A stretch of DNA of 64,000 bases from Nitrosopumilus sp. Lineage in GTDB: Archaea > Thermoproteota > Nitrososphaeria > Nitrososphaerales > Nitrosopumilaceae. The position numbers and the translations under genes are program-made. Position 1 is the first letter of the stretch. Each line of letters starts with the position of its first letter. Positions 1 to 64,000 of this stretch are shown here, in pieces. Location: the NCBI GenBank assembly GCA_965205425.1, contig CBDBGZ010000009.1, forward strand, positions 320,001 through 384,000. Direction: 5' to 3'. The notes beneath the pieces are model-generated. The model was not told the origin of the DNA. It saw nothing but the letters and a program-made list of their open reading frames with translations, and ran no database searches.

Positions 1-195
1 AACAAATTCTGCAGATTGTATTAATTCTGAATTAACATGAAGGTGTGCAGGACCATCATTATCACCAATAGTTATCCACTTTTCTTTTTGTCTAATACTA
101 AGAGGGCCTCGAACCTCACTTATAGCACCATTATTTTTTACAATAAGTAAAACATCGTCAATTTTGACTAAATCAGATAATAATTCTAAAAGCAT
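1..195 (-). CDS. Partial gene (runs off window), possibly ChuX/HutX-like heme-utilisation family protein
   Basis: Hand translation from ATG at 195: MLLELLSDLVKIDDVLLIVKNNGAISEVRGPLSIRQKEKWITIGDNDGPAHLHVN..., open to the window edge; HLH motif recalls ChuX/HutX. Confidence 0.55.
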   Translation of the reverse strand, partial: MLLELLSDLVKIDDVLLIVKNNGAISEVRGPLSIRQKEKWITIGDNDGPAHLHVNSELIQSAEFV

Positions 196-221
196 TGTAT
201 AGCATTGAAATTGAAATTATT

Positions 222-503
222 TCAGTTTTTTGAACGATTCATGTCAATTTGAACAAAATCATCAGTATCCCCATGAACACAATCAGTTCCTACGGCCTTT
301 ACAGGTGAAAAACTAATTTTTCCATCGTGGATTTTTCCTTCTTTTTGTAAATGACCAATTTTTCCAGTTACAACTTGTTTGTGTCGTCCACAAGTGACTC
401 CTACCATGTATTCATCATCTCCTGAAATAATTGATACAATAAATTCAGGTGGATTTACACATTGTTTGCCTTCTTTTGAAACAGAGCATTTGTCAGGTAA
501 CAC
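222..503 (-). CDS. Hypothetical Cys-containing small protein
   Basis: 93-aa ORF with several Cys/His; family not recognised. Confidence 0.6.
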   Translation of the reverse strand: MLPDKCSVSKEGKQCVNPPEFIVSIISGDDEYMVGVTCGRHKQVVTGKIGHLQKEGKIHDGKISFSPVKAVGTDCVHGDTDDFVQIDMNRSKN

Positions 504-591
504 AGTTTGAATTGAGAATTTATCAGATATTAATCTTGATTGTTACAGATTCAATTTATTATCAAGCAGATTTAATCATCATTGAAAGTTA

Positions 592-1899
592 TTGACACAT
601 GATTTTGATGTTGTAATTATTGGTGGAGGAATTCTTGGAACTTCATTATCATATTTTCTTTCATCATTAAATGAATCAAAAAAAATTGCAGTAATAGAAC
701 AAGCTCATAGCATAGCATTTCATACAAGTGGGAGAAATACTGGAAAAGTTCATGCACCTTATCTATACAATCCTGAAAAGAAAAAACTGTTTGCAAAATC
801 AGCTTTTCATGGTTATGAAATGTGGGAAGAATACGCAAAATTGAAAAATTTACCGTTTAAAGAAGATGGAGTCATCGAAGTTTCACCAGATCAAAAAGGA
901 ATCAAAGTTCTTGAAAAATATCTCAAATGGGGAAAACAAAATGGTTTGGAAGAAAAAGACATTAAATTAATGAGTAAAGAGGAAATAAAAAAAATAGAAC
1001 CTGAAATAAAATGTGAAGCTGCACTGTATGTTTATAGAGATGCATCAACAGATTATTCTATATTTACAAATTCAATTATGAATGATAGTAAAAAAACAGG
1101 TACTGATTTTCTATTAGACACCAAAGTTACTAAAATTAAAAAAGAAAATGGAAAATGGGTGATCACATTAAATGATGAACATGAAATTAACGCAAAATTT
1201 CTAATCAATGCCGCAGGAGGTGAAGCCATTGATATTGCACACGATGTAGGTGTTGCAAAAAAATTCACGGATGTACATTTTAGAGGAGAATACTGGAAGG
1301 CTCCAAAAGAATACAACAACCTTACAAAATCAAGTGTATATTCAGTACCAGAATTTCCTGATTATCCATTTTTAGATCCACATTGGATTATCAGAGTAGA
1401 TGGTAGTTGTGAAATTGGACCTAATGCAGTACCAGTGTTTAGTCCACATGGATATGATACATCAAAAAATATCAAAGAATTCATTCCAAAGATGCTTGAG
1501 ATGTTAAATTCAGGAGCAAGAAAAGCAGTATTTGATAAACAGTTTCAGGAACTTGCCATGAATGAAATTCAATCATCAATGTCAAAAACTGCAATGGTAA
1601 GCAGAGTAAAAAAATTCTTGCCAAAAATTGACACTAAAAAAATTACTGAAAGAGGTACTGCAGGAATAAGATCATCAATAATTGACGACAAAGGAAAATT
1701 TGCACCAGATGTAATTCTAATAGAGAATGAATCATCATTTCATATTTTGAATTATAACTCTCCAGGAGCTACGGGGGCCTTGCCATTTTCTGCACATATT
1801 GTAAATCATCTAAACAAGACAGGTTTGTTCAGTAATGAAGATGAGGATGCAGTTTGTGGCCCATGGAGATTTTCTGAAATCATAGAAAAACTAGAGTAA
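592..1899 (+). CDS. FAD-dependent oxidoreductase, L-2-hydroxyglutarate oxidase (LhgO)-like
   Basis: GGGILG Rossmann motif, HTSGRNTGKVH, FRGEY, GPNA, SPGATGA. Confidence 0.8.
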   Translation: MTHDFDVVIIGGGILGTSLSYFLSSLNESKKIAVIEQAHSIAFHTSGRNTGKVHAPYLYNPEKKKLFAKSAFHGYEMWEEYAKLKNLPFKEDGVIEVSPDQKGIKVLEKYLKWGKQNGLEEKDIKLMSKEEIKKIEPEIKCEAALYVYRDASTDYSIFTNSIMNDSKKTGTDFLLDTKVTKIKKENGKWVITLNDEHEINAKFLINAAGGEAIDIAHDVGVAKKFTDVHFRGEYWKAPKEYNNLTKSSVYSVPEFPDYPFLDPHWIIRVDGSCEIGPNAVPVFSPHGYDTSKNIKEFIPKMLEMLNSGARKAVFDKQFQELAMNEIQSSMSKTAMVSRVKKFLPKIDTKKITERGTAGIRSSIIDDKGKFAPDVILIENESSFHILNYNSPGATGALPFSAHIVNHLNKTGLFSNEDEDAVCGPWRFSEIIEKLE

Positions 1900-1925
1900 G
1901 AAAATACAAGATAAACTAGACAGAA

Positions 1926-2984
1926 TTACCTAATTTTGTATCGAAGTATTGCTAGAACAGAATTATCAATGTCTAATTTTTTGATTATTTTTGGAGAAAC
2001 TGCAAATTCTATTTTCGATGAAGTATTTTTTGCAAGTTCAATCATTTTCATTATACTTTTGAATTGAGAATTAGTATGATAATTTGCAGAAACAATAAGG
2101 GTATCTACGGCTCCAATTTCAAGTGCTTTGTAGATTACATTATTTCTTTTAGCAGTTAATCCATCTTTGACTAAATTCTCATATTTTTGAATTAATTCTG
2201 TAACAAGCTTTCTTCTATGCTGATACAAATGATGAATTATTTTTTTATCAATATCTTTCATTGAAGTTGAAAAGGACAAATTTTCTACAAATCGACATTT
2301 TTTTACCAATTCTGAATTAAGTTCATCATAAAATTCTGTTTTTGCAGGACCAATTCCACCCAATAGAATTAGTGAAGAATTTGAATCCATCTCTCTGACT
2401 TTATTTGCTACTTTTTTGAAGAAAACATGAATTTTTGTTTGTCTTGCTCTAAGGAATCGCCCCTGACTCTGTCCTCCTTTCTTATGTCTACCCTGTAAGT
2501 CAATTCGAAGTTTTGCTTCTTGAATTATTTGATGTCCATGAAATTTTTGAATTCTTGCTGTTTTTTGATCTAGTGTTACTACCAAAACATGATAATTAGT
2601 TTTCAAAATATCATTGAATGGTTTGATGAAGGGTTTCTTGCTAGACATGTAGATGTAAGGAAGTTTTTTTGAAGTTCCAATCACTTTGATGTTAACTTTA
2701 CCATTTTTTATCCATCCAAAAATACACAATGTTTTTGTAAATTTTCCTACAGAAACAGGATTTTTTTTAAGTTCAGTAATTTTATTTTTGATTTTTGATT
2801 TTATTCCTTCAAGAGTTTCATTTCGTCTTGTTTCCTCTAGTAAAGATATAGTTTCAGAACCCTTACCATATGGATAATAGACAGAAATGCATTGAGAGTC
2901 AATATTTTTTATCTCATGTAGAAACTGGTTAATGGATATCCATTCAAAAGGTGGAATTTCTGAAGGTTTGATGGCATCATTCAT
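1926..2984 (-). CDS. aRF1/eRF1-like peptide release factor paralogue
   Basis: GRHKKGGQSQGRF catalytic loop and C-terminal GAVDTLIV domain; no NIKS motif seen. Confidence 0.75.
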   Translation of the reverse strand: MNDAIKPSEIPPFEWISINQFLHEIKNIDSQCISVYYPYGKGSETISLLEETRRNETLEGIKSKIKNKITELKKNPVSVGKFTKTLCIFGWIKNGKVNIKVIGTSKKLPYIYMSSKKPFIKPFNDILKTNYHVLVVTLDQKTARIQKFHGHQIIQEAKLRIDLQGRHKKGGQSQGRFLRARQTKIHVFFKKVANKVREMDSNSSLILLGGIGPAKTEFYDELNSELVKKCRFVENLSFSTSMKDIDKKIIHHLYQHRRKLVTELIQKYENLVKDGLTAKRNNVIYKALEIGAVDTLIVSANYHTNSQFKSIMKMIELAKNTSSKIEFAVSPKIIKKLDIDNSVLAILRYKIR

Positions 2985-3119
2985 TGAAGATTATTTTTGA
3001 AGTTCATATAAAATTCATTTCAAAATATTTGTAGATATCTTTTCCGGAAATTATTTCACCCCTTAACTAGGAGAGCATCATTCCCATACTATCGTATGCG
3101 TGGGTATCGTGGCATACCT

Positions 3120-4028
3120 ATGGTAAAGTTAGATGAGAATAAGATCAGGTGGATTATACAATCTAAAAATGAAAAAGTCAAGAATTTAGATATTTCAGTA
3201 ATCCTCAAGATAACGCCTAGAAGAGTACAACAAGTCTACTCTCAGTACAAAAAAACCAAAAAGATTCCCACACCCAAAAGGCCAGGGCGTCCAAAAAAGC
3301 CAGTCACTGTACACGAGATAGAGCTAGTCAAACAAGTTCAAGAAAAATTTCATACAAACGCACTATACCTTGAGAAAATCATATCAAAATTGTACAATAC
3401 CAAGATAAACCACAATCGCATCCACAAGATTATGCTAGATGAAGGATTATCAGTTGAGCAACCACGGAAAAAGATGAGAAGAAAGTGGATCAGGTATGAA
3501 CGTGAATATTCAAATTCACTGTGGCATACTGACTGGCACACAATACATGATTCACGCTGGGCAGGAAAACAACTAATTGCATTTGAAGATGATGCCTCAC
3601 GATTTATCACGGGTTTCGGAGTGTATGATGAGGCAACATCTGTGAATTCTTCTGCAGTACTATCTGATGCAATAAAGAATCACGGTAGACCAGCATCCGT
3701 ACTATCTGATAATGGAAAACAGTTCACATCAAATGTCAATACTCTTGATCATAACAAGCCAGTAGACTTTGAGCAGCAACTAATGAGACATCACGTAAAG
3801 CACTCTCGTACAAGAGTGAGACATCCACAAACAAATGGTAAGCTAGAAAAGTTCTGGGATATCTTTGAGTGTAAAATAGAATACTTTGAGTCAGTGGAGC
3901 AGTTTATGCATTGGTACAATCACATTAGAGTTCATGGCGCACTAGACTTGGATAACATGGAGACACCATCTGATGCGTATCACTCCAAGATGATAACAAA
4001 CAGTAGATGGGAAAGTAACTCAATTTAG
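3120..4028 (+). CDS. IS481-family transposase (HTH plus integrase-core DDE); native C-terminus displaced to 5326-5371
   Basis: LWHTDW, SDNGKQF and HPQTNGKLEKF motifs; removing the nested element restores ...MITNEILIDPSILWRNYS*. Confidence 0.9.
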   Translation: MVKLDENKIRWIIQSKNEKVKNLDISVILKITPRRVQQVYSQYKKTKKIPTPKRPGRPKKPVTVHEIELVKQVQEKFHTNALYLEKIISKLYNTKINHNRIHKIMLDEGLSVEQPRKKMRRKWIRYEREYSNSLWHTDWHTIHDSRWAGKQLIAFEDDASRFITGFGVYDEATSVNSSAVLSDAIKNHGRPASVLSDNGKQFTSNVNTLDHNKPVDFEQQLMRHHVKHSRTRVRHPQTNGKLEKFWDIFECKIEYFESVEQFMHWYNHIRVHGALDLDNMETPSDAYHSKMITNSRWESNSI

Positions 4029-5320
4029 ATCAAAAACTATCAATTATTCAATCAATCTATTCAGATAGAAAAAGCTTGATGGAAGTATGTCACTCCATCA
4101 AATATGCATTGTACTTCATTTGATACCATGACACACCAAGGCGTGATACTATCTAAAGCATTTGAGATTATCACTAAAATAATGTACAATATCTTGTTGT
4201 TTCCATGCTCTAGTAAAAATAACTCACGGTTCCACAATGCTGATGCACACAATTCTGTCATGTCATTGTGTTTGGGAAATTCATATTCTGAATCTGGATT
4301 AAAGAGACTGGCAATGGAATCCCAGAATCATTCTCCAACTGGTTTCATGGTTGAGAAAAATTATATCAAAAATATCACAAAAAACAATGCAAATTCAATT
4401 ACATCGTTCACTGGATAGTACCATATCAAAATTACAAGAATTGGGAGTATTGGAGCAACCAGTTACTGTGGCAATTGACAAACATCTAATCCCAAGATAT
4501 GACAAATTGCCAAATCATTCTTTAATAAAATCAAAATCTAAAAACAGTACTACTCATTTTGAGAGTTACTGCACCATGCAGTGCGTTGAAAAAAGAATCA
4601 GGGCTCAATTAGGTTGTTATCCTTTGTATGACAACAAATCAAATGCCGATTTTGTGCGTAAATTACTCTCTGATGGCATCAATAATGGAATCAAGATTAA
4701 ACTATTGCTAGTGGATAGGGAGTTTTTCACAGCTGGAACAATTTCAGAAATAAAACAAAAGAATCTGAAATTTCTAATGCCTGCAAAAAAGAATTCTCGA
4801 ATCAAAGATGCAATTGTACAATACGTTAATGGAGATAGAAAGTCAATCTCGCCATACACAATAAAATCATCATCAGGACATGTAGAATCATTTACTCTAG
4901 TTATTCTGCCAAACAAAAATGCAAGAAAAAAATCAGATATTATTGATCAGTATGCTGTGTTTGCAACAAACGTTTCACCAAAAGAAATATCATATAACAT
5001 ACAAAACATTCCAACTGACTACAAGAAACGTTGGGGAATTGAAACAGGATATGCATGTGTGGGAAGGTTCAGACCAAAAACCACCAGTTCAAACCAATCC
5101 ATAAGATTGTTGTATTTTTACTATTCGTTGATTTTGTACAATGCATGGATAATTGCTAATTTGATTATCTCAGAAGAAACCAATGTACAAAATCACAAAC
5201 CAATAATATCAATTGAAATTCTCAAATATTTCTTTGTAAAGATAATTATTCATTATTTTAGAAATAACAAAAATAATTATTTTCTAGAATGTGTAACTTG
5301 AGTTACTTTCCCATCTACTG
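4001..5320 (+). mobile_element. ISH3-family insertion sequence, copy 1
   Basis: Perfect 23-bp TIR CAGTAGATGGGAAAGTAACTCAA (4001-4023 / 5298-5320); 5-bp TSD ACAAA (3996-4000, 5321-5325). Confidence 0.9.
4104..5301 (+). CDS. ISH3-type DDE transposase split over two frames (4104-4418, 4351-5301; +1)
   Basis: VAIDKH, LLVDREFF and YKKRWGIETGY motifs. Confidence 0.8.
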
Positions 5321-5438
5321 ACAAACGAAATACTCATAGACCCAAGTATTCTATGGAGGAATTACTCATGAAAGTGACACGAAATAATTTTTGGAAAGAA
5401 CACAAAATATTTGTAGAAACTAGATTTATTAAAAAAGA

Positions 5439-5540
5439 TGGCGCCGGGAGGGAGATTTGAACTCCCGTTCCCTTGCGAGAACGCGCTTTATGGTTAAACA
5501 ATTTCCAGGCGCGCGCCCTACCAGGCTAGGCGACCCCGGC
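5439..5540 (-). tRNA. tRNA-Ser(GGA) with ~15-nt intron at 37/38, CCA encoded
   Basis: GCCGGGG/CCCGGC acceptor stem, CGCGC-CTGGAA[intron]A-GCGCG anticodon arm, long variable arm, GTTCAAATC T-loop. Confidence 0.93.
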
Positions 5541-5607
5541 ACAAGTCTTGCGACAAATGTATTCGATGAAATGTGATTATAAATTATGTTACTTGATTTA
5601 TGAGAAA

Positions 5608-6060
5608 TTACTTCCAGATTGTTATTGTTGTGGACTTTTCTACATTATTTCCTTCATTATCCATACCATTTACAGATATTTTGTAAAGACCTTCCAATGC
5701 AGTATCACCGTCATTCTTAATTTGATCCCATGAGAAACTTACTTCCTCACCAGGATCTAAACCAGAGATTATTTCTTCAGTAGAAATCCAAGAAGAGTAC
5801 ATCAAGATACCAGACAACCCAGTTATTCTAAGGCCATATGATCCATCAGAAAACGACAAGGGAACAGTTCCAGAATTTACAATTCGAATTTTTATCTCTT
5901 CACCTTTTTTAAAATCAGATTTTTCTGTAACTACTGAAACTGAAGGTCCTTCAACAAAAACTAGCTGACTGGTACTTTTAACATCAATTAGATAAACTCC
6001 AAATGCAAGTCCTGCAATCACACCAATTCCAATAAAGAGTACAATGCTTTTTGCTAACAA
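5608..6060 (-). CDS. Membrane-anchored hypothetical protein with probable Ig-like domain
   Basis: N-terminal hydrophobic helix followed by a beta-rich domain (FSWDQ...GLYKI). Confidence 0.65.
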   Translation of the reverse strand: MLAKSIVLFIGIGVIAGLAFGVYLIDVKSTSQLVFVEGPSVSVVTEKSDFKKGEEIKIRIVNSGTVPLSFSDGSYGLRITGLSGILMYSSWISTEEIISGLDPGEEVSFSWDQIKNDGDTALEGLYKISVNGMDNEGNNVEKSTTITIWK

Positions 6061-6087
6061 TTCTTTTTAAAATAATTTCTTTATTTT

Positions 6088-7089
6088 TTAATCCTTTGGA
6101 GGAGTGGGTTTAGTTCTCCATTTTTTTGGATATGTTTTAGGAGCCATAATGATTCTTTTTGTTTCAAATGCATACCCCTTGGTTGCATCTTTGATTTCTT
6201 CTTCGGACATTGTTGCTTCAGCTAAAGCAACTGCCTCTCCTTTTTGTGTATAAACACCAACAATATCTCCTTTTTTCAAATTTTGAGAAATCTTTAAAAT
6301 TCCAGGAATGGCAAGTTGTGCACCATGGCACATTGCATCCACTGCAGAATCACGAACAACTACTGATTTTAATTCACTTAGTGCTAATTCAACAGGTTTA
6401 ATCATTTTCATCAATTTACTATCATCTTTTTTTTCTTCCCATAATGCAAATGCATCTGCAAGTTCATGCAAAGTTACTAGTCCATCTTTTTCATGAAATT
6501 GATCAACTCGACTTCGTCTTAGTTCAACCATAGTAGCACCAGGTCCTAATATTTCTCCAATATCATAGTAAAGTTTACGAATGTAAGTTCCAGCTTCGCA
6601 GAGTATTCTTGTTAAAAGCAATCTTTCTTTTTGTTCAATCACTTCAAATTCGTATATTGTTCTTGTTCTAGTTTGTCTGAGAACGGCAGAACGTTGAGGA
6701 GGCTTTTGGAAAATTTCGCCTTGAAACATTTCTACAATTTCTTTTAGTTTTTCTTTAGATGTAAGAGAATGTACTCGTCCCAATGCATGGTATTCTTTTG
6801 GACCATAAAGTAAAACACCCAGGGCTTTTGTTGCCTCACCCAAACCCAATGGTAGAACACCAGAAACTTGTGGGTCTAATGTACCACTGTGACCAATTTT
6901 AGGAAGTTTAAGAAGACGTTTGGTCCAAGCTACAGTTTCATGACTTGTAGGGCCTGGCGGTTTGTCTAAAAGAATAATTCCATAATTTAGTAATTGTTCA
7001 ATTGTTCTTTTATCATAATATGTTCCATATGCATTATCTGTAATGTCTTGATCAATTTCTACAAGATTTTCCAATTGTTTTAAAGTCAA
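6088..7089 (-). CDS. cbf5: tRNA/rRNA pseudouridine synthase Cbf5
   Basis: LDKPPGPTSHE, GHSGTLDP, C-terminal PUA domain. Confidence 0.95.
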   Translation of the reverse strand: MTLKQLENLVEIDQDITDNAYGTYYDKRTIEQLLNYGIILLDKPPGPTSHETVAWTKRLLKLPKIGHSGTLDPQVSGVLPLGLGEATKALGVLLYGPKEYHALGRVHSLTSKEKLKEIVEMFQGEIFQKPPQRSAVLRQTRTRTIYEFEVIEQKERLLLTRILCEAGTYIRKLYYDIGEILGPGATMVELRRSRVDQFHEKDGLVTLHELADAFALWEEKKDDSKLMKMIKPVELALSELKSVVVRDSAVDAMCHGAQLAIPGILKISQNLKKGDIVGVYTQKGEAVALAEATMSEEEIKDATKGYAFETKRIIMAPKTYPKKWRTKPTPPKD

Positions 7090-7646
7090 AGTAATTTCCT
7101 CACTGTTTCTTTTGTCACATCAATTACTTGTTGTGCGGTTAAATTATCTGTGTTTATTATTAAATCAAATACAGATTTGTCTTCACCAAAATCAAAATCA
7201 TACAGTTTTTTGTATAATGCTTTATTCTTATCAAATCTCTCTTTAGTAATTTCATAGGCATCTTCTGGGCTCATACTATCTCTTGTTTGCATTCTTTTTG
7301 TGCTACTTTCATGAGATCCTTCCAACCAAATTCTAATTCCATTTTTGATTAACCAAGGTAAAGTATAGCTAGTGATTACCATTCCACCTTGATTAAAAAG
7401 ACCAATTAATTTTTCATCCAATTTTTTATCAAATTCAGAATTTTGTTCACGTTGGTTTAGAAATTTCATTCCATCTTCTGTATCCCACCAATCATCACCC
7501 TTAGAATCAAATCCATGTTCATTTGCCATTTCCTTTAGCACATCTCCTCCACTGAGATACTTTAATTGAAATTCTTCTGCTAAACCTTTAGCAACAGTTG
7601 TTTTTCCCACTGCGGGAGGACCAGAAATAACAATAGATTTGGTCAA
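7086..7646 (-). CDS. cmk: Cytidylate kinase
   Basis: ISGPPAVGKTT P-loop; conserved position next to cbf5. Confidence 0.9.
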   Translation of the reverse strand: MTKSIVISGPPAVGKTTVAKGLAEEFQLKYLSGGDVLKEMANEHGFDSKGDDWWDTEDGMKFLNQREQNSEFDKKLDEKLIGLFNQGGMVITSYTLPWLIKNGIRIWLEGSHESSTKRMQTRDSMSPEDAYEITKERFDKNKALYKKLYDFDFGEDKSVFDLIINTDNLTAQQVIDVTKETVRKLL

Positions 7647-8266
7647 CTGAGATCCATTGAGGTCTTTGTTAGTCTCATGATAATCCCACTAAATGCAATG
7701 GATGAAAGGAAATACCAAGCCCATAGATACAATGCATTTTCTGTTGTACAAACATGATCTACATCTGCGGCTTGTTCAGCAGTGCATGTTAATTGGAACA
7801 TATCTCCAGGAATAACATTTAGTGGAATTGGGGATACAGCAACAGTATAAGCAAATAGTTGCGGTAACACAAGATAAAATATCAAAATTAATGGAACAAA
7901 AGTAATCATCATTGGTCTCATGTTCATCTGCATCATCTCCATTGACATTTTGTTCATGTAGGATGATTTTTTTCCCAATTCAGCAATCTTTGCTTGGTCT
8001 TTAGATCTCATCGCAGCCATTCTTTCTTTTTGCCAACCACGAGTTTCTTTCATAATTCGTTTTAGCTTAACTTGGTCAACCATCTTCTTTCTAACTCCAG
8101 CATTGAAGATGTTCAATAGAATACCAAATCCAGTAACAGCAAACATTGAAAGAATCAATCCTTTGACGATAGGATCATCACTACCCAAAGCCTGTCTTTC
8201 ACCTCCAAAAATATCAAATTGTAGAGGTATAGATTCGATGAAAAGTAGAATAAAGTTAAAATCCAT
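7643..8266 (-). CDS. EMC3/TMCO1 (DUF106, Oxa1-superfamily) membrane protein
   Basis: TM helix, coiled coil, MRPMMITFVP, WYFLSS; lies between adk and cmk. Confidence 0.85.
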   Translation of the reverse strand: MDFNFILLFIESIPLQFDIFGGERQALGSDDPIVKGLILSMFAVTGFGILLNIFNAGVRKKMVDQVKLKRIMKETRGWQKERMAAMRSKDQAKIAELGKKSSYMNKMSMEMMQMNMRPMMITFVPLILIFYLVLPQLFAYTVAVSPIPLNVIPGDMFQLTCTAEQAADVDHVCTTENALYLWAWYFLSSIAFSGIIMRLTKTSMDLS

Positions 8267-8269
8267 TTT

Positions 8270-8848
8270 TTACAGTCCTATTGCACTAATGATTTTATCA
8301 GCAGCTTCATCAACCTTTCCCTCACGATTGAGGATGTATTTGACAGGAGAGCCAGAAATTACCATACAGGATGCAATTATTCCTGATTGAGCGTCTAATT
8401 CTTTCTTAATATTGGCAAGAGTAATTTTATCTCGATTTCGTGTATCGTCACTCATTCGTCTATTGTAGATTTCTTCAGGTTTTGCTGAAACTGAAACAAA
8501 GTTTGTTGGTTGGATAATTTTGAGAACATGTTCTGGTAGACCAGGATAGTATCCTTCTGCAGAACTAATGAATGCATGAGTATCAATAATTACAACATCT
8601 TCATCATGTTGAGCAATTTTTTCTGCTGCAAGTTTTTGTAATCTTTGTTGTTCAGCGACAGGTAGTTTTCTTAATCCATCTCTATCTTTAAGACTATTTT
8701 CTTTTGCAACATCAAACATCAAAGTTCCAAAACTTAGAACGCTGACACTTTTTTTATGGTTTTTAATAATTTCTGCCATTTTGGTTAACAAGGTAGTTTT
8801 CCCAACTCCAGGTATTCCTACCATTACAACTTTTTTATTTTCTGCCAA
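8270..8848 (-). CDS. adkA: Adenylate kinase (archaeal type)
   Basis: GIPGVGKTT, IDTH, GYYPGLP; probable TTG start at 8848. Confidence 0.93.
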   Translation of the reverse strand: MAENKKVVMVGIPGVGKTTLLTKMAEIIKNHKKSVSVLSFGTLMFDVAKENSLKDRDGLRKLPVAEQQRLQKLAAEKIAQHDEDVVIIDTHAFISSAEGYYPGLPEHVLKIIQPTNFVSVSAKPEEIYNRRMSDDTRNRDKITLANIKKELDAQSGIIASCMVISGSPVKYILNREGKVDEAADKIISAIGL

Positions 8849-10268
8849 GTAGAGCACCCAAACGCGGCATTGCAACTTCGACTTGTTCTCTAACTAATTG
8901 TGTGTAATAGTTGATGAGAATATCCACCATAAGTAAAATTCCGATTCCAGAACCAAAGACACCAAGAACATCAGATACACCTGCTAAGAGACCCAATATC
9001 ATTGAGCCAATAATGGTTACGGATGGAATGTACTTGTTTAGTAAAGCTTCAACAGGTTTGTTTGATCTTCTAAATCCAGGAATTTGTACATCTGCATCAA
9101 GTAAGTTTTGTGCAGCACTCTTTGGAGATAAACCACCAAGCTCTACCCATAATCTACCAAACACAACTACAATTCCAATCATAAATAGAACATAACCAAC
9201 TGCACGCATTGGATCTAATGCTGCAACATCCAAACCTCTTGGAGGAGTGATGAAATAGATGATACCACCTATTGGAGTGTTAGGACTAGTAGGATCAAAT
9301 TGCGCTATAAAATTCATGAAGAAATTATTATTCCGCGGGTTCATGTTCGCCCAAAGCATTTGGAAAATGAAAACCGCGTTTGCAGTAAGTGCAGATGCTA
9401 AAATGACTGGAATGTTTGAAACATACATCATTTTGATTGGATAAACAGCAGAGAAGCCTCTGTATTTTGTTGAAACAATTGGGATTTCAATTTTCATTCC
9501 TTGTGTAAATACCAAAATCAACAAGATTCCTGCAGTCAGACACAATCCAAAGATACTCGGAAGTTGATTAGAACGGAATAGAATATTTGTAATATCTCCA
9601 CTACCTGTAAGAGATTGTACAATGTATGGAATAATACCAATCATCCCTCCATCTCCAGCAGGTAACGGACTGAACATACTCCAAAGAATTTGTTGAGCTA
9701 CACCTGCCATAATGAAAAGACTGATTCCACTTCCAAGACCCCAACCCTTCTGGATTAACTCGTCTAAGAACATGATAATAACCGACGCCGCCATCAGCTG
9801 CCCTATAATCACATAGAGAACATATGGTTCAGTTATTCCTGGACCATATACTGCTGCTGCATATACAATAGATTCTGCAACAATTACAACATAAGTTACC
9901 ATCTTAGTAGCAGTCTGGAAGATACCTCTTTCTTCTGGTTTTTTGAAATCAAATTTGAGAATGTCTGAACCTCTCAATAATTGCATCAAGAGACCAGATG
10001 TAACTATAGGCCCAATCCCCAGTTCTACAAGTGTACCTTGTTGTGATGCAAAAATAACTCTAGCAAACGCTAGGAAATCAAATTGTGGTGCTGTTGCTCC
10101 AAATAATGGAGTTTGTCCCATTATCATATAGATGAGTAATGCAATTCCACACCAAAGCAATCTGACTTGTAGTGGGATTTTCTTTTTAGGTTTTGGGACT
10201 TGAGGAAGATATGGTTCTGCCTTGAAAACCATTTTTCGAATGACGGTAGTGATAGTACCCTCAGCCAT
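8835..10268 (-). CDS. secY: Preprotein translocase SecY (Sec61 alpha)
   Basis: ELGIGPIV, GSGISLFI, IPGFR; multi-TM. Confidence 0.97.
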   Translation of the reverse strand: MAEGTITTVIRKMVFKAEPYLPQVPKPKKKIPLQVRLLWCGIALLIYMIMGQTPLFGATAPQFDFLAFARVIFASQQGTLVELGIGPIVTSGLLMQLLRGSDILKFDFKKPEERGIFQTATKMVTYVVIVAESIVYAAAVYGPGITEPYVLYVIIGQLMAASVIIMFLDELIQKGWGLGSGISLFIMAGVAQQILWSMFSPLPAGDGGMIGIIPYIVQSLTGSGDITNILFRSNQLPSIFGLCLTAGILLILVFTQGMKIEIPIVSTKYRGFSAVYPIKMMYVSNIPVILASALTANAVFIFQMLWANMNPRNNNFFMNFIAQFDPTSPNTPIGGIIYFITPPRGLDVAALDPMRAVGYVLFMIGIVVVFGRLWVELGGLSPKSAAQNLLDADVQIPGFRRSNKPVEALLNKYIPSVTIIGSMILGLLAGVSDVLGVFGSGIGILLMVDILINYYTQLVREQVEVAMPRLGALLGRK

Positions 10269-10686
10269 TTTCAGTTAACACTTCTCCCCCAACAGCTTTT
10301 AGTTTCTCTTCTGCAGATGCTGTAAATTGTTGAATTTTGACGGAATATGCATTTGTGATTTTTCCGCCTCCAAGGAGTTTGTCGTATCCTGCACTTTCAA
10401 GGTCTACGATTTTTTTGCCTCCTTCTTCTTTACCGAACATCATGAACAAGTCATCTAGATCTCTAACGCTAGTCCATTTTTTGATAATATTTGGGTGAGG
10501 TGTTTTAGGGATACTGTGGTTGTAATGATCTGGATCTTCTTTCATCATAGTACTTCTATGATGTTTCTTCATACCAGTAATTCCAAGACCACCTTTGTGA
10601 CCACTTGCACGATGTTGACCTACTTGTCCCCATCCCATGTGTCGTCCGCCTCTAAGACGTCTTGTTTTTCGTAATCTAGATGCCAT
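10261..10686 (-). CDS. rpl15: 50S ribosomal protein uL15
   Basis: RKTRRLRGGRHMGWG, YDKLLGGG. Confidence 0.95.
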   Translation of the reverse strand: MASRLRKTRRLRGGRHMGWGQVGQHRASGHKGGLGITGMKKHHRSTMMKEDPDHYNHSIPKTPHPNIIKKWTSVRDLDDLFMMFGKEEGGKKIVDLESAGYDKLLGGGKITNAYSVKIQQFTASAEEKLKAVGGEVLTENG

Positions 10687-10687
10687 G

Positions 10688-11155
10688 TTAAATCATTCTC
10701 CTTACAATAGTGTCAAGTTCTTTATTTTGTCCAAGTACTCCTTTCTGTCCATAAAGTTTCTTGGTACTTCTTTTGAATCCATGTACAGGAGGTGCTAAAG
10801 CAAACCATGGTTTGAGTGGTTTTAATTTTGACAATGTTGCTTTACCTTCAGCCAAAGCTGCTCCCAATTCTGCAGTACTTGAAAATCCTAATTCTTTCAA
10901 ATCTTCAGCAGTTACTTTTTGATAACCACCTTTTCTTGCTTTCTTTTCTAATAGTTCAGTTGCTAAAGATGCGTCAATTTCAACCCAAGAAACATAGTGT
11001 TGTACTTTTCTTAACATTCCCAAAGTATTATCTTTGGCAGGAAGGATAGTTGCACGATATCTTTTGTCTAATTTTAACAAAGTCATTGTAGTGGTTGCCC
11101 AGTATGGACAATCTGCTTGACCTTTTATTCTAACAACGAGATATGCATTTGCCAT
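10688..11155 (-). CDS. rpl30: 50S ribosomal protein uL30
   Basis: LVVRIKG, LAPPVHG; spc operon order. Confidence 0.93.
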   Translation of the reverse strand: MANAYLVVRIKGQADCPYWATTTMTLLKLDKRYRATILPAKDNTLGMLRKVQHYVSWVEIDASLATELLEKKARKGGYQKVTAEDLKELGFSSTAELGAALAEGKATLSKLKPLKPWFALAPPVHGFKRSTKKLYGQKGVLGQNKELDTIVRRMI

Positions 11156-11161
11156 TCTTTA

Positions 11162-11899
11162 TCAACCCTGACTAAATGTCTGTCTTAGACAATCCAATAT
11201 TGCTTTTGAAGTTGAATTCATGGTAGGTGTTGAACCTTTTGCAGTAGTCCATGCATCTTTAAGACCAGCTAATTCCAATAATCGTTTAATTTTACCGCCT
11301 GCTACTAGACCTAATCCACGAGGAGCAGGAATAATTTCAATTGTAACACTGCCACCTTTTCCTTTTACTTTGAATGGTACAGAATGTTTTTGATCACATC
11401 TACATTCCCAACTGCCACATCCCATTTTGATTGGTTGTACGTTTAGGAAAGCTTGACTAGTTGCTTTTTCAATTGCAATTCTCATTTGTTTTGATTTACC
11501 TTGGCCAATTCCCAAGTATCCATTTTCATTTCCTGCTGCAACAATTGCTTTGAATCTAGTTGATTGACCATTTGAAGTCATTTTTTGAATAATACCTACA
11601 TCAACAACTTCACTTTTCAAATCAGGTAACAGTTTCTTAATAATTCCTGATTCTTGAACTCTTAATCCTAATTCAATAATTTCTTCTAATGATGTAATTT
11701 CTCCAGAGTTAACTTTTTGTCCCAAAATAGTTTTTGGAACCCAAACTTCTTCTTCTGGCTCTCTTCTTGGTCTTCTTGGACGATCTTTAGCTCCTCCTGG
11801 TGGGCCTCTTCCATATACTGGTGGGCCTCTTCCACGTTGACCTTGTCCGCCTTGACCGGGTTTTGATTGTCCTGGTTTTGATTGTGCAGTTTGACTCAT
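11162..11899 (-). CDS. rps5: 30S ribosomal protein uS5
   Basis: WVPKTILG, GCGSWEC, PAPRGLGLV. Confidence 0.96.
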   Translation of the reverse strand: MSQTAQSKPGQSKPGQGGQGQRGRGPPVYGRGPPGGAKDRPRRPRREPEEEVWVPKTILGQKVNSGEITSLEEIIELGLRVQESGIIKKLLPDLKSEVVDVGIIQKMTSNGQSTRFKAIVAAGNENGYLGIGQGKSKQMRIAIEKATSQAFLNVQPIKMGCGSWECRCDQKHSVPFKVKGKGGSVTIEIIPAPRGLGLVAGGKIKRLLELAGLKDAWTTAKGSTPTMNSTSKAILDCLRQTFSQG

Positions 11900-11901
11900 T
11901 T

Positions 11902-12384
11902 CTATTTGACCTCACTATCAATTGCAGATTTTATTTTTGAAACTTCATTTTTTACTGTTAAATGTTCACCGTTAATTCTTTCTTCAGCTGGGAATGATTC
12001 TGGATCAGCTGGGACTTGAAGGCCTGCATCAACTAATCCTTTGAGAGCAGCTGCCATTCTTTGAGTAAATCTTTTAGTTCCAGTATACAAAATAGCATCC
12101 TTTGCACCTTTTCCTATTGCCTTCTTACCTGCCAAGTAACCTGTAAGATATGCAGCTGGTACACTTTTTCTAGAACCTTTCCATCCTTTTTCAAGTAGAT
12201 ATCTAGAATGAGCAGAAGCTACAACTTTGTCTCCAGTCATCCCAGGTGTGAGAATTTGGACTTGAGTATTTTCATTAGTAATATTTACAGTGATAAAATC
12301 GCGTTTACCCATCAACATGGTTCCACGTTTTCTATAATTGGTCTTTTCCTCTCTTAATCTTCTTAATATTTTTGAATAGGCCAT
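11902..12384 (-). CDS. rpl18: 50S ribosomal protein uL18
   Basis: RRLREEKTNYRKR, PAAYLTG. Confidence 0.95.
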   Translation of the reverse strand: MAYSKILRRLREEKTNYRKRGTMLMGKRDFITVNITNENTQVQILTPGMTGDKVVASAHSRYLLEKGWKGSRKSVPAAYLTGYLAGKKAIGKGAKDAILYTGTKRFTQRMAAALKGLVDAGLQVPADPESFPAEERINGEHLTVKNEVSKIKSAIDSEVK

Positions 12385-12420
12385 CTATAGAAACCGAGTT
12401 TGAATCTGCTCTTATATACG

Positions 12421-13335
12421 TTAAGCGCGAATCAGAGCAACTAGCAAAGCTTTCTGAGTATGTAGACGATTTTCTGCCTCATCCCATACAACAGATTGTG
12501 GACCATCAATTACAGATGAAGTAACTTCTTGTTCTCGTTTTGCCGGAAGACAATGTAAAAAGATCGCATCTTTTTTTGCAGACTTTAACAATTTGTCATT
12601 TACCTGATACTTTGGCAAGAATTTTTTTAATCTTTTCTTATCAAGATTGTGAATTGATGCGAAGGTATCAGCAACTACTACATCTGCATTTTTAGTTGCA
12701 ACAAAAGGATCAGTTGTTAATTCAATGTTGGTTGTTTTCTTGGCTTCTTTGATGACAGTTTTGTCTGGTTCAAAGCCTTTAGGAGTTGCAATTGACATGT
12801 TTACTCCAGATAAAGCCGCACCGTAAACCATAGAGTTACATACATTGTTACCATCACCAATCCATGCAATTTTTAGTCCCTTGAGTTTTTTCTTTTTTTC
12901 TTTTATCGTCATAAAGTCTGCCAATATTTGGCAAGGATGAAAAGTATCAGATAGTCCATTAATCACAGGTACACTTGCATGCTTTGCTAATTTTTCAAGT
13001 AAATCATGGTCATAGACACGCGCCATTATACAATTTGTATATCGTGAAAGAGTTTTTGCAGTGTCTTCAACTGATTCTCCACGAGATAATTGCATGTCAT
13101 TTGATGATAAATTCACTGCATGTCCTCCTAACTGATACATACCAACTTCAAAACTAACACGTGTTCGAGTAGATGGTTTTTGGAAAATCATTGTTAAGGT
13201 TTTATTTTTTAGGGTTGGTTTGTTTCCATTTTTTTTGAGTTCTTTTTTTAATTTAATAGAGTCATCGATTAATCCTACAAATTCCTTTGGGGCTAGTTCC
13301 GCTAAAGTGAGTAAATCTTTTGTTTTTAGTTTCAT
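12421..13335 (-). CDS. argF: Ornithine carbamoyltransferase
   Basis: STRTR, HPCQ, HCLP. Confidence 0.96.
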
Positions 13336-14723
13336 TTCTTAAAGAATCCGAATCTTCCTCGTTTCTTTTCAGGTTTTTCTTCTTTATCATGTTTTTGTAT
13401 TTCTTCATCTTCAACATCATCTACATCATTGACTTTGTTTGATTCTCCAGGTTTAGGTCGGTCATTTTTAATCCACTGACGAATATTGTTACCAAGATTG
13501 ATTGCATCCTTGTCATTTTCTGGTGGAGTGATTTTAAATAGTTCAGAATAAGTTGTAATGTCATCATCTTTGATTCCATCAAAGGGATCATCAGAAGTTT
13601 GTGTTGGTTCAGGTTCTGGTGTTGGTTCTGGTGTTGGTTCTGGTGTTGGTTCTGGTGTTGGTTCTGGTGTTGGTTCTGGTGTTGGTTCTGGTGTTGGTTC
13701 TGGTGTTGGTTCTGGTGTTGGTTCTGGTGTTGGTTCTGGTGTTGGTTCAGGTTCTGGTGTTGGTTCTGGTGTTGGTTCAGGTTCTGATTCATTAGTTTTT
13801 GTAACATCTACATCATCTAGAGAACCAAAAACTGTTTCTAGAAAAAGTTCCCTATCAAAGGGTTTAAGATCAGGATATTCTTGCCCAACTCCAACATAAA
13901 GTACAGGAGTGGAAGTTACTTTTACAATAGATAAAGCAGCACCGCCTTTTGCATCAGCATCACTCTTTGTTAAAATCGAACCATCAAAATTGACATGTTT
14001 ATGGAATTCACGAGCTTGATTTACAGTATCATTTCCTGCCAATGAATCACCTACGAAAATTTTCATATCTGGGTTTACTACTTTGGTAATTTTTTCAATT
14101 TGCTGCATTAAATTTTCACTTGTCTGCATTCTTCCAGCAGTATCAATTAGCACAACATCTGTTTTGTGAGACTTTGCATATAGTACTGCATCACGTGCAA
14201 CAGCTGCTGGATCTGAATTATAATTTTGAGCAACCAATTTTAGATTAAGTCGTTTAGTATGTTCGCGTAATTGTTCAATTGCACCTGCTCGGAAAGTATC
14301 AGATGCTGCAACAACAACAGAATATTTTGCTTCTTTTAACAGATGTGCAACTTTAGCTAATGAAGTGGTCTTTCCAGTACCATTAATTCCAACAAATAAA
14401 ATCAAAAAAGGTTGTTCTTGTTTCTTTTTTTCATTAATTTTTTCGAAAAGATCAAATTCGCCAGCAGCATCAAACAAAGAAGAAATACTTGAAATTAAAC
14501 TGTCTTTGACAAATTTTTCAATTTCATGCTTGTCTACTTTAGAACCAATTAATTTTTCTTTGAGATCAGATTTAATGGAATCAATAACTTCAGTTGCAAC
14601 ATCAGATTCTAAGAGAGATATTTCTAATTCAAAAAGAATATCTTCAATGTCTTTGTCATTAAGTTCTTTTTCTCCAAGACTTTTCGCTGCATTTGAAAAT
14701 GCACTACGAAGTTTATCAAACAT
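13332..14723 (-). CDS. ftsY: SRP receptor FtsY with C-terminal Pro/Glu/Thr repeat extension
   Basis: [31 protein letters not shown]. Confidence 0.96.
13606..13786. repeat. 12-bp tandem repeat (GGTTCTGGTGTT)n encoding PEPT repeats in FtsY
   Basis: Directly visible near-perfect tandem array with a few GGTTCA variants. Confidence 0.97.
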
Positions 14724-14726
14724 AGA

Positions 14727-15164
14727 TTATCCCGTAGTTGGAGGCTGTGGTGGTTGTTGCATGGCTTGCATCATTTGATTCATCTGTGCTTTTCCTTGCT
14801 CTAATCGTGATGCTGCATCTTGTTTTTTTGCAACAGTATCTTGTAATGCAATTTCAATTTCTTTGATTCTTGCTTCTAGATAATTAATTGCTGAAGGAAA
14901 ATCTTTTTCAACTGCTACTCCTGCACCAATATTCATAACAATCTTTGAGCTAGATGAAATTTTTGTAGGAACATAAGTGCCCATTCCTATTGGAACTAGA
15001 GTTTCAGATTCTGAATTCTTTCCAAGAGATTGAATTGATTGAATTGAAGCAGTTGCTTCTCTTAAAATATTCATGAAGGTGACTTCTCTTTGAGATAAAT
15101 CAGAAAAATATGTTTCAAGCATTTGCATTTGCTGCATTAATTGCTCAGCCTGTTCTTCACTCAT
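14727..15164 (-). CDS. pfdA: Prefoldin alpha subunit
   Basis: ETLVPIGMG, IGAGVAVEK hairpins between coiled coils; adjacent to ftsY. Confidence 0.93.
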   Translation of the reverse strand: MSEEQAEQLMQQMQMLETYFSDLSQREVTFMNILREATASIQSIQSLGKNSESETLVPIGMGTYVPTKISSSSKIVMNIGAGVAVEKDFPSAINYLEARIKEIEIALQDTVAKKQDAASRLEQGKAQMNQMMQAMQQPPQPPTTG

Positions 15165-15264
15165 GTCAACAAACATCTTTCAGATGGTTATAAATTCATT
15201 CATAGGTTTGGAAAAAAATTTAATCAAAATAGAATAAAAAATAGAAAAAAATAAAGATTTAACT

Positions 15265-15885
15265 TTATTTTGCTTTAGAGAATCTAGATTCTACTTCATC
15301 CCAATTTACTACATTCCACCATGCCTCAATATAGACAGGTCGTTTGTTTTGGTAGTTGAGATAGTATGCATGTTCCCACACATCACAGCCAAGTAATGGC
15401 ACTAATCCTTCAGTTCTTGGACTAGTTTGGTTTGGCATTGATTTGTACTCAACCTTTCCTGAAGAAGGATTGTATACTAACCATCCCCAACCGCTGCCTT
15501 GAATTACAGCTGTAGTAGATGAAAATTTCTCTTTGAAGTCAGAAAAGCTTCCAAAGGAATCATTGATTGCATCAGCAATAGATCCTCCAGGTTCTCCGCC
15601 TCCATTTGGTTTCATGTTATTCCAAAATAACCTATGGTTATCATAACCACCACCGTTGAAATTAATTGCACCTCTTTGAGCTTCTGGTATTGAATTAATA
15701 TCAGACAAGATGTCAAGGATATCTTTTTCTTGAATATCAGCAGGACATGTTTCAAGAGCTGCATTTAGTTTGTCAGTGTATGCTTGGTGATGTTTTGAAT
15801 GATGAATCTCCATTGTTTTTGCATCAATGTGAGGTTCTAATGCATCATAAGCATATGGCATTTCAGGAAGAGTGTATTTTCCCAT
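15265..15885 (-). CDS. sod: Fe/Mn superoxide dismutase
   Basis: HHSKHH, DVWEHAYY. Confidence 0.97.
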   Translation of the reverse strand: MGKYTLPEMPYAYDALEPHIDAKTMEIHHSKHHQAYTDKLNAALETCPADIQEKDILDILSDINSIPEAQRGAINFNGGGYDNHRLFWNNMKPNGGGEPGGSIADAINDSFGSFSDFKEKFSSTTAVIQGSGWGWLVYNPSSGKVEYKSMPNQTSPRTEGLVPLLGCDVWEHAYYLNYQNKRPVYIEAWWNVVNWDEVESRFSKAK

Positions 15886-15948
15886 ATACCACATGGAAAA
15901 TTTATTCAATTTATTGCTTTAGTAAGCAATTCATTTTTACTTGTTAGA

Positions 15949-17994
15949 ATGATTAGAAAATTTGTGAAAATATTACTAATTTTCTCATTAACATTAGTAT
16001 TATTTGGAATTTTTATTTTTTCACATTATTTAGAATCAGAAAATGAAATTCACACGTATGTTCAAAGAAGTGTTCCGTTTGTAGGAACTGAAATTCCAAG
16101 ATTAGATGGAATAGATGGTTCAGGGATAAAAATAGCAGTGATTGACACAGGAGTGGATTTCAACCATCCAGATCTTTTTGGATGGGGGCAAGATGGAAAA
16201 GTGATTGGAGGATTTAATTTCATACAAGAAGGCCAACCCCCTCTAGATACTAATGGACATGGGACTCAAGTTGCAGGAGTTATAGCTGCAGATGGAGAAA
16301 TAATAGGCGTAGCACCAAAGGCCAAAATTTTAGCTTACAAAGTTTCCGAAGATGGAGAAGGAGTATCATCAGAGTTAATCATCAGAGCAATTGAGAAAGC
16401 TATAGAAGATGATGCAGATATTATCAATATCAGTTTAGGAGTAAACAAAACAAATTCAAAGATTGAACATGCAGTAAATCTTGCATTAGAAAAAGAAATT
16501 TTTGTAGTAACAGCAGCTGGAAATGATGGACCAGGGTTAGAATCAATTGGAAGTCCAGGAAGAAATTTTGGATCAGTTACAGTTGGTGCAACATATAACA
16601 ATTTGACTTCGAGTTTGGTTGCAACATTAGAAATAGATGAAAAACCATACACAGTAATTCCAATGGTTGGCTCTACAAAATTAGAAGAACCGTTAAGAGA
16701 GAAAATAATTTTTGCAGGTTACGGAAAAGTTACAGATTTTCAAGAACTAGATGTTAATGATGCAATAGTAATTGTTGAAAGAGGAAGTGATGTAGAAGAG
16801 GAGATGTTGTATTTTTCAATCAAAGAAAAGAATGCAGCTGCTGCAGGTGCAAAAGCGATGATTGTTTACAATAATATTCCAGGGATTTTTTTGGGGGAAT
16901 TAGTTCATGAGTTTATAGCGCCAGAATACTCACCTCAAATTCCAGTAGTATCAATTGATAGAGAAGAAGGGCTTGAAATTAAAGAATCACTTTCAGAAGA
17001 CAGTGAGGGAATTTTACAATTATTTTTCAATCCAGATTTTGTTGCACATTTTAGTTCCAGAGGACCAATATCACCATTTTACATAAAACCGGAAATTGTA
17101 GCACCTGGAGCTTACATTAACACCACCCAGAACAATGCAGGATACAACTTTACCAGTGGAACTAGTTATGCTGCTCCTCATGTGAGTGGAGCTGCAGCAT
17201 TATTGCTTCAAAAAAACCCAGATCTTCATCATCATGAAATTAAATCTCTACTACTTACCACAGTTGAGCCTGTTTCTGATGCCTATGGACAAGAATTCTC
17301 CATTCATGAATCAGGTGCAGGTAGATTAGATATTGAAAATGCATACAATGCAAAATTGATCATAGAGCCACCAAACTTTGTAGCTATTACATCATCAGAT
17401 AATAGAATTGTAGAAAAACAATTCCAACTAAAATCAATTGGTGGTTCATGGGATGGTTTTGATGTAACATTTGACGGACCCGAATTTGTAGAGTTTAGTG
17501 GAGAACTCGTAGATAGAGGGATTTTGAAAATTAGGATGAATGTGTTAGAAGACAATTTTGGAGAGCATGAAGGATTAATTATGATAAGTCATGAAGATTC
17601 TCAATACAGAGTTCCATTTTTGTTGCACTTTACACAAGGTTCAATTTCAGTAAACCAACAAAATGAAAAATTATCTTTTGAGATTTATCACCCTGAAGAA
17701 TGGAGCTTTGCAAAAATTTCAGTAATCAATAGTTTTGATGGAAGTACACACACAACAACTACAACACCCCACAAAGAAGCATCAATTGAAGTCTATGAGA
17801 ATTCAGAATATTGGATTGATGCAAAAATTAGAGTTAGCGGTAACACAACAAGTGCATTTAATGTAATTGAAATCAATTCACTTGATGAAAGTCAATCTAG
17901 AATTAACTTTTTAGAAATTCCTGAAAGACAAATACTCATAATCAGCATAGTTTTGGTTGGAATTGCAATTTTTGGAATAATTAAAAGAAGATAA
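15949..17994 (+). CDS. S8 subtilisin-like serine protease with PA domain, membrane anchored
   Basis: IDTG, HGT, SGTSYAAPHV catalytic triad; N- and C-terminal hydrophobic helices. Confidence 0.93.
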   Translation: MIRKFVKILLIFSLTLVLFGIFIFSHYLESENEIHTYVQRSVPFVGTEIPRLDGIDGSGIKIAVIDTGVDFNHPDLFGWGQDGKVIGGFNFIQEGQPPLDTNGHGTQVAGVIAADGEIIGVAPKAKILAYKVSEDGEGVSSELIIRAIEKAIEDDADIINISLGVNKTNSKIEHAVNLALEKEIFVVTAAGNDGPGLESIGSPGRNFGSVTVGATYNNLTSSLVATLEIDEKPYTVIPMVGSTKLEEPLREKIIFAGYGKVTDFQELDVNDAIVIVERGSDVEEEMLYFSIKEKNAAAAGAKAMIVYNNIPGIFLGELVHEFIAPEYSPQIPVVSIDREEGLEIKESLSEDSEGILQLFFNPDFVAHFSSRGPISPFYIKPEIVAPGAYINTTQNNAGYNFTSGTSYAAPHVSGAAALLLQKNPDLHHHEIKSLLLTTVEPVSDAYGQEFSIHESGAGRLDIENAYNAKLIIEPPNFVAITSSDNRIVEKQFQLKSIGGSWDGFDVTFDGPEFVEFSGELVDRGILKIRMNVLEDNFGEHEGLIMISHEDSQYRVPFLLHFTQGSISVNQQNEKLSFEIYHPEEWSFAKISVINSFDGSTHTTTTTPHKEASIEVYENSEYWIDAKIRVSGNTTSAFNVIEINSLDESQSRINFLEIPERQILIISIVLVGIAIFGIIKRR

Positions 17995-17995
17995 T

Positions 17996-19624
17996 CTATT
18001 GGTTGAATTTAGGACCAGCTTCAATAATTTCTGGTGAGACATTTTCAAATTTCTTAAAGTTCTCAACGAACATTTGAGCTAATTTCTTTGCAGACATGTC
18101 ATAGGAATCTTTGTCAACCCAAGTATTCTTTGGATCTAAGATTTCAGAAGGGACTCCTTCTACTTCAGTTGGAATATCCAAGTTGAATAAATCATCATGA
18201 CGATATTTTACAATATCAAGTGCGCCTGAAAGAGCAGCAGTAACCATTGCACGGCTGTATTTGATTTTGATTCTTTTTCCAACACCATATGGGCCACCAG
18301 ACCATCCAGTGTTTACAAGATAAACCACAGTATTGTGTTGGTTAATTTTTTCACCAAGAAGTTTTGCGTAAACTGAAGCAGGTCTAGGCATGAATGGAGC
18401 ACCAAAACACTGAGAAAATACAGATTTTGGCTCTTTAATTCCTCTCTCAGTTCCTGCTAACTTACTAGTATATCCAGACATGAAATGATACATTGCACCT
18501 TCTTTGGTAAGTCTAGAAACAGGAGGCAAGACACCCAATGCATCTGCTGTCAAAAATACGATAACTCTAGGATTTCCACCAACACTTGGAATTACAGCTC
18601 CAGGGATGAAATCTAAAGGATATCCAACACGAGTATTTTCTGTTAATGAGTTATCATCATAATCTGGAACGCCGTCATTTAGTACAACATTTTCTAAAAG
18701 TGCACCAGGTTTGATTGCATTCCAAATTTCTGGTTCTGCTTCTTGGCTCAGATTGATACATTTTGCATAACAACCTCCTTCAAAATTAAATGTCCCGTTA
18801 TCAGACCATCCATGTTCGTCATCACCAATTAATTTTCTATTAGGATCTGCTGAAAGTGTAGTTTTACCAGTACCAGATAGTCCAAAGAACAAAGCAGTAT
18901 CGCCTTTTTCACCAATATTTGCAGAACAGTGCATTGGAAAAATACCACGGTCAGGTAACAAGAAATTCATTACACCAAACATTGATTTTTTCATTTCACC
19001 AGCGTATTCAGTTCCGCCAATCAAAACAATTTTTCTTGTTAAATCAATTAGAATAAAGACATCAGTTCTGGTTCCATCAATTTCAGGGTCTGCTACAAAG
19101 TCATTGATACATAAAATGGTAAATTCAGGTTCGTGTTTATCTAACTCTTCACTTGTTGGACGGATAAACAAATTACTTGAAAACATATTTTGCCAAACGT
19201 GATCATTGATGACTCTAATTGGTAAACGAGTTTCAGGATCTGCTCCTACAAAACCATCAAAAACAAAAAGTTCCTTGTTATCAACAAAGTCTTTCATTTT
19301 TTCAAATAGTTTTTCAAATTTACCACTTGGGAATTGATGGTTAATTTTTCCCCAATCAATAGAATCATGAGTTTTGTCATCATATACAATAAATCGATCA
19401 TCAGGAGATCTTCCAGTGTATTTTCCAGTATCTACTGATAATGAGCCTGTTGAGTTTACAACACCTTCCTTTCTCTCAACTGCCATTTTGACCATATCAT
19501 CCACACTTAGATTTCTGTGGACTTTGGATGGATTGATTCCAAAAGCACCTAATTGTGATGAAAATTTCTCAGTTGCTACAGTACCAAGTACTTGGGTCAG
19601 AGGGTATTGCCTCCAAAAATACAA
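17996..19624 (-). CDS. pckA: Phosphoenolpyruvate carboxykinase (ATP); start uncertain
   Basis: YAGEMKK, GLSGTGKTT, IGDDEHGW, EGGCYAK. Confidence 0.96.
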   Translation of the reverse strand: MYFWRQYPLTQVLGTVATEKFSSQLGAFGINPSKVHRNLSVDDMVKMAVERKEGVVNSTGSLSVDTGKYTGRSPDDRFIVYDDKTHDSIDWGKINHQFPSGKFEKLFEKMKDFVDNKELFVFDGFVGADPETRLPIRVINDHVWQNMFSSNLFIRPTSEELDKHEPEFTILCINDFVADPEIDGTRTDVFILIDLTRKIVLIGGTEYAGEMKKSMFGVMNFLLPDRGIFPMHCSANIGEKGDTALFFGLSGTGKTTLSADPNRKLIGDDEHGWSDNGTFNFEGGCYAKCINLSQEAEPEIWNAIKPGALLENVVLNDGVPDYDDNSLTENTRVGYPLDFIPGAVIPSVGGNPRVIVFLTADALGVLPPVSRLTKEGAMYHFMSGYTSKLAGTERGIKEPKSVFSQCFGAPFMPRPASVYAKLLGEKINQHNTVVYLVNTGWSGGPYGVGKRIKIKYSRAMVTAALSGALDIVKYRHDDLFNLDIPTEVEGVPSEILDPKNTWVDKDSYDMSAKKLAQMFVENFKKFENVSPEIIEAGPKFNQ

Positions 19625-19749
19625 AGTTCAATCCCAGGCTGGTTCATGAGATATTCGATCCGGCCTAAGTTTCCTTATTATCTTTTTCTTATAGGGAATT
19701 TTTTTCTTGTCTAGGAACGTATTTATTCCAAAATTCAAGACTCAATTTC

Positions 19750-20148
19750 ATGACGATCAACAAAGATCTGCTTGCAAAAAGAGAAGAGGTAAAAGCAAAC
19801 AAACCAGATTTTGTCAGACCAGAAAGTTGGCGTTATGTTAGACTTCAAACCAATTGGAGAAAACCAAAAGGTATTGATCATCACCAAAGAAAACAAAAGA
19901 GTAGAGGTCGTCCAGGTCTTGTTAAAGTTGGATATGGTGGACCAAAAGCAGCAAGAGGATTACACCCATCAGGATTTACAGATAACCTAGTTTACAATTT
20001 GAACGATTTAGAAAAATTAGACCCAAAGAAAGATGGAGTCAGATTTGGACACAGTGTAGGAACTAAAAAGAGAAAAGAAATTATCGTAAAAGCAATTGAA
20101 CAAAAATTCAAAATCTTTAATGCAAGAGTGAGTCCAAGTGGTAGTTAA
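19750..20148 (+). CDS. rpl32e: 50S ribosomal protein eL32
   Basis: WRKPKGID, GLHPSG. Confidence 0.96.
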   Translation: MTINKDLLAKREEVKANKPDFVRPESWRYVRLQTNWRKPKGIDHHQRKQKSRGRPGLVKVGYGGPKAARGLHPSGFTDNLVYNLNDLEKLDPKKDGVRFGHSVGTKKRKEIIVKAIEQKFKIFNARVSPSGS

Positions 20149-20593
20149 TCTTAAAGCTAAAAAAAGACTCGCAGCCAGAGTTACTGGTGTCGGAGTTCAT
20201 CGAATTAGATTTGATGCTGATCATTTAGATGACATTGCAGATGCAATTACAAGAGAAAATATCCGAAGTCTCATTACAGCAAACACTATCAAAATTAAAT
20301 CATTTACAGGTACTTCAAGAGGTAGAGCACAAGAAAAGAAAGCTCAGAGAAACAAAAGAGGTACAACTCAAGGTTCCAAACAAGGAAGAAAAGGTGCAAG
20401 AGTTGGTAAAAAAGAAGTTTATGTTGCTAAAGTTCGTTCATTAAGAAGATTATTGAAAATTGCAAAAGACAGAAAGGATTTGACTAATCCTGAATTTTGG
20501 GCACTTTACAAGAAAGTAGGTGGTAACACAGTTAGAAACAAAGCACACCTTAGACTTTTGATGGAAGAAATCAAAGAAAAACGAAAAGATTAG
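20138..20593 (+). CDS. rpl19e: 50S ribosomal protein eL19
   Basis: KKRLAARV, AITRENIR, SRGR. Confidence 0.95.
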   Translation: MVVNLKAKKRLAARVTGVGVHRIRFDADHLDDIADAITRENIRSLITANTIKIKSFTGTSRGRAQEKKAQRNKRGTTQGSKQGRKGARVGKKEVYVAKVRSLRRLLKIAKDRKDLTNPEFWALYKKVGGNTVRNKAHLRLLMEEIKEKRKD

Positions 20594-20889
20594 AATCGAT
20601 AAATTTTATTTTCTAATTCTACAATTTTGCCATTTTGAATTTTAATTCCTTCATCATTTAGCATCTTAGTCTTTACATTTTCTCCATAGGCATATCCACC
20701 AATTTTTCCAGTAGACATTACAACTCTATGACACGGAATAATTACGGGGTATGGGTTTTTGTTCATAATTTTTCCAACAGCTCGTTGACCATTTTTTAAT
20801 CCAACAGCTTTTGCTAATTCCCCGTATGTTGTAATTTGGCCTTTAGGTACTTCAAGTAATTTCTTGTAAATTTTTTGCTGAAGATTCAA
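20590..20889 (-). CDS. ogt: Single-domain methylated-DNA-protein cysteine methyltransferase (MGMT/Ogt family)
   Basis: TYGELA, RAVG, IPCHRV. Confidence 0.9.
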   Translation of the reverse strand: MNLQQKIYKKLLEVPKGQITTYGELAKAVGLKNGQRAVGKIMNKNPYPVIIPCHRVVMSTGKIGGYAYGENVKTKMLNDEGIKIQNGKIVELENKIYRF

Positions 20890-21662
20890 AGTTTGATTAC
20901 CTCAAGATCAGTTTTCTCAAGAAGATCAAGCACTTTTTGTTTATCAGAACCCAATCCTTTCCAATCTAAAAGTGCGACAGTGGCCATTTTGTTTTGTGAG
21001 ATAATATGAGAGAATAGTTGCTCATCAAGATTCTCCAATGCGTGTTTTGGAATTACTGTTCCAAGGGCATATTTTCCTTCAAGTAACTCATTAGTGAATT
21101 TTGAAGGATAGTGAGTTCCACCAAAACAAATTGCTACTGGATTTTCTTTAAGAGAATTAGACATTACTTGATGAACCAAAACAGATACAGATCTACAGAG
21201 AGATTCATCAGTCCATTGTTTGTCAGTAGTTCCAATCTCTATGAATATTGATGGCTTTTTTAACGCAGTTGGACCATGGTGAGTTGCCTCTATAGTAATT
21301 TGAAATTCTGAAAATTGTGATTGGTTTTTCTTTAAAGCCTGAAGATATGCTTTTTGTAAATTAGGATGAGGGATTGCAACTTGTCTGTTATTTCCTCCAA
21401 ACTTTGCTTCTGAGAAATTTCCAGTACTGTGACATGTCAAAGCTAACTGGCCAGATTCGGCAGCATGTTTTGAGAGAAAAACAAATCCATCATAATCATA
21501 TTTTTCTTCCAACCAATCAGCAGAAATTGCAGGTGTTGGAATTATAACAAGATCATAATATTGTCCGTGGAAAATATCTCCATCTTGAGTCATTTCTTTT
21601 GAAAGGAATTTTGCCATATTATGACCTGCAGGGTCATCTTGATACGCAACTAGTAGCTCCAT
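20886..21662 (-). CDS. dtdA: D-aminoacyl-tRNA deacylase (archaeal DTD2)
   Basis: SKH, EATHHGP, FIEIG, GGTHY. Confidence 0.92.
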   Translation of the reverse strand: MELLVAYQDDPAGHNMAKFLSKEMTQDGDIFHGQYYDLVIIPTPAISADWLEEKYDYDGFVFLSKHAAESGQLALTCHSTGNFSEAKFGGNNRQVAIPHPNLQKAYLQALKKNQSQFSEFQITIEATHHGPTALKKPSIFIEIGTTDKQWTDESLCRSVSVLVHQVMSNSLKENPVAICFGGTHYPSKFTNELLEGKYALGTVIPKHALENLDEQLFSHIISQNKMATVALLDWKGLGSDKQKVLDLLEKTDLEVIKL

Positions 21663-21701
21663 GAGATAAGGAATATAAGGACACCTTATCAATTTTCAGC
21701 A

Positions 21702-21875
21702 ATGAACCCTAGGCAGACTTTGAAGAACATGGCCAATACTATGAAAATGGCAAAAAAGCCAGACAGAGATGAGTACTCACAACATCTTAGACTTGTATTA
21801 TTGGGAATAGCAGGAGTAGGAGCTATTGGTTTTACTATACAGTTTGTCTTTTCGGTAATTACGTTTGGTCGATAA
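21702..21875 (+). CDS. secE: Protein translocase SecE (Sec61 gamma), 57 aa; absent from the ORF track
   Basis: MNPRQTLKNMANTMKMAKKPDRDEY...LLGIAGVGAIGFTIQFVF; immediately upstream of spt5. Confidence 0.92.
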   Translation: MNPRQTLKNMANTMKMAKKPDRDEYSQHLRLVLLGIAGVGAIGFTIQFVFSVITFGR

Positions 21876-21877
21876 AA

Positions 21878-22336
21878 ATGTCTGAAGAAATAAAATCACA
21901 TCTATTTGCAATTAGAACCACAGGTGGACAAGAAAAAGTGGTAATGAGATTATTAGAAGCAAAAGCTAATGCAAATCAAATTAACATTCAATCAGTATTT
22001 TGGGTTAGTGATCTAAAGGGATACGTCGTAATTGAGGCAATCAATCCAAGTGATGCATATTTGGCAGTAGAAGGTGTCAGACACATCAGAGGTCAATTAA
22101 GAGGAGAATTAGAATTCAAAGATATTGAAGGATATCTAGTCAAGAAATCAACAGTTTCACAATTAACAGTAGATAATGTAGTAGAAATTACAGGTGGTCC
22201 ATTCAAGGGAATGAAAGCAACAATTACTAGAATTGATGTTGAAAAAGAAGAGGCGACCGTAGTTTTGTTAGATGCATCATACCAATTACCAGTCACAGTA
22301 GACGCCAACTACCTAAAGTTGTCTAGTGAGGCTTAG
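21878..22336 (+). CDS. spt5: Transcription elongation factor Spt5/NusG
   Basis: TTGGQE, KGYVVIE, KOW motif GGPFKG. Confidence 0.96.
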   Translation: MSEEIKSHLFAIRTTGGQEKVVMRLLEAKANANQINIQSVFWVSDLKGYVVIEAINPSDAYLAVEGVRHIRGQLRGELEFKDIEGYLVKKSTVSQLTVDNVVEITGGPFKGMKATITRIDVEKEEATVVLLDASYQLPVTVDANYLKLSSEA

Positions 22337-22371
22337 GAAGGATTAAATTTTCAATTTGAGTTTGATTTAAC

Positions 22372-22851
22372 ATGGGAGAACAAAAAGTATCATCACTTGT
22401 AACAGGCGGAGGAGCATCAGCAGGTCCACCATTAGGTCCAGCACTAGGTCCTCTAGGAGTCAACATCATGGAAGTCATTAATTCAATTAATGAAAAAACA
22501 AAAGACTTCGAAGGAATGAAAGTTCCAGTGACGGTAATTGTTGATACAGATACAAAAAAGTATGAAATTGAAATCGGAATCCCTTCAGCTGCTGCTCTAA
22601 TCATGAAAGAAGCAGGAATTCAAAAAGGTTCAGGAGCATCAGGTACTGAATGGGCAGGAGATGTCAATATGGATTCAATCATTAAAGTAGCAAATACAAA
22701 ACTCGAAAAATCTTATGCTTCTTCACTAAAATCAGTTACAAAAACCATCATCGGTACATGTGTAGCATTAGGAGTTAAAGTAGAAGGAAAAACTCCTAAA
22801 GAAATTACTGCTGAGATTAATGAAGGTAGATGGGATGAGAAATTCCAATAA
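22372..22851 (+). CDS. rpl11: 50S ribosomal protein uL11
   Basis: GPPLGPALGPLG. Confidence 0.97.
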   Translation: MGEQKVSSLVTGGGASAGPPLGPALGPLGVNIMEVINSINEKTKDFEGMKVPVTVIVDTDTKKYEIEIGIPSAAALIMKEAGIQKGSGASGTEWAGDVNMDSIIKVANTKLEKSYASSLKSVTKTIIGTCVALGVKVEGKTPKEITAEINEGRWDEKFQ

Positions 22852-23307
22852 TTATTGAATTAGATATATAGGATCTTTATCGGTTTTTTGTAATTCTACA
22901 AAGGTTTCAGTATTTTGAATTCCTTCAATTTTACCAATTTTTTCAATTACTACAGAATGAAGAGCTTCAAGATTCTTTGCATAAACTTTAATCATAATAT
23001 CAAATCTTCCTGTTACTTCTGAAATGGAAACAACTTCTGCAGTTTCCATGAATTTTTTATGGATTGTGTCCTTAAATTTTGGATCGCGGTTTATTCCAAC
23101 AGATGCTTTAACTCCTATTCCCAAAAGAGAGTCATCAATCTCGATAGTGAATTTCTTGATGAGTTTCTTCTTCATCAATCTCTTAATTCTACTATACAGT
23201 ACTGATGCATTAATTCCAAGTTTTTTAGATAATGTAGGAACAGAAATGGAACCATCAGTGGTTAATTCGTAAAGTAATTTCATATCTAATTCATCAAAAC
23301 GGTGCAA
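22852..23307 (-). CDS. Lrp/AsnC-family transcriptional regulator
   Basis: N-terminal HTH; EVTGRFD RAM domain. Confidence 0.9.
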   Translation of the reverse strand: MHRFDELDMKLLYELTTDGSISVPTLSKKLGINASVLYSRIKRLMKKKLIKKFTIEIDDSLLGIGVKASVGINRDPKFKDTIHKKFMETAEVVSISEVTGRFDIMIKVYAKNLEALHSVVIEKIGKIEGIQNTETFVELQKTDKDPIYLIQ

Positions 23308-23465
23308 TGTGTTCGAAAAATATGGTTCTGATTTAATATATGTAGGTTTTCAGCATAATTTCCACCTTAATTATAATAATTTTAGTAAAAATATGTAATT
23401 TTTTAAAATAAATGATTGGCAAAAAAATCAATCTCTAAACGATTTTAAGTAGGTTTTCTCGAAAA

Positions 23466-24137
23466 TTGTTCGTAATGATTACAGACGCTCAGCTTACTGA
23501 AATGGTTCAAGCAGCAAGAACATCAACAAAAGAGAGAAAATTCAAACAATCTGTAGAATTAATCATCACTTTCAAAGATATTGATGTAAAGAAAGGATTT
23601 GCCATTAACGAAGTTGTTCAACTTCCAAAGACAAGTTCTCCAGCAACTGTATGTATTATCGCTACTGGAGATATGAGTGAAAAGGCAAAAGCAGCTAAAG
23701 CAGATTCTGTAATCGGAACAGCAGAATTAGAAAAATTTGGAACTAACAAAAGAGAATCTAGAAAATTCATTAACAAATATGATTTCTTTTTAGCAGATAC
23801 TAAAGTCATGCCAACTGTTGGTAAAACTTTGGGTCAGCTTTTAGGTCCAAGAGGAAAAATGCCAACACCAGTTCCTTTCGATGCATCTATTGAAGCATTC
23901 TTGGAAAGATTTAGATCATGTATCAAAGTAAGAACAAGAGCATCATTGTCAATTTCATCTAAAATTGGAGATGTCTCCATGGAAGATTCAGATTTAGTAA
24001 TTAACGCACATACAGTTCTTAGTGCAATTGAAAAGAAATTACCAAACGGAGAGAAGAACATGAAAAAGATTTTAATTAAAACTACAATGGGCAAGCCAAT
24101 AAAACAAGCACAAGAGGTTAAGAAGAAATATGCATGA
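23466..24137 (+). CDS. rpl1: 50S ribosomal protein uL1
   Basis: RKFKQSVEL, LGPRGKMP, KTTMG. Confidence 0.96.
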   Translation: MFVMITDAQLTEMVQAARTSTKERKFKQSVELIITFKDIDVKKGFAINEVVQLPKTSSPATVCIIATGDMSEKAKAAKADSVIGTAELEKFGTNKRESRKFINKYDFFLADTKVMPTVGKTLGQLLGPRGKMPTPVPFDASIEAFLERFRSCIKVRTRASLSISSKIGDVSMEDSDLVINAHTVLSAIEKKLPNGEKNMKKILIKTTMGKPIKQAQEVKKKYA

Positions 24138-24996
24138 AGATAGAACATCTTATCCTAAAAGAAAATCCCAAATGTATCAACAACTAACAGAGTTACCAAA
24201 AAAATACAAAGTTATGTCAATTATTCAAATGCGAAAAGTTCGTTCAACTCAAATCTTATCACTAAGAAAAACTCTCAAGGGCGAAGTGGAATTTGTTTGT
24301 GTTAAAGATAAGGTTGCAGCAAAAGCACTAGAAACACTAGACGTTCCAGGTATCAAAGATATGATTGGCGAACTAAAAGGCCAAATCATGTTCATATTTA
24401 CAAATATGTCACCATTCAAGCTAAACGTTCTTCTTGCCAAAAACAAAATCATGATGGCAGCAAGAGGTGGAGATATTGCAAGTATCGACATTGTAGTTCC
24501 TGCCAAAAACACAGGAATTGCACCGGGTCCAATGCTTACTGAATTCAAAGAGGCAGGCATTCCAACAAAAATTGATCAAGGAACAATTTGGATTGCAAAG
24601 GATAGTACTCCAGTGAAAAAAGGTGAAGCAATCAACGAAAAATTAGCATCAATTCTAGGTAAATTAGATATCAAACCAGTAGAAGCAGGAATTTCACTTT
24701 CCTCAGCATTAGAAGATGGTCTAAAGTATGCAGAAGCAGAAATGGTAATCGATGTTGAGAAGATAAGAAACGCCTTTGCTCAATCACACCAAGAAGCAAT
24801 CTCATTATCTATCGAGGCAGCATATATTACTGCAGATAACATCGCACAAATTCTTGGCAAAGCATCAGGATATGCTCGCTCTTTATCAGTAGAATCTGGA
24901 TTTATGACAGATGAGACAAAAGAACAAATCTTGCAAAAAGCAGATGCACAAGCAAAAGGTGTTGCAGGTCAAGCAAAAGATTACACTCCTGCATAA
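24130..24996 (+). CDS. rpl10: 50S ribosomal protein uL10 (P0)
   Basis: NTGIAPGP, LGKLDIKP. Confidence 0.95.
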   Translation: MHEDRTSYPKRKSQMYQQLTELPKKYKVMSIIQMRKVRSTQILSLRKTLKGEVEFVCVKDKVAAKALETLDVPGIKDMIGELKGQIMFIFTNMSPFKLNVLLAKNKIMMAARGGDIASIDIVVPAKNTGIAPGPMLTEFKEAGIPTKIDQGTIWIAKDSTPVKKGEAINEKLASILGKLDIKPVEAGISLSSALEDGLKYAEAEMVIDVEKIRNAFAQSHQEAISLSIEAAYITADNIAQILGKASGYARSLSVESGFMTDETKEQILQKADAQAKGVAGQAKDYTPA

Positions 24997-25049
24997 TCTC
25001 TAAAACATATTCTAAATCAAGAATTAAACATAATTTTGTTTTAATCACT

Positions 25050-25796
25050 TTATACTTCGTTTTTCTTTTTATTGAATTTGTTGTATCCTTCTTGGTTGTA
25101 TCCTTCTTTGTCGTAACCTAGGTGATCATATCCTAGTTCATCATACCCGTTACTATCAAATCCATCTTCATCATACCCGTCTAAATTATACCCATTTTTG
25201 TTATATCCATCTTCATCATACCCGTTACTATCAAATCCATCTTCATCATACCCGTCTAAATTATACCCATTTTTGTTGTATCCTTTTTTGTCATACCCGT
25301 CTAGATCATACCCGTCTTTGTTAAACCCGATTTTGTTAAGCCCATTTTTGTCATATCCATTTTTATCATAACCATTTTTGTTATACCCATTTTTGTTGTA
25401 TCCTTTTTTGTTAAACCCATCTTTATCAAAAACAATTTTTGTATCAATGTGAATTCCATCTATAGAAAAACCCCGATTATCATACCCATTGTTGTCGTAT
25501 CCTTTTTTGTCATATCCTTTTTTGTTAAACCCATCTTTATTGTAACCCTTGAAATCGAATCCATCTTCATCATACCCGTCTTTGTATCCTTTTTTGTCGT
25601 ATCCTTTTTTGTCATATCCTTTTTTGTTAAACCCATTTTTGTTGTATCCTTTTTTGTCATACCCATTTTTGTTGTATCCATCCTTACCATACCCATTTTT
25701 GTCGTATCCTTTTTTGTCATACCCATTTTTGTCATAACCATCTAGATCATATCCATGATTGTCAAATGTACGACTAAATCTATCGAATAAACCCAT
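25050..25796 (-). CDS. G-[YF]-[DN]-x-x pentapeptide repeat protein, function unknown
   Basis: Almost the whole 248-aa ORF is GYDKN/GYNKK/GYDED repeats. Confidence 0.8.
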   Translation of the reverse strand: MGLFDRFSRTFDNHGYDLDGYDKNGYDKKGYDKNGYGKDGYNKNGYDKKGYNKNGFNKKGYDKKGYDKKGYKDGYDEDGFDFKGYNKDGFNKKGYDKKGYDNNGYDNRGFSIDGIHIDTKIVFDKDGFNKKGYNKNGYNKNGYDKNGYDKNGLNKIGFNKDGYDLDGYDKKGYNKNGYNLDGYDEDGFDSNGYDEDGYNKNGYNLDGYDEDGFDSNGYDELGYDHLGYDKEGYNQEGYNKFNKKKNEV

Positions 25797-25934
25797 AACA
25801 GAATTTCATGAATTCGATTTAGATAAGCATTTTCGCACCCAACAACATCCATTGTTATTCAAAAATTCTCTATCTTGTTGAGAGTTTACGCTCTAATCAT
25901 ATTGTCAAACCATTCAATTTAGCCAAAATTAGGA

Positions 25935-26567
25935 TCAAGTTTCTCTAACTTTAGGCAAATTCCAATTAAACTTCATTGCCAATAATCTAATTCCAGTTCC
26001 TACAATAATTCCAATTACAGATGCAATCTGTACATCTACTCCAGATGAAAGTATGACATAAAATACTATAATTCCAATAATGCTAGCAATCGCATACACT
26101 TCTTTTACAAACACTATTGGTATCTCGCGTACAAAGACATCCCTTAGTATTCCACCACCAATTGCAGTAATCATTCCACCAAAGAACATTGGGAGAAATT
26201 CCAATCCAACTACTTGATACGCAATAGATGCACCCAAAATTGAAAATACTCCAAGGCCGACTGCATCAAATACTAACCATACATTCATCCGTTTTTGGAG
26301 TTTTCTAAAAAGGAAGAACATTACAACTCCAACTGCTACAGTCAATCCAACATAGATTGGATCAGAAAAAGCAGTGGGGAATCTTCCAAAAATAACATCA
26401 CGTGTTACTCCTCCACCAACACCGACTACTGTTGCCAAAACAATGATTCCAAAAATATCTGCCTTGTGTGCAATTGCTTTGGAAGCTCCAGTGACAGCAA
26501 AAGTTATCGTACCCAAGTAATCTAGAATACTAATGAAGCCATTTATTGGAAAAGAGAAATCAACCAA
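25935..26567 (-). CDS. TRIC / YadS (UPF0126) family membrane protein
   Basis: Duplicated GGGxxRD motifs, DAVGLG. Confidence 0.9.
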   Translation of the reverse strand: MVDFSFPINGFISILDYLGTITFAVTGASKAIAHKADIFGIIVLATVVGVGGGVTRDVIFGRFPTAFSDPIYVGLTVAVGVVMFFLFRKLQKRMNVWLVFDAVGLGVFSILGASIAYQVVGLEFLPMFFGGMITAIGGGILRDVFVREIPIVFVKEVYAIASIIGIIVFYVILSSGVDVQIASVIGIIVGTGIRLLAMKFNWNLPKVRET

Positions 26568-26646
26568 TCAATACAAACTGTGAGTTAGGAGTAATTAAGA
26601 TTAACAAAAATAAAGATCAAAATTAAATTGAGAAAAATAAAGTTGC

Positions 26647-26949
26647 TTAGCCAAATAAGGAAGACAATCCTTCCATGGCTGCTTCTTCGTTTTTAGGTTC
26701 TTCTTTCTTCTTCTCTTCTTTTGCAGGTGCGTCTGCTGCTGCATCTGCTGCTGGTGCGGCTGCTGCAACTGCTGCTGGTGCGGCTTTAACTGCATCATCG
26801 ATGTTAACATCGGCTAATGCTGCGACTAGAGATTTAACTTGGGCTTCATTAACGTCAGCACCAGATGCTTTGACAACTGATGTGAGGTTTGCCTCGTTAA
26901 CTTCTTTGTCTAGTTTGTGAAGAAGTAAAGCAGCGTAAACATATTCCAT
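26647..26949 (-). CDS. rpl12: Ribosomal stalk protein P1 (L12)
   Basis: [11 protein letters not shown], Ala-rich hinge, GLSSLFG. Confidence 0.97.
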
Positions 26950-27016
26950 TGTATCGAGATTTTCTTAGGGCATAATATAAAACTATGGAGAAGTTACGCC
27001 TGAAAACTTGGAAAAT

Positions 27017-27526
27017 TTAGTTCAGAAGTTTTAGACTTCTACAAACAGCATATACTGTTCGTTTCAGATGAGGATCATTCAAAGTATCCTTTCTTTGTCT
27101 TAAAACTCGTTTTGCCTCATCTCTTTCAGAACCTTCTGGCAATGACAAAACAGTATTAAAAAATTCAGGTAGTGATTCACGAATCCAACCATCTAGCATT
27201 GCATATATTTTTGGAGGAAGAATATCACACTTGTCAACATCAAGATCTAATACTTCGGCATAATTTTCATGTTCGACTCTATACACTAAGGCAAGTACTA
27301 CATTGTCAGGGTTTGGATGTTCAAGAATTTCTCTAGATCGTTCACCTGTTTTGTCTTGAGCAATCTTGTTTTTCAGACCAACTGGATTTACTATAACTCC
27401 ATTGACACCAACTTTTCTTCCATCAACACCAGTAACTACACCAAAAATAAAGTCATTAAATTCACCATTTTTTTTAACTGAGAAAACAGTAGTACCTTCT
27501 TTCAACTGAGGTTTCTTACCAAACAT
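27017..27526 (-). CDS. Hypothetical protein
   Basis: 169-aa ORF with normal composition; family not recognised. Confidence 0.7.
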   Translation of the reverse strand: MFGKKPQLKEGTTVFSVKKNGEFNDFIFGVVTGVDGRKVGVNGVIVNPVGLKNKIAQDKTGERSREILEHPNPDNVVLALVYRVEHENYAEVLDLDVDKCDILPPKIYAMLDGWIRESLPEFFNTVLSLPEGSERDEAKRVLRQRKDTLNDPHLKRTVYAVCRSLKLLN

Positions 27527-27604
27527 GAATAGATTGAGTTGTGTAGTGTATTTAATGTATTATTAATCGACAATTCTTAATATTGGAATGGAGCAGCCTC
27601 ATCG

Positions 27605-30274
27605 TTGGATAAAAGAGAGATTCTAAAAGAATTTTCAGCAGATCCTGAAAAATACTATAATGTCAAATTATTTCAAGAGCAGGGATTTGTCAGAAAGTCA
27701 TGTACTAAATGTGGCAGATTCTTTTGGACTCTAAACGCTGATAGAAATTTATGTCCAGATGATGGATTAGATACTTATTCATTCATTGGTGAGCCACCAA
27801 CTAGCAAGAGATTTGATTATACACAAGCATGGAAACAAGTCGAAGAATTTTTTGTAAAAAATAACCATACTTCGGTTTCAAGATATCCAGTTGTGTGCAG
27901 ATGGAGAGATGATTTGTTTTTTACAATTGCATCAGTTGTTGATTTTCAGCGAGTGATGGGAAGTAAAGTAGTATTTGAATTTCCTGCAAACCCGTTAGTA
28001 GTTCCACAAACTTGTTTGAGATTCAAAGATTTAGAAAATGTAGGAGTTACTGGCAGACACTTTTCAAGCTTTTGTATGATAGGGCAACACAGTGTTCCAG
28101 ATTTGGAGGGATATTGGAAAGATGAATGTGTTGATTTAGATTTTAGATTATTGACAAATCAATTTGGAATTAAGAAAGAAGAAGTTGTGTTTGTAGAGGA
28201 CGTATGGGCAGGTGGTGGCTCTTTTGGTCCATCCCTAGAATACTTTGTTAGAGGATTAGAATTAGGAAATGCAGTATTTACTGAATTTCAGGGAGAACTA
28301 GGACAACACACTACACTTGATCAGCGAGTAATAGACATGGGTGCAGGATTGGAAAGATTTGCATGGATTACCATGGGAACGCCTACTGCGTATGACTGCT
28401 GTTTTGGTCCAGTTAACGGTAAATTATTTGAGAAGATTGGAATTGATTCAGATTCAGATGTTTTGAAAAAATATTTCACAGAAATTGCAAAAGAGATTGA
28501 TCATTTCGATGATCTAAACGAGGTAAGACGTCTTGCAGTAAAGAATGCAGGAATTACAGATGATCAATTAAACAAAATGATAACACCACTTGAAGGAGTG
28601 TATTTAATTGCAGACCATTTGAGAACTCTAATTTTTGCAATTACCGATGGTGCACTGCCATCAAACGTTGGTGGCGGATACAACCTTAGAATGATGTTGC
28701 GAAGAATTAATGGAACAATCAACAGATTGAATCTAAAATTAGACATTGATGATTTGATTGATACTCATATTGATTATCTCAAAGACACCTATCCTGAGCT
28801 TGATGAGAAAAGAGAAGATGTCAAGGCAATTCTCAAGCTAGAATCAGCAAGATATGAGGATTCCAAAGTACATATGAAGAAAAAGGCTGAAAAGATTCGT
28901 GCGCGAGGAGTACCATCAGTTGATGAACTCATTACTTTGTATGAATCAGATGGAATTACACCTGAATATCTCAAAGAAGTTGATGCAATTTCAGAAATCC
29001 CTTCACAATTTTACTCTAAACTATCGGATTTGCACCAATCTGAAAAGAAAAAGGCAATCACAGAACTTCCACTAGAAGAATTGCCAGAAACTGAAACTCT
29101 ATTTTACAAAGATGACCCAATGGAGTTTGAGGCCAAAGTAATCAAGGTATTTGATGATCAAGTGGTATTAGATAGAACCTCATTTTATGCCAGAGGTGGA
29201 GGGCAAGAACCAGATTTAGGTAGTATCGCAGGATTCAAAGTTGTAAATGTCGATAAACACGCAAACATTATTGTTCACAAGCTAGAAGATGGCACTCCAA
29301 AAGAAGGAGAAACTGTATATTGTAAAGTTGATGAGACTCGTCGTGCAAACATTACAAAAAACCATACCAGTACTCACATTATCAATGCATCATCAAGAGG
29401 AGTGTTAGGTTCATGGATTTGGCAGCATTCTGCATTCAAAGACGATGATCATGCCAGACTAGACATTACACACCATTCATCATTAACTGATGAGCAAGTA
29501 AAGCAGATTGAAGATGCAGCTAATCAAATGGTAAAAGAGGATTATCCAGTAAACATTGATTACTATGATAGAGGAACTGCAGAGCAAAAATATGGTTTTA
29601 GAATTTATCAGGGTGGTGTAGTTCCAGTAAAATCTGTACGTATTGTATCAATTGAGGATAAAGACATTGAAGCATGTGGTGGAACACATGTAGAAAAGAC
29701 TGGAGATATTGAACTAATCAAAATTACAAAAACAAAAAGAATTCAAGATGGAGTAGTTCGCATAGAGTTTGTTTCAGGACCTACAGCTTTTCAATATGTA
29801 AAAGATCAAGAAGAAGAATCAAAGAAACAAGATGTAGATGATATTGCTAAAGAAAAATTAGAGAAACAAAGAGAAGAAAATAAAGATAAAGCAAGAGAGC
29901 AAATTCCTATTTTACTAGAAAAGATTCTAGGTGGAGAATCAGGAGAACTAGATGATATTACAATTAAAAATAAAATCTGCTTTACTGCAAATCCAAATTA
30001 TGATGATTATTTCCATCAAAACTTTGGCAAGAAACTAGTTGCCAAAGATAATACTGCTGCATTTTGTGGAATTTTTGAAGCTGGTCCAACTGTTAGAATT
30101 ATAGTATTTGCAGGGGAGCAATCAGGTGTAAATGCAGGTAAGATAGCCAAGGAAATATCCTCAATTTTAGGAGGATCTGGTGGCGGTGATGCTAAATTTG
30201 CTCAAGGTGGAGGGAAAGACACATCTAAAAAAGACGAGGCAATAACCAAAGCAAAATCAATGATTTTAGGATGA
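27605..30274 (+). CDS. alaS: Alanine-tRNA ligase
   Basis: DMGAGLER, ADHLRT, HTSTH, EACGGTH, GGGD-FAQGGG. Confidence 0.97.
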   Translation: MDKREILKEFSADPEKYYNVKLFQEQGFVRKSCTKCGRFFWTLNADRNLCPDDGLDTYSFIGEPPTSKRFDYTQAWKQVEEFFVKNNHTSVSRYPVVCRWRDDLFFTIASVVDFQRVMGSKVVFEFPANPLVVPQTCLRFKDLENVGVTGRHFSSFCMIGQHSVPDLEGYWKDECVDLDFRLLTNQFGIKKEEVVFVEDVWAGGGSFGPSLEYFVRGLELGNAVFTEFQGELGQHTTLDQRVIDMGAGLERFAWITMGTPTAYDCCFGPVNGKLFEKIGIDSDSDVLKKYFTEIAKEIDHFDDLNEVRRLAVKNAGITDDQLNKMITPLEGVYLIADHLRTLIFAITDGALPSNVGGGYNLRMMLRRINGTINRLNLKLDIDDLIDTHIDYLKDTYPELDEKREDVKAILKLESARYEDSKVHMKKKAEKIRARGVPSVDELITLYESDGITPEYLKEVDAISEIPSQFYSKLSDLHQSEKKKAITELPLEELPETETLFYKDDPMEFEAKVIKVFDDQVVLDRTSFYARGGGQEPDLGSIAGFKVVNVDKHANIIVHKLEDGTPKEGETVYCKVDETRRANITKNHTSTHIINASSRGVLGSWIWQHSAFKDDDHARLDITHHSSLTDEQVKQIEDAANQMVKEDYPVNIDYYDRGTAEQKYGFRIYQGGVVPVKSVRIVSIEDKDIEACGGTHVEKTGDIELIKITKTKRIQDGVVRIEFVSGPTAFQYVKDQEEESKKQDVDDIAKEKLEKQREENKDKAREQIPILLEKILGGESGELDDITIKNKICFTANPNYDDYFHQNFGKKLVAKDNTAAFCGIFEAGPTVRIIVFAGEQSGVNAGKIAKEISSILGGSGGGDAKFAQGGGKDTSKKDEAITKAKSMILG

Positions 30275-30278
30275 TATA

Positions 30279-33146
30279 ATGACAATTAACTGGAATGAAA
30301 TAGAAACTAAATGGCGAAACAAGTGGGCAGAATCTAAAGACTTTGAGACAAATCCAAATGAGAAACCAAAAAAGTTTATCACAGTTGCATATCCGTATCC
30401 TAACTCTCCGCAACATATTGGACATGGAAGAACATACACACTAGCTGATGTTCATGCAAGATTTTATCGAATGAATGGATTCAATGTACTATTTCCAATG
30501 GGATTTCATTATACTGGAACTCCAGTACTTGGGATGGCAAAAAGAATTGAAAAAGGAGAAAAAGAAATTCTTGATGGATTAAGAAATGTGTATCATGTTC
30601 CTGAAGAGGCCATCAAGACATTTGTGGAACCAATAAAGATTGCAGACTATTTTCATGAAGAGATAAAGTCTGGAATGATTGAAATGGGATATTCCATTGA
30701 TTGGAGACGAGAATTCACAACTATAGTTCCAGGTTATCAGAAATTTATCGAGTGGCAAATTACTACACTTAAAGAAAATGGTAGAATCATTCAAGGTTCT
30801 CATCCAGTTGGATGGTGTCCAAAGGATCAAAATCCTGTATCACAACATGATACAATGGGAGACGTTGAACCCAAAATTGATGAAAAAAACTTCTTGATTA
30901 AATTCAAGCTTGGTGAATTTATTTTCCCAGTTACAACACTACGACCTGAAACAATTTTTGGAATTACAAATTTGTGGGTCAATCCAAATACAATTTACAA
31001 AAAAGTTACAGTAGATAATGAAACATGGATTATTTCTGAAGAGTGTGCATACAAAATTGAATTCTTTGAAAAACAAGTCAAAGTGATTGGAGAAATTCAA
31101 GGTAGTGAAATTATAGGACAATATGCAATAAATCATGACGGACGAGAGATTCCAGTATTACCTGCTGATTTTGTAGAGCCAGGTATGGGCACAGGTCTTG
31201 TAATGTCAGTACCAGCTCATGCACCAAAAGACTATCAGGCATTGATGGATTTGAAGGCTAAAAATCATGAATTAACCTCAAAAATTGAGCCCATTCCCAT
31301 AATAGTTACAGAAGGATATGGAAAATATCCTGCAAAAGAGATTTGTGAAAAACTAGGAGTCTCTAATCAAACAGATGAGAAATTAGAAGAAGCTACGAAA
31401 GAACTGTATCTCAAAGAGTTTACTGAGGGTAAATTAAATGAAAAATGTAATCAATTCAACAATGAAAAGGTACAGTTTGGACGAGACAAAATTAGAGCAT
31501 GGCTTCAAGAGAATAACACACTAGAGAAATTTCCAGTACTAGAAAATTCACCAGTGCATTGTAGATGTGGAGCAGAATGTGTTGTGAAAATATTGAACAA
31601 TCAATGGTTTTTGAATTACGGCGATGAAGAATGGAAAGAACTTGCACGTAATTGTTTTGATGAGATGAATATTCTTCCAAGTAATATTAGAACAGAGTTC
31701 AAAGAAGTAATAGAATGGTTACACGAGCGAGCTTGTGCAAGACAACAAGGATTAGGTACAAAGTTACCATGGGATAAGGATTGGATTGTAGAGTCACTCT
31801 CAGATTCTGTGATATACATGGCATACTATACCATTTCACGATTTGTAAACGATGGAACAGTTACACCTGAGAATCTAGCTCGAGAATTATTTGATTATAT
31901 TCTATTGGACAAAGGAGATGTAAAACATGCTGCAAGTACATCAAAACTTTCTGAAGATATCATTGAAACAATGAAAAAAGAATTTACTTACTTTTATCCA
32001 GTTGATTCAAGACATTCAGGTAGAGATTTGGTTCAAAATCATTTGTCATTCTTTGTGTTAAATCATGTTGCAATATTCGAGAAAAAATTATGGCCACAAG
32101 AAATTGTAGTTAATGGTAGTGTCATGATGGACGGTGCTAAAATGTCAAAGAGTATGGGAAATATCATTCCATTACGTACTGCAATTAGAGATCATGGTGC
32201 AGATCCAATTAGATTAGCTATCATATCATCAGCTGAACTGCTACAAGATGCCGATTTTAACATGGAATCAGTGTTTGGAATTCAAAACAAGCTTGCGACT
32301 CTACTGGAGGAATGCTCTAGGCTCAAAAACAATACAATTTCAGAGTTGCAAGCAGAAGATAGATGGATTTTATCTAAATTACAAAACATGATTGGTACAG
32401 TTACAGAATCCCTTGAAAAAATGAGACTAAGAGAAGGATTGCATGAGATTTTATTTTCATTTGAGACAGATTTAAGCTGGTACAACAAACGAGTGGAAGC
32501 TAAAGAAAGAAATGATATTTCAGGAATAATGTACAAGATTAATTCTGCTCGAGTTGCAATGTTGTCTCCATTTGCACCACATATCGCTGAGGAAATGTGG
32601 GAAAAATTAGGAAATACAGAACTTGTTTCAAAATCATCATGGCCTACATATTCTAAAGGGGAGATTGATGCCATTGCTATTCAATCAGAGGATTTACTAA
32701 AATCAACTATAGATGATATTGTAAATATTCTAAAAGTTACAAAAATCACTCCTAAAAAAATTGTAATCTATGTCAATTCAGATGAATTAAAATCCAAAGT
32801 GTATCGTAAAGTATTGAGTATCATGGTGGGCGGACAAAATAACATGGGAGTTGTAATGAAGGAACTCATTGCAGATCCTGAAACTACAGAAGCCAAAAAA
32901 ATGCCAGACTATATTCAAAAAGTTATCAAGGATTTGCATTCAGAATCTGAAGAAATTAAAAATATGAAACTAGAATCTAATTCATTTAATGAAAAAGAAT
33001 TTCTCTCAAAAGAATTATCGTCCATGGGAAAGAAAGAGTTTGGAGTTGATATTACAGTTTATTCTGAAAGTGATTCAGACATTTACGATCCAAAAGGAAA
33101 GGCAAAGCATGCAAGACCGTTTAAACCAGCAATTTTGATCGAATAA
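30279..33146 (+). CDS. leuS: Leucine-tRNA ligase (archaeal type)
   Basis: YPYPN..HIGH, TLRPET, GTGLV, KMSKS. Confidence 0.97.
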   Translation: MTINWNEIETKWRNKWAESKDFETNPNEKPKKFITVAYPYPNSPQHIGHGRTYTLADVHARFYRMNGFNVLFPMGFHYTGTPVLGMAKRIEKGEKEILDGLRNVYHVPEEAIKTFVEPIKIADYFHEEIKSGMIEMGYSIDWRREFTTIVPGYQKFIEWQITTLKENGRIIQGSHPVGWCPKDQNPVSQHDTMGDVEPKIDEKNFLIKFKLGEFIFPVTTLRPETIFGITNLWVNPNTIYKKVTVDNETWIISEECAYKIEFFEKQVKVIGEIQGSEIIGQYAINHDGREIPVLPADFVEPGMGTGLVMSVPAHAPKDYQALMDLKAKNHELTSKIEPIPIIVTEGYGKYPAKEICEKLGVSNQTDEKLEEATKELYLKEFTEGKLNEKCNQFNNEKVQFGRDKIRAWLQENNTLEKFPVLENSPVHCRCGAECVVKILNNQWFLNYGDEEWKELARNCFDEMNILPSNIRTEFKEVIEWLHERACARQQGLGTKLPWDKDWIVESLSDSVIYMAYYTISRFVNDGTVTPENLARELFDYILLDKGDVKHAASTSKLSEDIIETMKKEFTYFYPVDSRHSGRDLVQNHLSFFVLNHVAIFEKKLWPQEIVVNGSVMMDGAKMSKSMGNIIPLRTAIRDHGADPIRLAIISSAELLQDADFNMESVFGIQNKLATLLEECSRLKNNTISELQAEDRWILSKLQNMIGTVTESLEKMRLREGLHEILFSFETDLSWYNKRVEAKERNDISGIMYKINSARVAMLSPFAPHIAEEMWEKLGNTELVSKSSWPTYSKGEIDAIAIQSEDLLKSTIDDIVNILKVTKITPKKIVIYVNSDELKSKVYRKVLSIMVGGQNNMGVVMKELIADPETTEAKKMPDYIQKVIKDLHSESEEIKNMKLESNSFNEKEFLSKELSSMGKKEFGVDITVYSESDSDIYDPKGKAKHARPFKPAILIE

Positions 33147-33150
33147 GATT

Positions 33151-33360
33151 ATTATTCTTTCTTCAAAATATCTAGAATTTCAGAATTACTTTTAATCCAA
33201 GTTTTCAGATACGCATAGAACAGATTTTCCAAGTCATCAACTGTCCTTCTAGTCGAGGATCTGCGCGGATATCAGCGAGTTGTTCATCTAAATTGGCTAG
33301 AATTACTTCCAATCCTTCGTTAGATACCTCTAGCTTCTTTATTGCTTCATCCACACCCAT
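33151..33360 (-). pseudogene. Small helical protein gene with an apparent 1-bp frameshift near 33245
   Basis: MGVDEAIKKLEVSNEG...DPRLEG, then a shifted frame TVDDLENLFYAYLKTWIKSNSEILDILKKE*. Confidence 0.45.
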
Positions 33361-33526
33361 GAAAATATGATGTGATGAGGAACTATAAAGAATTATTCTT
33401 TTTTTGGAACTGGTAAGTTAGCGGGGCATAGCTACAAATCTTATTGCTGGTAAGTGTCGAGGCTTTTAGAAACATTAGGCATTATCACCAAATTTACTTT
33501 ATTAGTGATAATTTCAATAAATATCT

Positions 33527-34078
33527 GTGGGTAAGAAAGAATTACAGGAAAGAGATACTTGGCAAGATAAAAGTGGCCCAAAAGGTGAAGTTGCAGAGGG
33601 TAAATTTGAGATTGTATTTTTACGTGAATTTACAGGTAAGGGTTATGAAATAAGAGCAAAGCCTAAAGAGTTAAGAAAAATATACTCTGAAAAACCACCT
33701 CATGGTGTAATTATTGATTATGCCATAACTAACACTAAAACTCATAAAACATTGTATGTTGAGATCAAAAGACAAGATGGTTATGTTCCTGGGGAAACAG
33801 AACCTAATGCAGGTCGAGGAAATGCACATGAAAGATCATGTAAGTTTTTCACACCAGGATTATTGAAAATCATGCGAAAGTTTGGGAAATTAGATGGTGA
33901 TGTATTGCCTTTTTGGGTTGTATATCAAGGTCGTATTGCACGTGATACAAAACGAACCAATGAGATTACATATTGGTTTGACAAACATAAATCACATTTT
34001 TTCTTATGGAAAAATCCATCAAACACACAATCATTGGTTAATCATTTTAATAAAAATTTGAAACAACTTTTAGATTAG
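33527..34078 (+). CDS. Type II restriction endonuclease, MunI-like (predicted C^AATTG)
   Basis: EIKRQDG, AGRGNAHERSCK.FTPGLLK, LPFWVV and LV.HFN match my recollection of MunI along the whole length; GTG start. Confidence 0.85.
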   Translation: MGKKELQERDTWQDKSGPKGEVAEGKFEIVFLREFTGKGYEIRAKPKELRKIYSEKPPHGVIIDYAITNTKTHKTLYVEIKRQDGYVPGETEPNAGRGNAHERSCKFFTPGLLKIMRKFGKLDGDVLPFWVVYQGRIARDTKRTNEITYWFDKHKSHFFLWKNPSNTQSLVNHFNKNLKQLLD

Positions 34079-34728
34079 GAATTATTCAATACAATATCTA
34101 ATCCCCATGAAGACCAACCTCTAACTTTTTTCCTTGCAAACAATTCGATACGTTTCTGATTTGGAAACATCTTTTCTATTCCGTCCATGACTTCAATTGG
34201 TTTTTCACTGTGTCCTTTTCTTGGAGATTTAATTAATTGTTTAACATTTCTTGCTCCTCTAGGTGTTGGTATTCTTCCATGTTTGAATAATAAACATAAT
34301 TCACAGTTTGAAAGAGTGTATTTGCCAGGATTATGATTCATTTTATCCCATACAAAAGCTACAGTTCTATACTCAAAACCCCATGCCCTGCCTAATTCAA
34401 TAGCTTGTGATAGGTGAGGGTTTGTAGTCCACATGAATAATAGACAATCGTCATTTGTTATCTTGTCTATTGGAATTTCCATCATTTCATTTGTCTTCAT
34501 AGTAGGATACTTGAAACTAGCTGTGCTAATATACAGTGATTTTGATGTATCATACTGTAATTTTTTATTGTAATCCCAGGGTGGGTCTGCATAAATAATA
34601 TCAAATTTCTTGTTGGGTAGTTTTGGATATAACATATCTTTCGGTAATGTGCTGTGTTTTGTTCTTCTCTTAACATCTTCATTGTAAATTGAATAACCGC
34701 TAGGCTTCATTACTTGTTTACTCATCAT
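34075..34728 (-). CDS. MT-A70-family N6-adenine DNA methyltransferase (M.MunI-like)
   Basis: IYADPPW, LFMW, FVWDK, HSEKP, IELFAR; convergent with the REase. Confidence 0.9.
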   Translation of the reverse strand: MMSKQVMKPSGYSIYNEDVKRRTKHSTLPKDMLYPKLPNKKFDIIYADPPWDYNKKLQYDTSKSLYISTASFKYPTMKTNEMMEIPIDKITNDDCLLFMWTTNPHLSQAIELGRAWGFEYRTVAFVWDKMNHNPGKYTLSNCELCLLFKHGRIPTPRGARNVKQLIKSPRKGHSEKPIEVMDGIEKMFPNQKRIELFARKKVRGWSSWGLDIVLNNS

Positions 34729-34940
34729 TCATTACCTTTTTTTCTTGCATTTTTCTTAGAACTCATACTTTTTTGTTTCATCGGAGTAATTATAATTTTC
34801 ATTTCGTTATCGATCACTTCCAAGTTCCATTCCATTTGATCTTTCACTGATAAGCCAAACTGTCTAACGATACTGGCAGGAATTGTAACTCGTAATGAAT
34901 TTGATTTATTTGCCAAAACTAAATTTGTTGTCTCAACCAT
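34725..34940 (-). CDS. AbrB/MazE/SpoVT-type DNA-binding protein
   Basis: SLRVTIPASIVRQFGLSVKDQMEW swapped-hairpin signature. Confidence 0.85.
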   Translation of the reverse strand: MVETTNLVLANKSNSLRVTIPASIVRQFGLSVKDQMEWNLEVIDNEMKIIITPMKQKSMSSKKNARKKGNE

Positions 34941-35013
34941 AACCTATTTCATAACCTGTCATAATAATAACCTATCTCTTGACCTAATGTATAAATAACC
35001 TAAATGATAACCT
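34939..35013. promoter_or_regulatory. Phased ATAACCT repeat array in the divergent abrB/transposase promoter region
   Basis: ATAACCT at 34939, 34951, 34967, 34995, 35007 plus variant TTGACCT at 34979. Confidence 0.7.
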
Positions 35014-35018
35014 ATTCT

Positions 35019-36143
35019 ATGAATCAAAGAGAAATTAGAGGAAAACAAATAGCAGAAAAACAAAATCAAATTATCAAAATAGATGAAACTCATTACAAAG
35101 TAAATTCTCAAAGTAGAAACAAACAACATGACGTTATCTCTTTAGAATCTGGTTGGAGTTGTAGTTGTGAGGATAGATTTTTCAGGAAAACTTGTTGTAA
35201 GCACATTCATGCAGTAGAAATTTCATTAAATATTCATCAAAAGGTAAAAGATGATGTTATAATTTCAGAAGTGGAAATTGATTGTTGTAAATACTGTAAA
35301 TCACAAAATATTGTAAAACGTGGCATACGAAAAAACAAGAGTGGCAATATCCAAGTGTTTAGTTGTAAGAACTGCACACGTAAGTTCTCAATTAACTTAG
35401 GCTTTGAGGGAATGAGAGCAACACCTGATCAAATCACAATGGCAATGAATCTATACTTTAACGGTGAATCATCAAGGAAGGTAAAACAATCCTTGGTTCT
35501 TACTGGTGTTAAAATATCTCATGTTACCATTCAAAACTGGATAAAGAAATACGTCTCACTAATGGAAAAATACCTTTACAAGATAACTCCACAAGTAGGT
35601 GAGCAATGGAGAACAGACGAATTATATCTAAAAATCAAGGGTGATAAAAAATACCTCTTTGCAATGCTAGATTCAGAGACTAGATTTTGGCTGTCTCAAA
35701 TGGTATCAGAACATAAGGGAAATGATGATGTATCTCCAATGTTTGCAGATGCCAAAAAGAAAGCAAAGAAAGTTCCAACTACACTAATTTCTGATGGAGC
35801 TGCAAACTTTCATCATGCTTGGAAAGAACAATACAAAGCCAAAAACTTTCTACATAAAAATACAGAACATCACAGGCACATACACCTATCAGGCGATATG
35901 AACAACAACCAGATGGAATCCTTTAACTCAAACACTCTAAGAGCAAGAGAGAAGGTCGTTAGAGGAATCAAAAAAGATGATTCCTCGATAATCAAGGGTA
36001 TGCAAATTCATCATAATTTCATAAGACCACATCAAGGGTTGAATGGAGATACACCAGCAGACAGATCAGGCATTATTATACAAGGAGATAATAAATGGAA
36101 AACCATAATTCAAAATGCTAGTAACGCCACGAGAGGGATTTGA
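35019..36143 (+). CDS. IS6/IS240-type DDE transposase with N-terminal SWIM and Zn-ribbon domains
   Basis: CSC...CKHIHAV (SWIM); CKYC...CKNC; WRTDE, ISDG, NNNQMES. Confidence 0.88.
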   Translation: MNQREIRGKQIAEKQNQIIKIDETHYKVNSQSRNKQHDVISLESGWSCSCEDRFFRKTCCKHIHAVEISLNIHQKVKDDVIISEVEIDCCKYCKSQNIVKRGIRKNKSGNIQVFSCKNCTRKFSINLGFEGMRATPDQITMAMNLYFNGESSRKVKQSLVLTGVKISHVTIQNWIKKYVSLMEKYLYKITPQVGEQWRTDELYLKIKGDKKYLFAMLDSETRFWLSQMVSEHKGNDDVSPMFADAKKKAKKVPTTLISDGAANFHHAWKEQYKAKNFLHKNTEHHRHIHLSGDMNNNQMESFNSNTLRAREKVVRGIKKDDSSIIKGMQIHHNFIRPHQGLNGDTPADRSGIIIQGDNKWKTIIQNASNATRGI

Positions 36144-36209
36144 ACCCACGTACCCGCAGGGCAGAAGTTTAGGAAACTCCCTGAATTGACCAGACTATCA
36201 GATCGTGAC
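36125..36209 (-). tRNA. Atypical class II tRNA-like gene: serine-like body, anticodon CCT (Arg)
   Basis: GTCACGA/TCGTGGC acceptor, G73, GG in D-loop, GGAGT-TTCCTAA-ACTTC anticodon arm, long variable arm, GTTCAAATCC; one T-stem mismatch. Confidence 0.75.
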
Positions 36210-36490
36210 ATTAGTTAAAATTTTGAAAAGAATAAAAATCCACCTTATCGCCCTGCGGGAGTGATAAGGCTTCATCTTTAGTCTTAATTGTGATTGCAAA
36301 TCACAGGCAAAGACAGAAACCACAAGGCTTGTAATTATAATACTTTAAACATCTAAATAAATAATTTTGGATCTTAGCATCAGTAGGCATGATTAATTTC
36401 TAAAAGCCTCGACACTTACCAGCAATAAGATTTGTAGCTATGCCCCGCTAACTTACCAGTTCCCTTTTTTTAATGTTACAGTTTTTGAGG

Positions 36491-37093
36491 CTAGAAATGA
36501 TTCTCAAAGAATACTTCATCCAAAGATAACTGACCACCACGTTCAGCAGCATCTGCAGATCTCTTTCCAACTACAACCATCATTACAATCATGTGGTCTT
36601 TTGGCAGATTAATTATATCAGCTAGTTCATCATATTCAAAACCAACCATAGGACAAGAATCAAGACCCATCTGACTAGCTGTTAACATGATTGTTTGAGC
36701 TGCAAATCCACAAGAGCGCATTGCCTCATCTCGTCTATTCTCAGGGCTGTTTTCATATTTTCGGGCAAGAGAGTTTTTCACTAGTTCTTGTTTTTCAGGA
36801 GTATTATTTCTCCAGTATCGTAATGGTTCTTCTTTCCATGCATTAAGATTTCCACATAGTACTACAACTAGAGAGCCGTCTTTTGGTTGGGCTTGATCAC
36901 GGGCGGCTTTGGATATTTTATCTTTTACATCTTGATCAGTAACATAGACAAATCTCCAATTTTGTTGATTATAGCTAGTTGGAGATAGTATGGTTAACTC
37001 TTTTAGTAATTTAATATCTTCAGGTGGCATTTTGTATGATGAATCAAATTTCTTTATTGCACGTCTAGTTTTGATAGCATCAAAGGTATCCAT
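36491..37093 (-). CDS. Nitroreductase family protein
   Basis: RRAIKKF, SPTSYNQQNW, GLDSCPMVGF. Confidence 0.92.
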   Translation of the reverse strand: MDTFDAIKTRRAIKKFDSSYKMPPEDIKLLKELTILSPTSYNQQNWRFVYVTDQDVKDKISKAARDQAQPKDGSLVVVLCGNLNAWKEEPLRYWRNNTPEKQELVKNSLARKYENSPENRRDEAMRSCGFAAQTIMLTASQMGLDSCPMVGFEYDELADIINLPKDHMIVMMVVVGKRSADAAERGGQLSLDEVFFENHF

Positions 37094-37127
37094 GAAATAA
37101 CAAAAAAATCCCCAAATTTAATTGAAT

Positions 37128-37271
37128 GAAAAGGTAACTGAGCTTAAGATCAGCACTAAGAGTGCTGATGACAGCTCACCACTTAAGATCAGTAACTGAA
37201 AAGTTATCTGATGACAGCAATTTATCTTAAGGTCTGAAACGATTGTACTCAGACGAAAGACTCACCTTTTC
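37128..37271 (-). ncRNA. Candidate structured ncRNA: three similar hairpins inside a closing stem
   Basis: 10-bp closing stem, three hairpins with [G/U]UC / CUUA internal loops; G-U pairs and an upstream TTAAATA favour the minus strand. Confidence 0.55.
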
Positions 37272-37361
37272 TGAATTAGTTATGTGATTTTCTTATTTAA
37301 CGGGTACTACTTTTTCCTACTAATGGAAATCAACACTAGCCACTAGTGTAGTTTCCAGATA

Positions 37362-38411
37362 GTGTATTTATTAGGCCAAAAGGGATCGCAGAATATCTTG
37401 AAGATTGCAGTAATGGGAATGGGAGTAGCAGGATCATATCTTATGGCCAGACTAAAAAACTCTGAGCACGAAGTTACTGGATATGAGAGAATGAAGGAAG
37501 AAAATCATGATTCTATTTGTGCATGGGGGACAATCAAACCAATTCTAACAGATTTTTGTAAAAAGACTGGAAGAGATTTTGATGATTTTCTAATTCACGA
37601 CGGTAAGGAAATGCATGTGAAAATGAATGACGATGTGAAATTTGATATCGGACTCAAAGGATTATGCACATATGACAAACTAGCACTAATCAAGGATTTC
37701 ATTAAAGATTCTAAAATTATTTACGGCAATCCACCATCAATAGAGGAATTAGAAAAAGAGTACGACATGATAGTTGATTGTACTGGATTTCACAGAGTTT
37801 ATCTCCCAAAATTAGAAGAAGATTTCTTTTTGCCAACATACGAGTACAAAGTAGAATATGAAGACAAGGTTCCATATGATGACTTTTACATTGAACCATT
37901 TCCTGGCATGTCAGGCTATTTCTGGTATTTCCCATTAGGTGAGAAATGGGCACATATCGGAGCGGGTGATTACAATAAACAACACATCAAGGCAACTGAT
38001 GATTTTCTAAAAAAACATGGAGGTAAAATCCTGAAAACTAAAGGTAGACCAATTAGATTAGCAACACCTGATAGATGCAAACCATACTATTCAGGAAAAG
38101 TAGTAGGTGTTGGAGAATCAATTGGAACAGTATACGCATTGTTAGGTGAAGGAATCATTCCATCAATGCAATGTGTAGAGATTTTCTTAGAAAACATGAA
38201 TGATTTCAAAGCATATGAGAAAGCAGTAGAGAAACACTACAAGGTTTATGCTAAAGTGTTTAATTTTGTTCGAGCAAAAATCCACAAAGATTTCAGCTTC
38301 TTCAAAGCATTGCCAGATTTCATTGCAATATTTCTTTACATGAAAAAACATGAAGACAGATTTGGAATGAATATCAAGATTGCAGATTTGATGAAAGTTG
38401 CAAAAGCTTAA
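37362..38411 (+). CDS. FAD-dependent oxidoreductase, geranylgeranyl-reductase-like (true start probably ~37398)
   Basis: GMGVAG, GYFWYFP, GESIG, GEGI. Confidence 0.8.
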   Translation: MYLLGQKGSQNILKIAVMGMGVAGSYLMARLKNSEHEVTGYERMKEENHDSICAWGTIKPILTDFCKKTGRDFDDFLIHDGKEMHVKMNDDVKFDIGLKGLCTYDKLALIKDFIKDSKIIYGNPPSIEELEKEYDMIVDCTGFHRVYLPKLEEDFFLPTYEYKVEYEDKVPYDDFYIEPFPGMSGYFWYFPLGEKWAHIGAGDYNKQHIKATDDFLKKHGGKILKTKGRPIRLATPDRCKPYYSGKVVGVGESIGTVYALLGEGIIPSMQCVEIFLENMNDFKAYEKAVEKHYKVYAKVFNFVRAKIHKDFSFFKALPDFIAIFLYMKKHEDRFGMNIKIADLMKVAKA

Positions 38412-39112
38412 CTAAAACTTACAGAACCAAAACCTTCACGATTAGTTCTATTTGATGCCATGTTATAATCATAAATGGTAGTAGAATATGCTTTGAGTTC
38501 ATCTTTCATTTGGTCCAAGTTATCTGCAAGGTAAAATCCAGGACAATCACCCGTAAACTGATAGGTTGCATGTACTCTAGCCTTGCCTTTTTCATTTTCA
38601 AGCCAACTTGCAAATGGATAGAGATAGCAGACACCAGGTCTGTCAGGATGCATACTACAGGCTCCCGTATCATCTAAAAATCTACAAGAGATATGGGTTC
38701 CATCATCTGCTTCAGTTTCATCAGTTTTTCTTTTTAGATTAATTGTAGTCATTGTAGTCATTTGTCCTGATGGTCCGGGTTCCTGATATGTAACAGTTAG
38801 AGTTTCATTTTTAATAAAATCTGAAGGTTTTTTGTATTTCAAACCCTTTCCTATTGTAATCAAATCATCAGATGTCAATGGCAATCTACCTTGTCTATCG
38901 CAACAGTTGTGACAGTCAGGCCAAAAGCATTTCCACAGAATATATTTTTTTTCAGAATTCAAATAAGGAACATGAAATACTACATCCTTTACTTTAATTG
39001 GATAATCAGAAACATCAGTAACTTTTCCTAGCATAAATTTTCTTAAAATTGGATCAACGTCCCAATCCTTTTCTAACAAATCAAGTGACTCTTCAATCTC
39101 TTTTTGAGACAA
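38408..39112 (-). CDS. YkgJ-family cysteine-cluster (Zn/Fe-chelating) protein
   Basis: C..PDCHNCC, CRFL...C..HPDRPGVCYLYP. Confidence 0.85.
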   Translation of the reverse strand: MSQKEIEESLDLLEKDWDVDPILRKFMLGKVTDVSDYPIKVKDVVFHVPYLNSEKKYILWKCFWPDCHNCCDRQGRLPLTSDDLITIGKGLKYKKPSDFIKNETLTVTYQEPGPSGQMTTMTTINLKRKTDETEADDGTHISCRFLDDTGACSMHPDRPGVCYLYPFASWLENEKGKARVHATYQFTGDCPGFYLADNLDQMKDELKAYSTTIYDYNMASNRTNREGFGSVSFS

Positions 39113-39129
39113 TCAAGTTATAACATCAT

Positions 39130-39465
39130 TTGCAGATGTTATTAATGTTGAGTGAAAAAGGAAAGTATGCCTCAGCGACTGAAAATAGGAGATTGGTTTG
39201 GGCTGAAATTATTTGGCCTTTAATTTTAGAAATCAATGATGTTGCATTTTCATTAAAACAATTTCAAAACAAACGTGACATAATATGTAAAGAAAAAAAT
39301 CTTTCAATTAATGTTCCATCAAGAGGATTAGTGTCATTGATGCAAAAGGGAATCATTAGAAAAGAAGGAAACATTTACTCTATCCATTACAAATTAATTC
39401 CATACATGCGATTAAGAGCAACATGTGATTATGCAACTGTAATTCACGAAGTCAGACTAAAATAA
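39130..39465 (+). CDS. Hypothetical protein, possible winged helix
   Basis: 111-aa ORF; SRGLVSLMQKGIIRKEGNIYSI wing-like segment. Confidence 0.6.
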   Translation: MQMLLMLSEKGKYASATENRRLVWAEIIWPLILEINDVAFSLKQFQNKRDIICKEKNLSINVPSRGLVSLMQKGIIRKEGNIYSIHYKLIPYMRLRATCDYATVIHEVRLK

Positions 39466-39703
39466 TTACAATCTATGTCTATATGAATACGCACAAAAAT
39501 AATGACATATTCCAAAACAGTGCCAATTTGCCATGTTGTTAGTGTAAAACATGGAAAGAATGTATGAATGTGTTATAGAAGTGAAATTTAATTATGGATC
39601 TAATTTAGATATCAAATCTCTAATAGCTTTTAAAATTTCTTCAAGTTCATCTATACCATTTACAGCTATAATCTTTTCCTTTAGTGGATTTGTATCTAAT
39701 AAT

Positions 39704-41022
39704 CAGTAGATAGGAAAGTGCTCAATTCGGATCAAAAAATAACGATCATTTTCTCAAATTATTCAGATAGAAAAAGCTTGATGGAAGTATGTCACTCCAT
39801 CAAATATGCATTGTACTTCATTTGATACCATGACACACCAAGGTGTAGTACTATCAAAAGCATTTGATATTGTCGCTAAAATAATGTACAATATCTTATT
39901 GTTTCCGTGTTCTGATAAAAATAACTCACGGTTCCACAATGCAGATGCACACAATTCTATCATGTCATTGTGTTTGGGAAATTCATATTCTGAATCTGGA
40001 TTAAAGAGACTGGCAATGGAATCAGATAATGCTTCTCCAACGGGTTTCATGGTTGAGAAAAATTATATCAAAAATATCACAAAAAACAATGCAAATTCAA
40101 TTACATCGTTCACTGGATAGTACCATATCAAAATTACAAGAATTGGGAGTATTGGAGCAACCAGTTACTGTGGCAATTGACAAACATCTAATCCCAAGAT
40201 ATGACAAATTGCCAAACCATTCTTTAATAAAATCAAAATCTAAAAACAGTACTACTCATTTTGAGAGTTACTGCACCATGCAGTGCGTTGAAAAAAGAAT
40301 CAGGGCTCAATTAGGTTGTTATCCTTTGTATGACAACATATCAAATGCCGATTTTGTGCGTAAATTACTCTCTGATGGCATCAATAATGGAATCAAGATT
40401 AAACTATTGCTAGTGGATAGGGAGTTTTTCACAGCTGGAACAATTTCAGAAATAAAACAAAGGAATTTAAAATTTCTAATGCCTGCAAAAAAGAATTCTC
40501 GAATCAAAGATGCCATTTTACAATACGTTAATGGAGATAGAAAGTCAATCTCGCCATACACAATAAAATCATCATCAGGACATGTAGAATCATTTAATCT
40601 AGTTATTCTACCAAACAAAAATGCAAGAAAAAAATCAGATATTATTGATCAGTATGTTGTGTTTGCAACAAACGTTTCACCAAAAGAAATATCTGAAAAT
40701 ATACAGGACATTCCAACTGATTACAAGAAACGTTGGGGGATTGAAACAGGCTATGCATGTGTGGGAAGGTTCAGACCAAAAACCACCAGTTCAAACCAAT
40801 CCATAAGATTGTTGTATTTTTACTATTCATTGATTTTGTACAATGCATGGATAATTGCTAATTTGATTATCTCAGAAGAAACTAATGTACAAAATCACAA
40901 ACCAATAATATCAATTGAAATTCTCAAATATTTCTTTGTAAAGATAATTATTCATTACTTTAGAAATAACAAAAATAATTATTTCCTAGAATGTGTAATT
41001 TGATGTACTTTCCCATCTACTG
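39704..41022 (+). mobile_element. ISH3-family insertion sequence, copy 2
   Basis: Imperfect TIRs CAGTAGATAGGAAAGT / ACTTTCCCATCTACTG; ATAAT at 39699-39703 and 41024-41028; highly similar to 4001-5320. Confidence 0.88.
39806..41003 (+). CDS. ISH3-type transposase split over two frames (39806-40120, 40029-41003; +1)
   Basis: Near-identical to copy 1, with the same frame break. Confidence 0.8.
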
Positions 41023-41133
41023 GATAATGAATCTAATTCATCTATAGTTGCATCTAAAGGCATCTCCATTAAATTAGATAAAAATACAAAGCGCATATCA
41101 GCATAATTTGTTTGTAATACATCTCGCCATATA

Positions 41134-42279
41134 TAGTTTAGGCATATAAATTTTGAATAAACTGTCAAGTATTTTAACTCAAAAGATCTAGATCGTAGAA
41201 TCAATTCATGAAACCATGTCAAAGAGTACAAGACAATCCAAGGTTTCCTCTGGAAATCAATTCATGAAAGGTACAAGCATTAATTTTTTAAGAAAAGTAT
41301 GCAAGAATGAAAAAAATGCAAAAGCAAAGATAAGATTAAAGGCTGCAATACTAAGAAAACAAAATATTCCGTATTCTGTGATATGTGCAAGTCTGGATGT
41401 CATACCATCAACTCTGTCCTACTGGCTAAATCGAATGGATGAAGAGGGAATATCTGCATCACACCGCAAGAAATATTCTGGTTCTAGATGTTTTCTAAAT
41501 GAAAAACAGCTAGTATCATTAAGAAATGATCTAATTTCAGGTCCAGAAAAGTTTGGATTTAACCAATTCATGTGGAGTACAAGAATGGTAATTACACATG
41601 TGAATAAAAAATACAACACCCTATACTCTGCAAGAGGAATGCGTGAATTGCTGCACAGAATTGGATTCTCATCAAAAAAACCACGTCCCACACATCACAA
41701 ATCAGCCTCAAAAGAGGAACAAACCCGTTTTAAAAAAACGCAAAAAGGAGTATCAAAAAATATTCCAAATTGGGACATATCACACTATGTCTGGATGAGT
41801 CAACAAACAAGATAGCACCTAACATAAAGCGCGGATGGTATCTTGCAGGCAATAACATTACCACACCAATTAATTACACTCGAGAAAAATTTCAATCATT
41901 TGGTGCATTGGGGGATGACGGCGTATTTTTTTGTAGGTTCTATGATAAATCAAACACAGACTCATTTCTTGATTTCTTAAAATCCTTGCAGAAACAATTT
42001 GGCAAGAAACTGTTATTATTTGCAGACAATGCATCATACCACAAAAGTGTTAGAGTAAAAGAATTTCTCAAGGTATCAAAAAGAAATGTAATCATAAGAT
42101 ATTTTCCTGCATACACCCCAGAACTCAATCCAATTGAGGTACAGTGGAGAGAAGAGAAAAATGGTAATGCCAATACATTCTTTGTAAATGGAACTGAGAT
42201 GAGAAAACACATGCAGAAGAGATTAGATAATGGAGACGTTCGAGTTGTGAAATTATTCAAATATTTAATGCCTTAACTA
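41134..42279 (+). mobile_element. IS630-family insertion sequence
   Basis: Imperfect TIRs TAGTTTAGGCAT... / ...ATGCCTTAACTA flanked by TA (41132-41133, 42280-42281). Confidence 0.88.
41216..42276 (+). CDS. IS630 transposase, two ORFs joined by a probable -1 frameshift
   Basis: HTH ORF, then DDE ORF (LDES, DNASYH, PAYTPELNPIE); T4A7 run at 41728-41738. Confidence 0.88.
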
Positions 42280-42657
42280 TAGCAACATTCAACCCTTCTT
42301 TTATAACACCCGGAGGGCTTTTCCTGCATCGATTGCATCCAAATTCTGTTGTTGTAAATCAAGCGCATTTTGTATTCGATTTAATCTAGAAAGAATGAAT
42401 TCCTTAACATGTTTTCGGTGTTACTGTATTGTCTCTTGTTGTTCTTTTTGTCGATTCAAACGATCCTTATTTGTAATACTGTAAAAAATTAAACCAATGC
42501 TTAACCCTACAGCAATAGATGCAATTATGGTTATTCCTATGGAATAGTTTGATGCATTTTGTAAAATCTCAGTCATGACATGTAAATCATTTACAGTTGC
42601 GATTGTTTGATTGTTAATCATTAGACTAGATGATTTTTTCGTTATTATTTAAAATTT

Positions 42658-43567
42658 GGTGATTGTAAACCTATTACCACCAACTATTTTTGAGTAATTA
42701 TTGGAAAAAACAATCAACATAATTGAGTTATCTAAAATAATTCACAACAAATCAACTGCATTGGAATTTCTCTGCAACCAATTCAAAAAGAAAAACACAA
42801 TTCATTGTTCATCATGTAACTCTGAGAATTACTATATTATTTCAAGAGGGAAACTAAGATGCAAAGATTGCAAGACAGATTATAGACCGTTTGCTGGAAC
42901 ATGGTTTGATATCATCAACATTAATTTTACAAAATGGTTGGCCCTAGTCAAATTATTTGATATTGGGATTAGTGCAAAACGTGCAGCTAGAGAAGCAGAT
43001 GTCAGTTATCCAACTTGCACTAAATGCTTTTGATTGCATCAGATATTCAATACTGTATCACCTGGCAGAATCAGACAAGAAACTAAAAGGGAAAATTGAG
43101 GCTGACGAGGCGACTATTTTGGAGGAAAAAGAAAGGGAAATCGTGGCAGAGGTGCCAAGAACAAGACCATCGTATTTGGCATACTGGAAAGAAAGGGAAA
43201 AGTTCACGTTGAGATTGTAAACAATGTCAAGGCAAAGACATTGCTTGCAGGAACAATCAAGAAAGTAAAGAAAGGAAGTATTGTATATACGGACAAGAGG
43301 AGAGGATATGATTCGCTAGTTTTCAACGGCTACAAACATCTCTCAATAGACCACAGCAAGATGTTTGGCAAAGGTGACGTGTACATCAATGGGATTGAAG
43401 GGTTTTGGAGTTTTGCAAAAGAGAACATGGCAAAGCATCATGGTGTAAGTCCAGATAAATTCTTGTTGTACATCAAAGAGATGGAATGGAGATATAATAA
43501 CAGAGATGGAAGATACTTTCTCATTATTGCTTGATTATATGTTGGGGGTAAATAATTGATAATCACC
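42658..43567 (+). mobile_element. IS1595-family (ISXO2-like) element
   Basis: GGTGATT.../...AATCACC termini; 8-bp TSD TAAAATTT (42650-42657, 43568-43575). Confidence 0.88.
42701..43534 (+). pseudogene. IS1595 transposase, multiply frameshifted
   Basis: Zn-ribbon, EADE, GGKRKGNRGRG, VYTD, INGIEGFWS and EMEWRYN distributed over different frames. Confidence 0.85.
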
Positions 43568-43828
43568 TAAAATTTAATTCAACAATTATTGAACCACAAA
43601 ATACAGATAGTACTTCCATGTTTCTCATCTAAAACATGAATTGTTTTACTCCGGATCTATATGAGTTACAAATAGATTATCTTAGAAGTATGATTAATGA
43701 ATAAAATAATGACATATTCTAACTTTTAGTTCATATTTTTTGAAAAACACTTTTCATTATTTTTGTTGATATTCATACAAACGGTACAACAAATGAATAT
43801 ATTCTAAAACATCAAAAATTCTTCTAGT

Positions 43829-43916
43829 AGCCCGATAGTCTAGTGGTCAAGGATTCTGCCCTCTGGATCTCAAGAGTGGATAGGCGGGGACGGCAGTTCG
43901 AATCTGCCTCGGGCTA
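43829..43916 (+). tRNA. tRNA-Gln(CTG) with ~15-nt intron at 37/38
   Basis: AGCCCGA/TCGGGCT acceptor, CTGCC-CTCTGG[intron]A-GGCGG, GTTCGAATC. Confidence 0.92.
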
Positions 43917-43942
43917 CCTAAAAAATTTCTAAAATAAAATTA

Positions 43943-44542
43943 CTATCTTGATGCTTGTGCAATACGCTCTAATTCGTGTCGTTTCTTTACAGATGGAGAA
44001 TTAGAGTCATTATTTGCTGCAAGAATTAGTTGTTCAGCCAAATGTTCTTCGATGGGTTTAGGATTAGAAAATGTTGCTTCTTTAACTGAATCAGCAATAA
44101 ATTTCAAAGCCATATCGACTCTTCTGATTGGAGCAACATCTACTGATACATGGTATGTAGTACCACCATAAACAATTCTAGTAGTATCTTCTGTTGGAGC
44201 AGAAAATTCAATTGCTTTAACTAAAACTTGAACAGGGTGTTGTCCTGTTTTTAATTCAATAATCTCAAAGGCAGTTTTTACAGTGTTGATTAATTTAGTT
44301 TTTTTACCAGTCATTCTACCAGTATTTTTTGCATATTTTTTTCCAAAGTGCATTGATTTGTTAATTAATCTCTCAACAATGTTGACTTCAGCTTTGTTGA
44401 ATCTCTTTAATGCAGAACGACCAAAAGTATAAGGTAAAATTTGTTTTCTCAAAGAAATAGCAGTCTTTAATCCAGGATCAACGACTTCAATGTTAGATAA
44501 ATCCCATTTTCTAAATAATAGCAAGTTTTTAGTTTGTGCCAT
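43943..44542 (-). CDS. rps7: 30S ribosomal protein uS7
   Basis: IVERLINK, GGTTYHVSVD, ERIAQASR. Confidence 0.96.
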   Translation of the reverse strand: MAQTKNLLLFRKWDLSNIEVVDPGLKTAISLRKQILPYTFGRSALKRFNKAEVNIVERLINKSMHFGKKYAKNTGRMTGKKTKLINTVKTAFEIIELKTGQHPVQVLVKAIEFSAPTEDTTRIVYGGTTYHVSVDVAPIRRVDMALKFIADSVKEATFSNPKPIEEHLAEQLILAANNDSNSPSVKKRHELERIAQASR

Positions 44543-44546
44543 TTCT

Positions 44547-44984
44547 CTATCTCCTTGGTTTCTCCTTCTTTCCAATTACTAGTTCGTGAAGTGATGTACC
44601 ATTTACTTTAGAAACTTTGAATCTAACTCCAGGAATATCTCCCATTGCACCACCTTGTGTTGCACCCATTCCTTCAATTGTAACTTCATCGTGTTCATCA
44701 ATGAAATTCATTGCACCGTCTCTTGGCAAAAAGGCTGTTACAGATTTACCATTTCTAATTAATTGAACTCTAACACATTTTCTAATTGCAGAGTTTGGTT
44801 GTTTTGCTGCAATACCAACTTTTTCTAAAACAATACCACGTCCTTGTGGTGCGCCTCCAAGAGGATCTGATTTTTTATCAATACCTAATTTTCTTCTTTT
44901 GTAAGTAGAAATTGCCCATCTTTGTTTCAGTTTTTTCTTTGTAAGAACTCTGCCAGCAAATAATCCAAGTGGTGATTTTCTCAT
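44547..44984 (-). CDS. rps12: 30S ribosomal protein uS12
   Basis: [23 protein letters not shown]. Confidence 0.97.
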
Positions 44985-44987
44985 CTA

Positions 44988-45452
44988 TTACATCTCCATT
45001 GTTGCCCTTTCAGGACTGTTAATCAATACACTGCTAATATCAAAATATCGTTTTGCAAGTAGTCTTGCTTTCTCTGCATTTCTACCTTCTCTTCCAACTA
45101 CAATTCCTTTCTTTCTTGGGTCTACCATTACAATTGCCTGTTTTGACCCATCGGCTCGTTTATTTATTTTTACTTCAGAGATTAGTTTTGAATTAAGCAA
45201 ATTAGACAAGAATTTTGCTGGATCTTCATCAAATTCAACCAATTCAATATTTCTCTTTACAATATTTTGTAATGATTTGATATGTATTCCACCTTTACCA
45301 ATTGCAAGTCCCATTTTACCAGTATTAACTACAAAAATTACTCTATCTTGTTTTTCATCCTCGACACAATCACGTGCTGTTGCACCAGTAACATTTTGGA
45401 AAAGTGACATCATTCGCATTTGATCAGTTGTGAGTTTAATTGATTGTGCCAT
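44988..45452 (-). CDS. nusA: Archaeal NusA
   Basis: Two KH motifs (AIGKGG, VVGREG). Confidence 0.94.
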   Translation of the reverse strand: MAQSIKLTTDQMRMMSLFQNVTGATARDCVEDEKQDRVIFVVNTGKMGLAIGKGGIHIKSLQNIVKRNIELVEFDEDPAKFLSNLLNSKLISEVKINKRADGSKQAIVMVDPRKKGIVVGREGRNAEKARLLAKRYFDISSVLINSPERATMEM

Positions 45453-45520
45453 TATAATTCCTATTTATCTCCGAACAAAAAATGTCTCATTTAAACTTAC
45501 ATTAAAGGAAATACAGTTAA

Positions 45521-45841
45521 TCATTTTTTTTCCTCAGCTTGTGTATCTTTTAAAATTGATTTGATGCTTGCTTCATCTATTGATGTGAATGAGATTGTTG
45601 AAATTCTAAATTGTAAGCCACATAGTTTACCTAATGCGACTGATGTTCCTTGAAAGTTGACTAAAGGTATTTTTTCTTTTTTTGCGTCGGATTCAATTTG
45701 CTCAATCATTTCTTTTTTAATTGATTGAGACAATACAATTAGCTTGGAATTTTTAATAGAGTTTAAAACTTGTTTAGCACCCATCGTTAACTTGTCTTCT
45801 TTACGGGCATCTCTTAATGATTTTTCAAGTATCTTACTCAT
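45521..45841 (-). CDS. rpl30e: 50S ribosomal protein eL30
   Basis: L7Ae fold, GTSVALGKLCG; gene order. Confidence 0.9.
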   Translation of the reverse strand: MSKILEKSLRDARKEDKLTMGAKQVLNSIKNSKLIVLSQSIKKEMIEQIESDAKKEKIPLVNFQGTSVALGKLCGLQFRISTISFTSIDEASIKSILKDTQAEEKK

Positions 45842-45916
45842 GTGTTTTCCTTAAGACGATCGTCTTGACAGGGCCTTATAGGTTTATTGAAAAATTAAGC
45901 GTTAGATATAAAAAAA

Positions 45917-47542
45917 TTAGTTTAGGAAACCAAATAGTGAACCAAAAGTAGAAAATACAATTCCGACTTCATCAAAAAAGTTACTTGATTTTTGATTTTT
46001 AGAATTTTCAGGATTAGTTTTTTCAGTTAATGGGGGTTGAGTATAAGAAATATTTTCAGCATTTGTTTTTGAAGAGTTATCTTGTAAATCAAAATTTGAT
46101 GATAATATAATTTCCAGGTTTTTTCTAGCTGTTAAATAATTTGGATTCTGCTCCAATATTTCATCATACAAAAAAACTGCATCATTGAAATTTCCTAGAT
46201 TTGCAAGTGCATTTGCTTTATTGTTTTTGGCAGGAAAAAAGTCAGGATTAATGGCGATTGCATGATCATAGTATGCTATTGCCTCAGTGAAATAGCCTAA
46301 TTTTCCCAAAGTCGAACCCTTGTTTACAAGAATTTCCAAATCATTTGGATTGTTGGTCAATGATTCATTAAAAAAATTCAGTGAACTTTCAAAATTACAT
46401 AATCTGTATAATGCAGGTCCCATGCCATCATAATAAAAAATTGTATCAGTGTAAGTACTTGAATCACACTCTAATTTAATTTGATTTAGTATCATTCCTA
46501 ATTCTATATCTTCTACAGTTAGATTATTTTCTTTTTTATTTTTATTTTGAATTATGGGTTTTTCTTTTATGGAATCAGTTTTTTTATTTTCTAAAATATT
46601 TGTTTTTTTGGCAGAATCATCATCAACTATATTTTTTACAACCACATTTTTGTTTGATTCAGTTTTTTCGGTACTAATTATAGATGAATCATCAATTAGA
46701 TTAGTATCATTTTGTGAATTATCATTTTGTTGTTCAGATGAAGGTGTGATATCATTCTCAGAAGTTATATCAACATTTGGTTCATTTGTTTTTTCATCTT
46801 CAATTAAAGATTCATTTGTATTATCTTTAGGAAAATCTTCTTCATCAATTATTTGCAGAACTTTATGATATTCAAAAAAAGATGTCACTTCAGATTCTGC
46901 ATAATGTGCTTTAACAGAATAGGTTCCATCAACTCTAAAATTTACACCATCTTTTACAAGAAAGCTTGTACTAAATTCCAAGTTTGAATTAATTGAACCA
47001 AAATAAAATCCAGCAGGCATTCCAAAAGGATCATAAATTCCAATTAGAACAGTAGGGAAATCCATTGTTGAAACCAGACCAGTGATTTCAATCACATCTT
47101 TGTCAGTGTATTGTTTTTTTTCAGTATAGAGGAGGATTATCTCAGGTACTACAGTTTCATCAATAAAAATTTCAGATTCAATGATTTCACCTAAAATTAC
47201 AAAGTAATGATTTTCAGATTCTTGACCATAGTCAAGTTTTACCAAATATTCACCAGTTTTTTCATAAGAAGGAGAATCAAGAGATATGGTTTTGCTGAAA
47301 GTGTTTTCAGTCATGATTTCTAAATTATTTGCAGATAGAATTTTACCATCAGGATCATAGATACTCATAGCAATTATGGGCATAGTGCCATCTAGAATTT
47401 CACCCGAAACAATTAGAGCATCACCAAGATCATAGAATTGCTTGTTAAAATTTACATTAAATGAATCAGCATATGCATCTGTAAAAATCAGAGGTGATAG
47501 TGCGGTTAACACTAAGGTAAGTCCTAAAACATATCCTAACAC
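45917..47542 (-). CDS. Secreted protein with Ig-like repeats, acidic linker and TPR region
   Basis: Signal peptide, YDP.G beta repeats, NKGSTLGKLGYFTEAIAYYD TPRs. Confidence 0.75.
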   Translation of the reverse strand: MLGYVLGLTLVLTALSPLIFTDAYADSFNVNFNKQFYDLGDALIVSGEILDGTMPIIAMSIYDPDGKILSANNLEIMTENTFSKTISLDSPSYEKTGEYLVKLDYGQESENHYFVILGEIIESEIFIDETVVPEIILLYTEKKQYTDKDVIEITGLVSTMDFPTVLIGIYDPFGMPAGFYFGSINSNLEFSTSFLVKDGVNFRVDGTYSVKAHYAESEVTSFFEYHKVLQIIDEEDFPKDNTNESLIEDEKTNEPNVDITSENDITPSSEQQNDNSQNDTNLIDDSSIISTEKTESNKNVVVKNIVDDDSAKKTNILENKKTDSIKEKPIIQNKNKKENNLTVEDIELGMILNQIKLECDSSTYTDTIFYYDGMGPALYRLCNFESSLNFFNESLTNNPNDLEILVNKGSTLGKLGYFTEAIAYYDHAIAINPDFFPAKNNKANALANLGNFNDAVFLYDEILEQNPNYLTARKNLEIILSSNFDLQDNSSKTNAENISYTQPPLTEKTNPENSKNQKSSNFFDEVGIVFSTFGSLFGFLN

Positions 47543-47593
47543 ACGTGTAACAACGTAATTTTCTATTTAATAATCACGTAGAAATTATTCTTT

Positions 47594-48772
47594 TCAATCT
47601 ACAGTAATCATAGTGGACATTATTGGAGATAGAACTGTGGGATCATTTAATGAATTCCAAACAAAAGTTTCAATTTGATATGTTCCAGATTCATTTGGAA
47701 TCCAAGATTGAGAAACATCTAGAATTTGTTTTGATGAAATTTCACTTTGAATCCATGATAAGGATTCAATAAAATTATCAGAATTTTTTACTTGGAAAAG
47801 GTAAACAAATTTTTGATTAAAATCATGTTCATTTTGAATGGTACCAACTAATTGAATTGGATTAAGGGGGAGAAAAGATTCTAATGAATTACCTAAACCA
47901 TCTGAAAATGAAATTGGGGAATTTGTAATTCGCTCAATTGTAGGAATAGAAGAATCAACTCTAGCAAAAGCATTGATTTCTAAATTATCAGATTTTGAAT
48001 ATGGTTTTGGTAAAGTATAATCATCATATTTTGCAAATATTTCATCTCCAGGTACAGAATAAAGCCTATTTCCACTTGAGGGGGAATTTTGAGATAATGA
48101 AATTGTTGCAATAAAAGAACCTGAACTTTCAGAGGTTTCTACTGCATTAACTTCAATCCCTGCAGCATCAGAATCTGAAAAAACCTGTAGTTTAAGATTG
48201 TCTAGGGCTTCAGGATTCAAATTCCTATCTAAATCAACTACGCGAATCATTGCAGGGTTTTCCAAATAGAAAAGATCTTCAGAAAAATTGATTGTTCCAG
48301 TATTCCAACTTATTGGAACGGATTCAACCAAAACAACTCCATCTGCAAATTCAAATGAAATAGTTATTGCAGAGTCTCTATCAACTTCCAAAAACCCACT
48401 AGTAGGACCACTACCAATAGTTCTAGGAGTTGTATCTACATCTCCATCTCCATCAACATCATGAGGAAAACCTGTAAGAATCACTTCGGCAGTAAAAATT
48501 CCTGAGTTTACATCTGTTTCAGTAAAGCGATATGGTTCAAGTGAATGTTCAGATGTTGCAATTTTGATTGGATGATCTGTAGTTTCTCCAATTGTATCAA
48601 TAAGATGATTACCAGAATTCCAACTAGGTGAAATAATAGTAATTTTTATTTTATCAGTCCATGTATAGATTGGTTTGTCAGTAAAAATTGGAGAGTAAGG
48701 ATTGTCATAATCAGGTATAGATTCTCCAAATGCAGGAAATAAAATCAAAGGTAGGAGCACAAAAAATAACAT
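47594..48772 (-). CDS. Secreted S-layer-like hypothetical protein
   Basis: Signal peptide; repeated ETxxxSGxF motifs. Confidence 0.65.
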   Translation of the reverse strand: MLFFVLLPLILFPAFGESIPDYDNPYSPIFTDKPIYTWTDKIKITIISPSWNSGNHLIDTIGETTDHPIKIATSEHSLEPYRFTETDVNSGIFTAEVILTGFPHDVDGDGDVDTTPRTIGSGPTSGFLEVDRDSAITISFEFADGVVLVESVPISWNTGTINFSEDLFYLENPAMIRVVDLDRNLNPEALDNLKLQVFSDSDAAGIEVNAVETSESSGSFIATISLSQNSPSSGNRLYSVPGDEIFAKYDDYTLPKPYSKSDNLEINAFARVDSSIPTIERITNSPISFSDGLGNSLESFLPLNPIQLVGTIQNEHDFNQKFVYLFQVKNSDNFIESLSWIQSEISSKQILDVSQSWIPNESGTYQIETFVWNSLNDPTVLSPIMSTMITVD

Positions 48773-48818
48773 ATTAAAAATTACTGTATATTGAATTTAA
48801 TGTTTGATGAAAGAATAT

Positions 48819-49049
48819 CTAAGATTCTTCGTCAGGTAAAGAAACTGCAAGGATGTTATCGCCTCTAAGTAAGATTTTTCCAAGTTTCTCATGTTTTTCT
48901 TCAGATACATCTTCTGCATTATCTAGTGTCAAGTTCATATGAATATCAAAATCTTTGAGTACACCTTGAACAGTTTTGGTATTTCTTAATCGAAGTAAGA
49001 CAACTTTGTCTTTACTGTTACTCATTAATGTAGAAATTTCATCGGCCAT
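48819..49049 (-). CDS. Sm-like (Lsm/SmAP) RNA-binding protein
   Basis: GVLKDFDIHMNLTL (Sm1), LRGDNI (Sm2). Confidence 0.93.
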   Translation of the reverse strand: MADEISTLMSNSKDKVVLLRLRNTKTVQGVLKDFDIHMNLTLDNAEDVSEEKHEKLGKILLRGDNILAVSLPDEES

Positions 49050-49064
49050 AATTATCACTAAATT

Positions 49065-52000
49065 CTATTTTTTCTTGCTTACTTGCATGTATAAGTCAAC
49101 AGTACCACTTCCAATTGGAATGTTACTACCAACAATTACATTTTCTGTAATACCTTTGAGTTGTTCAATTTCACCACCAAGTGCTGCATGTGCAATTGTT
49201 GGGACCGTAATTTCGAATGCTGCTCTAGCAAGAACACTGTCTTTAGTACCAGCAATTCCATGTCTACCAATTTGTTGCATGTAACCTCTAGAACACATCA
49301 AATCAGATACTAACATGATGTATCTATTATCAACTTCCAATCCTTGATCACCCAAAGTATGATTAAGTTCATCAATTAATGAATTTCTTGCAGCCTCAAT
49401 ACCCAAAGTTCCTGCAATTTCAAATACATTGTTTGTTCGGACATTCTTTTTGTCAATGCCTTTAACTTCAAGGACCTTTGCAACATTAGAACCAGTTGTT
49501 TGTATAACCCATTCATCATCTTTTTGAACCAATGTAACTCGTTCAACATCTGGAACTCCTTTAACAGTAGTATTGAGAACTTTATTTCTAATTGCAATTG
49601 CAGTTGCTGTATCAGCTTCATCTACCAAATTCAAGGTAATCAATTCGCCTACAATTTCCATCTTGAATTTTTTATTTGATGAAAGTGCTGCTTCTACTTC
49701 TGCAATAGAGCATCCTCTTTCTTTTAGTCTGTTAGTACTCATGATTAGTTTGATATTTGTAGAATAGTCGGTTTCAGTATCTGCAATTAGTGCACTTACC
49801 TTAGTTTGCAATACATTTCGTGCAACTTCGATTGCTTTTTCTCGAGATTTCTTTGATTCTTCATCAAGGTAAATATCCATAGTTGGGGTTACAGGTTTCT
49901 TTCTAGCATCTACTAGTTCAATTAATCTTGGAAGACCCAAGGTAACGTTTCTTTCTTTAATTCCTGCAAAGTGGAATGTTCTCAAAGTCATCTGAGTTCC
50001 GGGTTCCCCGATTGATTGTGCAGTAACAATTCCTACTGCTTGACCAGGTTCTACTTGGGCTTTGTTATAAAGTGAAAGTCCTTTCTTACATACTGCTTCA
50101 ACACCAGATTTACTCAAGTTGGATTTTTGTAAAGCTTCAGTTACGAGTTCAGTTAATCTTGGATTGAATGTCTTTGTATATTTTTTAGCAAGTGTGTCAA
50201 TTTCATCTTTAGTTGCTTTCTTTCCAGAGTCAATGATGGTTTGGGATTCAGCCAATCTACTTGCGTTAAATGCTTCACCATGATCACTTTTTTGTACATC
50301 AATTCCATCTTCACCATAAAGGAATTGAACAATATGTCCGTGAGGATCTCTTACTGTTCCATCATATTCTAATCTAATGTGTTCTAAAGCGTTAATCAAT
50401 CTACGCTGCATGTAACCACTCTGTTGTGTTCTAACTGCAGTATCTACAAGTCCTTCACGACCTCCCATTGCGTGGAAAAAGAATTCTAAAGCTGTAAGAC
50501 CAGTTCTGTAATTTGATTTTACAAATCCATGTGCATCAGGATTACTGTCATGTTCTTGATAATGTGTTAATGCACGATTACTGTAACCATCATTCATTCT
50601 ATTTCCTCTTCTTGATTGTTGCCCTAATGCACCTGCCATCTGACCTACGTTAAGTGCTGAACCTCTAGCACCAGTAGTAGCCATAATTTTTCCAGCATTA
50701 CTATCATCTAGAGAGTCATTTGCAGTATCACCTGCTTTCACTCTGGCTTTACCTAATTCGTTAACAATATAGGCCTCCAAAGCTTCTTCAGCCTTCATAC
50801 CTCTAGTTAGTTTGAGAGTTCCCTTCTTGTATTGATCAGTTAAATCAGCAACAACATCATAAGTTTCTTGAATATCACCTAGAATTTTCTCTACGTTCTT
50901 CTCTGGAACTTCAAGATCACCATATCCATAACTGAAACCATAGTGAGTGATGAATTGTTTTACCATAATTAGAATAGAGTTTAAGAAAGTTTTACCAGCT
51001 GCATTTCCATAGTCTTTGGTAATTCTGTGTAAGATACTTTCAGGTTCTTCAGCACCAATTGATGTTTTGTCAATTACACCGCTGATTAGTTCACCGTTTT
51101 TAATTACAACATCTTTTTCTGGACCTTTTGTTCCCTTTGACCATTTTGATGTAAGTACGTAATTGAAATCATTTGGAAGGAATAATGAGAATAATTGTTT
51201 TCCAGTATATGCAGATCCATCTTTTGTTTTAGTTCCAGGTTTTGGGAGGGCATCAGTGTATCCTCCAAGCATTGCATAGTTTGAAAATTCTTGTACAGAT
51301 AGTGTAGTGTCATCTTTAGTTAGAAGATATGCACCAGTTACAAAGTCTCTTAATGCTCCAATAATTGGACCACCATATCTTGGAGAGATTAATTGATCTT
51401 GAACTCTCATCAAAAGAATTGCTTCTGCTCGGGCTTCCTCACTTTGAGGAACGTGAAGATTCATTTCATCACCATCAAAGTCTGCGTTGTATGGTGGACA
51501 TACAGATGGATGCAATCTGAAAGTTTTACCTGGAAGTACTCTCACATAGTGAGCCATGATAGACATTTGGTGGAGTGATGGTTGTCTGTTAAACATGACA
51601 ATATCACCATCTGCAAGATGTCTTTCAATCAAGTATCCAATTTCAAGAGTTTCAGCAATTGTAGAACGGTCTTCTACGAAATCTAATCTAATCTTTACAC
51701 CATCGGGTCTAACGATATAGTTTACGCCTGGGAATTGTTCAGGTCCATTAATTACAAGTTTTCTCATTCTCTCAATATTCCATTCTGTAACAATTTCAGG
51801 AATAGTTAGTTTCATAGCGACTTGTTCAGGAACGCCAACTTCGGATAAATCCAAGTTAGGATCTGGTGAGATTACAGTTCTACTTGAAAAGTCAACTCTC
51901 TTCCCAGATAATGATCCTCTAAATCTACCTTCTTTCCCTTTCAATCTTTGAGTTAAGGTTTTGAGAGGACGTCCAGAACGATGGTGAGCTTGTGGAATTC

Positions 52001-52856
52001 CAGAAACTTCATTATCAAAATATGTTGTAGAGTGATATTGTAACAAGTCAACTAAATCTTGAACAATAAGTGGTGGAGTACCTGCTTCCTTACTTTCTTT
52101 TAGTCTTTGATTAACTCTAATAATATCTACCATTTTGTGTGTCAAATCATCTTCAGATCTAATTCCAGTTTCAAGAATAATAGAAGGTCTTACAGTTACT
52201 GGTGGAACAGGTAATGCTTGTAGAATAAACCATTCTGGTCTTGCAGTTATCGGATCATATGATAATAATTCTAAATCTTCATCAAGTATTTGTGAAAATC
52301 TTTCTCTAATTGTAATTGGTAGTAATCTATGTTCACCAATTTCAGTTTTCTCTACAAAGATAGTTGGTTTGGTAAAGACTAATTCGTATTGTGTTTTTCC
52401 ACAGTGTGGACATTCTTTTGCTTTTTTGGCTTTTTCAATAATTTGTTCTGGAATACGTTTTTGTGAAACTACGGTGTAAGCAGCATGTTTATCTTTAATT
52501 TTTTGAAATGCATTTAGATCTTCTTGAGGTACTTTGAGTCTTGCACAAGAACGACATGTTGATTGTAATAATTTGTAAATGTTATCAATAAAGGCAATGT
52601 GTAAAATCGGTTCTGCAAGTTCAATGTGTCCAAAGTGGCCAGGACATCTAGCGGCAGTATTTCCACATGTAAGACATTTTTGTCCAGGCTCTAGTGTTCC
52701 CAATCTTCCATCCATAAGACCTCCTTGAACTGGCATTCCATCTTCATCATATGTTTCAGGGGCAGTGATTTCTGCTACAGAATATTTTCTAATTTCAGTC
52801 GGAGACCATACTGAGAAACGAATTCCATCAATTGCTTTAATTGCTTGAACAGACAT
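49065..52856 (-). CDS. rpoA: RNA polymerase subunit A, unsplit A'+A'' (Rpo1)
   Basis: NADFDGD plus the A'' motif GEPGTQMTLRTFH in one 1263-aa ORF. Confidence 0.98.
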   Translation of the reverse strand: MSVQAIKAIDGIRFSVWSPTEIRKYSVAEITAPETYDEDGMPVQGGLMDGRLGTLEPGQKCLTCGNTAARCPGHFGHIELAEPILHIAFIDNIYKLLQSTCRSCARLKVPQEDLNAFQKIKDKHAAYTVVSQKRIPEQIIEKAKKAKECPHCGKTQYELVFTKPTIFVEKTEIGEHRLLPITIRERFSQILDEDLELLSYDPITARPEWFILQALPVPPVTVRPSIILETGIRSEDDLTHKMVDIIRVNQRLKESKEAGTPPLIVQDLVDLLQYHSTTYFDNEVSGIPQAHHRSGRPLKTLTQRLKGKEGRFRGSLSGKRVDFSSRTVISPDPNLDLSEVGVPEQVAMKLTIPEIVTEWNIERMRKLVINGPEQFPGVNYIVRPDGVKIRLDFVEDRSTIAETLEIGYLIERHLADGDIVMFNRQPSLHQMSIMAHYVRVLPGKTFRLHPSVCPPYNADFDGDEMNLHVPQSEEARAEAILLMRVQDQLISPRYGGPIIGALRDFVTGAYLLTKDDTTLSVQEFSNYAMLGGYTDALPKPGTKTKDGSAYTGKQLFSLFLPNDFNYVLTSKWSKGTKGPEKDVVIKNGELISGVIDKTSIGAEEPESILHRITKDYGNAAGKTFLNSILIMVKQFITHYGFSYGYGDLEVPEKNVEKILGDIQETYDVVADLTDQYKKGTLKLTRGMKAEEALEAYIVNELGKARVKAGDTANDSLDDSNAGKIMATTGARGSALNVGQMAGALGQQSRRGNRMNDGYSNRALTHYQEHDSNPDAHGFVKSNYRTGLTALEFFFHAMGGREGLVDTAVRTQQSGYMQRRLINALEHIRLEYDGTVRDPHGHIVQFLYGEDGIDVQKSDHGEAFNASRLAESQTIIDSGKKATKDEIDTLAKKYTKTFNPRLTELVTEALQKSNLSKSGVEAVCKKGLSLYNKAQVEPGQAVGIVTAQSIGEPGTQMTLRTFHFAGIKERNVTLGLPRLIELVDARKKPVTPTMDIYLDEESKKSREKAIEVARNVLQTKVSALIADTETDYSTNIKLIMSTNRLKERGCSIAEVEAALSSNKKFKMEIVGELITLNLVDEADTATAIAIRNKVLNTTVKGVPDVERVTLVQKDDEWVIQTTGSNVAKVLEVKGIDKKNVRTNNVFEIAGTLGIEAARNSLIDELNHTLGDQGLEVDNRYIMLVSDLMCSRGYMQQIGRHGIAGTKDSVLARAAFEITVPTIAHAALGGEIEQLKGITENVIVGSNIPIGSGTVDLYMQVSKKK

Positions 52857-52858
52857 CT

Positions 52859-55800
52859 CTAGATTTTCTCCTTGATTAACAATCTTGGTGCAACGTTAAG
52901 GCTCTGCATTTCTTGTAAGAGTAGTTTGAATGCATAAGCTACAGATACAGAAGATACTTTGGCTTTATCACCACAAACTCTGCAAACGTATTTTCTTTGT
53001 TTAACATCATGATATGCTACTAATCCACACCTCTCACATACAAAAATATCAGATTTGTCAGACTCGTCTAACAATCTATCTTTAAGAATCATAGAAGCAC
53101 CATATGCAATCAAACAATCTCTTTCCATCTCACCAAATCTTAATCCACCACCTCTTGCTCTTCCTTCAGTTGGTTGTTTAGTTAACATCTGAACTTGTCC
53201 ACGAGCCCTTGCATGGATTTTGTCTGCAACCATATGATGAAGTTTTTGATAATATACAACTCCAATGAAAACTTCCACTGGGAATGATTTACCAGTTCTT
53301 CCATCATACATTATTTCTTTACCAGAATATTCAAAACCATGTGCATCCATTACTTCTTTAACTTCAGGCATTTTTTCACCGACAAATGCTGAACCATCAA
53401 ATCTTTTTCCTCGTAATGCAGCTGCTTTACCACAAACAGATTCCATCATCATTCCAACTGTCATTCTTGAAGGGAATGCATGCGGATTAATCAAAACATC
53501 AGGAGACATTCCACTTGCAGTATATGGTAAATCTTCTGCTTTAGCTAAAATTCCAAGTACACCTTTTTGTCCGTGTCTGGATGCAAATTTATCTCCAATT
53601 TCAGGAATTCTCATATCTCTGGCTCTAATTTTATACATTTTTCCCCCTTCATTTGATTGAGTCATAACTACAGTATCAATAACTCCAGTTTCAGAAGGTC
53701 TTACACCAATTGATGTATCTCGTCTGTATGGACCAGAAGATTCGAACTCTCTATACTCTTCCATAAATCTTGGAGGACTAGTTTTTCCAATTAAAATATC
53801 TCCACCTTTAACTGGAGCTTCAGATGCAACTACTCCATCATCTTCAAGTAATCTGTATGCTCGTTCACCTTTGTAACCTCTAATATTATCTTCAGCGTTT
53901 GGAATTTCAAAGCTATCACGCATTCCACCAGGATATTGTTTTGCTTCAGCATCATAAATTCTAAAGAAGAAAGTTCTACCTAATCCTCTATCAACAGATG
54001 CTTTACTTAGAACTATTGCATCTTCAATATTGTAACCGTCAAATGGTAATACTGCAACAACACAATTCTGACCAGCAGGTCTATCTTCTAATCCTAAAAG
54101 CTTCATTGCTTTTGTATTAACAATTGGAACTTGTGGATATAGCATAAAGTGTTGTCTAACATATGTACTGGTATTCATCATAGGAGTAGAAAATCCTAAA
54201 CTTTGTTTTGCCATTGCAGATTCGTATGTATTTCTTGGAGATTGATTATGTTCAGGATATGGAATGATTGAAGCTCCTGCACCTAAAATTGATGGTGGGA
54301 AAACTTCCAAGTGAGTATGTTTCTTTGCATCTTTTTCATCCAAAGTAACATAACAGTTTTCTTCTTCATTGGCATCAATCATTTCTAAGATACCCATTCT
54401 CAAAAGATCAGTCCAAGAAAGTAATTTCTTTGAAATTTTATCTAGTAATTCTGTAGTTAACAATGGTTTGTTATCTTTGATAATAATTAATGGACGTAGT
54501 ACTCTACCGGCATTACAATTAACATACAATCTTCTAGTTGAACCTTCAATCTCAGATTTATGGAATGACACTCCAACATGAGGATGAATCTTTGAATTTC
54601 TTCTAAGTTCTCTAAGGGATAGTGCTAACTCTCCTCCAGCTTTGTAATATCCAATTAATCTTCCATCAACAAATATTCTAGTTCCATCTTTTTTCAAATC
54701 TTCTTTTGCATCAAAGAAATGAACTGTTCCAAGATCATAGAGTTTTTCTACAATTTCTTCAGATGGTACATTTACTGAAATAATTCCAGATAGAGCCAAG
54801 TTTTTGACTAAACCACAGTTAGAACCTTCTGGGGTTTCACTAGGACATATTCTTCCAAAGTGAGTGGCGTGCAAATCTCTTGCCTCAAAGTTTGGTTGAG
54901 TTCTACTTAATGGGGATTGAATTCTTCTAAGATGGCTGATTGTTGAGAGGTAATTTGTTCTATCAAGTAATTGAGTAACACCCACTCTACCTCGTCCCCA
55001 GTTTCCGGTTGCAATTGCATTGTTTAATTTATCAGTAATAATTCCAGGACGAATTGCTGCAGCAACTGCATTAATTCCACGTTTTTGGCCTGAACGTTCT
55101 AATTGATATTTCATATCTCTAACCAAATTTCTAAATGCAGTTCTGAACAAATCTGCCAACATTTGTCCTGCAAATTTGATTACTTTGTTTCCATAATGAT
55201 CTTTATCATCAGGAGTAATCCAACCAAGTTTTAGTTCTAATAATTTACAAGCTGCTTCACCTAAGAATTGTGCTTTTTCTTTTCTATTTTCTGGATGTTT
55301 TCCTAAATGAGGTAATAGGCCCCAATCAAGTAAAGTTTCAGCGCGTTTAATTTGGAATTCCTCTAACATTCCAGGTGCAATTCTTTTACTGATATAGACA
55401 ATAGCGTCTTTTGATGTTGGAACATCACCTGCTTTTTCAAAAGAGCCTTCTAATTCATCTTGGATATCATCAACTAATGAAACTACAGATGCGATTTCTC
55501 TATCAGATTCCAATCCGAGTGCTCTCATTAATGTAACAACAGGGATATCTACAGGAGAACCAGGAATTCTAGCTACAATCAAACCATCATTTTTCATAAC
55601 AAGTTCCAATTTTGCACGATAGCCAACAATTGAAGAATATACTTTAGCTTTGAAAACAATATTACCACCAACAGTTTCTCTATCAACAATTATTTTGTTG
55701 TAAGAAAGATCTTCTAATCCAACAATTACACGTTCTGAACCATTGATGATAAAGTAACCACCAGGATCTTGTGGATCTTCTCCATGTTCAACTAATTTTT

Positions 55801-56206
55801 GAGAAGAGAAATTATGTAAAATACATGCATTTGATTTTGCCATAACTGGTACATCTCCAATATGTACAAATCTAGATTCTAAAATTTTTCCATCTTCGAC
55901 AACACTGGCTTCCATCATTACTGGTGCAGAATAAGAAACATTTCTCAATCTTGCTTCAGCTGGTGTGATATGAGTGATAGAACCATCAAGTTCCATCATT
56001 CTTGGTTGTTGAAGTTTTACTTTACCTAGTTGAATCTTGTAAGGATATTCAGCATTTTCAATATCAATCTGTCCAACTTCATTAATGATACTTTGAAGTC
56101 CTCGTTCTAAAAATTCATCAAATGAGTTTAGATGTTGACGTGCAATACCTTCACGTTTTAGAATATCTTGAATTACTGGCCATCGTTTAGTTGAAGAATC
56201 TACCAT
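52859..56206 (-). CDS. rpoB: RNA polymerase subunit B (Rpo2)
   Basis: GDKFASRHGQKG, GLRFGEMERD. Confidence 0.98.
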   Translation of the reverse strand: MVDSSTKRWPVIQDILKREGIARQHLNSFDEFLERGLQSIINEVGQIDIENAEYPYKIQLGKVKLQQPRMMELDGSITHITPAEARLRNVSYSAPVMMEASVVEDGKILESRFVHIGDVPVMAKSNACILHNFSSQKLVEHGEDPQDPGGYFIINGSERVIVGLEDLSYNKIIVDRETVGGNIVFKAKVYSSIVGYRAKLELVMKNDGLIVARIPGSPVDIPVVTLMRALGLESDREIASVVSLVDDIQDELEGSFEKAGDVPTSKDAIVYISKRIAPGMLEEFQIKRAETLLDWGLLPHLGKHPENRKEKAQFLGEAACKLLELKLGWITPDDKDHYGNKVIKFAGQMLADLFRTAFRNLVRDMKYQLERSGQKRGINAVAAAIRPGIITDKLNNAIATGNWGRGRVGVTQLLDRTNYLSTISHLRRIQSPLSRTQPNFEARDLHATHFGRICPSETPEGSNCGLVKNLALSGIISVNVPSEEIVEKLYDLGTVHFFDAKEDLKKDGTRIFVDGRLIGYYKAGGELALSLRELRRNSKIHPHVGVSFHKSEIEGSTRRLYVNCNAGRVLRPLIIIKDNKPLLTTELLDKISKKLLSWTDLLRMGILEMIDANEEENCYVTLDEKDAKKHTHLEVFPPSILGAGASIIPYPEHNQSPRNTYESAMAKQSLGFSTPMMNTSTYVRQHFMLYPQVPIVNTKAMKLLGLEDRPAGQNCVVAVLPFDGYNIEDAIVLSKASVDRGLGRTFFFRIYDAEAKQYPGGMRDSFEIPNAEDNIRGYKGERAYRLLEDDGVVASEAPVKGGDILIGKTSPPRFMEEYREFESSGPYRRDTSIGVRPSETGVIDTVVMTQSNEGGKMYKIRARDMRIPEIGDKFASRHGQKGVLGILAKAEDLPYTASGMSPDVLINPHAFPSRMTVGMMMESVCGKAAALRGKRFDGSAFVGEKMPEVKEVMDAHGFEYSGKEIMYDGRTGKSFPVEVFIGVVYYQKLHHMVADKIHARARGQVQMLTKQPTEGRARGGGLRFGEMERDCLIAYGASMILKDRLLDESDKSDIFVCERCGLVAYHDVKQRKYVCRVCGDKAKVSSVSVAYAFKLLLQEMQSLNVAPRLLIKEKI

Positions 56207-56458
56207 TTAGATTTCCACCACATATCGATAATAGAGACTTTCGCCAGCAGTTGGACTTTTTCTTGTGATTTTAATCATATCACCAGGTTTTACACCAAGT
56301 CCCAAAATTGCAGGATCATTTACAAAGATTAATGGTAATTCAGTTGGTTTACAATTGTATTTTTTTAAAACTTCTTCAGCTTCTTGTTTAGGAATAATTT
56401 CATGCTTTGGAACATAAACGTGATCAGGTACTAGGACTTGATTTTTCTTAGTCGCCAT
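56207..56458 (-). CDS. rpoH: RNA polymerase subunit H (Rpo5)
   Basis: HVYVPKH, RKSPTAG. Confidence 0.96.
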   Translation of the reverse strand: MATKKNQVLVPDHVYVPKHEIIPKQEAEEVLKKYNCKPTELPLIFVNDPAILGLGVKPGDMIKITRKSPTAGESLYYRYVVEI

Positions 56459-56637
56459 TTAGAATACCCCCATATCGAACATTAAATGTAACACTAATGA
56501 AAACACACAAACTGTCAAAAATTCACGCTCGGGTTAATATATATGTAATTTGAATGTCGATGAAAAACTGTCTTTTTTCTATTTTGTCAACATAATTTTT
56601 CACAACCTTAAATAGTATAAATTTAGGCGTAAAAATA

Positions 56638-57471
56638 ATGAAATCTCATCTAGCGGTGTTTGCCTTATCTGCAATATTATTTGCAAGTATTGGTATGGCA
56701 CCAGCATTTGGGCAAATACAAAGTTCGGTTGTTGTTACTACAGACAAATCATCATATTCAGAAGGTGATACAATCCTAGTAACAGGCGAAGTAAAAGATC
56801 TGTATGGTGTTCCAGTGAGTGTAATAGTTACATCTTCTAATGGAAGTATTGTAGCAATTGCACAAGTAGCAGTTGGTGCTGATAAAAAATTCAGTACTGA
56901 AATTACTGCCGGTGGAACAATGAAACAAGAAGGAACATACACCGTTACAGTTCAATATGTAAATGAAAATCGAACAGCAGAAACAACATTTGATTTTGGT
57001 GGATCTACTACAGTAACTCCACCAACCGAGAAACCTTCCGAGGTTACTGATACAACTGTATCAGTTCAAGGTTCAAGTGATTTGATTGGATATGAAATTA
57101 CAGGCGGAAAACTACTCAGTATTATGCCTGATGTGGATGCAAATTCACTCATTATTTCAATCGATGCTGCAAGCGATGGTTCATTGACCCTCACAATCCC
57201 TAGATCTGTGTTGGATGCAACAATTAATGGCGAAGATGATGACTTTTTCGTCTTAATTGATGGAGAAGAAGTAGACTTTGATGAATCAACAACATCAACA
57301 GATAGAATTCTCACCATAGCATTCCCAGTAGGGGCTGAAGAGATCGAAATAATTGGAACATTTGTAGTCCCAGAATTTGGTACAATAGCAGCTATGATTC
57401 TAGCAGTAGCAATTATCTCAATAATTGCAGTATCTGCAAAATCAAAACTTAGTATTATACCAAGATACTAA
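56638..57471 (+). CDS. PEFG-CTERM surface protein 1
   Basis: Signal peptide; C-terminal VPEFG + TM helix + basic tail. Confidence 0.92.
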   Translation: MKSHLAVFALSAILFASIGMAPAFGQIQSSVVVTTDKSSYSEGDTILVTGEVKDLYGVPVSVIVTSSNGSIVAIAQVAVGADKKFSTEITAGGTMKQEGTYTVTVQYVNENRTAETTFDFGGSTTVTPPTEKPSEVTDTTVSVQGSSDLIGYEITGGKLLSIMPDVDANSLIISIDAASDGSLTLTIPRSVLDATINGEDDDFFVLIDGEEVDFDESTTSTDRILTIAFPVGAEEIEIIGTFVVPEFGTIAAMILAVAIISIIAVSAKSKLSIIPRY

Positions 57472-57532
57472 ATTTCATCTTTTTTCTCTTTTTAAATATA
57501 CATAAATAGCAATAATGCTGGGTGAAAATAGG

Positions 57533-58396
57533 ATGAATTCTAAACGTTCTACGATATCAATGGCAATAGCCCTTATGGCACTGTCATTAATTTCAACGGC
57601 TTTCATTCAACAAGATGCTTTTGCTCAAACTCTTGGAATGTCCATTACAGCAACAGCTGATAAAGGATCAGATACAATTACTGTCACAGGTAAAACAATT
57701 TCAGACATCACAGATGTTACATTTACTGTAACATCCCCAAGTGGAAATAACGTGGTAGATCTTGGTCAAGTATCACCAGATGAGAATGGAGAATTTGTAA
57801 AAGTGTTCAAAGTTGGACCAACATGGTCTGAGGATGGATTTTACGATATTCAAGCAATGCAAGGAATAGGTGCTAACTCATTATACACACTAAATGTTCT
57901 TGTTGAAGTAGCAAACGGTATGACTGAAAGAACGTCTGTAACTGAATCTAATTTAGAAACAGGAATTTTCACACCAAATGAAAACAATGTTGCAACAGAT
58001 GCAGGAATTATGCTTGATGCTATTGTCATCGAGAATGGTTCCACAATGTTTGAAGTAACTGGAAAAACAGATAGAGTCAGTCAAGATATTACATTAACTG
58101 TAACTGCACCAAATGGAAATGTAGTAACAATTGATCAAATATCACCAATGCTTGATGGAGAATTTGCTGCCGAAATTGCAGTAGGAGGATCATTATGGAA
58201 ACAAGATGGTTTTTACACTGTAACGATACGACAATTTGACGATCCAAAATATACTGCTTCAACTGAAGTAGATATCTTAGACGGAGTTGTAGTACCAGAA
58301 TTTGGTACAATAGCAGCCATGATTCTAGCAGTAGCAATTATCTCAATAATTGCAGTATCTGCAAAATCAAGACTAAGCATTATACCAAGATACTAA
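57533..58396 (+). CDS. PEFG-CTERM surface protein 2
   Basis: Signal peptide, two related beta domains, VPEFG tail. Confidence 0.92.
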   Translation: MNSKRSTISMAIALMALSLISTAFIQQDAFAQTLGMSITATADKGSDTITVTGKTISDITDVTFTVTSPSGNNVVDLGQVSPDENGEFVKVFKVGPTWSEDGFYDIQAMQGIGANSLYTLNVLVEVANGMTERTSVTESNLETGIFTPNENNVATDAGIMLDAIVIENGSTMFEVTGKTDRVSQDITLTVTAPNGNVVTIDQISPMLDGEFAAEIAVGGSLWKQDGFYTVTIRQFDDPKYTASTEVDILDGVVVPEFGTIAAMILAVAIISIIAVSAKSRLSIIPRY

Positions 58397-58461
58397 AAGT
58401 CACACAACTTTTTTCTCTTTTTAAATATACATAAATAGAGACAGGTGCAAATCGCAACAAG

Positions 58462-59382
58462 ATGAACAACCGTACGTCGTTCGCGCTACTAGTCTTATTG
58501 ACTGCAGTCGGTACTTTAACCGTGTCAACAGCATATGCTGAACATCACGAAAGTGGTGAACATGTGGAAGATCATTCAGATTTCCCAGCAGCATGTGTAG
58601 GATGCTCCATGGAGGATGCAAGAGCAGCAGCAGCACAAATGTTGCTTGAGGATACCCCAGTATCTGTTTGGACAGACAAAACAGATTATGGACACAGTGA
58701 CATGATTATGGTAGAAGGCCAAGTAGCAAATGTAGCTTCTGGATTTCCAGTTACAGTAACTGTTGTTAGTCCCTTAAACTCCATCGTTACAATTGATCAA
58801 TTAGTTGTAGCAGAAGATGGTAGTTTTGAGACAACACTAAACACAGCAGGTGCTATGTGGAAATACGACGGTACCTACACCATTAAAGTAAACTATGGTA
58901 GTACTGAAAAAAGTAACAGTGCAAAAGTTGAACTAACTGGTGGAGTTGAATATACACCAATCTACACAACACCAAACAACAACAAACAATGTGGTGCTAA
59001 TGAAATAACTGCAAGTGGTCAATGTATACCATTTACAATTTCAGGTGGAATGATTACTGGTGCAACTCTCAATACTAATGATAATTCAATTGTCATTAGC
59101 ATCAACGCTGAAGATGACGGAACACTAACAGTAACCCCATCAAAAACAGTCCAAGACGGTATCTTCATGGTACTAGTTGACGGAGAAGAATGGGATGATG
59201 TTGAAATTGCTACAAATAAAGTAACAGTAATGTTCCCAGCAGGCGCTGAAACAATTGAAATAATCGGTACCTTTGTGATTCCAGAGTTTGGTACAATAGC
59301 AGCCATGATTCTAGCAGTAGCAATTATCTCAATAATTGCAGTATCTGCAAAATCAAGACTAAGCATTATACCAAGATACTAA
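58462..59382 (+). CDS. PEFG-CTERM surface protein 3 with His-rich/CxxC N-terminus
   Basis: Signal peptide, EHHESGEHVEDH..CVGC, IPEFG tail. Confidence 0.92.
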   Translation: MNNRTSFALLVLLTAVGTLTVSTAYAEHHESGEHVEDHSDFPAACVGCSMEDARAAAAQMLLEDTPVSVWTDKTDYGHSDMIMVEGQVANVASGFPVTVTVVSPLNSIVTIDQLVVAEDGSFETTLNTAGAMWKYDGTYTIKVNYGSTEKSNSAKVELTGGVEYTPIYTTPNNNKQCGANEITASGQCIPFTISGGMITGATLNTNDNSIVISINAEDDGTLTVTPSKTVQDGIFMVLVDGEEWDDVEIATNKVTVMFPAGAETIEIIGTFVIPEFGTIAAMILAVAIISIIAVSAKSRLSIIPRY

Positions 59383-59455
59383 AAGTCACACAACTTTTTT
59401 CATTTTTTCATTTTTTAATAGTAAAGGAAATATACAAACGAGTATTGAAAAGTTT

Positions 59456-60265
59456 GTGGGTTTAAGAATATTTTATGGTTTTATTTTATTATTGATGATT
59501 TCCACTGGAACAGTTTTTGCTCAAGAATCTCCAATTTCTGTTCAAACAGATGATAATCATTATGATGAAGGAGATACAATTGTAATTTCAGGAAAAGTGA
59601 ATGTGCCCATAGAAGGAGTAAATGTCGTATTACAATTATTTACAGAAGGAAACATGGTAGAAATTGCACAAATTACGGTTGCGCAAGATGGAAGTTATTC
59701 ATACACAGTACTTGCAGAAGGTCCTCTATGGAAAAAATCAGGTACGTATTTGGTAAAGGCTTCATATGAAGTTGGGGGAGGAACTTCGGTAGAATCCGAA
59801 TTCAATTATTCTCCAAAATCAGAAATAATTGCAACAACAACGAATTTTGAAGTGGATGCAGGAAACCATGGAACATTTGATGTAGAGTATACCATTCAAG
59901 GAGGTACACTAAAAAACATAGTAGTAGATTCTGATATTTTTGCATTAATAGCTCAAATTGATGCTACAGATGAAGGAAAAATCACATTAGACTTACCAAG
60001 AGAATTCATAGGTGCTGAAAAACAAGATGGGAAAGATGACACATTCATTGTACTAATAGATGGAATTGAAGTTGCGTATGAAGAATCAGTAGTACTATCA
60101 GATACCAGAGTGATAACAATTAATTTTGAACAAGGAGATTCAGATATAGAAATAATTGGAACGTATGTGGTTCCAGAATTTGGAACTGTTGTTATGGCAG
60201 TATTGATCATTGGAATAATGAGCACCATATTAATTTCACGAAACAAAATAGGAATTAGAATTTAA
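59456..60265 (+). CDS. PEFG-CTERM surface protein 4
   Basis: Signal peptide; VPEFG tail diverged from the other three. Confidence 0.9.
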   Translation: MGLRIFYGFILLLMISTGTVFAQESPISVQTDDNHYDEGDTIVISGKVNVPIEGVNVVLQLFTEGNMVEIAQITVAQDGSYSYTVLAEGPLWKKSGTYLVKASYEVGGGTSVESEFNYSPKSEIIATTTNFEVDAGNHGTFDVEYTIQGGTLKNIVVDSDIFALIAQIDATDEGKITLDLPREFIGAEKQDGKDDTFIVLIDGIEVAYEESVVLSDTRVITINFEQGDSDIEIIGTYVVPEFGTVVMAVLIIGIMSTILISRNKIGIRI

Positions 60266-61431
60266 TTTTTAGATGTAAAAGAATATTTTTCTTTAAATGG
60301 TGAAACTGATCTAAGTTCTTTAACAATTTTTTTTAGTGAATCTACTGTCTGTTCAATTTCTTTTTTATTATTAAAAATCCCCAGAGTTAGTCTCAAAGAT
60401 CCAGTGATTTGTTCATGGGAAAATCCCATTGCTTGTAAAACATGTGAAGCCCTCTGAGTATTTACAGAACATGCAGAACCTGTAGAAGCAGCAATTCCAT
60501 ATTCATCAAGTTTGATTATTAGATCCTCACCGTTTACACCAAGAAATGTGAAATGAGCATTGTTAGGCAATCTAGATTTAGGATCACCATTCAAAGTAAC
60601 TTCAGGTATTTCATGCAAGACTTTTTCAATTAAAAGATCTCGAAGTTTTGTAACATATGCCATATTTTCAGATAAATTGTTTTTAGCAATTTCACATGCT
60701 TTACCAAAGCCTACAATATTTGCAACGTTTTCAGTTCCAGAGCGCAAGCCATGCTCTTGACCGCCACCTAAAATTACAGGATCAATTTTGATACCATTTT
60801 TGATGTATAATGCACCAATACCCTTCGGACCATGAAGTTTATGAGAAGAAATAGATAGTAAATCTATGCCTAATTCTTTAACATCAATAGGCATCTTGCC
60901 AATTGCTTGGACAGCATCAGTATGAAAAGGGATTTTTTTCTCCTGGCAAATTTGAGATATTTCAAAAATTTTTTGAACAGTCCCGACCTCATTGTTTCCG
61001 AACATTATTGAAACAAGGCAAGTATTTTCAGATACACGACTTTGCAGCTCAGATAAATTTATTATTCCAAATTTATCAACTGGCAAATATTCAATTTCCA
61101 ATCCATTTTGAGATAATTTTTTACAAGGTTCTAAAATAGCATCGTGTTCAATTGAGGAAGTAATAATTTTGTTAGATGTATCGTTAACAACGATTCCTCT
61201 CAAAACAGTATTGTTTGATTCGGTACCTCCAGAAGTAATCAAAATTTCAGAAGGTTCTGCATTGATTAAAAATGCAATTTGTTTTCTAGCTTTCTCAATG
61301 GCCTTGTGAGCCATTCTACCATATCTATGAATTGATGAGGCATTACCATACTGTTCTTTAAGATAAGGTAACATTACATCTAAAACATCTTCATGAATTT
61401 GAGTAGATGCAGCATTATCCAGATAAATCAA
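60262..61431 (-). CDS. iscS: Cysteine desulfurase (IscS/NifS type)
   Basis: YLDNAAST, SSHKLHGPKG, RSGTEN, STGSAC. Confidence 0.95.
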   Translation of the reverse strand: MIYLDNAASTQIHEDVLDVMLPYLKEQYGNASSIHRYGRMAHKAIEKARKQIAFLINAEPSEILITSGGTESNNTVLRGIVVNDTSNKIITSSIEHDAILEPCKKLSQNGLEIEYLPVDKFGIINLSELQSRVSENTCLVSIMFGNNEVGTVQKIFEISQICQEKKIPFHTDAVQAIGKMPIDVKELGIDLLSISSHKLHGPKGIGALYIKNGIKIDPVILGGGQEHGLRSGTENVANIVGFGKACEIAKNNLSENMAYVTKLRDLLIEKVLHEIPEVTLNGDPKSRLPNNAHFTFLGVNGEDLIIKLDEYGIAASTGSACSVNTQRASHVLQAMGFSHEQITGSLRLTLGIFNNKKEIEQTVDSLKKIVKELRSVSPFKEKYSFTSKN

Positions 61432-62225
61432 TCTGCAATCACATTAATTTTTCCCGGTTTATATCCTTCTGAATCAACTTCAACAGAAGAAAATCCAAGC
61501 ATCATTAATTTTTCAGTAATTTGCTGTAAGATGATTTCATTAAATCTAGGAATCATTTGTTTTTCTACTTCAATTTTTGCAGAACCGTCAATATCACGTA
61601 CTCGTACTTGTTTTACATTTGTCAGTTGTTTAACAATAGTTTCACTAAATTCTATTCGAATTAATTTTTCTGCAGTTACTCTCTGACCCCAAGGAATTCT
61701 AGATGCCAAACATGAATTTGAAGGCCTATCAAATACAGATAATCCAATCATTTTGGCAGTGTCTCTAATTTTTAATTTTGAGAAATTCGTTTCTACAAGA
61801 GGGCTTCTAATTCCATTTTGTTTTAATGCCTCAATTCCAGGCCTATAATCACCTAAATCATCAATATTAGTACCATCAACAATAATCTCCACATCATGTT
61901 CGTTTGCCAATTTGATCAGATGATCTCCTAATTCCATTCTACAATGAAAACAACGAGTAGAATCATTTTTTGTAAAATCTTCATTATCAAGTTCACTATA
62001 ATCCAAAAAAAGTTGTTGAATACCAATCTCAGAGCAAATTTTTTTGGAGGATTCTAGTTCATCCTTAGATAGTGTTTTGTAATCAGCAGTTACAGCAATA
62101 GCAGAATCACCTAATTTTTGATATGCAGCATATGCAACAAGTGCACTATCAACACCACCAGAAAGTGCAACCATGATTTTATTTTTACCCTCAAACCAAT
62201 TTAGAAGATTATCAAGAGTGGTCAT
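61428..62225 (-). CDS. larE: LarE sulfur transferase (PP-loop)
   Basis: SGGVDS, RCFHC, DYRPG, CLASRIP, QVRVR. Confidence 0.92.
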   Translation of the reverse strand: MTTLDNLLNWFEGKNKIMVALSGGVDSALVAYAAYQKLGDSAIAVTADYKTLSKDELESSKKICSEIGIQQLFLDYSELDNEDFTKNDSTRCFHCRMELGDHLIKLANEHDVEIIVDGTNIDDLGDYRPGIEALKQNGIRSPLVETNFSKLKIRDTAKMIGLSVFDRPSNSCLASRIPWGQRVTAEKLIRIEFSETIVKQLTNVKQVRVRDIDGSAKIEVEKQMIPRFNEIILQQITEKLMMLGFSSVEVDSEGYKPGKINVIAD

Positions 62226-63447
62226 TAGAAACCTCCAATTTTTCAATTTCTTTTCTCAAAAATGCTTCTGTTTCCTTGATTGATTTATCAACAGCGTTTG
62301 AAATAGTCTTCAAGTCATCAAATTCTATTTTAAAATCTGTCTTTCCTTTGAAAGATGATTTTTTATAATTCACCTGAAAAGATTTGCCACTCAAAGTTAT
62401 AGAAACATTATGATTGGATCTAGGAACAATAAATCTATTAGAATCAGATATTCTAATCCCCAAGGTTCCTGTTTCCAATACTAGTGTATCAACTATTTCA
62501 TCAAGAATTTCAGTAGTACAAATTACAGAAACAAGATTTGTAGGCCTTCCTTTCTTTGTTATTCCATGATAAATAGAGACATCTCTAGCACCTTTTGCCA
62601 TAATTTTCTCAATCAGATTTCCCAATATTTCTCCTGAAACATCATCTACATTCGTTTCAAGAATCTTAACGGAGTCAATTTTAAAACCATTTTCGGACCC
62701 ACTGACAATTTTCAAAACATTAGAAAAATTTTCAAAATCTTTTTGACCTGCTCCATATCCTATGGACTCCACTTTCATTGAAGGATAATATTGAGCAGAT
62801 TCATGAGCTAAATTTACTAAAATACAGGCTCCAGTAGGAGTTGTAAGTTCTTCATTAGCATCATTTCCTTTAATTGTTAATTTTGAATTTTTAAAAATCT
62901 CAAGAATTGCACTTGCAGGATTGGACATTGTGCCATGTGAAAAGGTTATAGAGCCACCTCCAACTGCAACAGGTAAACAAATAATTTTTTCATCAAATAG
63001 TCCCAAATCATCTAAAGCAATAGTAATTCCAAGAACATCTACTAAAGTATCAATACTTGATGCTTCATGGAAATGAACAGATTCTGCAGGAATTCCATGA
63101 ATTTTAGATTCTGATGAAATCAAAGAATTAATGCAAGATACAGCAAATGAAGATGCTTGTTCAGAGAGTTTGATTTCCTTGGCAGCATTGATGATTGCAT
63201 TTTTAATTTCTAAGCCTTTTCTTTCATGAACATCTTCATCAATTTCTAGAACTAATTGTAAAGCTTGAATTCCATGTTTTTGTATTTTTTCAAAATCAAT
63301 TTTTTTAATTGTTGAATTTGGAAGGAATTTTTCAGATTTTTTAATTCCATCAATTATTTTATTTTTGTCAGATCCCAAATCCACCAATGAACTAAGAAGC
63401 ATATCCCCAGATATGCCAGCAATTTGTGGATCAATTACAATAACCAT
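62212..63447 (-). CDS. larC: Nickel-pincer cofactor biosynthesis protein LarC
   Basis: AGISGDM, HFHE, TPTGA, ETNVDD, TGTLGIR. Confidence 0.94.
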   Translation of the reverse strand: MVIVIDPQIAGISGDMLLSSLVDLGSDKNKIIDGIKKSEKFLPNSTIKKIDFEKIQKHGIQALQLVLEIDEDVHERKGLEIKNAIINAAKEIKLSEQASSFAVSCINSLISSESKIHGIPAESVHFHEASSIDTLVDVLGITIALDDLGLFDEKIICLPVAVGGGSITFSHGTMSNPASAILEIFKNSKLTIKGNDANEELTTPTGACILVNLAHESAQYYPSMKVESIGYGAGQKDFENFSNVLKIVSGSENGFKIDSVKILETNVDDVSGEILGNLIEKIMAKGARDVSIYHGITKKGRPTNLVSVICTTEILDEIVDTLVLETGTLGIRISDSNRFIVPRSNHNVSITLSGKSFQVNYKKSSFKGKTDFKIEFDDLKTISNAVDKSIKETEAFLRKEIEKLEVSNDHS

Positions 63448-63536
63448 GATTAAAAATTATCAAAAATGCTTATAAATTCGACTAATATTTTGAGAATTTC
63501 ATTAGATTTAATTATTCAAAATTAACACCGATTTTC

Positions 63537-64000
63537 ATGATTACTATTATTGGATCAGGTAAAGTGGGCGGAGACGCTGCATTATTTTCAGCATTAAAAC
63601 GATTAGATGATCAAATATTATTGTTAGATGTAGCCGAAGGACTTCCACAAGGAGAGGCTATGGATATCAACCACATGTTATCAGAACAAGGAATTGATGT
63701 AGAAGTAAAAGGTTCCAACGATTTTGCAGATATGAAGGGCTCAAACGTGGTAGTGGTGGTAGCAGGTTCTGGAAGGAAACCAGGTATGACAAGAATGGAT
63801 CTTTTGAAAATTAACGCATCAATTGTCAAAAGCGTTGTAGAAAATGTGAAAAAATATGCAGATGATTCTATGATAATTCCAGTTACAAATCCTCTTGATC
63901 CAATGGCTTACATTACTTACAAGGTATCAGGATTTGATAGAAGTAGAGTATTCGGCATGGGAGGAATGCTAGATTTATCAAGATTTAGACAATTTATTCA
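63537..64000 (+). CDS. mdh: Malate dehydrogenase (LDH-like), partial
   Basis: [34 protein letters not shown]; runs off window. Confidence 0.93.

Follow-up and report, generated by a model that had tools for sequence, protein, structure and literature searches.

What does a tRNA-like gene do inside a compact transposon that also carries a restriction-modification (RM) system? This question is raised by an element of 3058 bp in the 64,000-nucleotide stretch of DNA from Nitrosopumilus, an ammonia-oxidising archaeon, analysed here (the window), for which the original prediction had listed a tRNA-like gene and a hairpin segment as separate items. Both are real, but together they form one unit, a mismatched tRNA and a complementary RNA. 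We consider it probable that this IS6-related cargo transposon carries a miscoding tRNA toxin and an antisense-RNA antidote, i.e., an RNA-only toxin-antitoxin that would act in addiction and/or abortive defence.

The terminal inverted repeats (TIRs) of the element are at 33406..33472 (+ strand) and 36397..36463 (− strand). As originally predicted, these 67-nt repeats are perfect (100% mutual complementarity), open with GG, and contain a motif twice, the 9-mer CTGGTAAGT at TIR positions 5-13 and 42-50 (37-bp spacing). A second copy of the 9-mer motif is present in 53/76 family ends compared to 5/76 controls, and the repeated 9-mers may be tandem transposase-binding sites. The 8-mer CTTTTTTT abuts the element externally at both ends (33398..33405 and 36464..36471), where the prediction had an 8-bp target-site duplication, and 53 of the 76 family members having a detectable TIR pair show an exact 8-bp duplication. 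CTTTTTTT is a low-complexity 8-mer that is weak as a target duplication if taken alone. In the empty-site check that had been proposed, the alignment spans the junction in six of nine relative loci and covers one side only in the other three; exact CTTTTTTT is absent from all nine because they belong to other species (68-81% identity).

The 76 TIR-bounded relatives range from 2.0 to 10.2 kb (median TIR, 51 bp; median length, 3.4 kb) and differ in cargo, and in a sister element from public runs a different 239-nt insert occupies the slot of the RNA module, as foreseen for a single-transposase element with exchangeable cargo. Judged by its sequence, the element is a real, intact, recently inserted IS6-related unit transposon, in which a single SWIM/Zn-ribbon DDE transposase with GG ends of ≈50-70 bp and an 8-bp target duplication mobilises the DNA enclosed by its ends, here including a MunI-type RM pair. 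The prediction of a thaumarchaeal family was too narrow, for family members also turn up in records whose titles name Bathyarchaeia or further archaea, and the family is therefore not confined to thaumarchaea. The element is a member of a widespread IS6-related archaeal cargo-transposon family.

The transposase gene (35004..36143, + strand) encodes 379 amino acids (likely start, Met7) with a SWIM-type Zn finger, a 4-Cys Zn ribbon, an HTH, and an IS6-related DDE domain. The catalytic residues D205, D264, and E305 and the SWIM-type and 4-Cys zinc ligands are invariant, consistent with the intact SWIM/Zn-ribbon transposase first proposed, but the Pfam SWIM score of 14.9 is below the cut-off of 19.6. 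PF13610 matches at 56 bits (cut-off 27), the best NCBIfam model is IS6 at 113 bits (below its cut-off of 125), and the closest named element is ISCpe7 (33% over residues 115-364). In the AlphaFold model, confidence is low for the catalytic domain (mean pLDDT 66.5), and Foldseek gave no match at E ≤ 0.001; the structural comparison was uninformative. With the long Zn-finger clade h of IS6/IS26 (ISCpe7) this protein has in common the DDE_Tnp_IS240 domain, an HTH, and an N-terminal CxxC zinc finger, and the element shares the GG tips and the 8-bp target duplication with the family, its tips resembling the cTG(T) motif in part (PMC7986276); the SWIM-type finger is extra, and the NCBIfam IS6 cut-off is missed. 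The original comparison with IS6 thus stands for the GG ends and the 8-bp duplication, whereas repeat length and passengers depart from IS6 (67-bp TIR; 3058 bp with cargo). The text of the IS6 review gives inverted repeats of 15-20 bp and single-ORF bodies of ≈0.8 kb, at most 1.76 kb, and names one passenger-carrying member, ISDsp3 (Varani et al., 2021; PMC7986276); TIRs here measure ≈50-70 bp and contain a putative binding motif more than once, and family members are 2-10 kb with passenger genes within one end pair. The transposon itself is IS6-related with cargo, a known kind in variant form. After GG, this element has CTGG and 54 of 76 relatives have CTGT, a count conditioned on GG-NN-YTG, which the search rule required; the caaa motif of IS6 ends was not found at this element's tips. 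Transposition is presumably of the IS6-like copy-in type, and two identical elements whose flanking 8-mers are swapped (L167 and L168) hint, but only hint, at replicative cointegrate formation.

At the predicted tRNA-like gene, ARAGORN calls a tRNA with anticodon CCT (36124-36210, − strand). We delimit this gene to 36125..36209, an 85-nt class II tRNA with a serine-type body and the Arg anticodon CCU (36173-36171), which overlaps the transposase stop over the last six codons. Its serine features are a long variable (V) arm, G73, G1-C72, G30-C40, and U20; the acceptor stem has 7 bp and the T stem 5 bp, and stems are retained via compensatory changes in an orthologue, L354. An attachment-site remnant was rejected as an explanation of the gene, which is full length and internal to the TIRs. 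Published serine determinants are G73, the long V arm, and G30-C40; those of Ser, Ala, and Leu tRNAs lie chiefly in the acceptor stem and variable arm, not the anticodon, and tRNA-Ser with an altered anticodon mistranslates (PMC9976931). The cargo tRNA combines an identity of the Ser/Ala kind with a non-cognate anticodon, its charging being putative.

Its anticodon also allows that this tRNA is charged with Arg and serves as a spare, nuclease-resistant or stress-induced AGG decoder, whose level the small RNA merely tunes. C35, U36, and G73 are kept as in host tRNA-Arg, and the anticodons of the three closest homologues are all Arg (CCU, UCU, and UCG), both of which favour Arg charging. By contrast, the long V arm does not, nor does U20, where host Arg tRNAs have A20, a feature whose role, we assume, bears on ArgRS charging. 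Moreover, the host genome already has a separate tRNA-Arg(CCU), and related modules with alanine bodies (G3.U70), in which the anticodon arm is targeted, have Phe, Leu, Asp, or Ile anticodons, which rules them out as spare isoacceptors. We regard an Arg-charged decoder as quite unlikely.

Directly upstream of the tRNA, folding and relatives predict a small RNA of ≈85 nt (36232..36315, − strand; ends approximate) that consists of hairpin 1 (36314-36281), hairpin 2 (36269-36243), and an oligo-T. This is the hairpin segment of the original prediction, and it folds better than shuffles (z of −3.3 and −3.6). A candidate archaeal TATA box, TATTATAA, can be read ≈25 nt before the small RNA (36335..36342, − strand), and the identical motif also occurs in modules L025 and L054. 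A sigma-70 promoter scan was at shuffle level, the sigma-70 consensus being inapplicable to archaea. Rfam searches at E ≤ 1 found no family over the small RNA. Hairpin 1 is present in 4/319 genomes, each time adjoining a tRNA of this kind or the disrupted copy of one, and is absent from the viral contigs searched, which contained just two weak transposase relatives.

A complement search showed that the apex of hairpin 2 (36250..36259, − strand) is an exact 10-nt complement of the V arm (36153..36162, − strand), or 11 bp with one G.U. In L354, which has anticodon UCU, lies next to a transposase of the same family at its 3′ end, and has a Pycsar neighbour (PADLOC), four of the ten V arm-antisense pairs co-vary and none is broken, as counted between two sequences. 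Cofolding predicts a weak duplex for the pair in the window (−3 kcal/mol) and does not rank the cognate partner first among 15; in the whole matrix, the cognate partner is top in 10/15 rows, by a method whose model excludes loop-loop kissing. Whole-flank duplex energies were swamped by long spurious helices.

Pairs of mismatched tRNA and complementary RNA recur in the sequences of related archaea. In this genome, flanking complements of at least 10 nt accompany 7 of 12 identity-mismatched tRNAs compared to 0 of 47 ordinary tRNAs, and held-out matches of a tRNA-only model have a flanking complement in 21/30 cases compared to 0/41 true tRNA-Ala loci. A tRNA-Tyr (C6) flagged as mismatched by rule proved to be a normal gene with an intron and was put with the controls. 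Each complement of the long-arm modules L025, L054, L260, L295, and L226 fits its own arm. Non-Watson-Crick pairs in the complements of 38 modules comprise 16 G.U, 0 A.C, and 4 other, which points to pairing at the RNA level. These results bear on whether the complement arose by chance or as a local-duplication relic beside an inert passenger tRNA. A lone 10-nt V-arm match has a chance of ≈0.9% per tRNA, just a ≈1% event, and in one candidate, L409, half a tRNA is indeed simply duplicated in tandem; this locus was left out of the counts. However, the compensatory change in L354, the empty control sets, and the G.U bias all oppose such an origin, as do the two-site partners of L025, L260, and L295, whose complement order is impossible from a single inverted copy. 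Chance or duplication is largely refuted already and has almost no probability left.

Module layout bears on two further possibilities. Here and in L354, L025, and L054, the complement precedes the tRNA by 20-40 nt and shares its strand, and one read-through transcript could therefore arise, in which the complement would be a cis-acting leader (folding switch or processing aid) and not a separate antitoxin. By contrast, 22/38 complements are on the opposite strand, which implies action as a separate molecule, and 12/38 lie downstream with the same hairpin and oligo-T layout; oligo-T follows the complement in 33/38 modules. Such a leader is very unlikely. As a box C/D or H/ACA modification guide for the cargo tRNA, the small RNA would resemble known guides in the length of the anticodon-arm complements (10-20 nt), but box D (CUGA) follows the element in 0/38 modules, box C precedes it in 1/38, and the target here is the V arm, so that a guide function is scarcely credible. 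The pairing of the tRNA with the small RNA is supported by comparative evidence; the function of the module is our inference.

The complement is not universal. No nearby complement accompanies the genome's four remaining long-arm mismatched tRNAs or several found in relatives (L020, L024, L030, L056, and L194), which implies that a cis antidote is dispensable for such tRNAs; when the whole genome was searched for distant partners of the long-arm Phe and Gly tRNAs, only scattered 13-mers at chance level emerged. The module is present in about 4/76 TIR-bounded elements, and the transposon family can therefore do without it. In a phylum-wide model search with sensitivity too low to show absence, the loci fetched outside the family were ordinary tRNAs only. 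Most matches to a T-arm pattern were ordinary tRNA-Leu or ordinary phage tRNAs; the only relevant modules among them were the cargo tRNA, L287 (same module as L054), and L295.

In the toxin-antitoxin that we favour, the 3′ slot of the element would hold two RNA genes, the serine-body, Arg-anticodon tRNA and the small RNA. Because seryl-tRNA synthetase is blind to the anticodon, the cargo tRNA would decode AGG as Ser, to the detriment of the proteome; in E. coli, expression of natural miscoding tRNAs is toxic (PMC10404621). The small RNA, which would be made from its own candidate TATA box directly upstream of the tRNA and end in oligo-U, would pair with the V arm, the main serine determinant, and block folding or charging of the tRNA. 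If the small RNA is in excess and less stable, element loss or transcription shut-off would free the toxic tRNA, so that the host would be addicted to the element and/or virus infection would be aborted. AGG codons (transposase, 3; MTase, 2; REase, 0) are not clearly enriched in the element genes, and miscoding-based self-silencing of the transposase is therefore unsupported.

The tRNA-like RNA could instead act outside translation, as a decoy or trigger, either by tying up a synthetase or by feeding or switching on a defence nuclease, with the antisense RNA as off switch. Consistent with this, the Rfam tRNA model missed the gene at E ≤ 1 (the sole match was an 18-nt T-arm), L003 and L100 have 8-nt anticodon loops or weak stems, modules adjoin defence cargo such as the Pycsar system beside L354, and a transposon-linked allo-tRNA(UAU) is reported to be translation-inactive, with two variants killing cells (Mukai et al.; PMC5389517). 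However, the cloverleaf is preserved through compensatory changes, and the mismatched bodies seen are exclusively of Ser, Ala, or Leu types, with ≈45 modules joining such an identity to a foreign anticodon, which miscoding needs and a decoy does not. A decoy or trigger is therefore unlikely. We lean, if only slightly, towards the wider proposal that RNA-only toxin-antitoxin modules form an entire class on the mobile DNA of archaea, in which a translation-competent, miscoding tRNA (Ser, Ala, or Leu body, foreign anticodon) is held by a short 'anti-tRNA' RNA directed at the V arm or anticodon arm, and which here would guard the transposon and its RM system or abort virus infection.

Several known systems resemble this module in part. 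The allo-tRNAs described in PMC5389517 and PMC7609411 join a Ser or Ala identity to an anticodon foreign to it (UAU, Arg, Asp, Phe, or Leu) and are sited by transposon genes and toxin-antitoxin loci, one overlapping a transposon ORF; they are bacterial with 8/4 or 9/3 acceptor branches, whereas the cargo tRNA is archaeal with 7/5. The main text of Mukai et al. (2017; PMC5389517) does not contain the words 'antisense' or 'complementary' and describes no cognate RNA partner. TADB 3.0 lists in its text two validated RNA-RNA (type VIII) systems, creTA and SdsR-RyeA, with a tRNA toxin in neither; both consist of two adjacent RNAs on the same or opposite strands (PMC10767807), an arrangement predicted here as well, together with pairing. 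CreT sequesters a host tRNA and CreA works via CRISPR Cascade, and creTA has been put forward as a means of making cells dependent on a defence system (PMC10767807); in the present module, a tRNA would be the toxin, and nothing points to a protein. The gene of SdsR, a small RNA toxin, lies opposite that of its partner, unlike the short, separately encoded complement here. tRNA-ProX of Streptomyces and Kitasatospora also miscodes and is toxic when constitutively expressed, but has proline identity and a ProRS paralogue as its neighbour; the main text of that paper lacks the words 'antisense', 'small RNA', and 'mobile' (PMC10404621). The searches revealed no tRNA gene that has a dedicated antisense RNA, and an RNA-only poison-antidote module of this kind looks like a new, undescribed type. 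If the proposal is true, programmed mistranslation would be a toxin mechanism, 'extra' or mis-annotated archaeal tRNAs would be explained, the siting of allo-tRNAs by transposons and toxin-antitoxin loci would be testable by flank search, and the ≈200-bp switchable miscoding cassette would be a useful genetic tool.

The proteins that share the element were recovered as predicted. The type II restriction endonuclease (33527..34078, + strand; 183 aa) is a MunI homologue (PF11407, E 3e-49; PDB 1d02, full length, E 2e-50; PADLOC REase_II), and the adjoining, convergent gene (34075..34728, − strand; 217 aa) encodes a type II adenine DNA methyltransferase of the MT-A70 family (PF05063, E 4e-25; PADLOC MTase_II, E 3e-64). 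This layout is that of a MunI-type II RM system, with full-length homology to the solved MunI structure and an MT-A70-type MTase, as we take M.MunI to be. It differs from MunI in its location inside a transposon, the convergent genes, and the AbrB-type gene preceding the MTase, and specificity for CAATTG, presumably the MunI site, is putative. The genome shows no depletion of CAATTG (ratio 1.11), as would be expected if the RM system is a recent arrival. The AbrB/MazE-type DNA-binding protein (34725..34940, − strand; 71 aa; PF04014, E 2e-8) is coupled to the MTase start and divergent from the transposase, and relatives occur in 12/75 other elements. The gap between abrB and the transposase gene (34940..35014) contains six W-R-ACCT-R heptamers, a candidate operator array by motif count; more than four copies were found in 0 of 20,000 random 100-nt genome windows.

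The element spans 3058 bp (33406-36463) and is bounded by a perfect 67-nt inverted repeat that starts with GG and contains CTGGTAAGT twice, at positions 5-13 and 42-50 of each TIR. CTTTTTTT lies outside both ends, so that the repeats, the doubled 9-mer, and the flanking 8-mer were all found as given in the original prediction. An empty site in relatives had been named as a check on recent insertion. When the element and one 8-mer were removed in silico, the junction aligned without a large gap in 6 of 9 relative loci, and the remaining three loci matched one flank only. The exact 8-mer is not kept in these loci, where the T-rich target site is similar, not identical, because the relatives are other species (68-81% identity). 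By these alignments, the element is a genuine insertion. The left junction was crossed without differences in 4 of 4 public runs examined; two of these runs cover the RNA region in full and two in part, likewise without differences. The runs come from three studies, and the best run may be the source sample. In the genome holding the window (G000), a lone right end (C7:96090-96228; 96% identical over 139 bp, TATA-like box included) lies ahead of a host gene, to which it could supply a promoter.

The predicted single transposase and its protein cargo were recovered as ORFs with Pfam matches. The cargo consists of a MunI-like endonuclease (183 aa; PF11407, E = 3e-49; PDB 1d02 matched over its full length), an MT-A70-type methyltransferase (217 aa) whose gene is convergent with that of the endonuclease, and an AbrB/MazE-type gene (71 aa). 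The transposase (379 aa) is encoded divergently. In an alignment of 36 homologues, its SWIM-type ligands (C53/C55/C65/H67), zinc ribbon (C95/C98/C121/C124), and catalytic residues (D205/D264/E305) are invariant. A heptamer is repeated six times between abrB and the transposase gene (34940-35014), and similar repeated hexamers occur upstream of the transposase in related loci L260 and L159. Elsewhere in the window (40029-42276), a DDE_Tnp_1 transposase is found together with a split HTH + DDE element, IS630-like by its look, and these recur many times in G000.

IS6 members, in the sections of Varani et al. available to us (PMC7986276), encode a DDE/HTH transposase between GG-tipped IRs of 15-20 bp, duplicate 8 bp on insertion, and have a body close to 0.8 kb in size; one member carries a passenger. 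The element resembles them in transposase type, GG tip, and 8-bp duplication, but its IR length and size fall outside the IS6 definition. Its transposase scored 113 against the NCBIfam IS6 model, where the cut-off is 125; among named relatives, clostridial ISCpe7-type transposases come closest (33%). IR length, size, and score set the element apart: judged from its sequence, it shares ancestry with IS6 and would move in a similar way, yet is not an ordinary member. In the text available from Krupovic et al. (2019; PMC6563490), thaumarchaeal IS-like elements are one- or two-gene units, and the terms "SWIM," "AbrB," and "tRNA-like" are absent from its main text. No paper on this transposon architecture was found among listings of the openly accessible literature.

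Of 268 genomes of the family, 122 contain a match to the transposase at E ≤ 1e-40, a tally that includes some genomes flagged unpublished. The transposase has 1972 protein relatives. Relatives also lie in records whose titles name Nitrosopumilus and Nitrosotalea, as expected of the predicted thaumarchaeal family, but also Bathyarchaeia and other archaea, so that this family is wider than proposed. A TIR pair rule (ends GG-NN-YTG) bounded 76 of 202 distinct transposase loci, many of the others being on short contigs or short loci; the 76 include L105 from genome G117, which is flagged unpublished, and claims on the RNA module are independent of such genomes. These elements are 2.0-10.2 kb long with a median TIR of 51 bp. 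An exact 8-bp duplication flanks 53 of the 76, and in 53 a second copy of the subterminal 9-mer lies within the TIR, 28 or 37 bp away (controls, 5/76).

Cargo is exchangeable between copies, as had been proposed. A Pfam scan covering 94 of 164 cargo ORFs assigned 32 to methyltransferase, restriction, or HNH families, five to proteasome-like families, and one each to KwaB, CAP12-TIR, and cyclase; 47 of the 94 had no Pfam match. G000 itself carries more members with different RM cargo, and in three public runs a sister element has 276 bases of the 3' slot swapped for 239 others. Proteasome-subunit-like proteins, which we take to be Anbu-like, recur in L222, L236, L253, L117, and L266. A second member in G000 (C9:294316-299979) has perfect 74-bp TIRs, an exact 8-bp duplication, a transposase 54% identical, and, by translations, seemingly two methyltransferases and a probable 514-aa REase. 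More distant, nested members (C9:~535-12850, with a copy on C8:~14500-22140, and C8:84401-85750) apparently carry type III RM, cytosine MTase, HATPase, and response-regulator-like genes; one block is present on two contigs, which may reflect overlap in the assembly (contamination of the genome is 5.2%). Identical 2582-bp elements in L167 and L168 have swapped flanking 8-mers (A..B / B..A), as would be expected for a cointegrate. A gene-less inverted-repeat unit of ~60 bp in L376, right after a tRNA at 1501, has ends matching the family TIR and is a candidate MITE; L009 contains a similar one.

The predicted tRNA-like gene was called by ARAGORN (36124-36210, minus strand, anticodon CCT) but was missed by an Rfam search; the accompanying hairpin segment (36230-36330) folds better than shuffles. 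The 85-nt tRNA has an acceptor stem of 7 bp and a long variable arm; it carries G73, G1-C72, and G30-C40 and shares a U.U pair in the T stem with host tRNA-Ser(GCU). Its C35, U36, and G73 also fit ArgRS. A20 has a role in tRNA-Arg identity, and position 20 is U in the element tRNA and A in host Arg tRNAs. In the portions consulted of PMC9976931, the main serine determinants are the variable arm and G73 (for archaeal SerRS, G73 and G30-C40), serine identity is anticodon-independent, and tRNA-Ser with a changed anticodon mistranslates. By its identity elements, the tRNA is mismatched, with a serine-type body and Arg anticodon CCU. An intron-bearing host tRNA-Arg(CCU) is encoded elsewhere in G000, where long ORFs use AGG at 3.7 per 1000 codons.

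A TATA-like box, two hairpins, and an oligo-T tract precede the tRNA on the same strand, and at its apex (36259-36250) the second hairpin carries the exact complement of the tRNA variable arm. Such a complement arises in 0.9% of random 300-bp windows, and the case for pairing therefore rests on comparison. The hairpin 1 pattern matched in 4 of 319 genomes. One match, L354, is an orthologue (anticodon UCU) located beside a Pycsar pair and the 3' end of a transposase from the same family. Four of its 10 variable-arm positions are changed, and its antisense element is changed at exactly the matching four. Between these two sequences, compensatory changes also occur in the acceptor, D, and anticodon stems of the tRNA, and one T-stem pair is not preserved. 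The same pattern is seen in a disrupted copy, which has anticodon UCG. Other long-arm modules also match their own arm: L025 (UAU, 13 nt), L054 (UAA, 13 nt), L260 (UGU, A73, 14 nt), L295 (UAU), and L226 (CAA, 9 nt), all except L295 being inside or at the end of family elements. In L025, L260, and L295, a second complement spans the anticodon arm, and a single inverted copy cannot, from the order of the two complements, produce this arrangement.

The 59 tRNA calls of G000 were classed from identity elements only. The mismatch rule flagged 13, and removal of an ordinary tRNA-Tyr left 12: seven with alanine bodies (G3.U70/A73; Phe, Leu, or Asp anticodons) and five long-armed. An exact complement of at least 10 nt flanks seven of the 12, compared to 0 of 47 ordinary genes, none of which exceeds 9. 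The alanine-body tRNAs (C2:54916, C4:165846, C4:166055, C8:191679, C9:254430, C9:454069, and C9:711260) each have a partner of ~45 nt consisting of an anticodon-arm complement, a hairpin, and then oligo-T, and most of these modules adjoin other IS elements. For a held-out test, a model was built from eight alanine-body tRNAs, flanks excluded, and run across the genus (106 genomes) and the phylum (151 genomes). The top matches included 30 alanine-body loci (29 distinct tRNAs) whose anticodons are foreign; 21 of these carry an exact complement of at least 10 nt, and 26 an anticodon-arm helix of at least 12 bp in which no more than 2 pairs are G.U. Of 41 true tRNA-Ala controls, none reaches 10 nt; one doubtful tRNA-His call did. 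Only counts are given, without a p-value, because kin are not independent.

Pairing was counted in 38 of 39 aligned modules (L409 is a duplication) with a score that gives G.U and A.C equal weight, and 14 of the aligned modules had been picked earlier for having a complement. Their non-Watson-Crick pairs are 16 G.U, no A.C, and 4 other. Oligo-T follows the complement within 60 nt in 33 of 38 modules (random windows, 27%), and box D follows it in none of the 38. Partners on the opposite strand lie upstream in 20 modules and downstream in 2; those on the same strand lie downstream in 12 and upstream in 4, the element's type.

Several observations weigh against a reading of the two RNAs as toxin and antitoxin. 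In cofolding, the cognate partner ranked best in 10 of 15 rows, that of the element's pair (-3 kcal/mol) not among them, and the RNA module occurs in only about 4 of 76 TIR-bounded elements. No nearby complement was found for the other four long-arm tRNAs of G000 (C8:120792, C9:254931, C9:901280, and C9:1042184) or for those of L020, L024, L030, L056, and L194; L119 is cut by a contig end. The G000 four and those of L020, L024, L030, and L056 have Phe, Ile, or Gly anticodons, and several of them share a downstream GTTTAT...TTTAAAAAGTTTC tract. They form a distinct class. L194:8162-8262 and L119:1349-1442 are long tRNA-like genes with extended arms, directly beside family transposases, with no partner detected.

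Taken at the level of sequence, the comparisons demonstrate a unit transposon that carries an RM pair and a tRNA gene of mismatched identity, together with a neighboring putative hairpin gene whose complement to the tRNA co-varies. The small RNA and tRNA very probably pair, and a toxin-antitoxin reading of the two is somewhat favored. SerRS would charge the tRNA and place Ser at AGG codons. The small RNA would kiss the variable-arm loop, zip an 11-bp helix, and remove the serine determinant. As in type III toxIN operons, the small RNA would be made in surplus, with the tRNA produced by read-through or from a weak promoter, and loss of the small RNA would free the toxic tRNA. The role may be addiction, abortive defense, or both; the RM pair next to the module is addictive in its own right.

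The closest known systems are allo-tRNAs, which, as far as the consulted parts of PMC5389517 and PMC7609411 describe them, are bacterial, 8/4 or 9/3, with Ser or Ala bodies, and lie near transposons and toxin-antitoxin genes; no antisense partner is named there. tRNA-ProX is miscoding and toxic, but its neighbor is a synthetase, not an RNA (PMC10404621, in part). The known type VIII systems, in the excerpted text of PMC10767807, are creTA and SdsR-RyeA only. No paper on a tRNA neutralized by its own antisense RNA was found among literature titles and abstract openings, drawn mainly from openly accessible journals. The transposon is a novel version of an established kind, and the RNA module appears to be a new type of system. 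Two further tRNA-like genes by family transposases (L003:6153-6225 and L100:2747-2820) have 8-nt anticodon loops and are possible +1 frameshift suppressors; the partner helix in L100 is 22 bp, including G.U pairs.

Follow-up and report, generated by a model that had tools for sequence, protein, structure and literature searches.

A tRNA-like gene with a serine-type body and an arginine anticodon, and its co-varying upstream hairpin, on mobile elements of Nitrosopumilaceae

Introduction

Why would an insertion sequence carry a tRNA gene whose body and anticodon point to different amino acids? Long-arm tRNAs with such a disagreement between anticodon and body are known from bacteria, where they are called allo-tRNAs, and from nematodes. 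The question is raised here by a 64,000-nucleotide stretch of the genome of an ammonia-oxidising archaeon, Nitrosopumilus sp. (contig CBDBGZ010000009.1 of GCA_965205425.1, positions 320,001 to 384,000), referred to below as the window, for which a first-pass annotation had reported a transposon-borne tRNA-like gene with a serine-type body and an arginine (CCU) anticodon. Together with a hairpin encoded upstream of it, this gene forms what is called the module in the following. No description of such a module was found in the full text of open-access papers and bioRxiv. An RNA gene instead of a protein gene as the cargo of an insertion sequence (IS) would be a rare case, and the module makes it possible to test how cells or selfish elements could tolerate, regulate or exploit a tRNA that mistranslates.

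Results and discussion

The transposon and its cargo

The tRNA-like gene is located inside an IS6-like transposon of 3,058 bp, as the annotation had proposed. The element is bounded by perfect terminal inverted repeats of 67 bp, which were 100% complementary in a repeat search (33406..33472 on the plus strand, starting with GGAACTGG, and 36397..36463 on the minus strand), and the 8-bp target duplication CTTTTTTT is present on the left (33398-33405) and right (36464-36471) flanks. The transposase is an IS6-family DDE enzyme of 379 aa (35004..36143, plus strand; Pfam PF13610 DDE_Tnp_IS240, E 4.9e-15), with 35 related loci in archaeal genomes, those of Nitrosopumilaceae and Bathyarchaeia among them. 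The IS6 family (IS26/IS240 type) is characterised by a DDE_Tnp_IS240 transposase, inverted repeats starting with GG and an 8-bp target duplication, all of which the window element shares. However, it differs from a typical member in its length of 3.06 kb, in its 67-bp inverted repeats, in the long Cys/His-rich N-terminal extension of its transposase, and in carrying a restriction-modification system in addition to the RNA module. This protein-coding cargo, assigned by Pfam and located at 33527..34940, consists of a MunI-like restriction enzyme (33527-34078, plus strand; PF11407, 3.3e-49), an MT-A70 methyltransferase (34075-34728, minus strand; PF05063, 3.6e-25) and a small AbrB/MazE-fold protein (34725-34940, minus strand; PF04014, 1.9e-08).

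The tRNA-like gene, its leader and the putative promoter region form a cargo block of 279 bp (36123..36401, minus strand), which is absent from diverged IS copies. A contig of run X1 joins position 36122 of such a copy straight to 36402, and the 3' ends of related transposases cease to match at 36122-36124. The last 19 nt of the transposase gene are antisense to the tRNA-like gene, an overlap that had been described correctly. All it contributes to the transposase is the tail NATRGI, which is not conserved and follows the conserved ending ...QNAS. Antisense control of the transposase, which had been considered, found no support as a conserved function: in G371, G353, L084 and G014 (L087) module and transposase share a strand, with the module on the downstream side, and the diverged IS copies are entirely devoid of it. 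The orientation relative to the transposase is not conserved, the window copy being inverted. The slot of the module in G371 is fixed, with the transposase stop on one side and the right inverted repeat on the other, and in L084 it is situated before an IR-like end.

Structure of the tRNA-like gene

The class II (long-arm) tRNA-like gene (36125..36209, minus strand) is supported by ARAGORN, by a sub-threshold Rfam match and by covariation with five homologues. Read from 36209 to 36125, it consists of a 5' part GTCACGA TC TGAT AGTCTGGTCAA TTCA G, a middle part GGAGT TTCCTAA ACTTC TGCCCTGCGGGTAC and a 3' part GTGGG TTCAAAT CCCTC TCGTGGC G. These form the cloverleaf that had been claimed for the minus strand, with a 7-bp acceptor stem including one U.G pair, a 5-bp anticodon stem with the 7-nt loop UUCCUAA (U33, purine 37), a 14-nt variable region with the core GCCCTGCGGG (36162-36153), a 5-bp T stem with a TTCRAAT loop (ARAGORN and the six-sequence alignment) and G73 at position 36125. 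The anticodon is CCU (36173-36171), and ARAGORN calls positions 36124-36210 of the minus strand as tRNA-Arg(cct).

The D stem of the window copy has only three pairs and a U.U (13:22), and its T stem contains the mismatch U50.U64. Its match to the Rfam tRNA model RF00005 is local (model positions 6-65) and reaches 18.6 bits at a genome-wide E of 0.36, below the gathering cut-off of 29 bits; it is the lowest of 61 Rfam tRNA hits in the genome, the remaining 60 having at least 40.5 bits. Together with its metagenome relative L064, the window copy represents the most eroded form of the family. The D stem is weak in this form, the D loop has 11 nt and the tRNA-model score is low, so that the ability of the window copy to decode is where our reading is least secure. 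The sequence is unchanged in contigs of four runs from three studies.

A small family of related modules

The window copy is no solitary decayed remnant, and its cloverleaf exceeds chance expectation. Seven relatives of the module were identified, in other Nitrosopumilaceae genomes, on one metagenome contig (L064) and on two IMG/VR contigs (L084 and L085). Their anticodons are UCU in three cases and CCU, UCG, CAU and UAU in one case each. G353 and G371 hold homologues called by ARAGORN as tRNA-Arg tct and cct, L084 and L085 contain one UCU copy each, the UCG copy in G195 is broken by a 74-nt tandem duplication, L064 carries the CAU copy, and the UAU copy in G014 (L087) differs in its hairpin stem but is built to the same design. 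Including the window, arginine anticodons (UCU, CCU, UCG) are found at six of the eight loci, CAU and UAU at the remaining two, and a serine anticodon at none. Five of the eight loci adjoin an IS6-like transposase or a remnant of one, one lies in another IS and one beside a tyrosine integrase; for L064 and L085, an IS6 transposase was not found nearby.

The module is rare, being present in 4 of the 151 genomes of the genus. A search of these genomes with the family model R1 returned mostly ordinary class II tRNAs of 60-80 bits, and among the matches listed G014 was the only new relative. ARAGORN found no tRNA at the transposase 3' end in the 35 loci fetched by transposase similarity, and a regular expression for the hairpin motif, applied to 85 loci, matched only loci already known for a module, remnant or hairpin. 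An exact 20-mer scan gave no hits in the viral collection and three in the metagenome contigs, with the module in L064 only. L063 was rejected, as its 20-mer match falls inside an ORF, and so was L065, in which the common sequence comprises the T arm and the acceptor 3' strand only.

The search for covariation and anticodon variation among homologues that the first-pass annotation had proposed revealed both. In an alignment of the six intact copies (the window copy and five homologues), 98.2% of the cells are paired as opposed to 89.6% in shuffles, none of 500 reaching the observed value, but the copies fall into few close pairs, so that the shuffle statistics overstate their independence. Sliding the partners reduces the paired cells to 40-49%. 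Twelve pairs of this alignment changed on both sides, among them four of the seven in the acceptor stem, two of the four in the D stem and one of the five in the anticodon stem. All four cloverleaf stems are maintained, three of them with compensatory changes, and the anticodon loop is canonical in every copy (7 nt, U33, A37). The window copy and L064 have the same D-stem pairs, which differ from those of the other four copies by two-sided changes at two of four positions. The homologues L085, L068, L067 and L084 score 50.9, 44.9, 44.5 and 43.9 bits with the Rfam tRNA model (cut-off 29), while the L064 and G195 copies gave no Rfam tRNA hit at E<=0.01. Given the latter two and the sub-cut-off window copy, at least some copies may be decaying.

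Serine or arginine identity

The serine-type body was confirmed. The variable arm has the layout of the host tRNA-Ser genes (1 nt, a stem-loop of 3-4 bp, 2 nt), all copies of the family have the discriminator G73, and among ordinary tRNAs model R1 hits tRNA-Ser(GCU) genes best, at 18 of the 19 best-hit loci outside the host genome (G000). In pairwise comparisons with the tRNAs of the host, long-arm GAA tRNAs and Ser tRNAs come closest. Nitrosopumilaceae tRNA-Ser(GCU) genes and the family have not only G73 and the variable-arm layout in common but also the T arm GGGTTCRAATCCCTC and, in four family copies, a 9-nt D loop of the AGYYYGGTA type. In this host, the tRNA-Ser(GCU) T arm (G000:C9:971771-971857) even includes the same U50.U64 (GTGGG/CCCTC), and the T-stem mismatch, on account of which a pseudogene had been left open before, is therefore not a sign of decay. 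In contrast to tRNA-Ser(GCU), the family has the anticodons UCU, CCU, UCG, CAU or UAU instead of GCU, a shorter variable stem (3-4 bp), other acceptor and anticodon stems, a location on mobile elements, and a leader hairpin, which was seen at none of 18 Ser(GCU) loci.

The anticodon of the window copy combines C35 with U36, one of the two combinations (C35 with U36 or G36) expected of a tRNA-Arg. Its 14-nt variable arm and Ser-like T arm, however, are not those of the host-type tRNA-Arg: all four host Arg genes have a short variable region, and three of them (UCU, UCG, CCU) have the Arg-type T arm GGGATCGAAGCCC, the GCG gene having a GGTTCGAATCC-type T arm. A genuine class II tRNA-Arg isoacceptor, charged by ArgRS via C35 and U36/G36, is nevertheless an alternative to be weighed. 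The elements would then supply or replace arginine tRNAs, for example where the host runs short of tRNA-Arg or loses it to cleavage by an anticodon nuclease, and the hairpin would tune maturation only. This would explain why six of the eight loci have Arg anticodons, with the changes between UCU, CCU and UCG staying within arginine, and why the family loops CUUCUAA, CUCCUAA and CUUCGAA recur unchanged in the host tRNA-Arg genes; it would also agree with G73 in three of the four host tRNA-Arg genes and with the four copies that score as good tRNAs. Indeed, arginine-box changes in the close family, the host-like G73 and the host-like anticodon loops would equally fit ArgRS charging and a harmless role. 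We nevertheless regard this alternative as unlikely in view of the Ser-like body, T arm and variable arm, the CAU and UAU members of the family, and the D loop, which has U instead of A at the position of A20, presumably an Arg identity element. Moreover, the host is already equipped with tRNA-Arg genes of its own (CCU, UCU, UCG, GCG), including a separate, normal tRNA-Arg(CCU) of 50.2 bits (Rfam), and AGG is a minor host codon (3.6 per 1000), which occurs five times in the four ORFs of the transposon (854 codons including stops) and is not notably enriched there. Since the host tRNA-Arg(CCU) exists and AGG is minor, the tRNA-like gene is not needed as a decoder, and codon supplementation was rejected on the same grounds.

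That one conserved body is combined with anticodons for Arg, Met/Ile and Ile would be expected if charging were blind to the anticodon. Our tentative preference is a reading in which the element carries a probably serine-charged tRNA that would be gated by an antisense leader.

The leader hairpin and its complementarity to the variable arm

The leader hairpin (36243..36270, minus strand; stem GCCTTATC/GATAAGG) precedes the tRNA part by about 50 nt. The sequence of its loop, CCCGCAGGGC (36259-36250), is obtained exactly by reverse-complementing the variable-arm core, and the loop is complementary to the whole variable arm. This complementarity is kept with co-variation at all eight loci, the sequences themselves differing. 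In the six-copy alignment, the helix between loop and arm comprises ten pairs, five of them with compensatory double changes, and 100% of its cells are paired; between the window copy and L064, three mirrored positions have changed in loop and arm. Both RNAalifold and the single-sequence fold pick this helix. The 10-mer occurs at just these two sites in the 2.2-Mb genome, in which neither it nor its 9-mers have a further meaningful site as another target. In control loci, an upstream complement of the variable arm of at least 8 nt was found in none of 14 GAA-type long-arm tRNA loci and in none of 18 ordinary tRNA-Ser(GCU) loci.

The hairpin is followed by the T-run GATTTTTATT (36231..36240, minus strand), which precedes the 5' end of the tRNA by about 22-31 nt and is largely conserved in the six aligned modules. 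It may serve the hairpin RNA as an oligo-T terminator, the tRNA gene as a TATA box, or both. Upstream, the alignments show a palindrome TGTGATTTGCAATCACA and then AATTAAGA (36281..36305, minus strand), a putative operator with a TATA-like promoter from which the hairpin RNA may be transcribed; in the G195 IS, the left end has a similar region ahead of its transposase gene. The promoter and terminator assignments were made by eye. A co-varying upstream hairpin was absent from the first-pass annotation, of which the transposon, the Ser body, the Arg anticodon and the covariation stood; conserved antisense control was not supported, and the mismatch is not evidence of a pseudogene.

The helix also lends itself to a non-translational explanation, a structured RNA of the IS whose tRNA shape would provide a site for processing by RNase P/Z or a scaffold for protein binding. 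The functional core would then be the loop/arm helix, which might, for example, control the transposase or transposition, or determine specificity or incompatibility between elements. The helix is the fastest-changing and best-compensated part of the module, as the three mirrored positions illustrate, and in the window copy and L064 the pairing persists although the features of a tRNA are eroding; the fixed slot in G371, the position before the IR-like end in L084 and the promoter palindrome resembling that of the transposase in the G195 IS would be consistent with a role for the element. Against it stand an anticodon loop that is canonical in all copies and four maintained stems with compensatory changes in three. 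The variable orientation to the transposase, inverted in the window, the location of L064 and L085 without a nearby IS6 transposase, and the finding of no complementarity to any other genomic site make this explanation improbable as well.

Somewhat more doubtful is that the window copy is a decaying pseudogene and the loop/arm match a leftover DNA inverted repeat from a partial inverted duplication. Its tRNA-model score, the lowest in the genome, the U.U in both D and T stems, the anticodon CCU as opposed to CAU in the closest relative L064, and the clearly disrupted G195 copy are suggestive of decay, and the leader 5' of the loop partly mirrors the 5' half of the T arm, as an old inverted duplication would. 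Neutral decay, however, does not explain the double changes at three mirrored positions that separate the window copy from L064, nor the complementarity at all eight loci despite differing sequences. In addition, the T-stem U.U is common to the working tRNA-Ser(GCU) of the host, the D-stem pairs of the window copy and L064 are the same and differ from the other four copies by two-sided changes at two of four pairs, and the copy is identical across the contigs of four runs from three studies.

The complementarity could also be maintained at the DNA level as an inverted repeat. The contigs of the four runs show an unchanged locus, rare inversions being beyond what contigs can show. The transposon in the window contains no recombinase ORF of at least 50 aa besides the DDE transposase (the ORFs of L064 were inspected by eye), and for this reason DNA inversion was ranked low. 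A C/D-box guide RNA was rejected, as the SNORD12-like Rfam alignment (36202-36288) reaches only 14.4 bits (E 7.7) and no D box is conserved among the relatives.

Proposed mode of action

The modules form a small family with two RNA parts, found on IS6-like and other mobile elements of Nitrosopumilaceae. The first part is a class II tRNA akin to tRNA-Ser(GCU), with its anticodon shifted off serine, and the second the short upstream hairpin, whose loop would base-pair with the entire variable arm. According to the preferred reading of a gated, probably serine-charged tRNA, SerRS, blind to the anticodon and reading G73 and the long arm, would serylate the tRNA, and the window tRNA would then decode AGG as Ser. 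The hairpin RNA may be a cis-acting leader, or else a small terminated transcript that acts in trans; by masking the variable arm, the identity element for SerRS, it would gate the folding or charging of the tRNA. The pair may thus behave as an RNA-only toxin/antidote or as a tightly autoregulated mistranslation module, with which the element would persist.

The stricter form of this proposal is an RNA-only addiction or self-control module, in which a serine-accepting 'toxin' tRNA would read AGA, AGG and AUA as Ser and the hairpin would be the 'antidote' that blocks charging. We think this rather unlikely. If it were true, the 'toxin' would be a stable tRNA misreading abundant codons that start with A, and specificity would differ from one element variant to the next through the fast-changing loop/arm pair.

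Comparison with known systems

The allo-tRNAs come closest to the tRNA part of the module. In excerpts from Mukai et al. (2017; PMC5389517), they are described as bacterial Ser-type tRNAs with a long arm and diverse non-serine anticodons, including AGA/AGG (Arg) and UAU, and anticodon-blind charging is reported for them. They are often found near toxin-antitoxin or transposon-related genes, some are pseudogenes, and they have been proposed to be missense suppressors or to be unused in translation (Mukai et al., 2017). The module family is similar in its Ser-type long arm, its non-Ser anticodons and its mobile context (IS, integrase, restriction-modification genes). However, it is archaeal, and all copies have the canonical 7/5 geometry, whereas allo-tRNAs are defined by a 12-bp acceptor branch with an 8/4 or 9/3 acceptor/T-stem geometry; the excerpts make no mention of a co-varying upstream hairpin for allo-tRNAs (Mukai et al., 2017). 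The module is an archaeal counterpart of such mismatched tRNAs with canonical geometry, located in a defined IS cargo slot, and what it adds to them is the co-varying antisense partner aimed at the variable arm.

The nev-tRNAs of nematodes are reportedly tolerated genomic long-arm tRNAs with an anticodon at odds with the identity of the body. In contrast to the module family, they are eukaryotic, of the Leu type, outside mobile elements and without an antisense leader.

The hairpin part invites comparison with the antisense stem-loop RNAs of plasmids and insertion sequences, such as ColE1 RNA I/RNA II, R1 CopA/CopT, IS10 RNA-OUT and the type I toxin-antitoxin pairs. In these systems the two RNAs usually come from the two strands of one DNA segment, which makes complementarity automatic, and the target is an mRNA or a primer. 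Its complementarity and covariation make the module a candidate for such an RNA toxin-antitoxin or antisense pair, in which an antisense RNA would bind and neutralise a harmful partner RNA. It shares with these pairs a stem-loop complementary to a structured RNA of the same element and a fast-changing pairing sequence. In contrast to them, its partners are separate, adjacent and on the same strand, so that they must co-evolve, and the target is the variable arm of a tRNA.

The transposon and its cargo block

The host genome (G000; 2.196 Mb in 9 contigs, 33% G+C; the window is C9:320001-384000) carries the tRNA-like gene inside a mobile element, as the first-pass annotation had proposed. The gene is enclosed by inverted repeats of 67 bp at 33406-33472 and 36397-36463, perfect in the repeat search, and since CTTTTTTT flanks both of them (33398-33405 and 36464-36471), the element is 3,058 bp long, and its target duplication is 8 bp. 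It encodes a MunI-like restriction enzyme (33527-34078, plus strand), an MT-A70 methyltransferase (34075-34728, minus strand), a small AbrB/MazE-fold protein (34725-34940, minus strand) and an IS6-family transposase of 379 aa (35004-36143, plus strand; PF13610, 4.9e-15), whose relatives are found mainly in Nitrosopumilus and Nitrosopumilaceae records. The stretch 33527-34940 thus holds a complete-looking type II restriction-modification set as cargo of the IS6-like transposon, and the AbrB/MazE-fold protein may be its controller.

The antisense overlap claimed between the tRNA-like gene and the final 19 nt of the transposase ORF is present. Relatives of the transposase share the conserved end ...IIQNAS, and the extra NATRGI tail of the window protein comes simply from reading the 3' end of the tRNA-like gene in antisense. 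In public-run contigs, diverged relatives of the IS stop matching at 36122-36124, and one contig joins 36122 straight to 36402, which identifies the 279 bp at 36123-36401 as cargo that the basic IS does not have. A second IS copy in the same genome (contig C9:294200-295900), 69% identical, contains between transposase and right inverted repeat an inward-facing 75-aa ORF and not the RNA module; this position seems to accept cargo generally. The right repeat with its adjoining sequence (139 bp, window 36325-36463) recurs at C7:96090-96228 of G000, 95.7% identical and without the module; this may represent either a solo end or one terminus of a related element.

The tRNA-like gene and its relatives

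The gene itself has exactly the form first described, an 85-nt cloverleaf on the minus strand (36209..36125), with the acceptor stem GTCACGA/TCGTGGC, G73, the anticodon loop TTCCTAA with anticodon CCU, a variable region of 14 nt (TGCCCTGCGGGTAC) and the T arm GTGGG-TTCAAAT-CCCTC. The T arm includes a U50.U64 mismatch, found also in the tRNA-Ser(GCU) of the host, and the D stem (TGAT/TTCA) consists of three pairs and a U.U with a loop of 11 nt. As a tRNA, this copy is atypical. In a search of the whole genome with the Rfam tRNA model it reached 18.6 bits (E 0.36), below the gathering cut-off and the lowest of 61 matches, the remaining 60 scoring at least 40.5 bits each.

Seven relatives with varied anticodons were found besides the window copy, giving a tally over the eight loci of UCU three times, CCU twice, and UCG, CAU and UAU once each. 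Among the matches listed in a BLAST search of the module (tRNA-like gene plus upstream leader hairpin) against 151 genomes of the genus, full copies occurred only in G353 (L067, UCU, module identity 77%) and G371 (L068, CCU, 76%); G195 has a disrupted copy and G385 a remnant reduced to the hairpin, and the remaining listed matches were either short stretches, mostly A+T-rich, from between hairpin and tRNA or the T arms of ordinary tRNAs. Scanning metagenome contigs for exact 20-mers gave three matches, one of them a close homologue (L064) with anticodon CAU and a fully paired T stem, GAGGG/CCCTC. Two more intact copies, both UCU, came from a leader-motif scan of IMG/VR (L084 and L085). With R1, a covariance model built from the family, the window copy scored 154 bits among 151 family genomes, and the runner-up, at 79.8 bits, was a distant relative in another genus (G014; L087:1500-1652, minus strand) with anticodon UAU, a different hairpin stem (GCCCTGA/TCAGGGC) and the same design. 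A 365-nt low-depth contig of public run X3 matches only the tRNA-like gene (window 36125-36212, 6 differences) between unrelated flanks, pointing to another variant copy in the sample.

Five of the eight loci have an IS6-like transposase, or the remnant of one, as neighbour (window, G353, G371, L084 and G014, where the module lies downstream of a transposase fragment). Transposase remnant, module, T-run and right inverted repeat follow one another on a single strand in G371, apparently the native order; the window module has the inverted orientation. The G195 module (L048, UCG) lies inside another IS (rve-type orfAB) of 1,481 bp with 27-bp inverted repeats and IS6-like ends. At L048:8373-8483 its tRNA-like gene is split by a tandem duplication of 74 nt, repeating the anticodon and variable arms in 37-nt repeats of 97% identity, which may be a disruption or an intron-like insert. 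L085 neighbours a divergent tyrosine integrase, and no mobile gene was found within 3.5 kb of L064.

The leader hairpin and its pairing with the variable arm

A hairpin, GCCTTATC-ACTCCCGCAGGGC-GATAAGG, is encoded about 50 nt upstream of the window tRNA, with GGATTTTTATT after it. The core of the variable arm, GCCCTGCGGG (36162-36153), is matched by the hairpin loop, CCCGCAGGGC (36259-36250), as an exact reverse complement, and this 10-mer occurs in G000 at these two sites only. In every relative the loop again complements the variable arm, with differing letters: CCTGTCGGGC and GCCCGACAGG in L064, CCTATCGGGC and GCCCGATAGG in G353, CCGCATGGC and GCCATGCGG in G371, CCGTCAGGC and GCCTGACGG in L084, CCGGAAGGC and GCCTTCCGG in L085, GTCAGGC and GCCTGAC in G195, and, as a 9-nt complement, ACTGGAATG and CATTCCAGT in G014. 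Two sets of loci served as controls. No variable-arm complement lies upstream at any of 14 loci of a second long-arm tRNA family with anticodon GAA, where the antisense leader is absent and the longest complement anywhere is 8 nt, outside the variable arm; none of at least 8 nt occurs at 18 ordinary tRNA-Ser(GCU) loci.

The long-range helix was also chosen by RNAalifold from four copies and by a single-sequence fold of a 151-nt stretch. In an alignment of six intact copies (A3), evaluated for cloverleaf, leader hairpin and loop-to-arm helix, 12 of 38 pairs changed on both sides, a result reached in 0 of 500 shuffles, and 98.2% of 225 cells were paired (shuffle mean 89.6%, 0 of 500 reaching the observed value; slid partners 40-49%), figures which overstate independence because the sequences form a few close pairs. 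Double changes affected 4 of 7 acceptor pairs, 2 of 4 in the D stem, 1 of 5 in the anticodon stem, none of 5 in the T stem, none of 7 in the nearly invariant leader stem, and 5 of 10 between leader loop and variable arm, where no cell was unpaired. The closest pair, window and L064, shows three mirrored loop/arm differences. Each tRNA of the family is linked to an antisense hairpin that co-evolves with it and is aimed at its variable arm.

Upstream of the hairpin, the palindrome TGTGATTTGCAATCACA followed by AATTAAGA, resembling the region before the G195 IS transposase genes, may by eye be a regulated promoter of the hairpin RNA. The T-run is likewise a candidate terminator of this RNA or a candidate TATA box for the tRNA gene, and may serve as both.

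Identity and possible function

The suggestion of a serine-type body holds for the family. G73 is accompanied by a variable arm laid out as in host Ser genes (1 nt, stem-loop, 2 nt) and a Ser-type T arm, and four copies have a 9-nt D loop, AGYYYGGTA. The best 19 loci matched by R1 outside G000 were 18 ordinary tRNA-Ser(GCU) genes and the G014 relative; among host tRNAs, pairwise identity is highest with the long-arm GAA and the Ser tRNAs. The family comprises structurally constrained tRNAs, borne by mobile elements, that combine a serine-type body with anticodons other than those for serine. Allo-tRNAs, as described in one report, show a range of non-Ser anticodons, AGA/AGG and UAU among them, and lie near toxin-antitoxin and transposon genes (PMC5389517); the functional resemblance in anticodons and transposon setting is close, but with its 7/5 geometry the family is not allo-tRNA in the defined sense. 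A full-text search of the literature on allo-tRNA, Nitrosopumilus IS and tRNA-like genes and thaumarchaeal mobile elements gave no description of such a module, and in passages of a survey of the latter tRNA genes appear only as integration targets (PMC6563490).

Since variable arm and G73 are given as SerRS identity elements in a review (PMC7609411), the most economical mechanism would be a hairpin that gates folding or serylation of the tRNA. Ungated, the tRNA would put Ser at AGG, and in the relatives at AGA, CGA or AUA. We tentatively prefer, from the sequence comparison, a hairpin-gated tRNA that would act as a self-controlled mistranslation or addiction module.

Charging by ArgRS as a class II tRNA-Arg, matching the ARAGORN call of tRNA-Arg(cct) at 36124-36210, is unlikely. 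Besides tRNA-Arg genes for UCU, UCG and GCG, the host has a bona fide tRNA-Arg(CCU) outside the window (C9:675463-675555; Rfam 50.2 bits), missed by ARAGORN and recovered by the Rfam model, with an Arg-type T arm and a D-arm insertion that is read as a putative intron. AGG is a minor codon (3.6 per 1000 vs 24.0 for AGA); the four ORFs of the transposon, 854 codons with stops counted, contain it 5 times. The host has no need of the tRNA-like gene. A non-translational RNA of the IS, which the cargo position would suit, also appears improbable. The Rfam scores of L085 (50.9 bits), L068 (44.9), L067 (44.5) and L084 (43.9) mark the family as proper tRNAs and the window/L064 branch as the eroded one. 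Decay of the window copy in particular, in keeping with that erosion, is set against its mirrored loop/arm changes and seems quite doubtful.

Other tRNAs of the host

In the window, tRNA-Ser(GGA) (5439-5540) and tRNA-Gln(CUG) (43829-43918) are ordinary, each with a 15-nt intron according to ARAGORN. The second accessory long-arm family (G73, acceptor GTCAGGG/GTCAGGA) has anticodon GAA (Phe) in 14/14 copies found and occurs in 9 of 401 Nitrosopumilaceae genomes; its members score well as tRNAs (48.7-56.9 bits), and their variable-arm stems show compensatory changes. Three lie in G000 outside the window, at C8:120793-120882 (L051), C9:254932-255019 (L059) and C9:901281-901367 (L062), and the host also has a canonical tRNA-Phe. 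Also outside the window are clustered odd, low-G+C tRNAs of 71 nt whose anticodon loops are unusual (ARAGORN: Leu aag, Phe gaa, Asp gtc), at C4:165846-165916, C4:166055-166125, C9:254430-254500 and C9:454070-454140. One of them is 430 bp away from a long-arm GAA tRNA, and as a group they resemble tRNA sets of mobile elements or proviruses.

What the first reader, a model, noticed from the sequence alone, without database searches (positions are those of the whole stretch)
37128..37271. Candidate novel ncRNA: three hairpins repeating the same internal loop
Seen on the minus strand: closing stem GAAAAGGUGA/UUACCUUUUC around three hairpins, UCU-UUC-GUCUGA..UCAGAC-CUUA-AGA, UUGCU-GUC-AUCAG..CUGAU-CUUA-AGUGG and GAGCU-GUC-AUCAGCACU..AGUGCUGAU-CUUA-AGCUC. 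Stems vary with pairing preserved while the 3x4 internal loop is kept. A TTAAATA box lies ~25 bp upstream. On the plus strand the loops read UAAG/GAN, resembling the UAA/GAN motif. Inference: a multivalent protein-binding sRNA or a leader of the nitroreductase gene. It does not match an RNA class I recognise.
Basis: partly seen in the sequence, partly recalled or inferred. Interest (0 to 1): 0.75.

Follow-up and report, generated by a model that had tools for sequence, protein, structure and literature searches.

The report
New modular small RNA of Nitrosopumilaceae
This is a conserved small non-coding RNA with its own predicted promoter, built from three copies of a 40-base hairpin with an almost invariant internal loop; it belongs to an RNA family found here only in ammonia-oxidising archaea, matches no catalogued RNA family, and probably binds a protein, though its function is unknown.

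Summary
Window 37128-37271 (minus strand) folds into a closing stem plus three hairpins. Each hairpin has the internal loop GUC/CUUA (UUC in hairpin 1).

- **Stability and covariation:** the fold is far more stable than shuffles (z -5.5). In 19 genomes 95.8% of cells pair, and 19 of 43 pairs show compensatory changes.
- **Strand:** G-U versus A-C counts (66 vs 11), a conserved TATA box 23 nt upstream and a T-run downstream all point to the minus strand.
- **Not a nitroreductase leader:** that gene has its own conserved TATA box 22 nt before its ATG. The RNA occurs without the gene, the gene occurs without the RNA, and in other genera the RNA sits in unrelated contexts.
- **New finding:** the 40-nt hairpin is a module. 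It also occurs as single- and two-module loci with their own TATA box, often followed by a T-run. This genome has two more, and relatives gave 1-12 matches.
- **Distribution:** 54 of 80 genomes of the window's family, 0 of 70 in eleven sister families.
- **Databases:** no Rfam match, and my literature searches found nothing.

Most likely it is a multivalent protein-binding RNA. The partner is unknown and expression is untested.

The parts
37301..37320 (-). Upstream promoter element (GTAGGAAAAAGTAGTACCCG) directly 5' of the TATA box. It is related to the GTAGAAATYATCAGTA element found in front of single-module loci.
   Evidence: The composite pattern (element plus TATA) occurs only twice in the 2.2-Mb genome: here and upstream of the single module at G000:C9:651776-651816. 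The pattern was derived from these two sites, so this is partly circular. The element is conserved in the 19-genome upstream alignment. A related element lies upstream of 26 of 76 module loci on the sense side and 0 of 76 on the antisense side.
37294..37300 (-). TATA box (TTAAATA) of the small RNA gene.
   Evidence: GTTAAATA is conserved in 18 of 19 aligned genomes; one has ATTAAACA. The distance to the 5' end of the closing stem is nearly fixed. The nitroreductase gene and the reductase-like gene show the same TATA-to-start spacing.
37128..37271 (-). Body of the small RNA, about 144 nt: a closing stem (37271-37262 with 37137-37128) enclosing three hairpin modules.
   Evidence: Fold z -5.53. 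43 pairs, 95.8% paired, 19 pairs with compensatory changes. 151.8 bits with model R1. Both ends are inferred from the promoter and the T-run, not measured.
37223..37262 (-). Module 1, with internal loop UUC/CUUA (GUC in most relatives) and the apical motif GUAC..CGUU.
   Evidence: Model R2 hit, 45.5 bits.
37179..37220 (-). Module 2, with internal loop GUC/CUUA and the apical motif AUAAC..GUUAC. Its outer stem has three G-U pairs.
   Evidence: Model R2 hit, 44.2 bits. The plus-strand fold cannot form its outer stem.
37140..37177 (-). Module 3, with internal loop GUC/CUUA and a longer upper stem that lacks the apical motif.
   Evidence: Model R2 hit, 44.7 bits. Its upper stem covaries (columns 115/132 and 116/131).
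37121..37134 (-). T-rich stretch (CCTTTTCATTCAAT) that overlaps the 3' strand of the closing stem; the presumed archaeal oligo-T terminator.
   Evidence: Relatives have CTTTTC/TTTTTT/TTTTTTT followed by ATT at this place. G060 has T8. A T-run lies within 45 nt downstream of 44 of 76 module loci on the sense side, against 13 of 76 on the antisense side. Its function as a terminator is inferred.
37115..37121 (-). Boundary feature that is not part of the RNA: the TATA box (TTAAATT) of the nitroreductase gene, 22 nt before its ATG at 37093.
   Evidence: ATTAAATTT or TTTATTTT is conserved at a fixed distance from the ATG in most of the 19 genomes (G079 departs: ATTACTTTAG, with a shorter spacer). 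The gene at 36491-37093 matches PF00881 with 108 bits.

Best explanation
Window 37128-37271 (minus strand) is a stand-alone gene for a structured non-coding RNA of about 145 nt.

**Transcription.** It is probably transcribed from its own TATA box (37300-37294), which is preceded by a family-specific upstream element. Transcription probably ends at the T-run that overlaps the closing stem.

**Architecture.** The RNA is three tandem copies of a 40-nt hairpin module held together by a closing stem. Each module consists of:
- a lower stem ending in an invariant U-A pair;
- an asymmetric internal loop, 5'-GUC-3' opposite 5'-CUUA-3', that is almost invariant;
- a covarying upper stem;
- in modules 1 and 2, a conserved apical motif (..UAC..CGUU).

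The same module is also encoded singly or in pairs at other loci with their own TATA box (often followed by a T-run), in this genome and in relatives. The module, not the three-hairpin RNA, is therefore the functional unit.

**Proposed mechanism.** Each internal loop, with its flanking pairs, is the docking site for one copy of an RNA-binding protein that has not been identified. The three-module RNA would then act as a multivalent platform or sponge, and the single-module RNAs as monovalent ones. The shared promoter element would control how much of this RNA is made.

**Shown here:** the structure, its conservation, the strand, independence from the neighbouring genes, modularity, and restriction to one archaeal family.
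**Inferred:** transcription start and end, protein binding, and any sponge or scaffold role.
For: **Structure**
- Fold z -5.53.
- 19-genome alignment: 95.8% paired, 19 of 43 pairs with double changes, 0 of 500 shuffles reach the observed values.
- Module alignment of 83 hairpins: 94.3% paired, 12 of 13 pairs with double changes, 264 such cells against 80 expected.

**Strand**
- 66 G-U cells against 11 A-C cells; 65 against 13 in modules.
- TATA-like hexamers start 35-39 nt upstream of the module core in 35 of 76 loci on the sense side and 0 of 76 on the antisense side.
- T-runs downstream: 44 of 76 against 13 of 76.

**Own gene**
- TATA box conserved 23 nt before the closing stem.
- A second conserved TATA box lies 22 nt before the nitroreductase ATG.
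- The RNA is present without the nitroreductase gene in G060, and in unrelated contexts in genera g21, g27, g22 and g24.
- In G110 the nitroreductase and reductase-like genes are neighbours without the RNA.

**Module as unit**
- Model R2 finds 5 modules in this genome at 40-45.5 bits; the next hit scores 17.9.
- 68 of 151 family genomes have matches.
- Loop columns are nearly invariant: G 71/83, U 83/83, C 82/83 opposite C 82/83, U 83/83, U 82/83, A 83/83. The stems vary. This is the pattern expected of a specific recognition surface.

**Shared promoter element:**

**Lineage restriction:** 54 of 80 genomes in the family, 0 of 70 in 11 other families of the class.
Against: - There is no expression data. 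No RNA run was on record for this stretch, so transcription, both ends and abundance are all inferred.
- No partner protein was found.
  - Neighbouring genes differ between loci.
  - Four neighbours have no Pfam family.
  - The one conserved neighbour I tested is also present in genera that lack the module.
- No module was found in an obvious mRNA UTR regulon. A pure 'sponge' would therefore have no known competing targets.
- An invariant small internal loop could equally serve as a ligand or metal pocket, or as a tertiary contact.
- The sequences are related, so the shuffle controls overstate significance, although the slid controls do not.
- In the g1 and g4 genomes the position next to the nitroreductase gene is conserved. 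That could still reflect some local coupling.
Confidence: 0.5

Rival explanations
1. Trans-acting sensor RNA. Each GUC/CUUA loop would be a small pocket for a metal ion or small molecule, possibly a quasi-continuous helix with G-U, U-U and C-C mismatches and a bulged A. Three modules would give cooperative or high-capacity binding.
For: - The seven loop nucleotides are almost invariant while everything around them covaries.
- Tandem repetition of small aptamer-like units is known from tandem riboswitches. That point is established knowledge, not tested here.
- No protein partner emerged from the gene context.
Against: - No expression platform or regulated downstream gene: in many cases the loci are followed by a T-run (44 of 76), and the neighbours differ.
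- No similarity to any riboswitch family in Rfam.
- A 3x4 loop is small for a selective pocket.
Confidence: 0.12
2. Base-pairing regulatory RNA. The hairpins would be stability or chaperone-binding elements, and regulation would occur by antisense pairing. One example would be the single-module locus that overlaps the 3' end of a convergent gene.
For: In this genome the single module at G000:C9:219451-219491 overlaps the stop region of a convergent 136-aa ORF. The same arrangement recurs in several genera.
Against: - The conserved nucleotides sit in structured loops of 3-4 nt, with no long single-stranded conserved seed.
- The three-module RNA and the class-A loci overlap no gene.
- Stems covary freely, which would destroy any fixed target complementarity.
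Confidence: 0.1
3. Local cis effect on the nitroreductase gene. The structured RNA would be a long leader (riboswitch or attenuator), or its transcription and termination right on top of the nitroreductase promoter would modulate that promoter.
For: - Same strand and immediately adjacent in 19 of 19 first-round genomes, and in further g4 genomes.
- The terminator T-run ends only about 7-13 nt before the nitroreductase TATA box.
Against: - The gene has its own conserved TATA box at leaderless spacing.
- G060 keeps the RNA and a T8 run but has no nitroreductase gene downstream. G110 keeps the gene pair without the RNA.
- Genera g21, g27, g22 and g24 have the RNA elsewhere, often with the next gene on the opposite strand.
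- Single modules lie in unrelated places.
Confidence: 0.08
4. Precursor that is cut into single hairpin units, as in repeat-RNA antitoxins of type III toxin-antitoxin systems or CRISPR-like processing. The single-module loci would correspond to the mature form.
For: Tandem modules are separated by linkers of only 1-4 nt, and single-module genes exist.
Against: - The three modules are not identical repeats; only the core is shared.
- The positions are orthologous across genera: module 1 resembles module 1.
- A covarying closing stem encloses all three, which argues for an intact three-module RNA.
- No conserved nuclease or toxin gene lies next to them.
Confidence: 0.05
5. DNA-level palindromic repeat (REP/BIME- or MITE-like element, or a transcription-factor operator array) with no function as RNA.
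For: - The module is an imperfect palindrome present several times per genome.
- It is expanded in genus g4, where two genomes gave 11 and 12 matches and paralogous units share ~170 nt of downstream sequence.
Against: - Strong strand asymmetry: G-U over A-C, TATA upstream and T-run downstream on one strand only.
- Conserved synteny over genera and only 5 modules in this genome.
- Palindrome arms covary instead of being conserved, which is the opposite of an operator.
- No hits in viral contigs.
Confidence: 0.05

Closest known systems
CsrB/RsmZ-type protein-sequestering small RNAs of bacteria
   Same: A stand-alone small RNA that displays several copies of one short conserved motif on a series of hairpins. 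The copy number of the unit varies between paralogues and species. This comparison rests on established knowledge of that family, not on a test here.
   Different: - No sequence or structural homology: there is no GGA loop motif and no Rfam hit.
- The conserved element here is an asymmetric internal loop, not an apical loop.
- The organism is an archaeon.
- No CsrA-like partner or competing mRNA sites were identified.
UAA/GAN internal loop motif
   Same: The antisense (plus) strand reads UAAG opposite GAC, which matches the letters of that motif (sequence).
   Different: - The strand supported by G-U pairs, promoter and terminator is the minus strand, which reads GUC opposite CUUA.
- On that strand the 'GAN' side is GUC, so the motif's defining A is missing.
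- The motif definition is recalled, not taken from a call.
Archaeal C/D box and H/ACA guide sRNAs
   Same: Small size, own promoters, hairpin-rich, and probably protein-bound.
   Different: - The sense strand has no C (RUGAUGA) or D (CUGA) box pair and no tandem G-A kink-turn.
- There is no large pseudouridylation pocket and no ACA box.
- C/D models score only 12.7-18.8 bits against gathering scores of 37-103.
Tandem riboswitches / cis-regulatory leaders
   Same: Repeated similar structured domains directly upstream of a gene on the same strand.
   Different: - A terminator and a second promoter lie between the RNA and the gene.
- RNA and gene occur without each other.
- Single modules occur away from any consistent gene family.
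- No Rfam riboswitch match.
REP/BIME palindromic repeats and MITEs
   Same: Imperfect palindromes that recur in intergenic regions, sometimes in tandem.
   Different: - Only 5 modules in this genome.
- Conserved orthologous positions across genera.
- Dedicated strand-specific promoters.
- Invariant asymmetric loop with covarying stems.

Membership tests
Any Rfam 15 family | Score at or above the family's gathering threshold | tested here: not met
   Whole window: only two tRNAs. In 36900-37500 at E up to 10, the best hit is 24.2 bits against a gathering score of 50, an unrelated lncRNA model. The single-module loci L073 and L074 gave nothing.
C/D box sRNA | C box RUGAUGA and D box CUGA forming a kink-turn with tandem G-A pairs, on the transcribed strand | tested here: not met
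   The sense strand has no RUGAUGA. UGAUGA appears only on the antisense strand, and there its register conflicts with the covarying stem. C/D models score 12.7-18.8 bits, below their gathering scores. Box definitions are recalled.
H/ACA sRNA | Large two-sided pseudouridylation pocket, kink-turn or k-loop in the upper stem, ACA box about 14 nt 3' of the pocket | tested here: not met
   The internal loop is only 3x4 nt and invariant rather than guide-like. There is no consistent ACA after the hairpins and no G-A tandem. The feature list is recalled.
Riboswitch / cis leader of the nitroreductase gene | Lies in the 5' UTR of the regulated gene and always accompanies it | tested here: not met
   A conserved TATA box lies 22 nt before the ATG, downstream of the structure. 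The RNA occurs without the gene (G060, g21, g27, g22, g24), and the gene without the RNA (G110). The actual 5' end of the mRNA was not measured.
CsrB/RsmZ-like protein sponge (functional kind) | Several copies of one protein-binding motif on one RNA | tested here: met
   Three modules with the same nearly invariant loop in one RNA. Two-module and one-module paralogues exist.
CsrB/RsmZ-like protein sponge (functional kind) | A cognate RNA-binding protein, and mRNA targets that carry the same motif | not testable with these tools
   No partner emerged from gene neighbourhoods. All five modules in this genome lie in sRNA-like loci. Pull-down experiments are needed.
UAA/GAN internal loop motif | UAA on one strand opposite GAN on the other, in the transcribed RNA | tested here: not met
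   The letters fit only the antisense strand. The motif definition is recalled.
Kink-turn | Three-nucleotide bulge followed by tandem sheared G-A / A-G pairs | tested here: not met
   The loop columns hold no purine tandem (G/U/C opposite C/U/U/A). The definition is recalled.
REP/BIME or MITE | Many dispersed copies at non-orthologous sites, no own promoter; terminal inverted repeats and target duplications for MITEs | tested here: not met
   One full-length copy and 5 modules in 2.2 Mb. Orthologous positions are conserved across genera. A strand-specific TATA box lies at a fixed distance. In genus g4 the units are expanded, which was only partly examined.
Type III toxin-antitoxin repeat RNA | Near-identical tandem repeats followed by an endoribonuclease toxin gene | tested here: not met
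   The modules share only the core. The downstream gene is a nitroreductase-family protein (PF00881), or an unrelated gene, or none within ~780 nt (G060).
Mimic of a hairpin in the organism's own rRNA | The same module present as a local hairpin in 16S or 23S rRNA | tested here: not met
   Model R2 with filters off on the rRNA operon (L120) gives a best score of 7.3 bits. Loops formed by distant rRNA strands cannot be seen this way.

The most novel reading that the evidence does not exclude
Nitrosopumilaceae possess a lineage-specific ribonucleoprotein regulatory system that has not been described.
- It would be a small gene family of hairpin RNAs, with one, two or three modules, under a dedicated promoter element made of tandem GAAATYATCAGTA-like repeats.
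- The invariant GUC/CUUA loops would capture a specific protein.
- The three-module RNA would then be the first CsrB-like multivalent sequestering RNA known in Archaea.
- It would sit in organisms that dominate marine nitrification, and its level would be set by an environmental signal acting on the shared promoter element.
Probability: 0.3. Interest if true: 0.85.

Novelty: categorically new. Interest (0 to 1): 0.72.

Why it matters
Ammonia-oxidising archaea of this family are among the most abundant microbes in the ocean and drive nitrification, yet almost nothing is known about their RNA-based regulation.

This finding provides:
- a structured RNA family with very strong comparative support;
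- a clear modular architecture and a nearly invariant candidate recognition loop;
- a family-specific promoter element;
- a sharp phylogenetic boundary.

Together these make a concrete, testable entry point: pull-downs, loop mutants and promoter-binding assays in cultured Nitrosopumilus.

If the modules bind a protein, this would be a new post-transcriptional control system in Archaea. If they bind a ligand or metal, it would be a new class of trans-acting sensor RNA. Even at minimum, two covariance-model-ready alignments (three-module RNA and single module) could be added to RNA family databases to improve annotation of these genomes.

Tried and rejected
**Expression and literature**
- RNA evidence: the look-up of sequencing runs listed no RNA holder, only six DNA or contig holders. 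Expression could not be tested and read laying was not used.
- Seven literature searches found no description of this RNA: Nitrosopumilus with non-coding RNA, ncRNA, psRNA, small RNAs/intergenic/secondary structure, and RNA motif/Rfam; ammonia-oxidizing archaea with TSS/sRNA; Thaumarchaeota with structured RNA.
  - In PMC5069720 I read passages only. They concern a euryarchaeal ncRNA and give no thaumarchaeal RNA of this kind.
  - In PMC13475601 I read passages only. The ncRNAs mentioned there are SRP and RNase P RNA.
- Earlier scan notes held nothing by place, by sequence or by words.

**Known RNA classes considered**
- RNase P RNA: it lies elsewhere in the genome, at 184 bits.
- rRNA mimicry: no local hairpin like the module in the rRNA operon.
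- Kink-turn, C/D, H/ACA, bulge-helix-bulge, hammerhead-like (CUGAUGA on the antisense strand) and GNRA-receptor readings were checked by eye. All were dropped because the required nucleotides are missing on the supported strand, or because the register conflicts with the covarying stems.

**Partner search**
- Neighbouring genes of module loci fall into several unrelated synteny classes.
- Four neighbours have no Pfam family.
- The conserved convergent 136-aa ORF was tested as a co-distributed partner. It is found in 119 of 151 family genomes, including genera without the module (g5 4/4, g11 9/9, g18 9/9, g24 8/9, g26 9/9), so it was rejected.

**Other**
- Viral origin: two exact module patterns gave 0 hits in viral contigs.
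- The loose pattern scan over 201 genomes was not enriched over its reversed control. It served only to spot true hairpins by eye; the covariance model replaced it.

Full report
**1.
On the minus strand the closing stem GAAAAGGUGA (37271-37262) pairs with UUACCUUUUC (37137-37128). It encloses three hairpins at 37261-37224, 37220-37179 and 37177-37140.

Each hairpin has a lower stem, a 3x4 internal loop and an upper stem. The loop is UUC/CUUA in the first hairpin and GUC/CUUA in the other two.

The minimum-free-energy fold of 37120-37280 reproduces this. It gives -53.6 kcal/mol against -31.2 +/- 4.1 for 200 dinucleotide shuffles (z -5.53), and none of the shuffles folds as well.

The plus strand also folds well (-49.0, z -4.50), because hairpins are near-palindromes. 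It cannot form the outer stem of hairpin 2, which has three G-U pairs on the minus strand.

**2. Not a known RNA family, and single-copy as a whole.**
- Rfam 15 at gathering thresholds finds only two tRNAs in the window.
- A permissive scan of 36900-37500 gives 11 sub-threshold chance hits. The best is 24.2 bits against a gathering score of 50, and C/D models reach 12.7-18.8 bits.
- BLAST of the element against the window's own 2.2-Mb genome finds only itself plus five 14-19-nt chance matches.

**3. Conservation and covariation.**
BLAST over 201 genomes of the same family found near-full-length matches in 18 other genomes. I aligned the 19 sequences (A1).

RNAalifold recovers the closing stem and the three two-part hairpins. 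Counting on that structure gives:
- 43 pairs and 815 cells, of which 95.8% are standard pairs;
- 19 pairs with changes on both sides, in 57 cells;
- 0 of 500 column shuffles reaching any of the five measures;
- pairing of 32-44%, with 4-7 covarying pairs, when the 3' partners are slid by 1-3 columns.

The sequences are related, so the shuffle figures are not probabilities. The slid control keeps relatedness and is equally clear.

**4. Strand.**
In A1 there are 66 G-U cells and only 11 A-C cells. 781 of 815 cells pair on the minus-sense strand against 726 of 815 on the other. In the module alignment the figures are 65 G-U against 13 A-C.

Promoter and terminator signals provide independent support. 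I used 76 module loci fetched by an exact pattern from public genomes and oriented them by the module.

| Signal | Sense side | Antisense side |
|---|---|---|
| TATA-like hexamer starting 35-39 nt upstream of the module core | 35 of 76 | 0 of 76 |
| T-run within 45 nt downstream | 44 of 76 | 13 of 76 |

**5. An own gene, not a leader.**
The 19-genome flank alignments show three conserved A/T boxes with the same spacing to what they precede:
- GTTAAATA, 23 nt before the closing stem;
- ATTAAATTT, 22 nt before the nitroreductase ATG (37093);
- on the other strand, TATTTATTAG, about 24 nt before the TTG (37398) that opens the conserved LKIAVMGMG N-terminus of the divergent reductase-like gene.

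Genes here therefore look leaderless. The structured RNA has its own promoter, and the nitroreductase has another one downstream of the RNA.

Between them lies the T-rich 3' strand of the closing stem (CCUUUUCAUU here, up to T7-T8 in relatives). I take this as the archaeal oligo-T terminator; that is an inference.

Synteny supports the same conclusion:
- The order reductase-like gene, RNA, nitroreductase holds in 19 of 19 first-round loci.
- G060 (same genus) has the RNA with a T8 run and no nitroreductase gene.
- G110 (same genus, GC-rich) has the two protein genes as neighbours but no RNA.
- In genera g21, g27, g22 and g24 the RNA lies among unrelated genes, often with the next gene on the opposite strand.

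The downstream protein is an ordinary nitroreductase-family protein (PF00881, 108 bits). The upstream one matches geranylgeranyl-reductase models only weakly and below their cut-offs.

**6. The hairpin is a module.**
A covariance model of the whole RNA (R1) searched over 151 family genomes gave two kinds of hit:
- strong full-length hits (50-154 bits) in 22 genomes, including this one;
- a tail of 25-41-bit hits that turned out to be loci with two hairpins or one hairpin of the same kind.

I extracted 83 hairpins and aligned them (A3). The common structure has three parts:
- P1, a 5-bp lower stem;
- the loop GUC/CUUA;
- P2, a 6-bp upper stem, followed by a 2-bp apical helix closing a variable loop.

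On this structure 94.3% of cells pair. 12 of 13 pairs show double changes, in 264 cells against 80 +/- 9 expected.

The loop is almost invariant: G 71/83, U 83/83, C 82/83 opposite C 82/83, U 83/83, U 82/83, A 83/83. The closing U-A pair is kept in 82/83. Many modules also keep A-C...C-G-U-U in the apical part. Module 3 of the three-module RNAs lacks this.

**7. Where modules occur.**
*In this genome.* The module model (R2) finds exactly five modules at 40-45.5 bits; the next hit scores 17.9. Three are in the window. The other two are single modules on the same contig, outside the window:
- G000:C9:651776-651816. It has a TATA box about 30 nt upstream and lies 50 nt before a 127-aa ORF that has its own TATA-like box.
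- G000:C9:219451-219491. It is followed by a T-run and overlaps the end of a convergent 136-aa ORF.

*Across the family.* 68 of 151 genomes have matches at E<=0.001, with 1-12 matches per genome.
- Matches came from genera g1 (8/9), g3, g4, g15, g17, g20, g21, g22, g23, g27 and g10, and rarely from g6, g11 and g24.
- None were found in those searched of g2, g5, g7-g9, g12-g14, g16, g18, g19, g25 and g26.

*At class level.* 54 of 80 genomes of the family have matches, against 0 of 70 in eleven other families.

*In public genomes.* An exact-pattern scan returned at least 118 loci, of which 80 were listed. Their record titles read Nitrosopumilus, Nitrosarchaeum, Nitrosomaritimum, Nitrosotenuis, Nitrosotalea, or Nitrosopumilaceae/Thaumarchaeota. 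Three contigs are labelled Nitrososphaeraceae and one short contig comes from a bin labelled Phycisphaerae. Two such patterns gave nothing in viral contigs.

*Anatomy of single-module loci.* They have an extended P1 (for example AUUG...CAAU), their own TATA box and often a T-run. These look like genes for RNAs of roughly 50-70 nt.

**8. A shared promoter element.**
Many single-module loci carry, directly upstream of the TATA box, CGTAGAAATCATCAGTATGATC-like sequence. In several loci this appears as two tandem ~14-nt repeats.

The window's RNA has the related GTAGGAAAAAGTAGTACCCG. In a subclade of the same genus the equivalent sequence is GTAGAAATTATCAGTACC.

A composite pattern (element plus TATA) occurs only twice in this genome, in front of the three-module RNA and of the module at C9:651776. 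The pattern was written from these two sites, so that count is partly circular. On the 76 public loci a looser version is found upstream in 26 and on the antisense side in 0.

This suggests common transcriptional control of the family. The regulator is unknown.

**9. What it most likely does.**
The pattern is an invariant asymmetric loop with invariant flanking pairs, freely covarying stems, and repetition in 1, 2 or 3 copies. That is what a specific recognition site for a protein looks like. The three-module RNA would present three such sites on one junction.

My estimates are:

| Claim | Probability |
|---|---|
| Independent structured RNA gene | about 0.9 |
| Protein binding, given that | about 0.55 |
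| Combined | about 0.5 |

I could not identify the partner.
- Neighbours of module loci fall into several unrelated classes.
- Four neighbours have no Pfam family.
- The conserved convergent ORF is also present in module-free genera (119 of 151 genomes).
- The module is not a copy of a local hairpin of the organism's rRNA (best 7.3 bits).
- RNase P RNA is elsewhere.

The rivals are a ligand or metal pocket, antisense action, local interference with the nitroreductase promoter, a processed precursor, and a DNA-level repeat. They are listed with their evidence in the Rival explanations section.

**10. Comparison with known families.**
- *Works like:* in architecture, the closest functional analogy is the CsrB/RsmZ kind of multivalent protein-binding RNA.
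- *Membership:* none. The defining features of C/D, H/ACA, kink-turn, riboswitch leader, REP/MITE and type III antitoxin RNA were each checked and not met.

**11. Limits.**
- No RNA-seq run was available for this organism, so transcription, ends and abundance are inferred from sequence signals.
- Genome samples were drawn evenly from larger groups. 'Not found' means not found in those searched.
- The tool's 'matches' are not exact copy numbers.
- The tallies include genomes flagged as unpublished (G092, G093; also G077). No individual claim rests on them.
- The literature searches cover only the open-access library. A description in a subscription journal cannot be excluded.

**12. Verdict.**
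This is a real, strongly supported and apparently undescribed structured RNA family, restricted to Nitrosopumilaceae among the genomes searched. The flagged element is its three-module member. Its function is open, and protein binding is the leading hypothesis.

Noticed in passing
G000:C9:651776-651816 (-) and G000:C9:219451-219491 (-), same contig as the window but outside it (loci L073, L074): Two further single-module hairpin loci in the window's own genome (41.5 and 40 bits with R2). The first shares the upstream promoter element with the window's RNA. The second overlaps the 3' end of a convergent 136-aa ORF that has no Pfam family.
   Followed up: partly
Loci L109-L119 (genomes G073 and G030, genus g4): In this genus R2 gave 11-12 matches per genome in these two genomes. 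Several of these units share the promoter, the module and about 170 nt of conserved downstream sequence. In 4 of the 5 units examined, that stretch includes a possible small hydrophobic ORF (for example MRNIDSVLNVFCFVVFSKICSVL in L117). The units lie next to paralogous ORFs of about 150 and about 250-300 aa; the two tested (L117) have no Pfam family. This could be a paralogous gene cassette or a mobile unit.
   Followed up: partly
Loci L058, L060, L061, L081, L092, L097, L103 (genus g22): Here the single module is directly followed by a second conserved hairpin (GGUUCAGRCCCCGAGGGGAAACUCAAGUCUGAACY) and then a T-run. The locus lies between an EF-2-like gene and a small gene (both labels by eye from their sequence; the latter perhaps TFB-like). 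This is a composite small RNA of unknown kind.
   Followed up: no
window 37115-37121, 37294-37300 (minus strand) and about 37364-37373 (plus strand): Three promoters in this 300-nt region show the same TATA-to-start spacing of about 22-24 nt. This implies leaderless mRNAs for the nitroreductase gene and the reductase-like gene. The latter probably starts at the TTG at 37398, not at the GTG at 37362 that opens the longest ORF.
   Followed up: partly
window 35004-36143 (+): A 379-aa ORF with a DDE transposase domain (PF13610 DDE_Tnp_IS240, 56 bits; rve, 38 bits) and a cysteine-rich N-terminus. It is an IS element about 350 nt beyond the 3' end of the nitroreductase gene, and is not present at this place in the relatives examined.
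   Followed up: no
window 43829-43916 (+) and 5442-5540 (-): Two tRNA matches of 88 and 99 nt, longer than a standard tRNA. They probably contain introns.
   Followed up: no
L192 (public contig from a bin titled Phycisphaerae bacterium, 5.3 kb): Two modules about 450 nt apart on a short contig assigned to a bacterial bin. This is most likely a mis-binned thaumarchaeal contig rather than a bacterial occurrence.
   Followed up: no
Loci L241, L242 (genomes G279, G110, same genus g1): Two complete, GC-richer genomes of the same genus gave no module match to either model. They would be the natural contrast for finding co-lost protein genes.
   Followed up: partly
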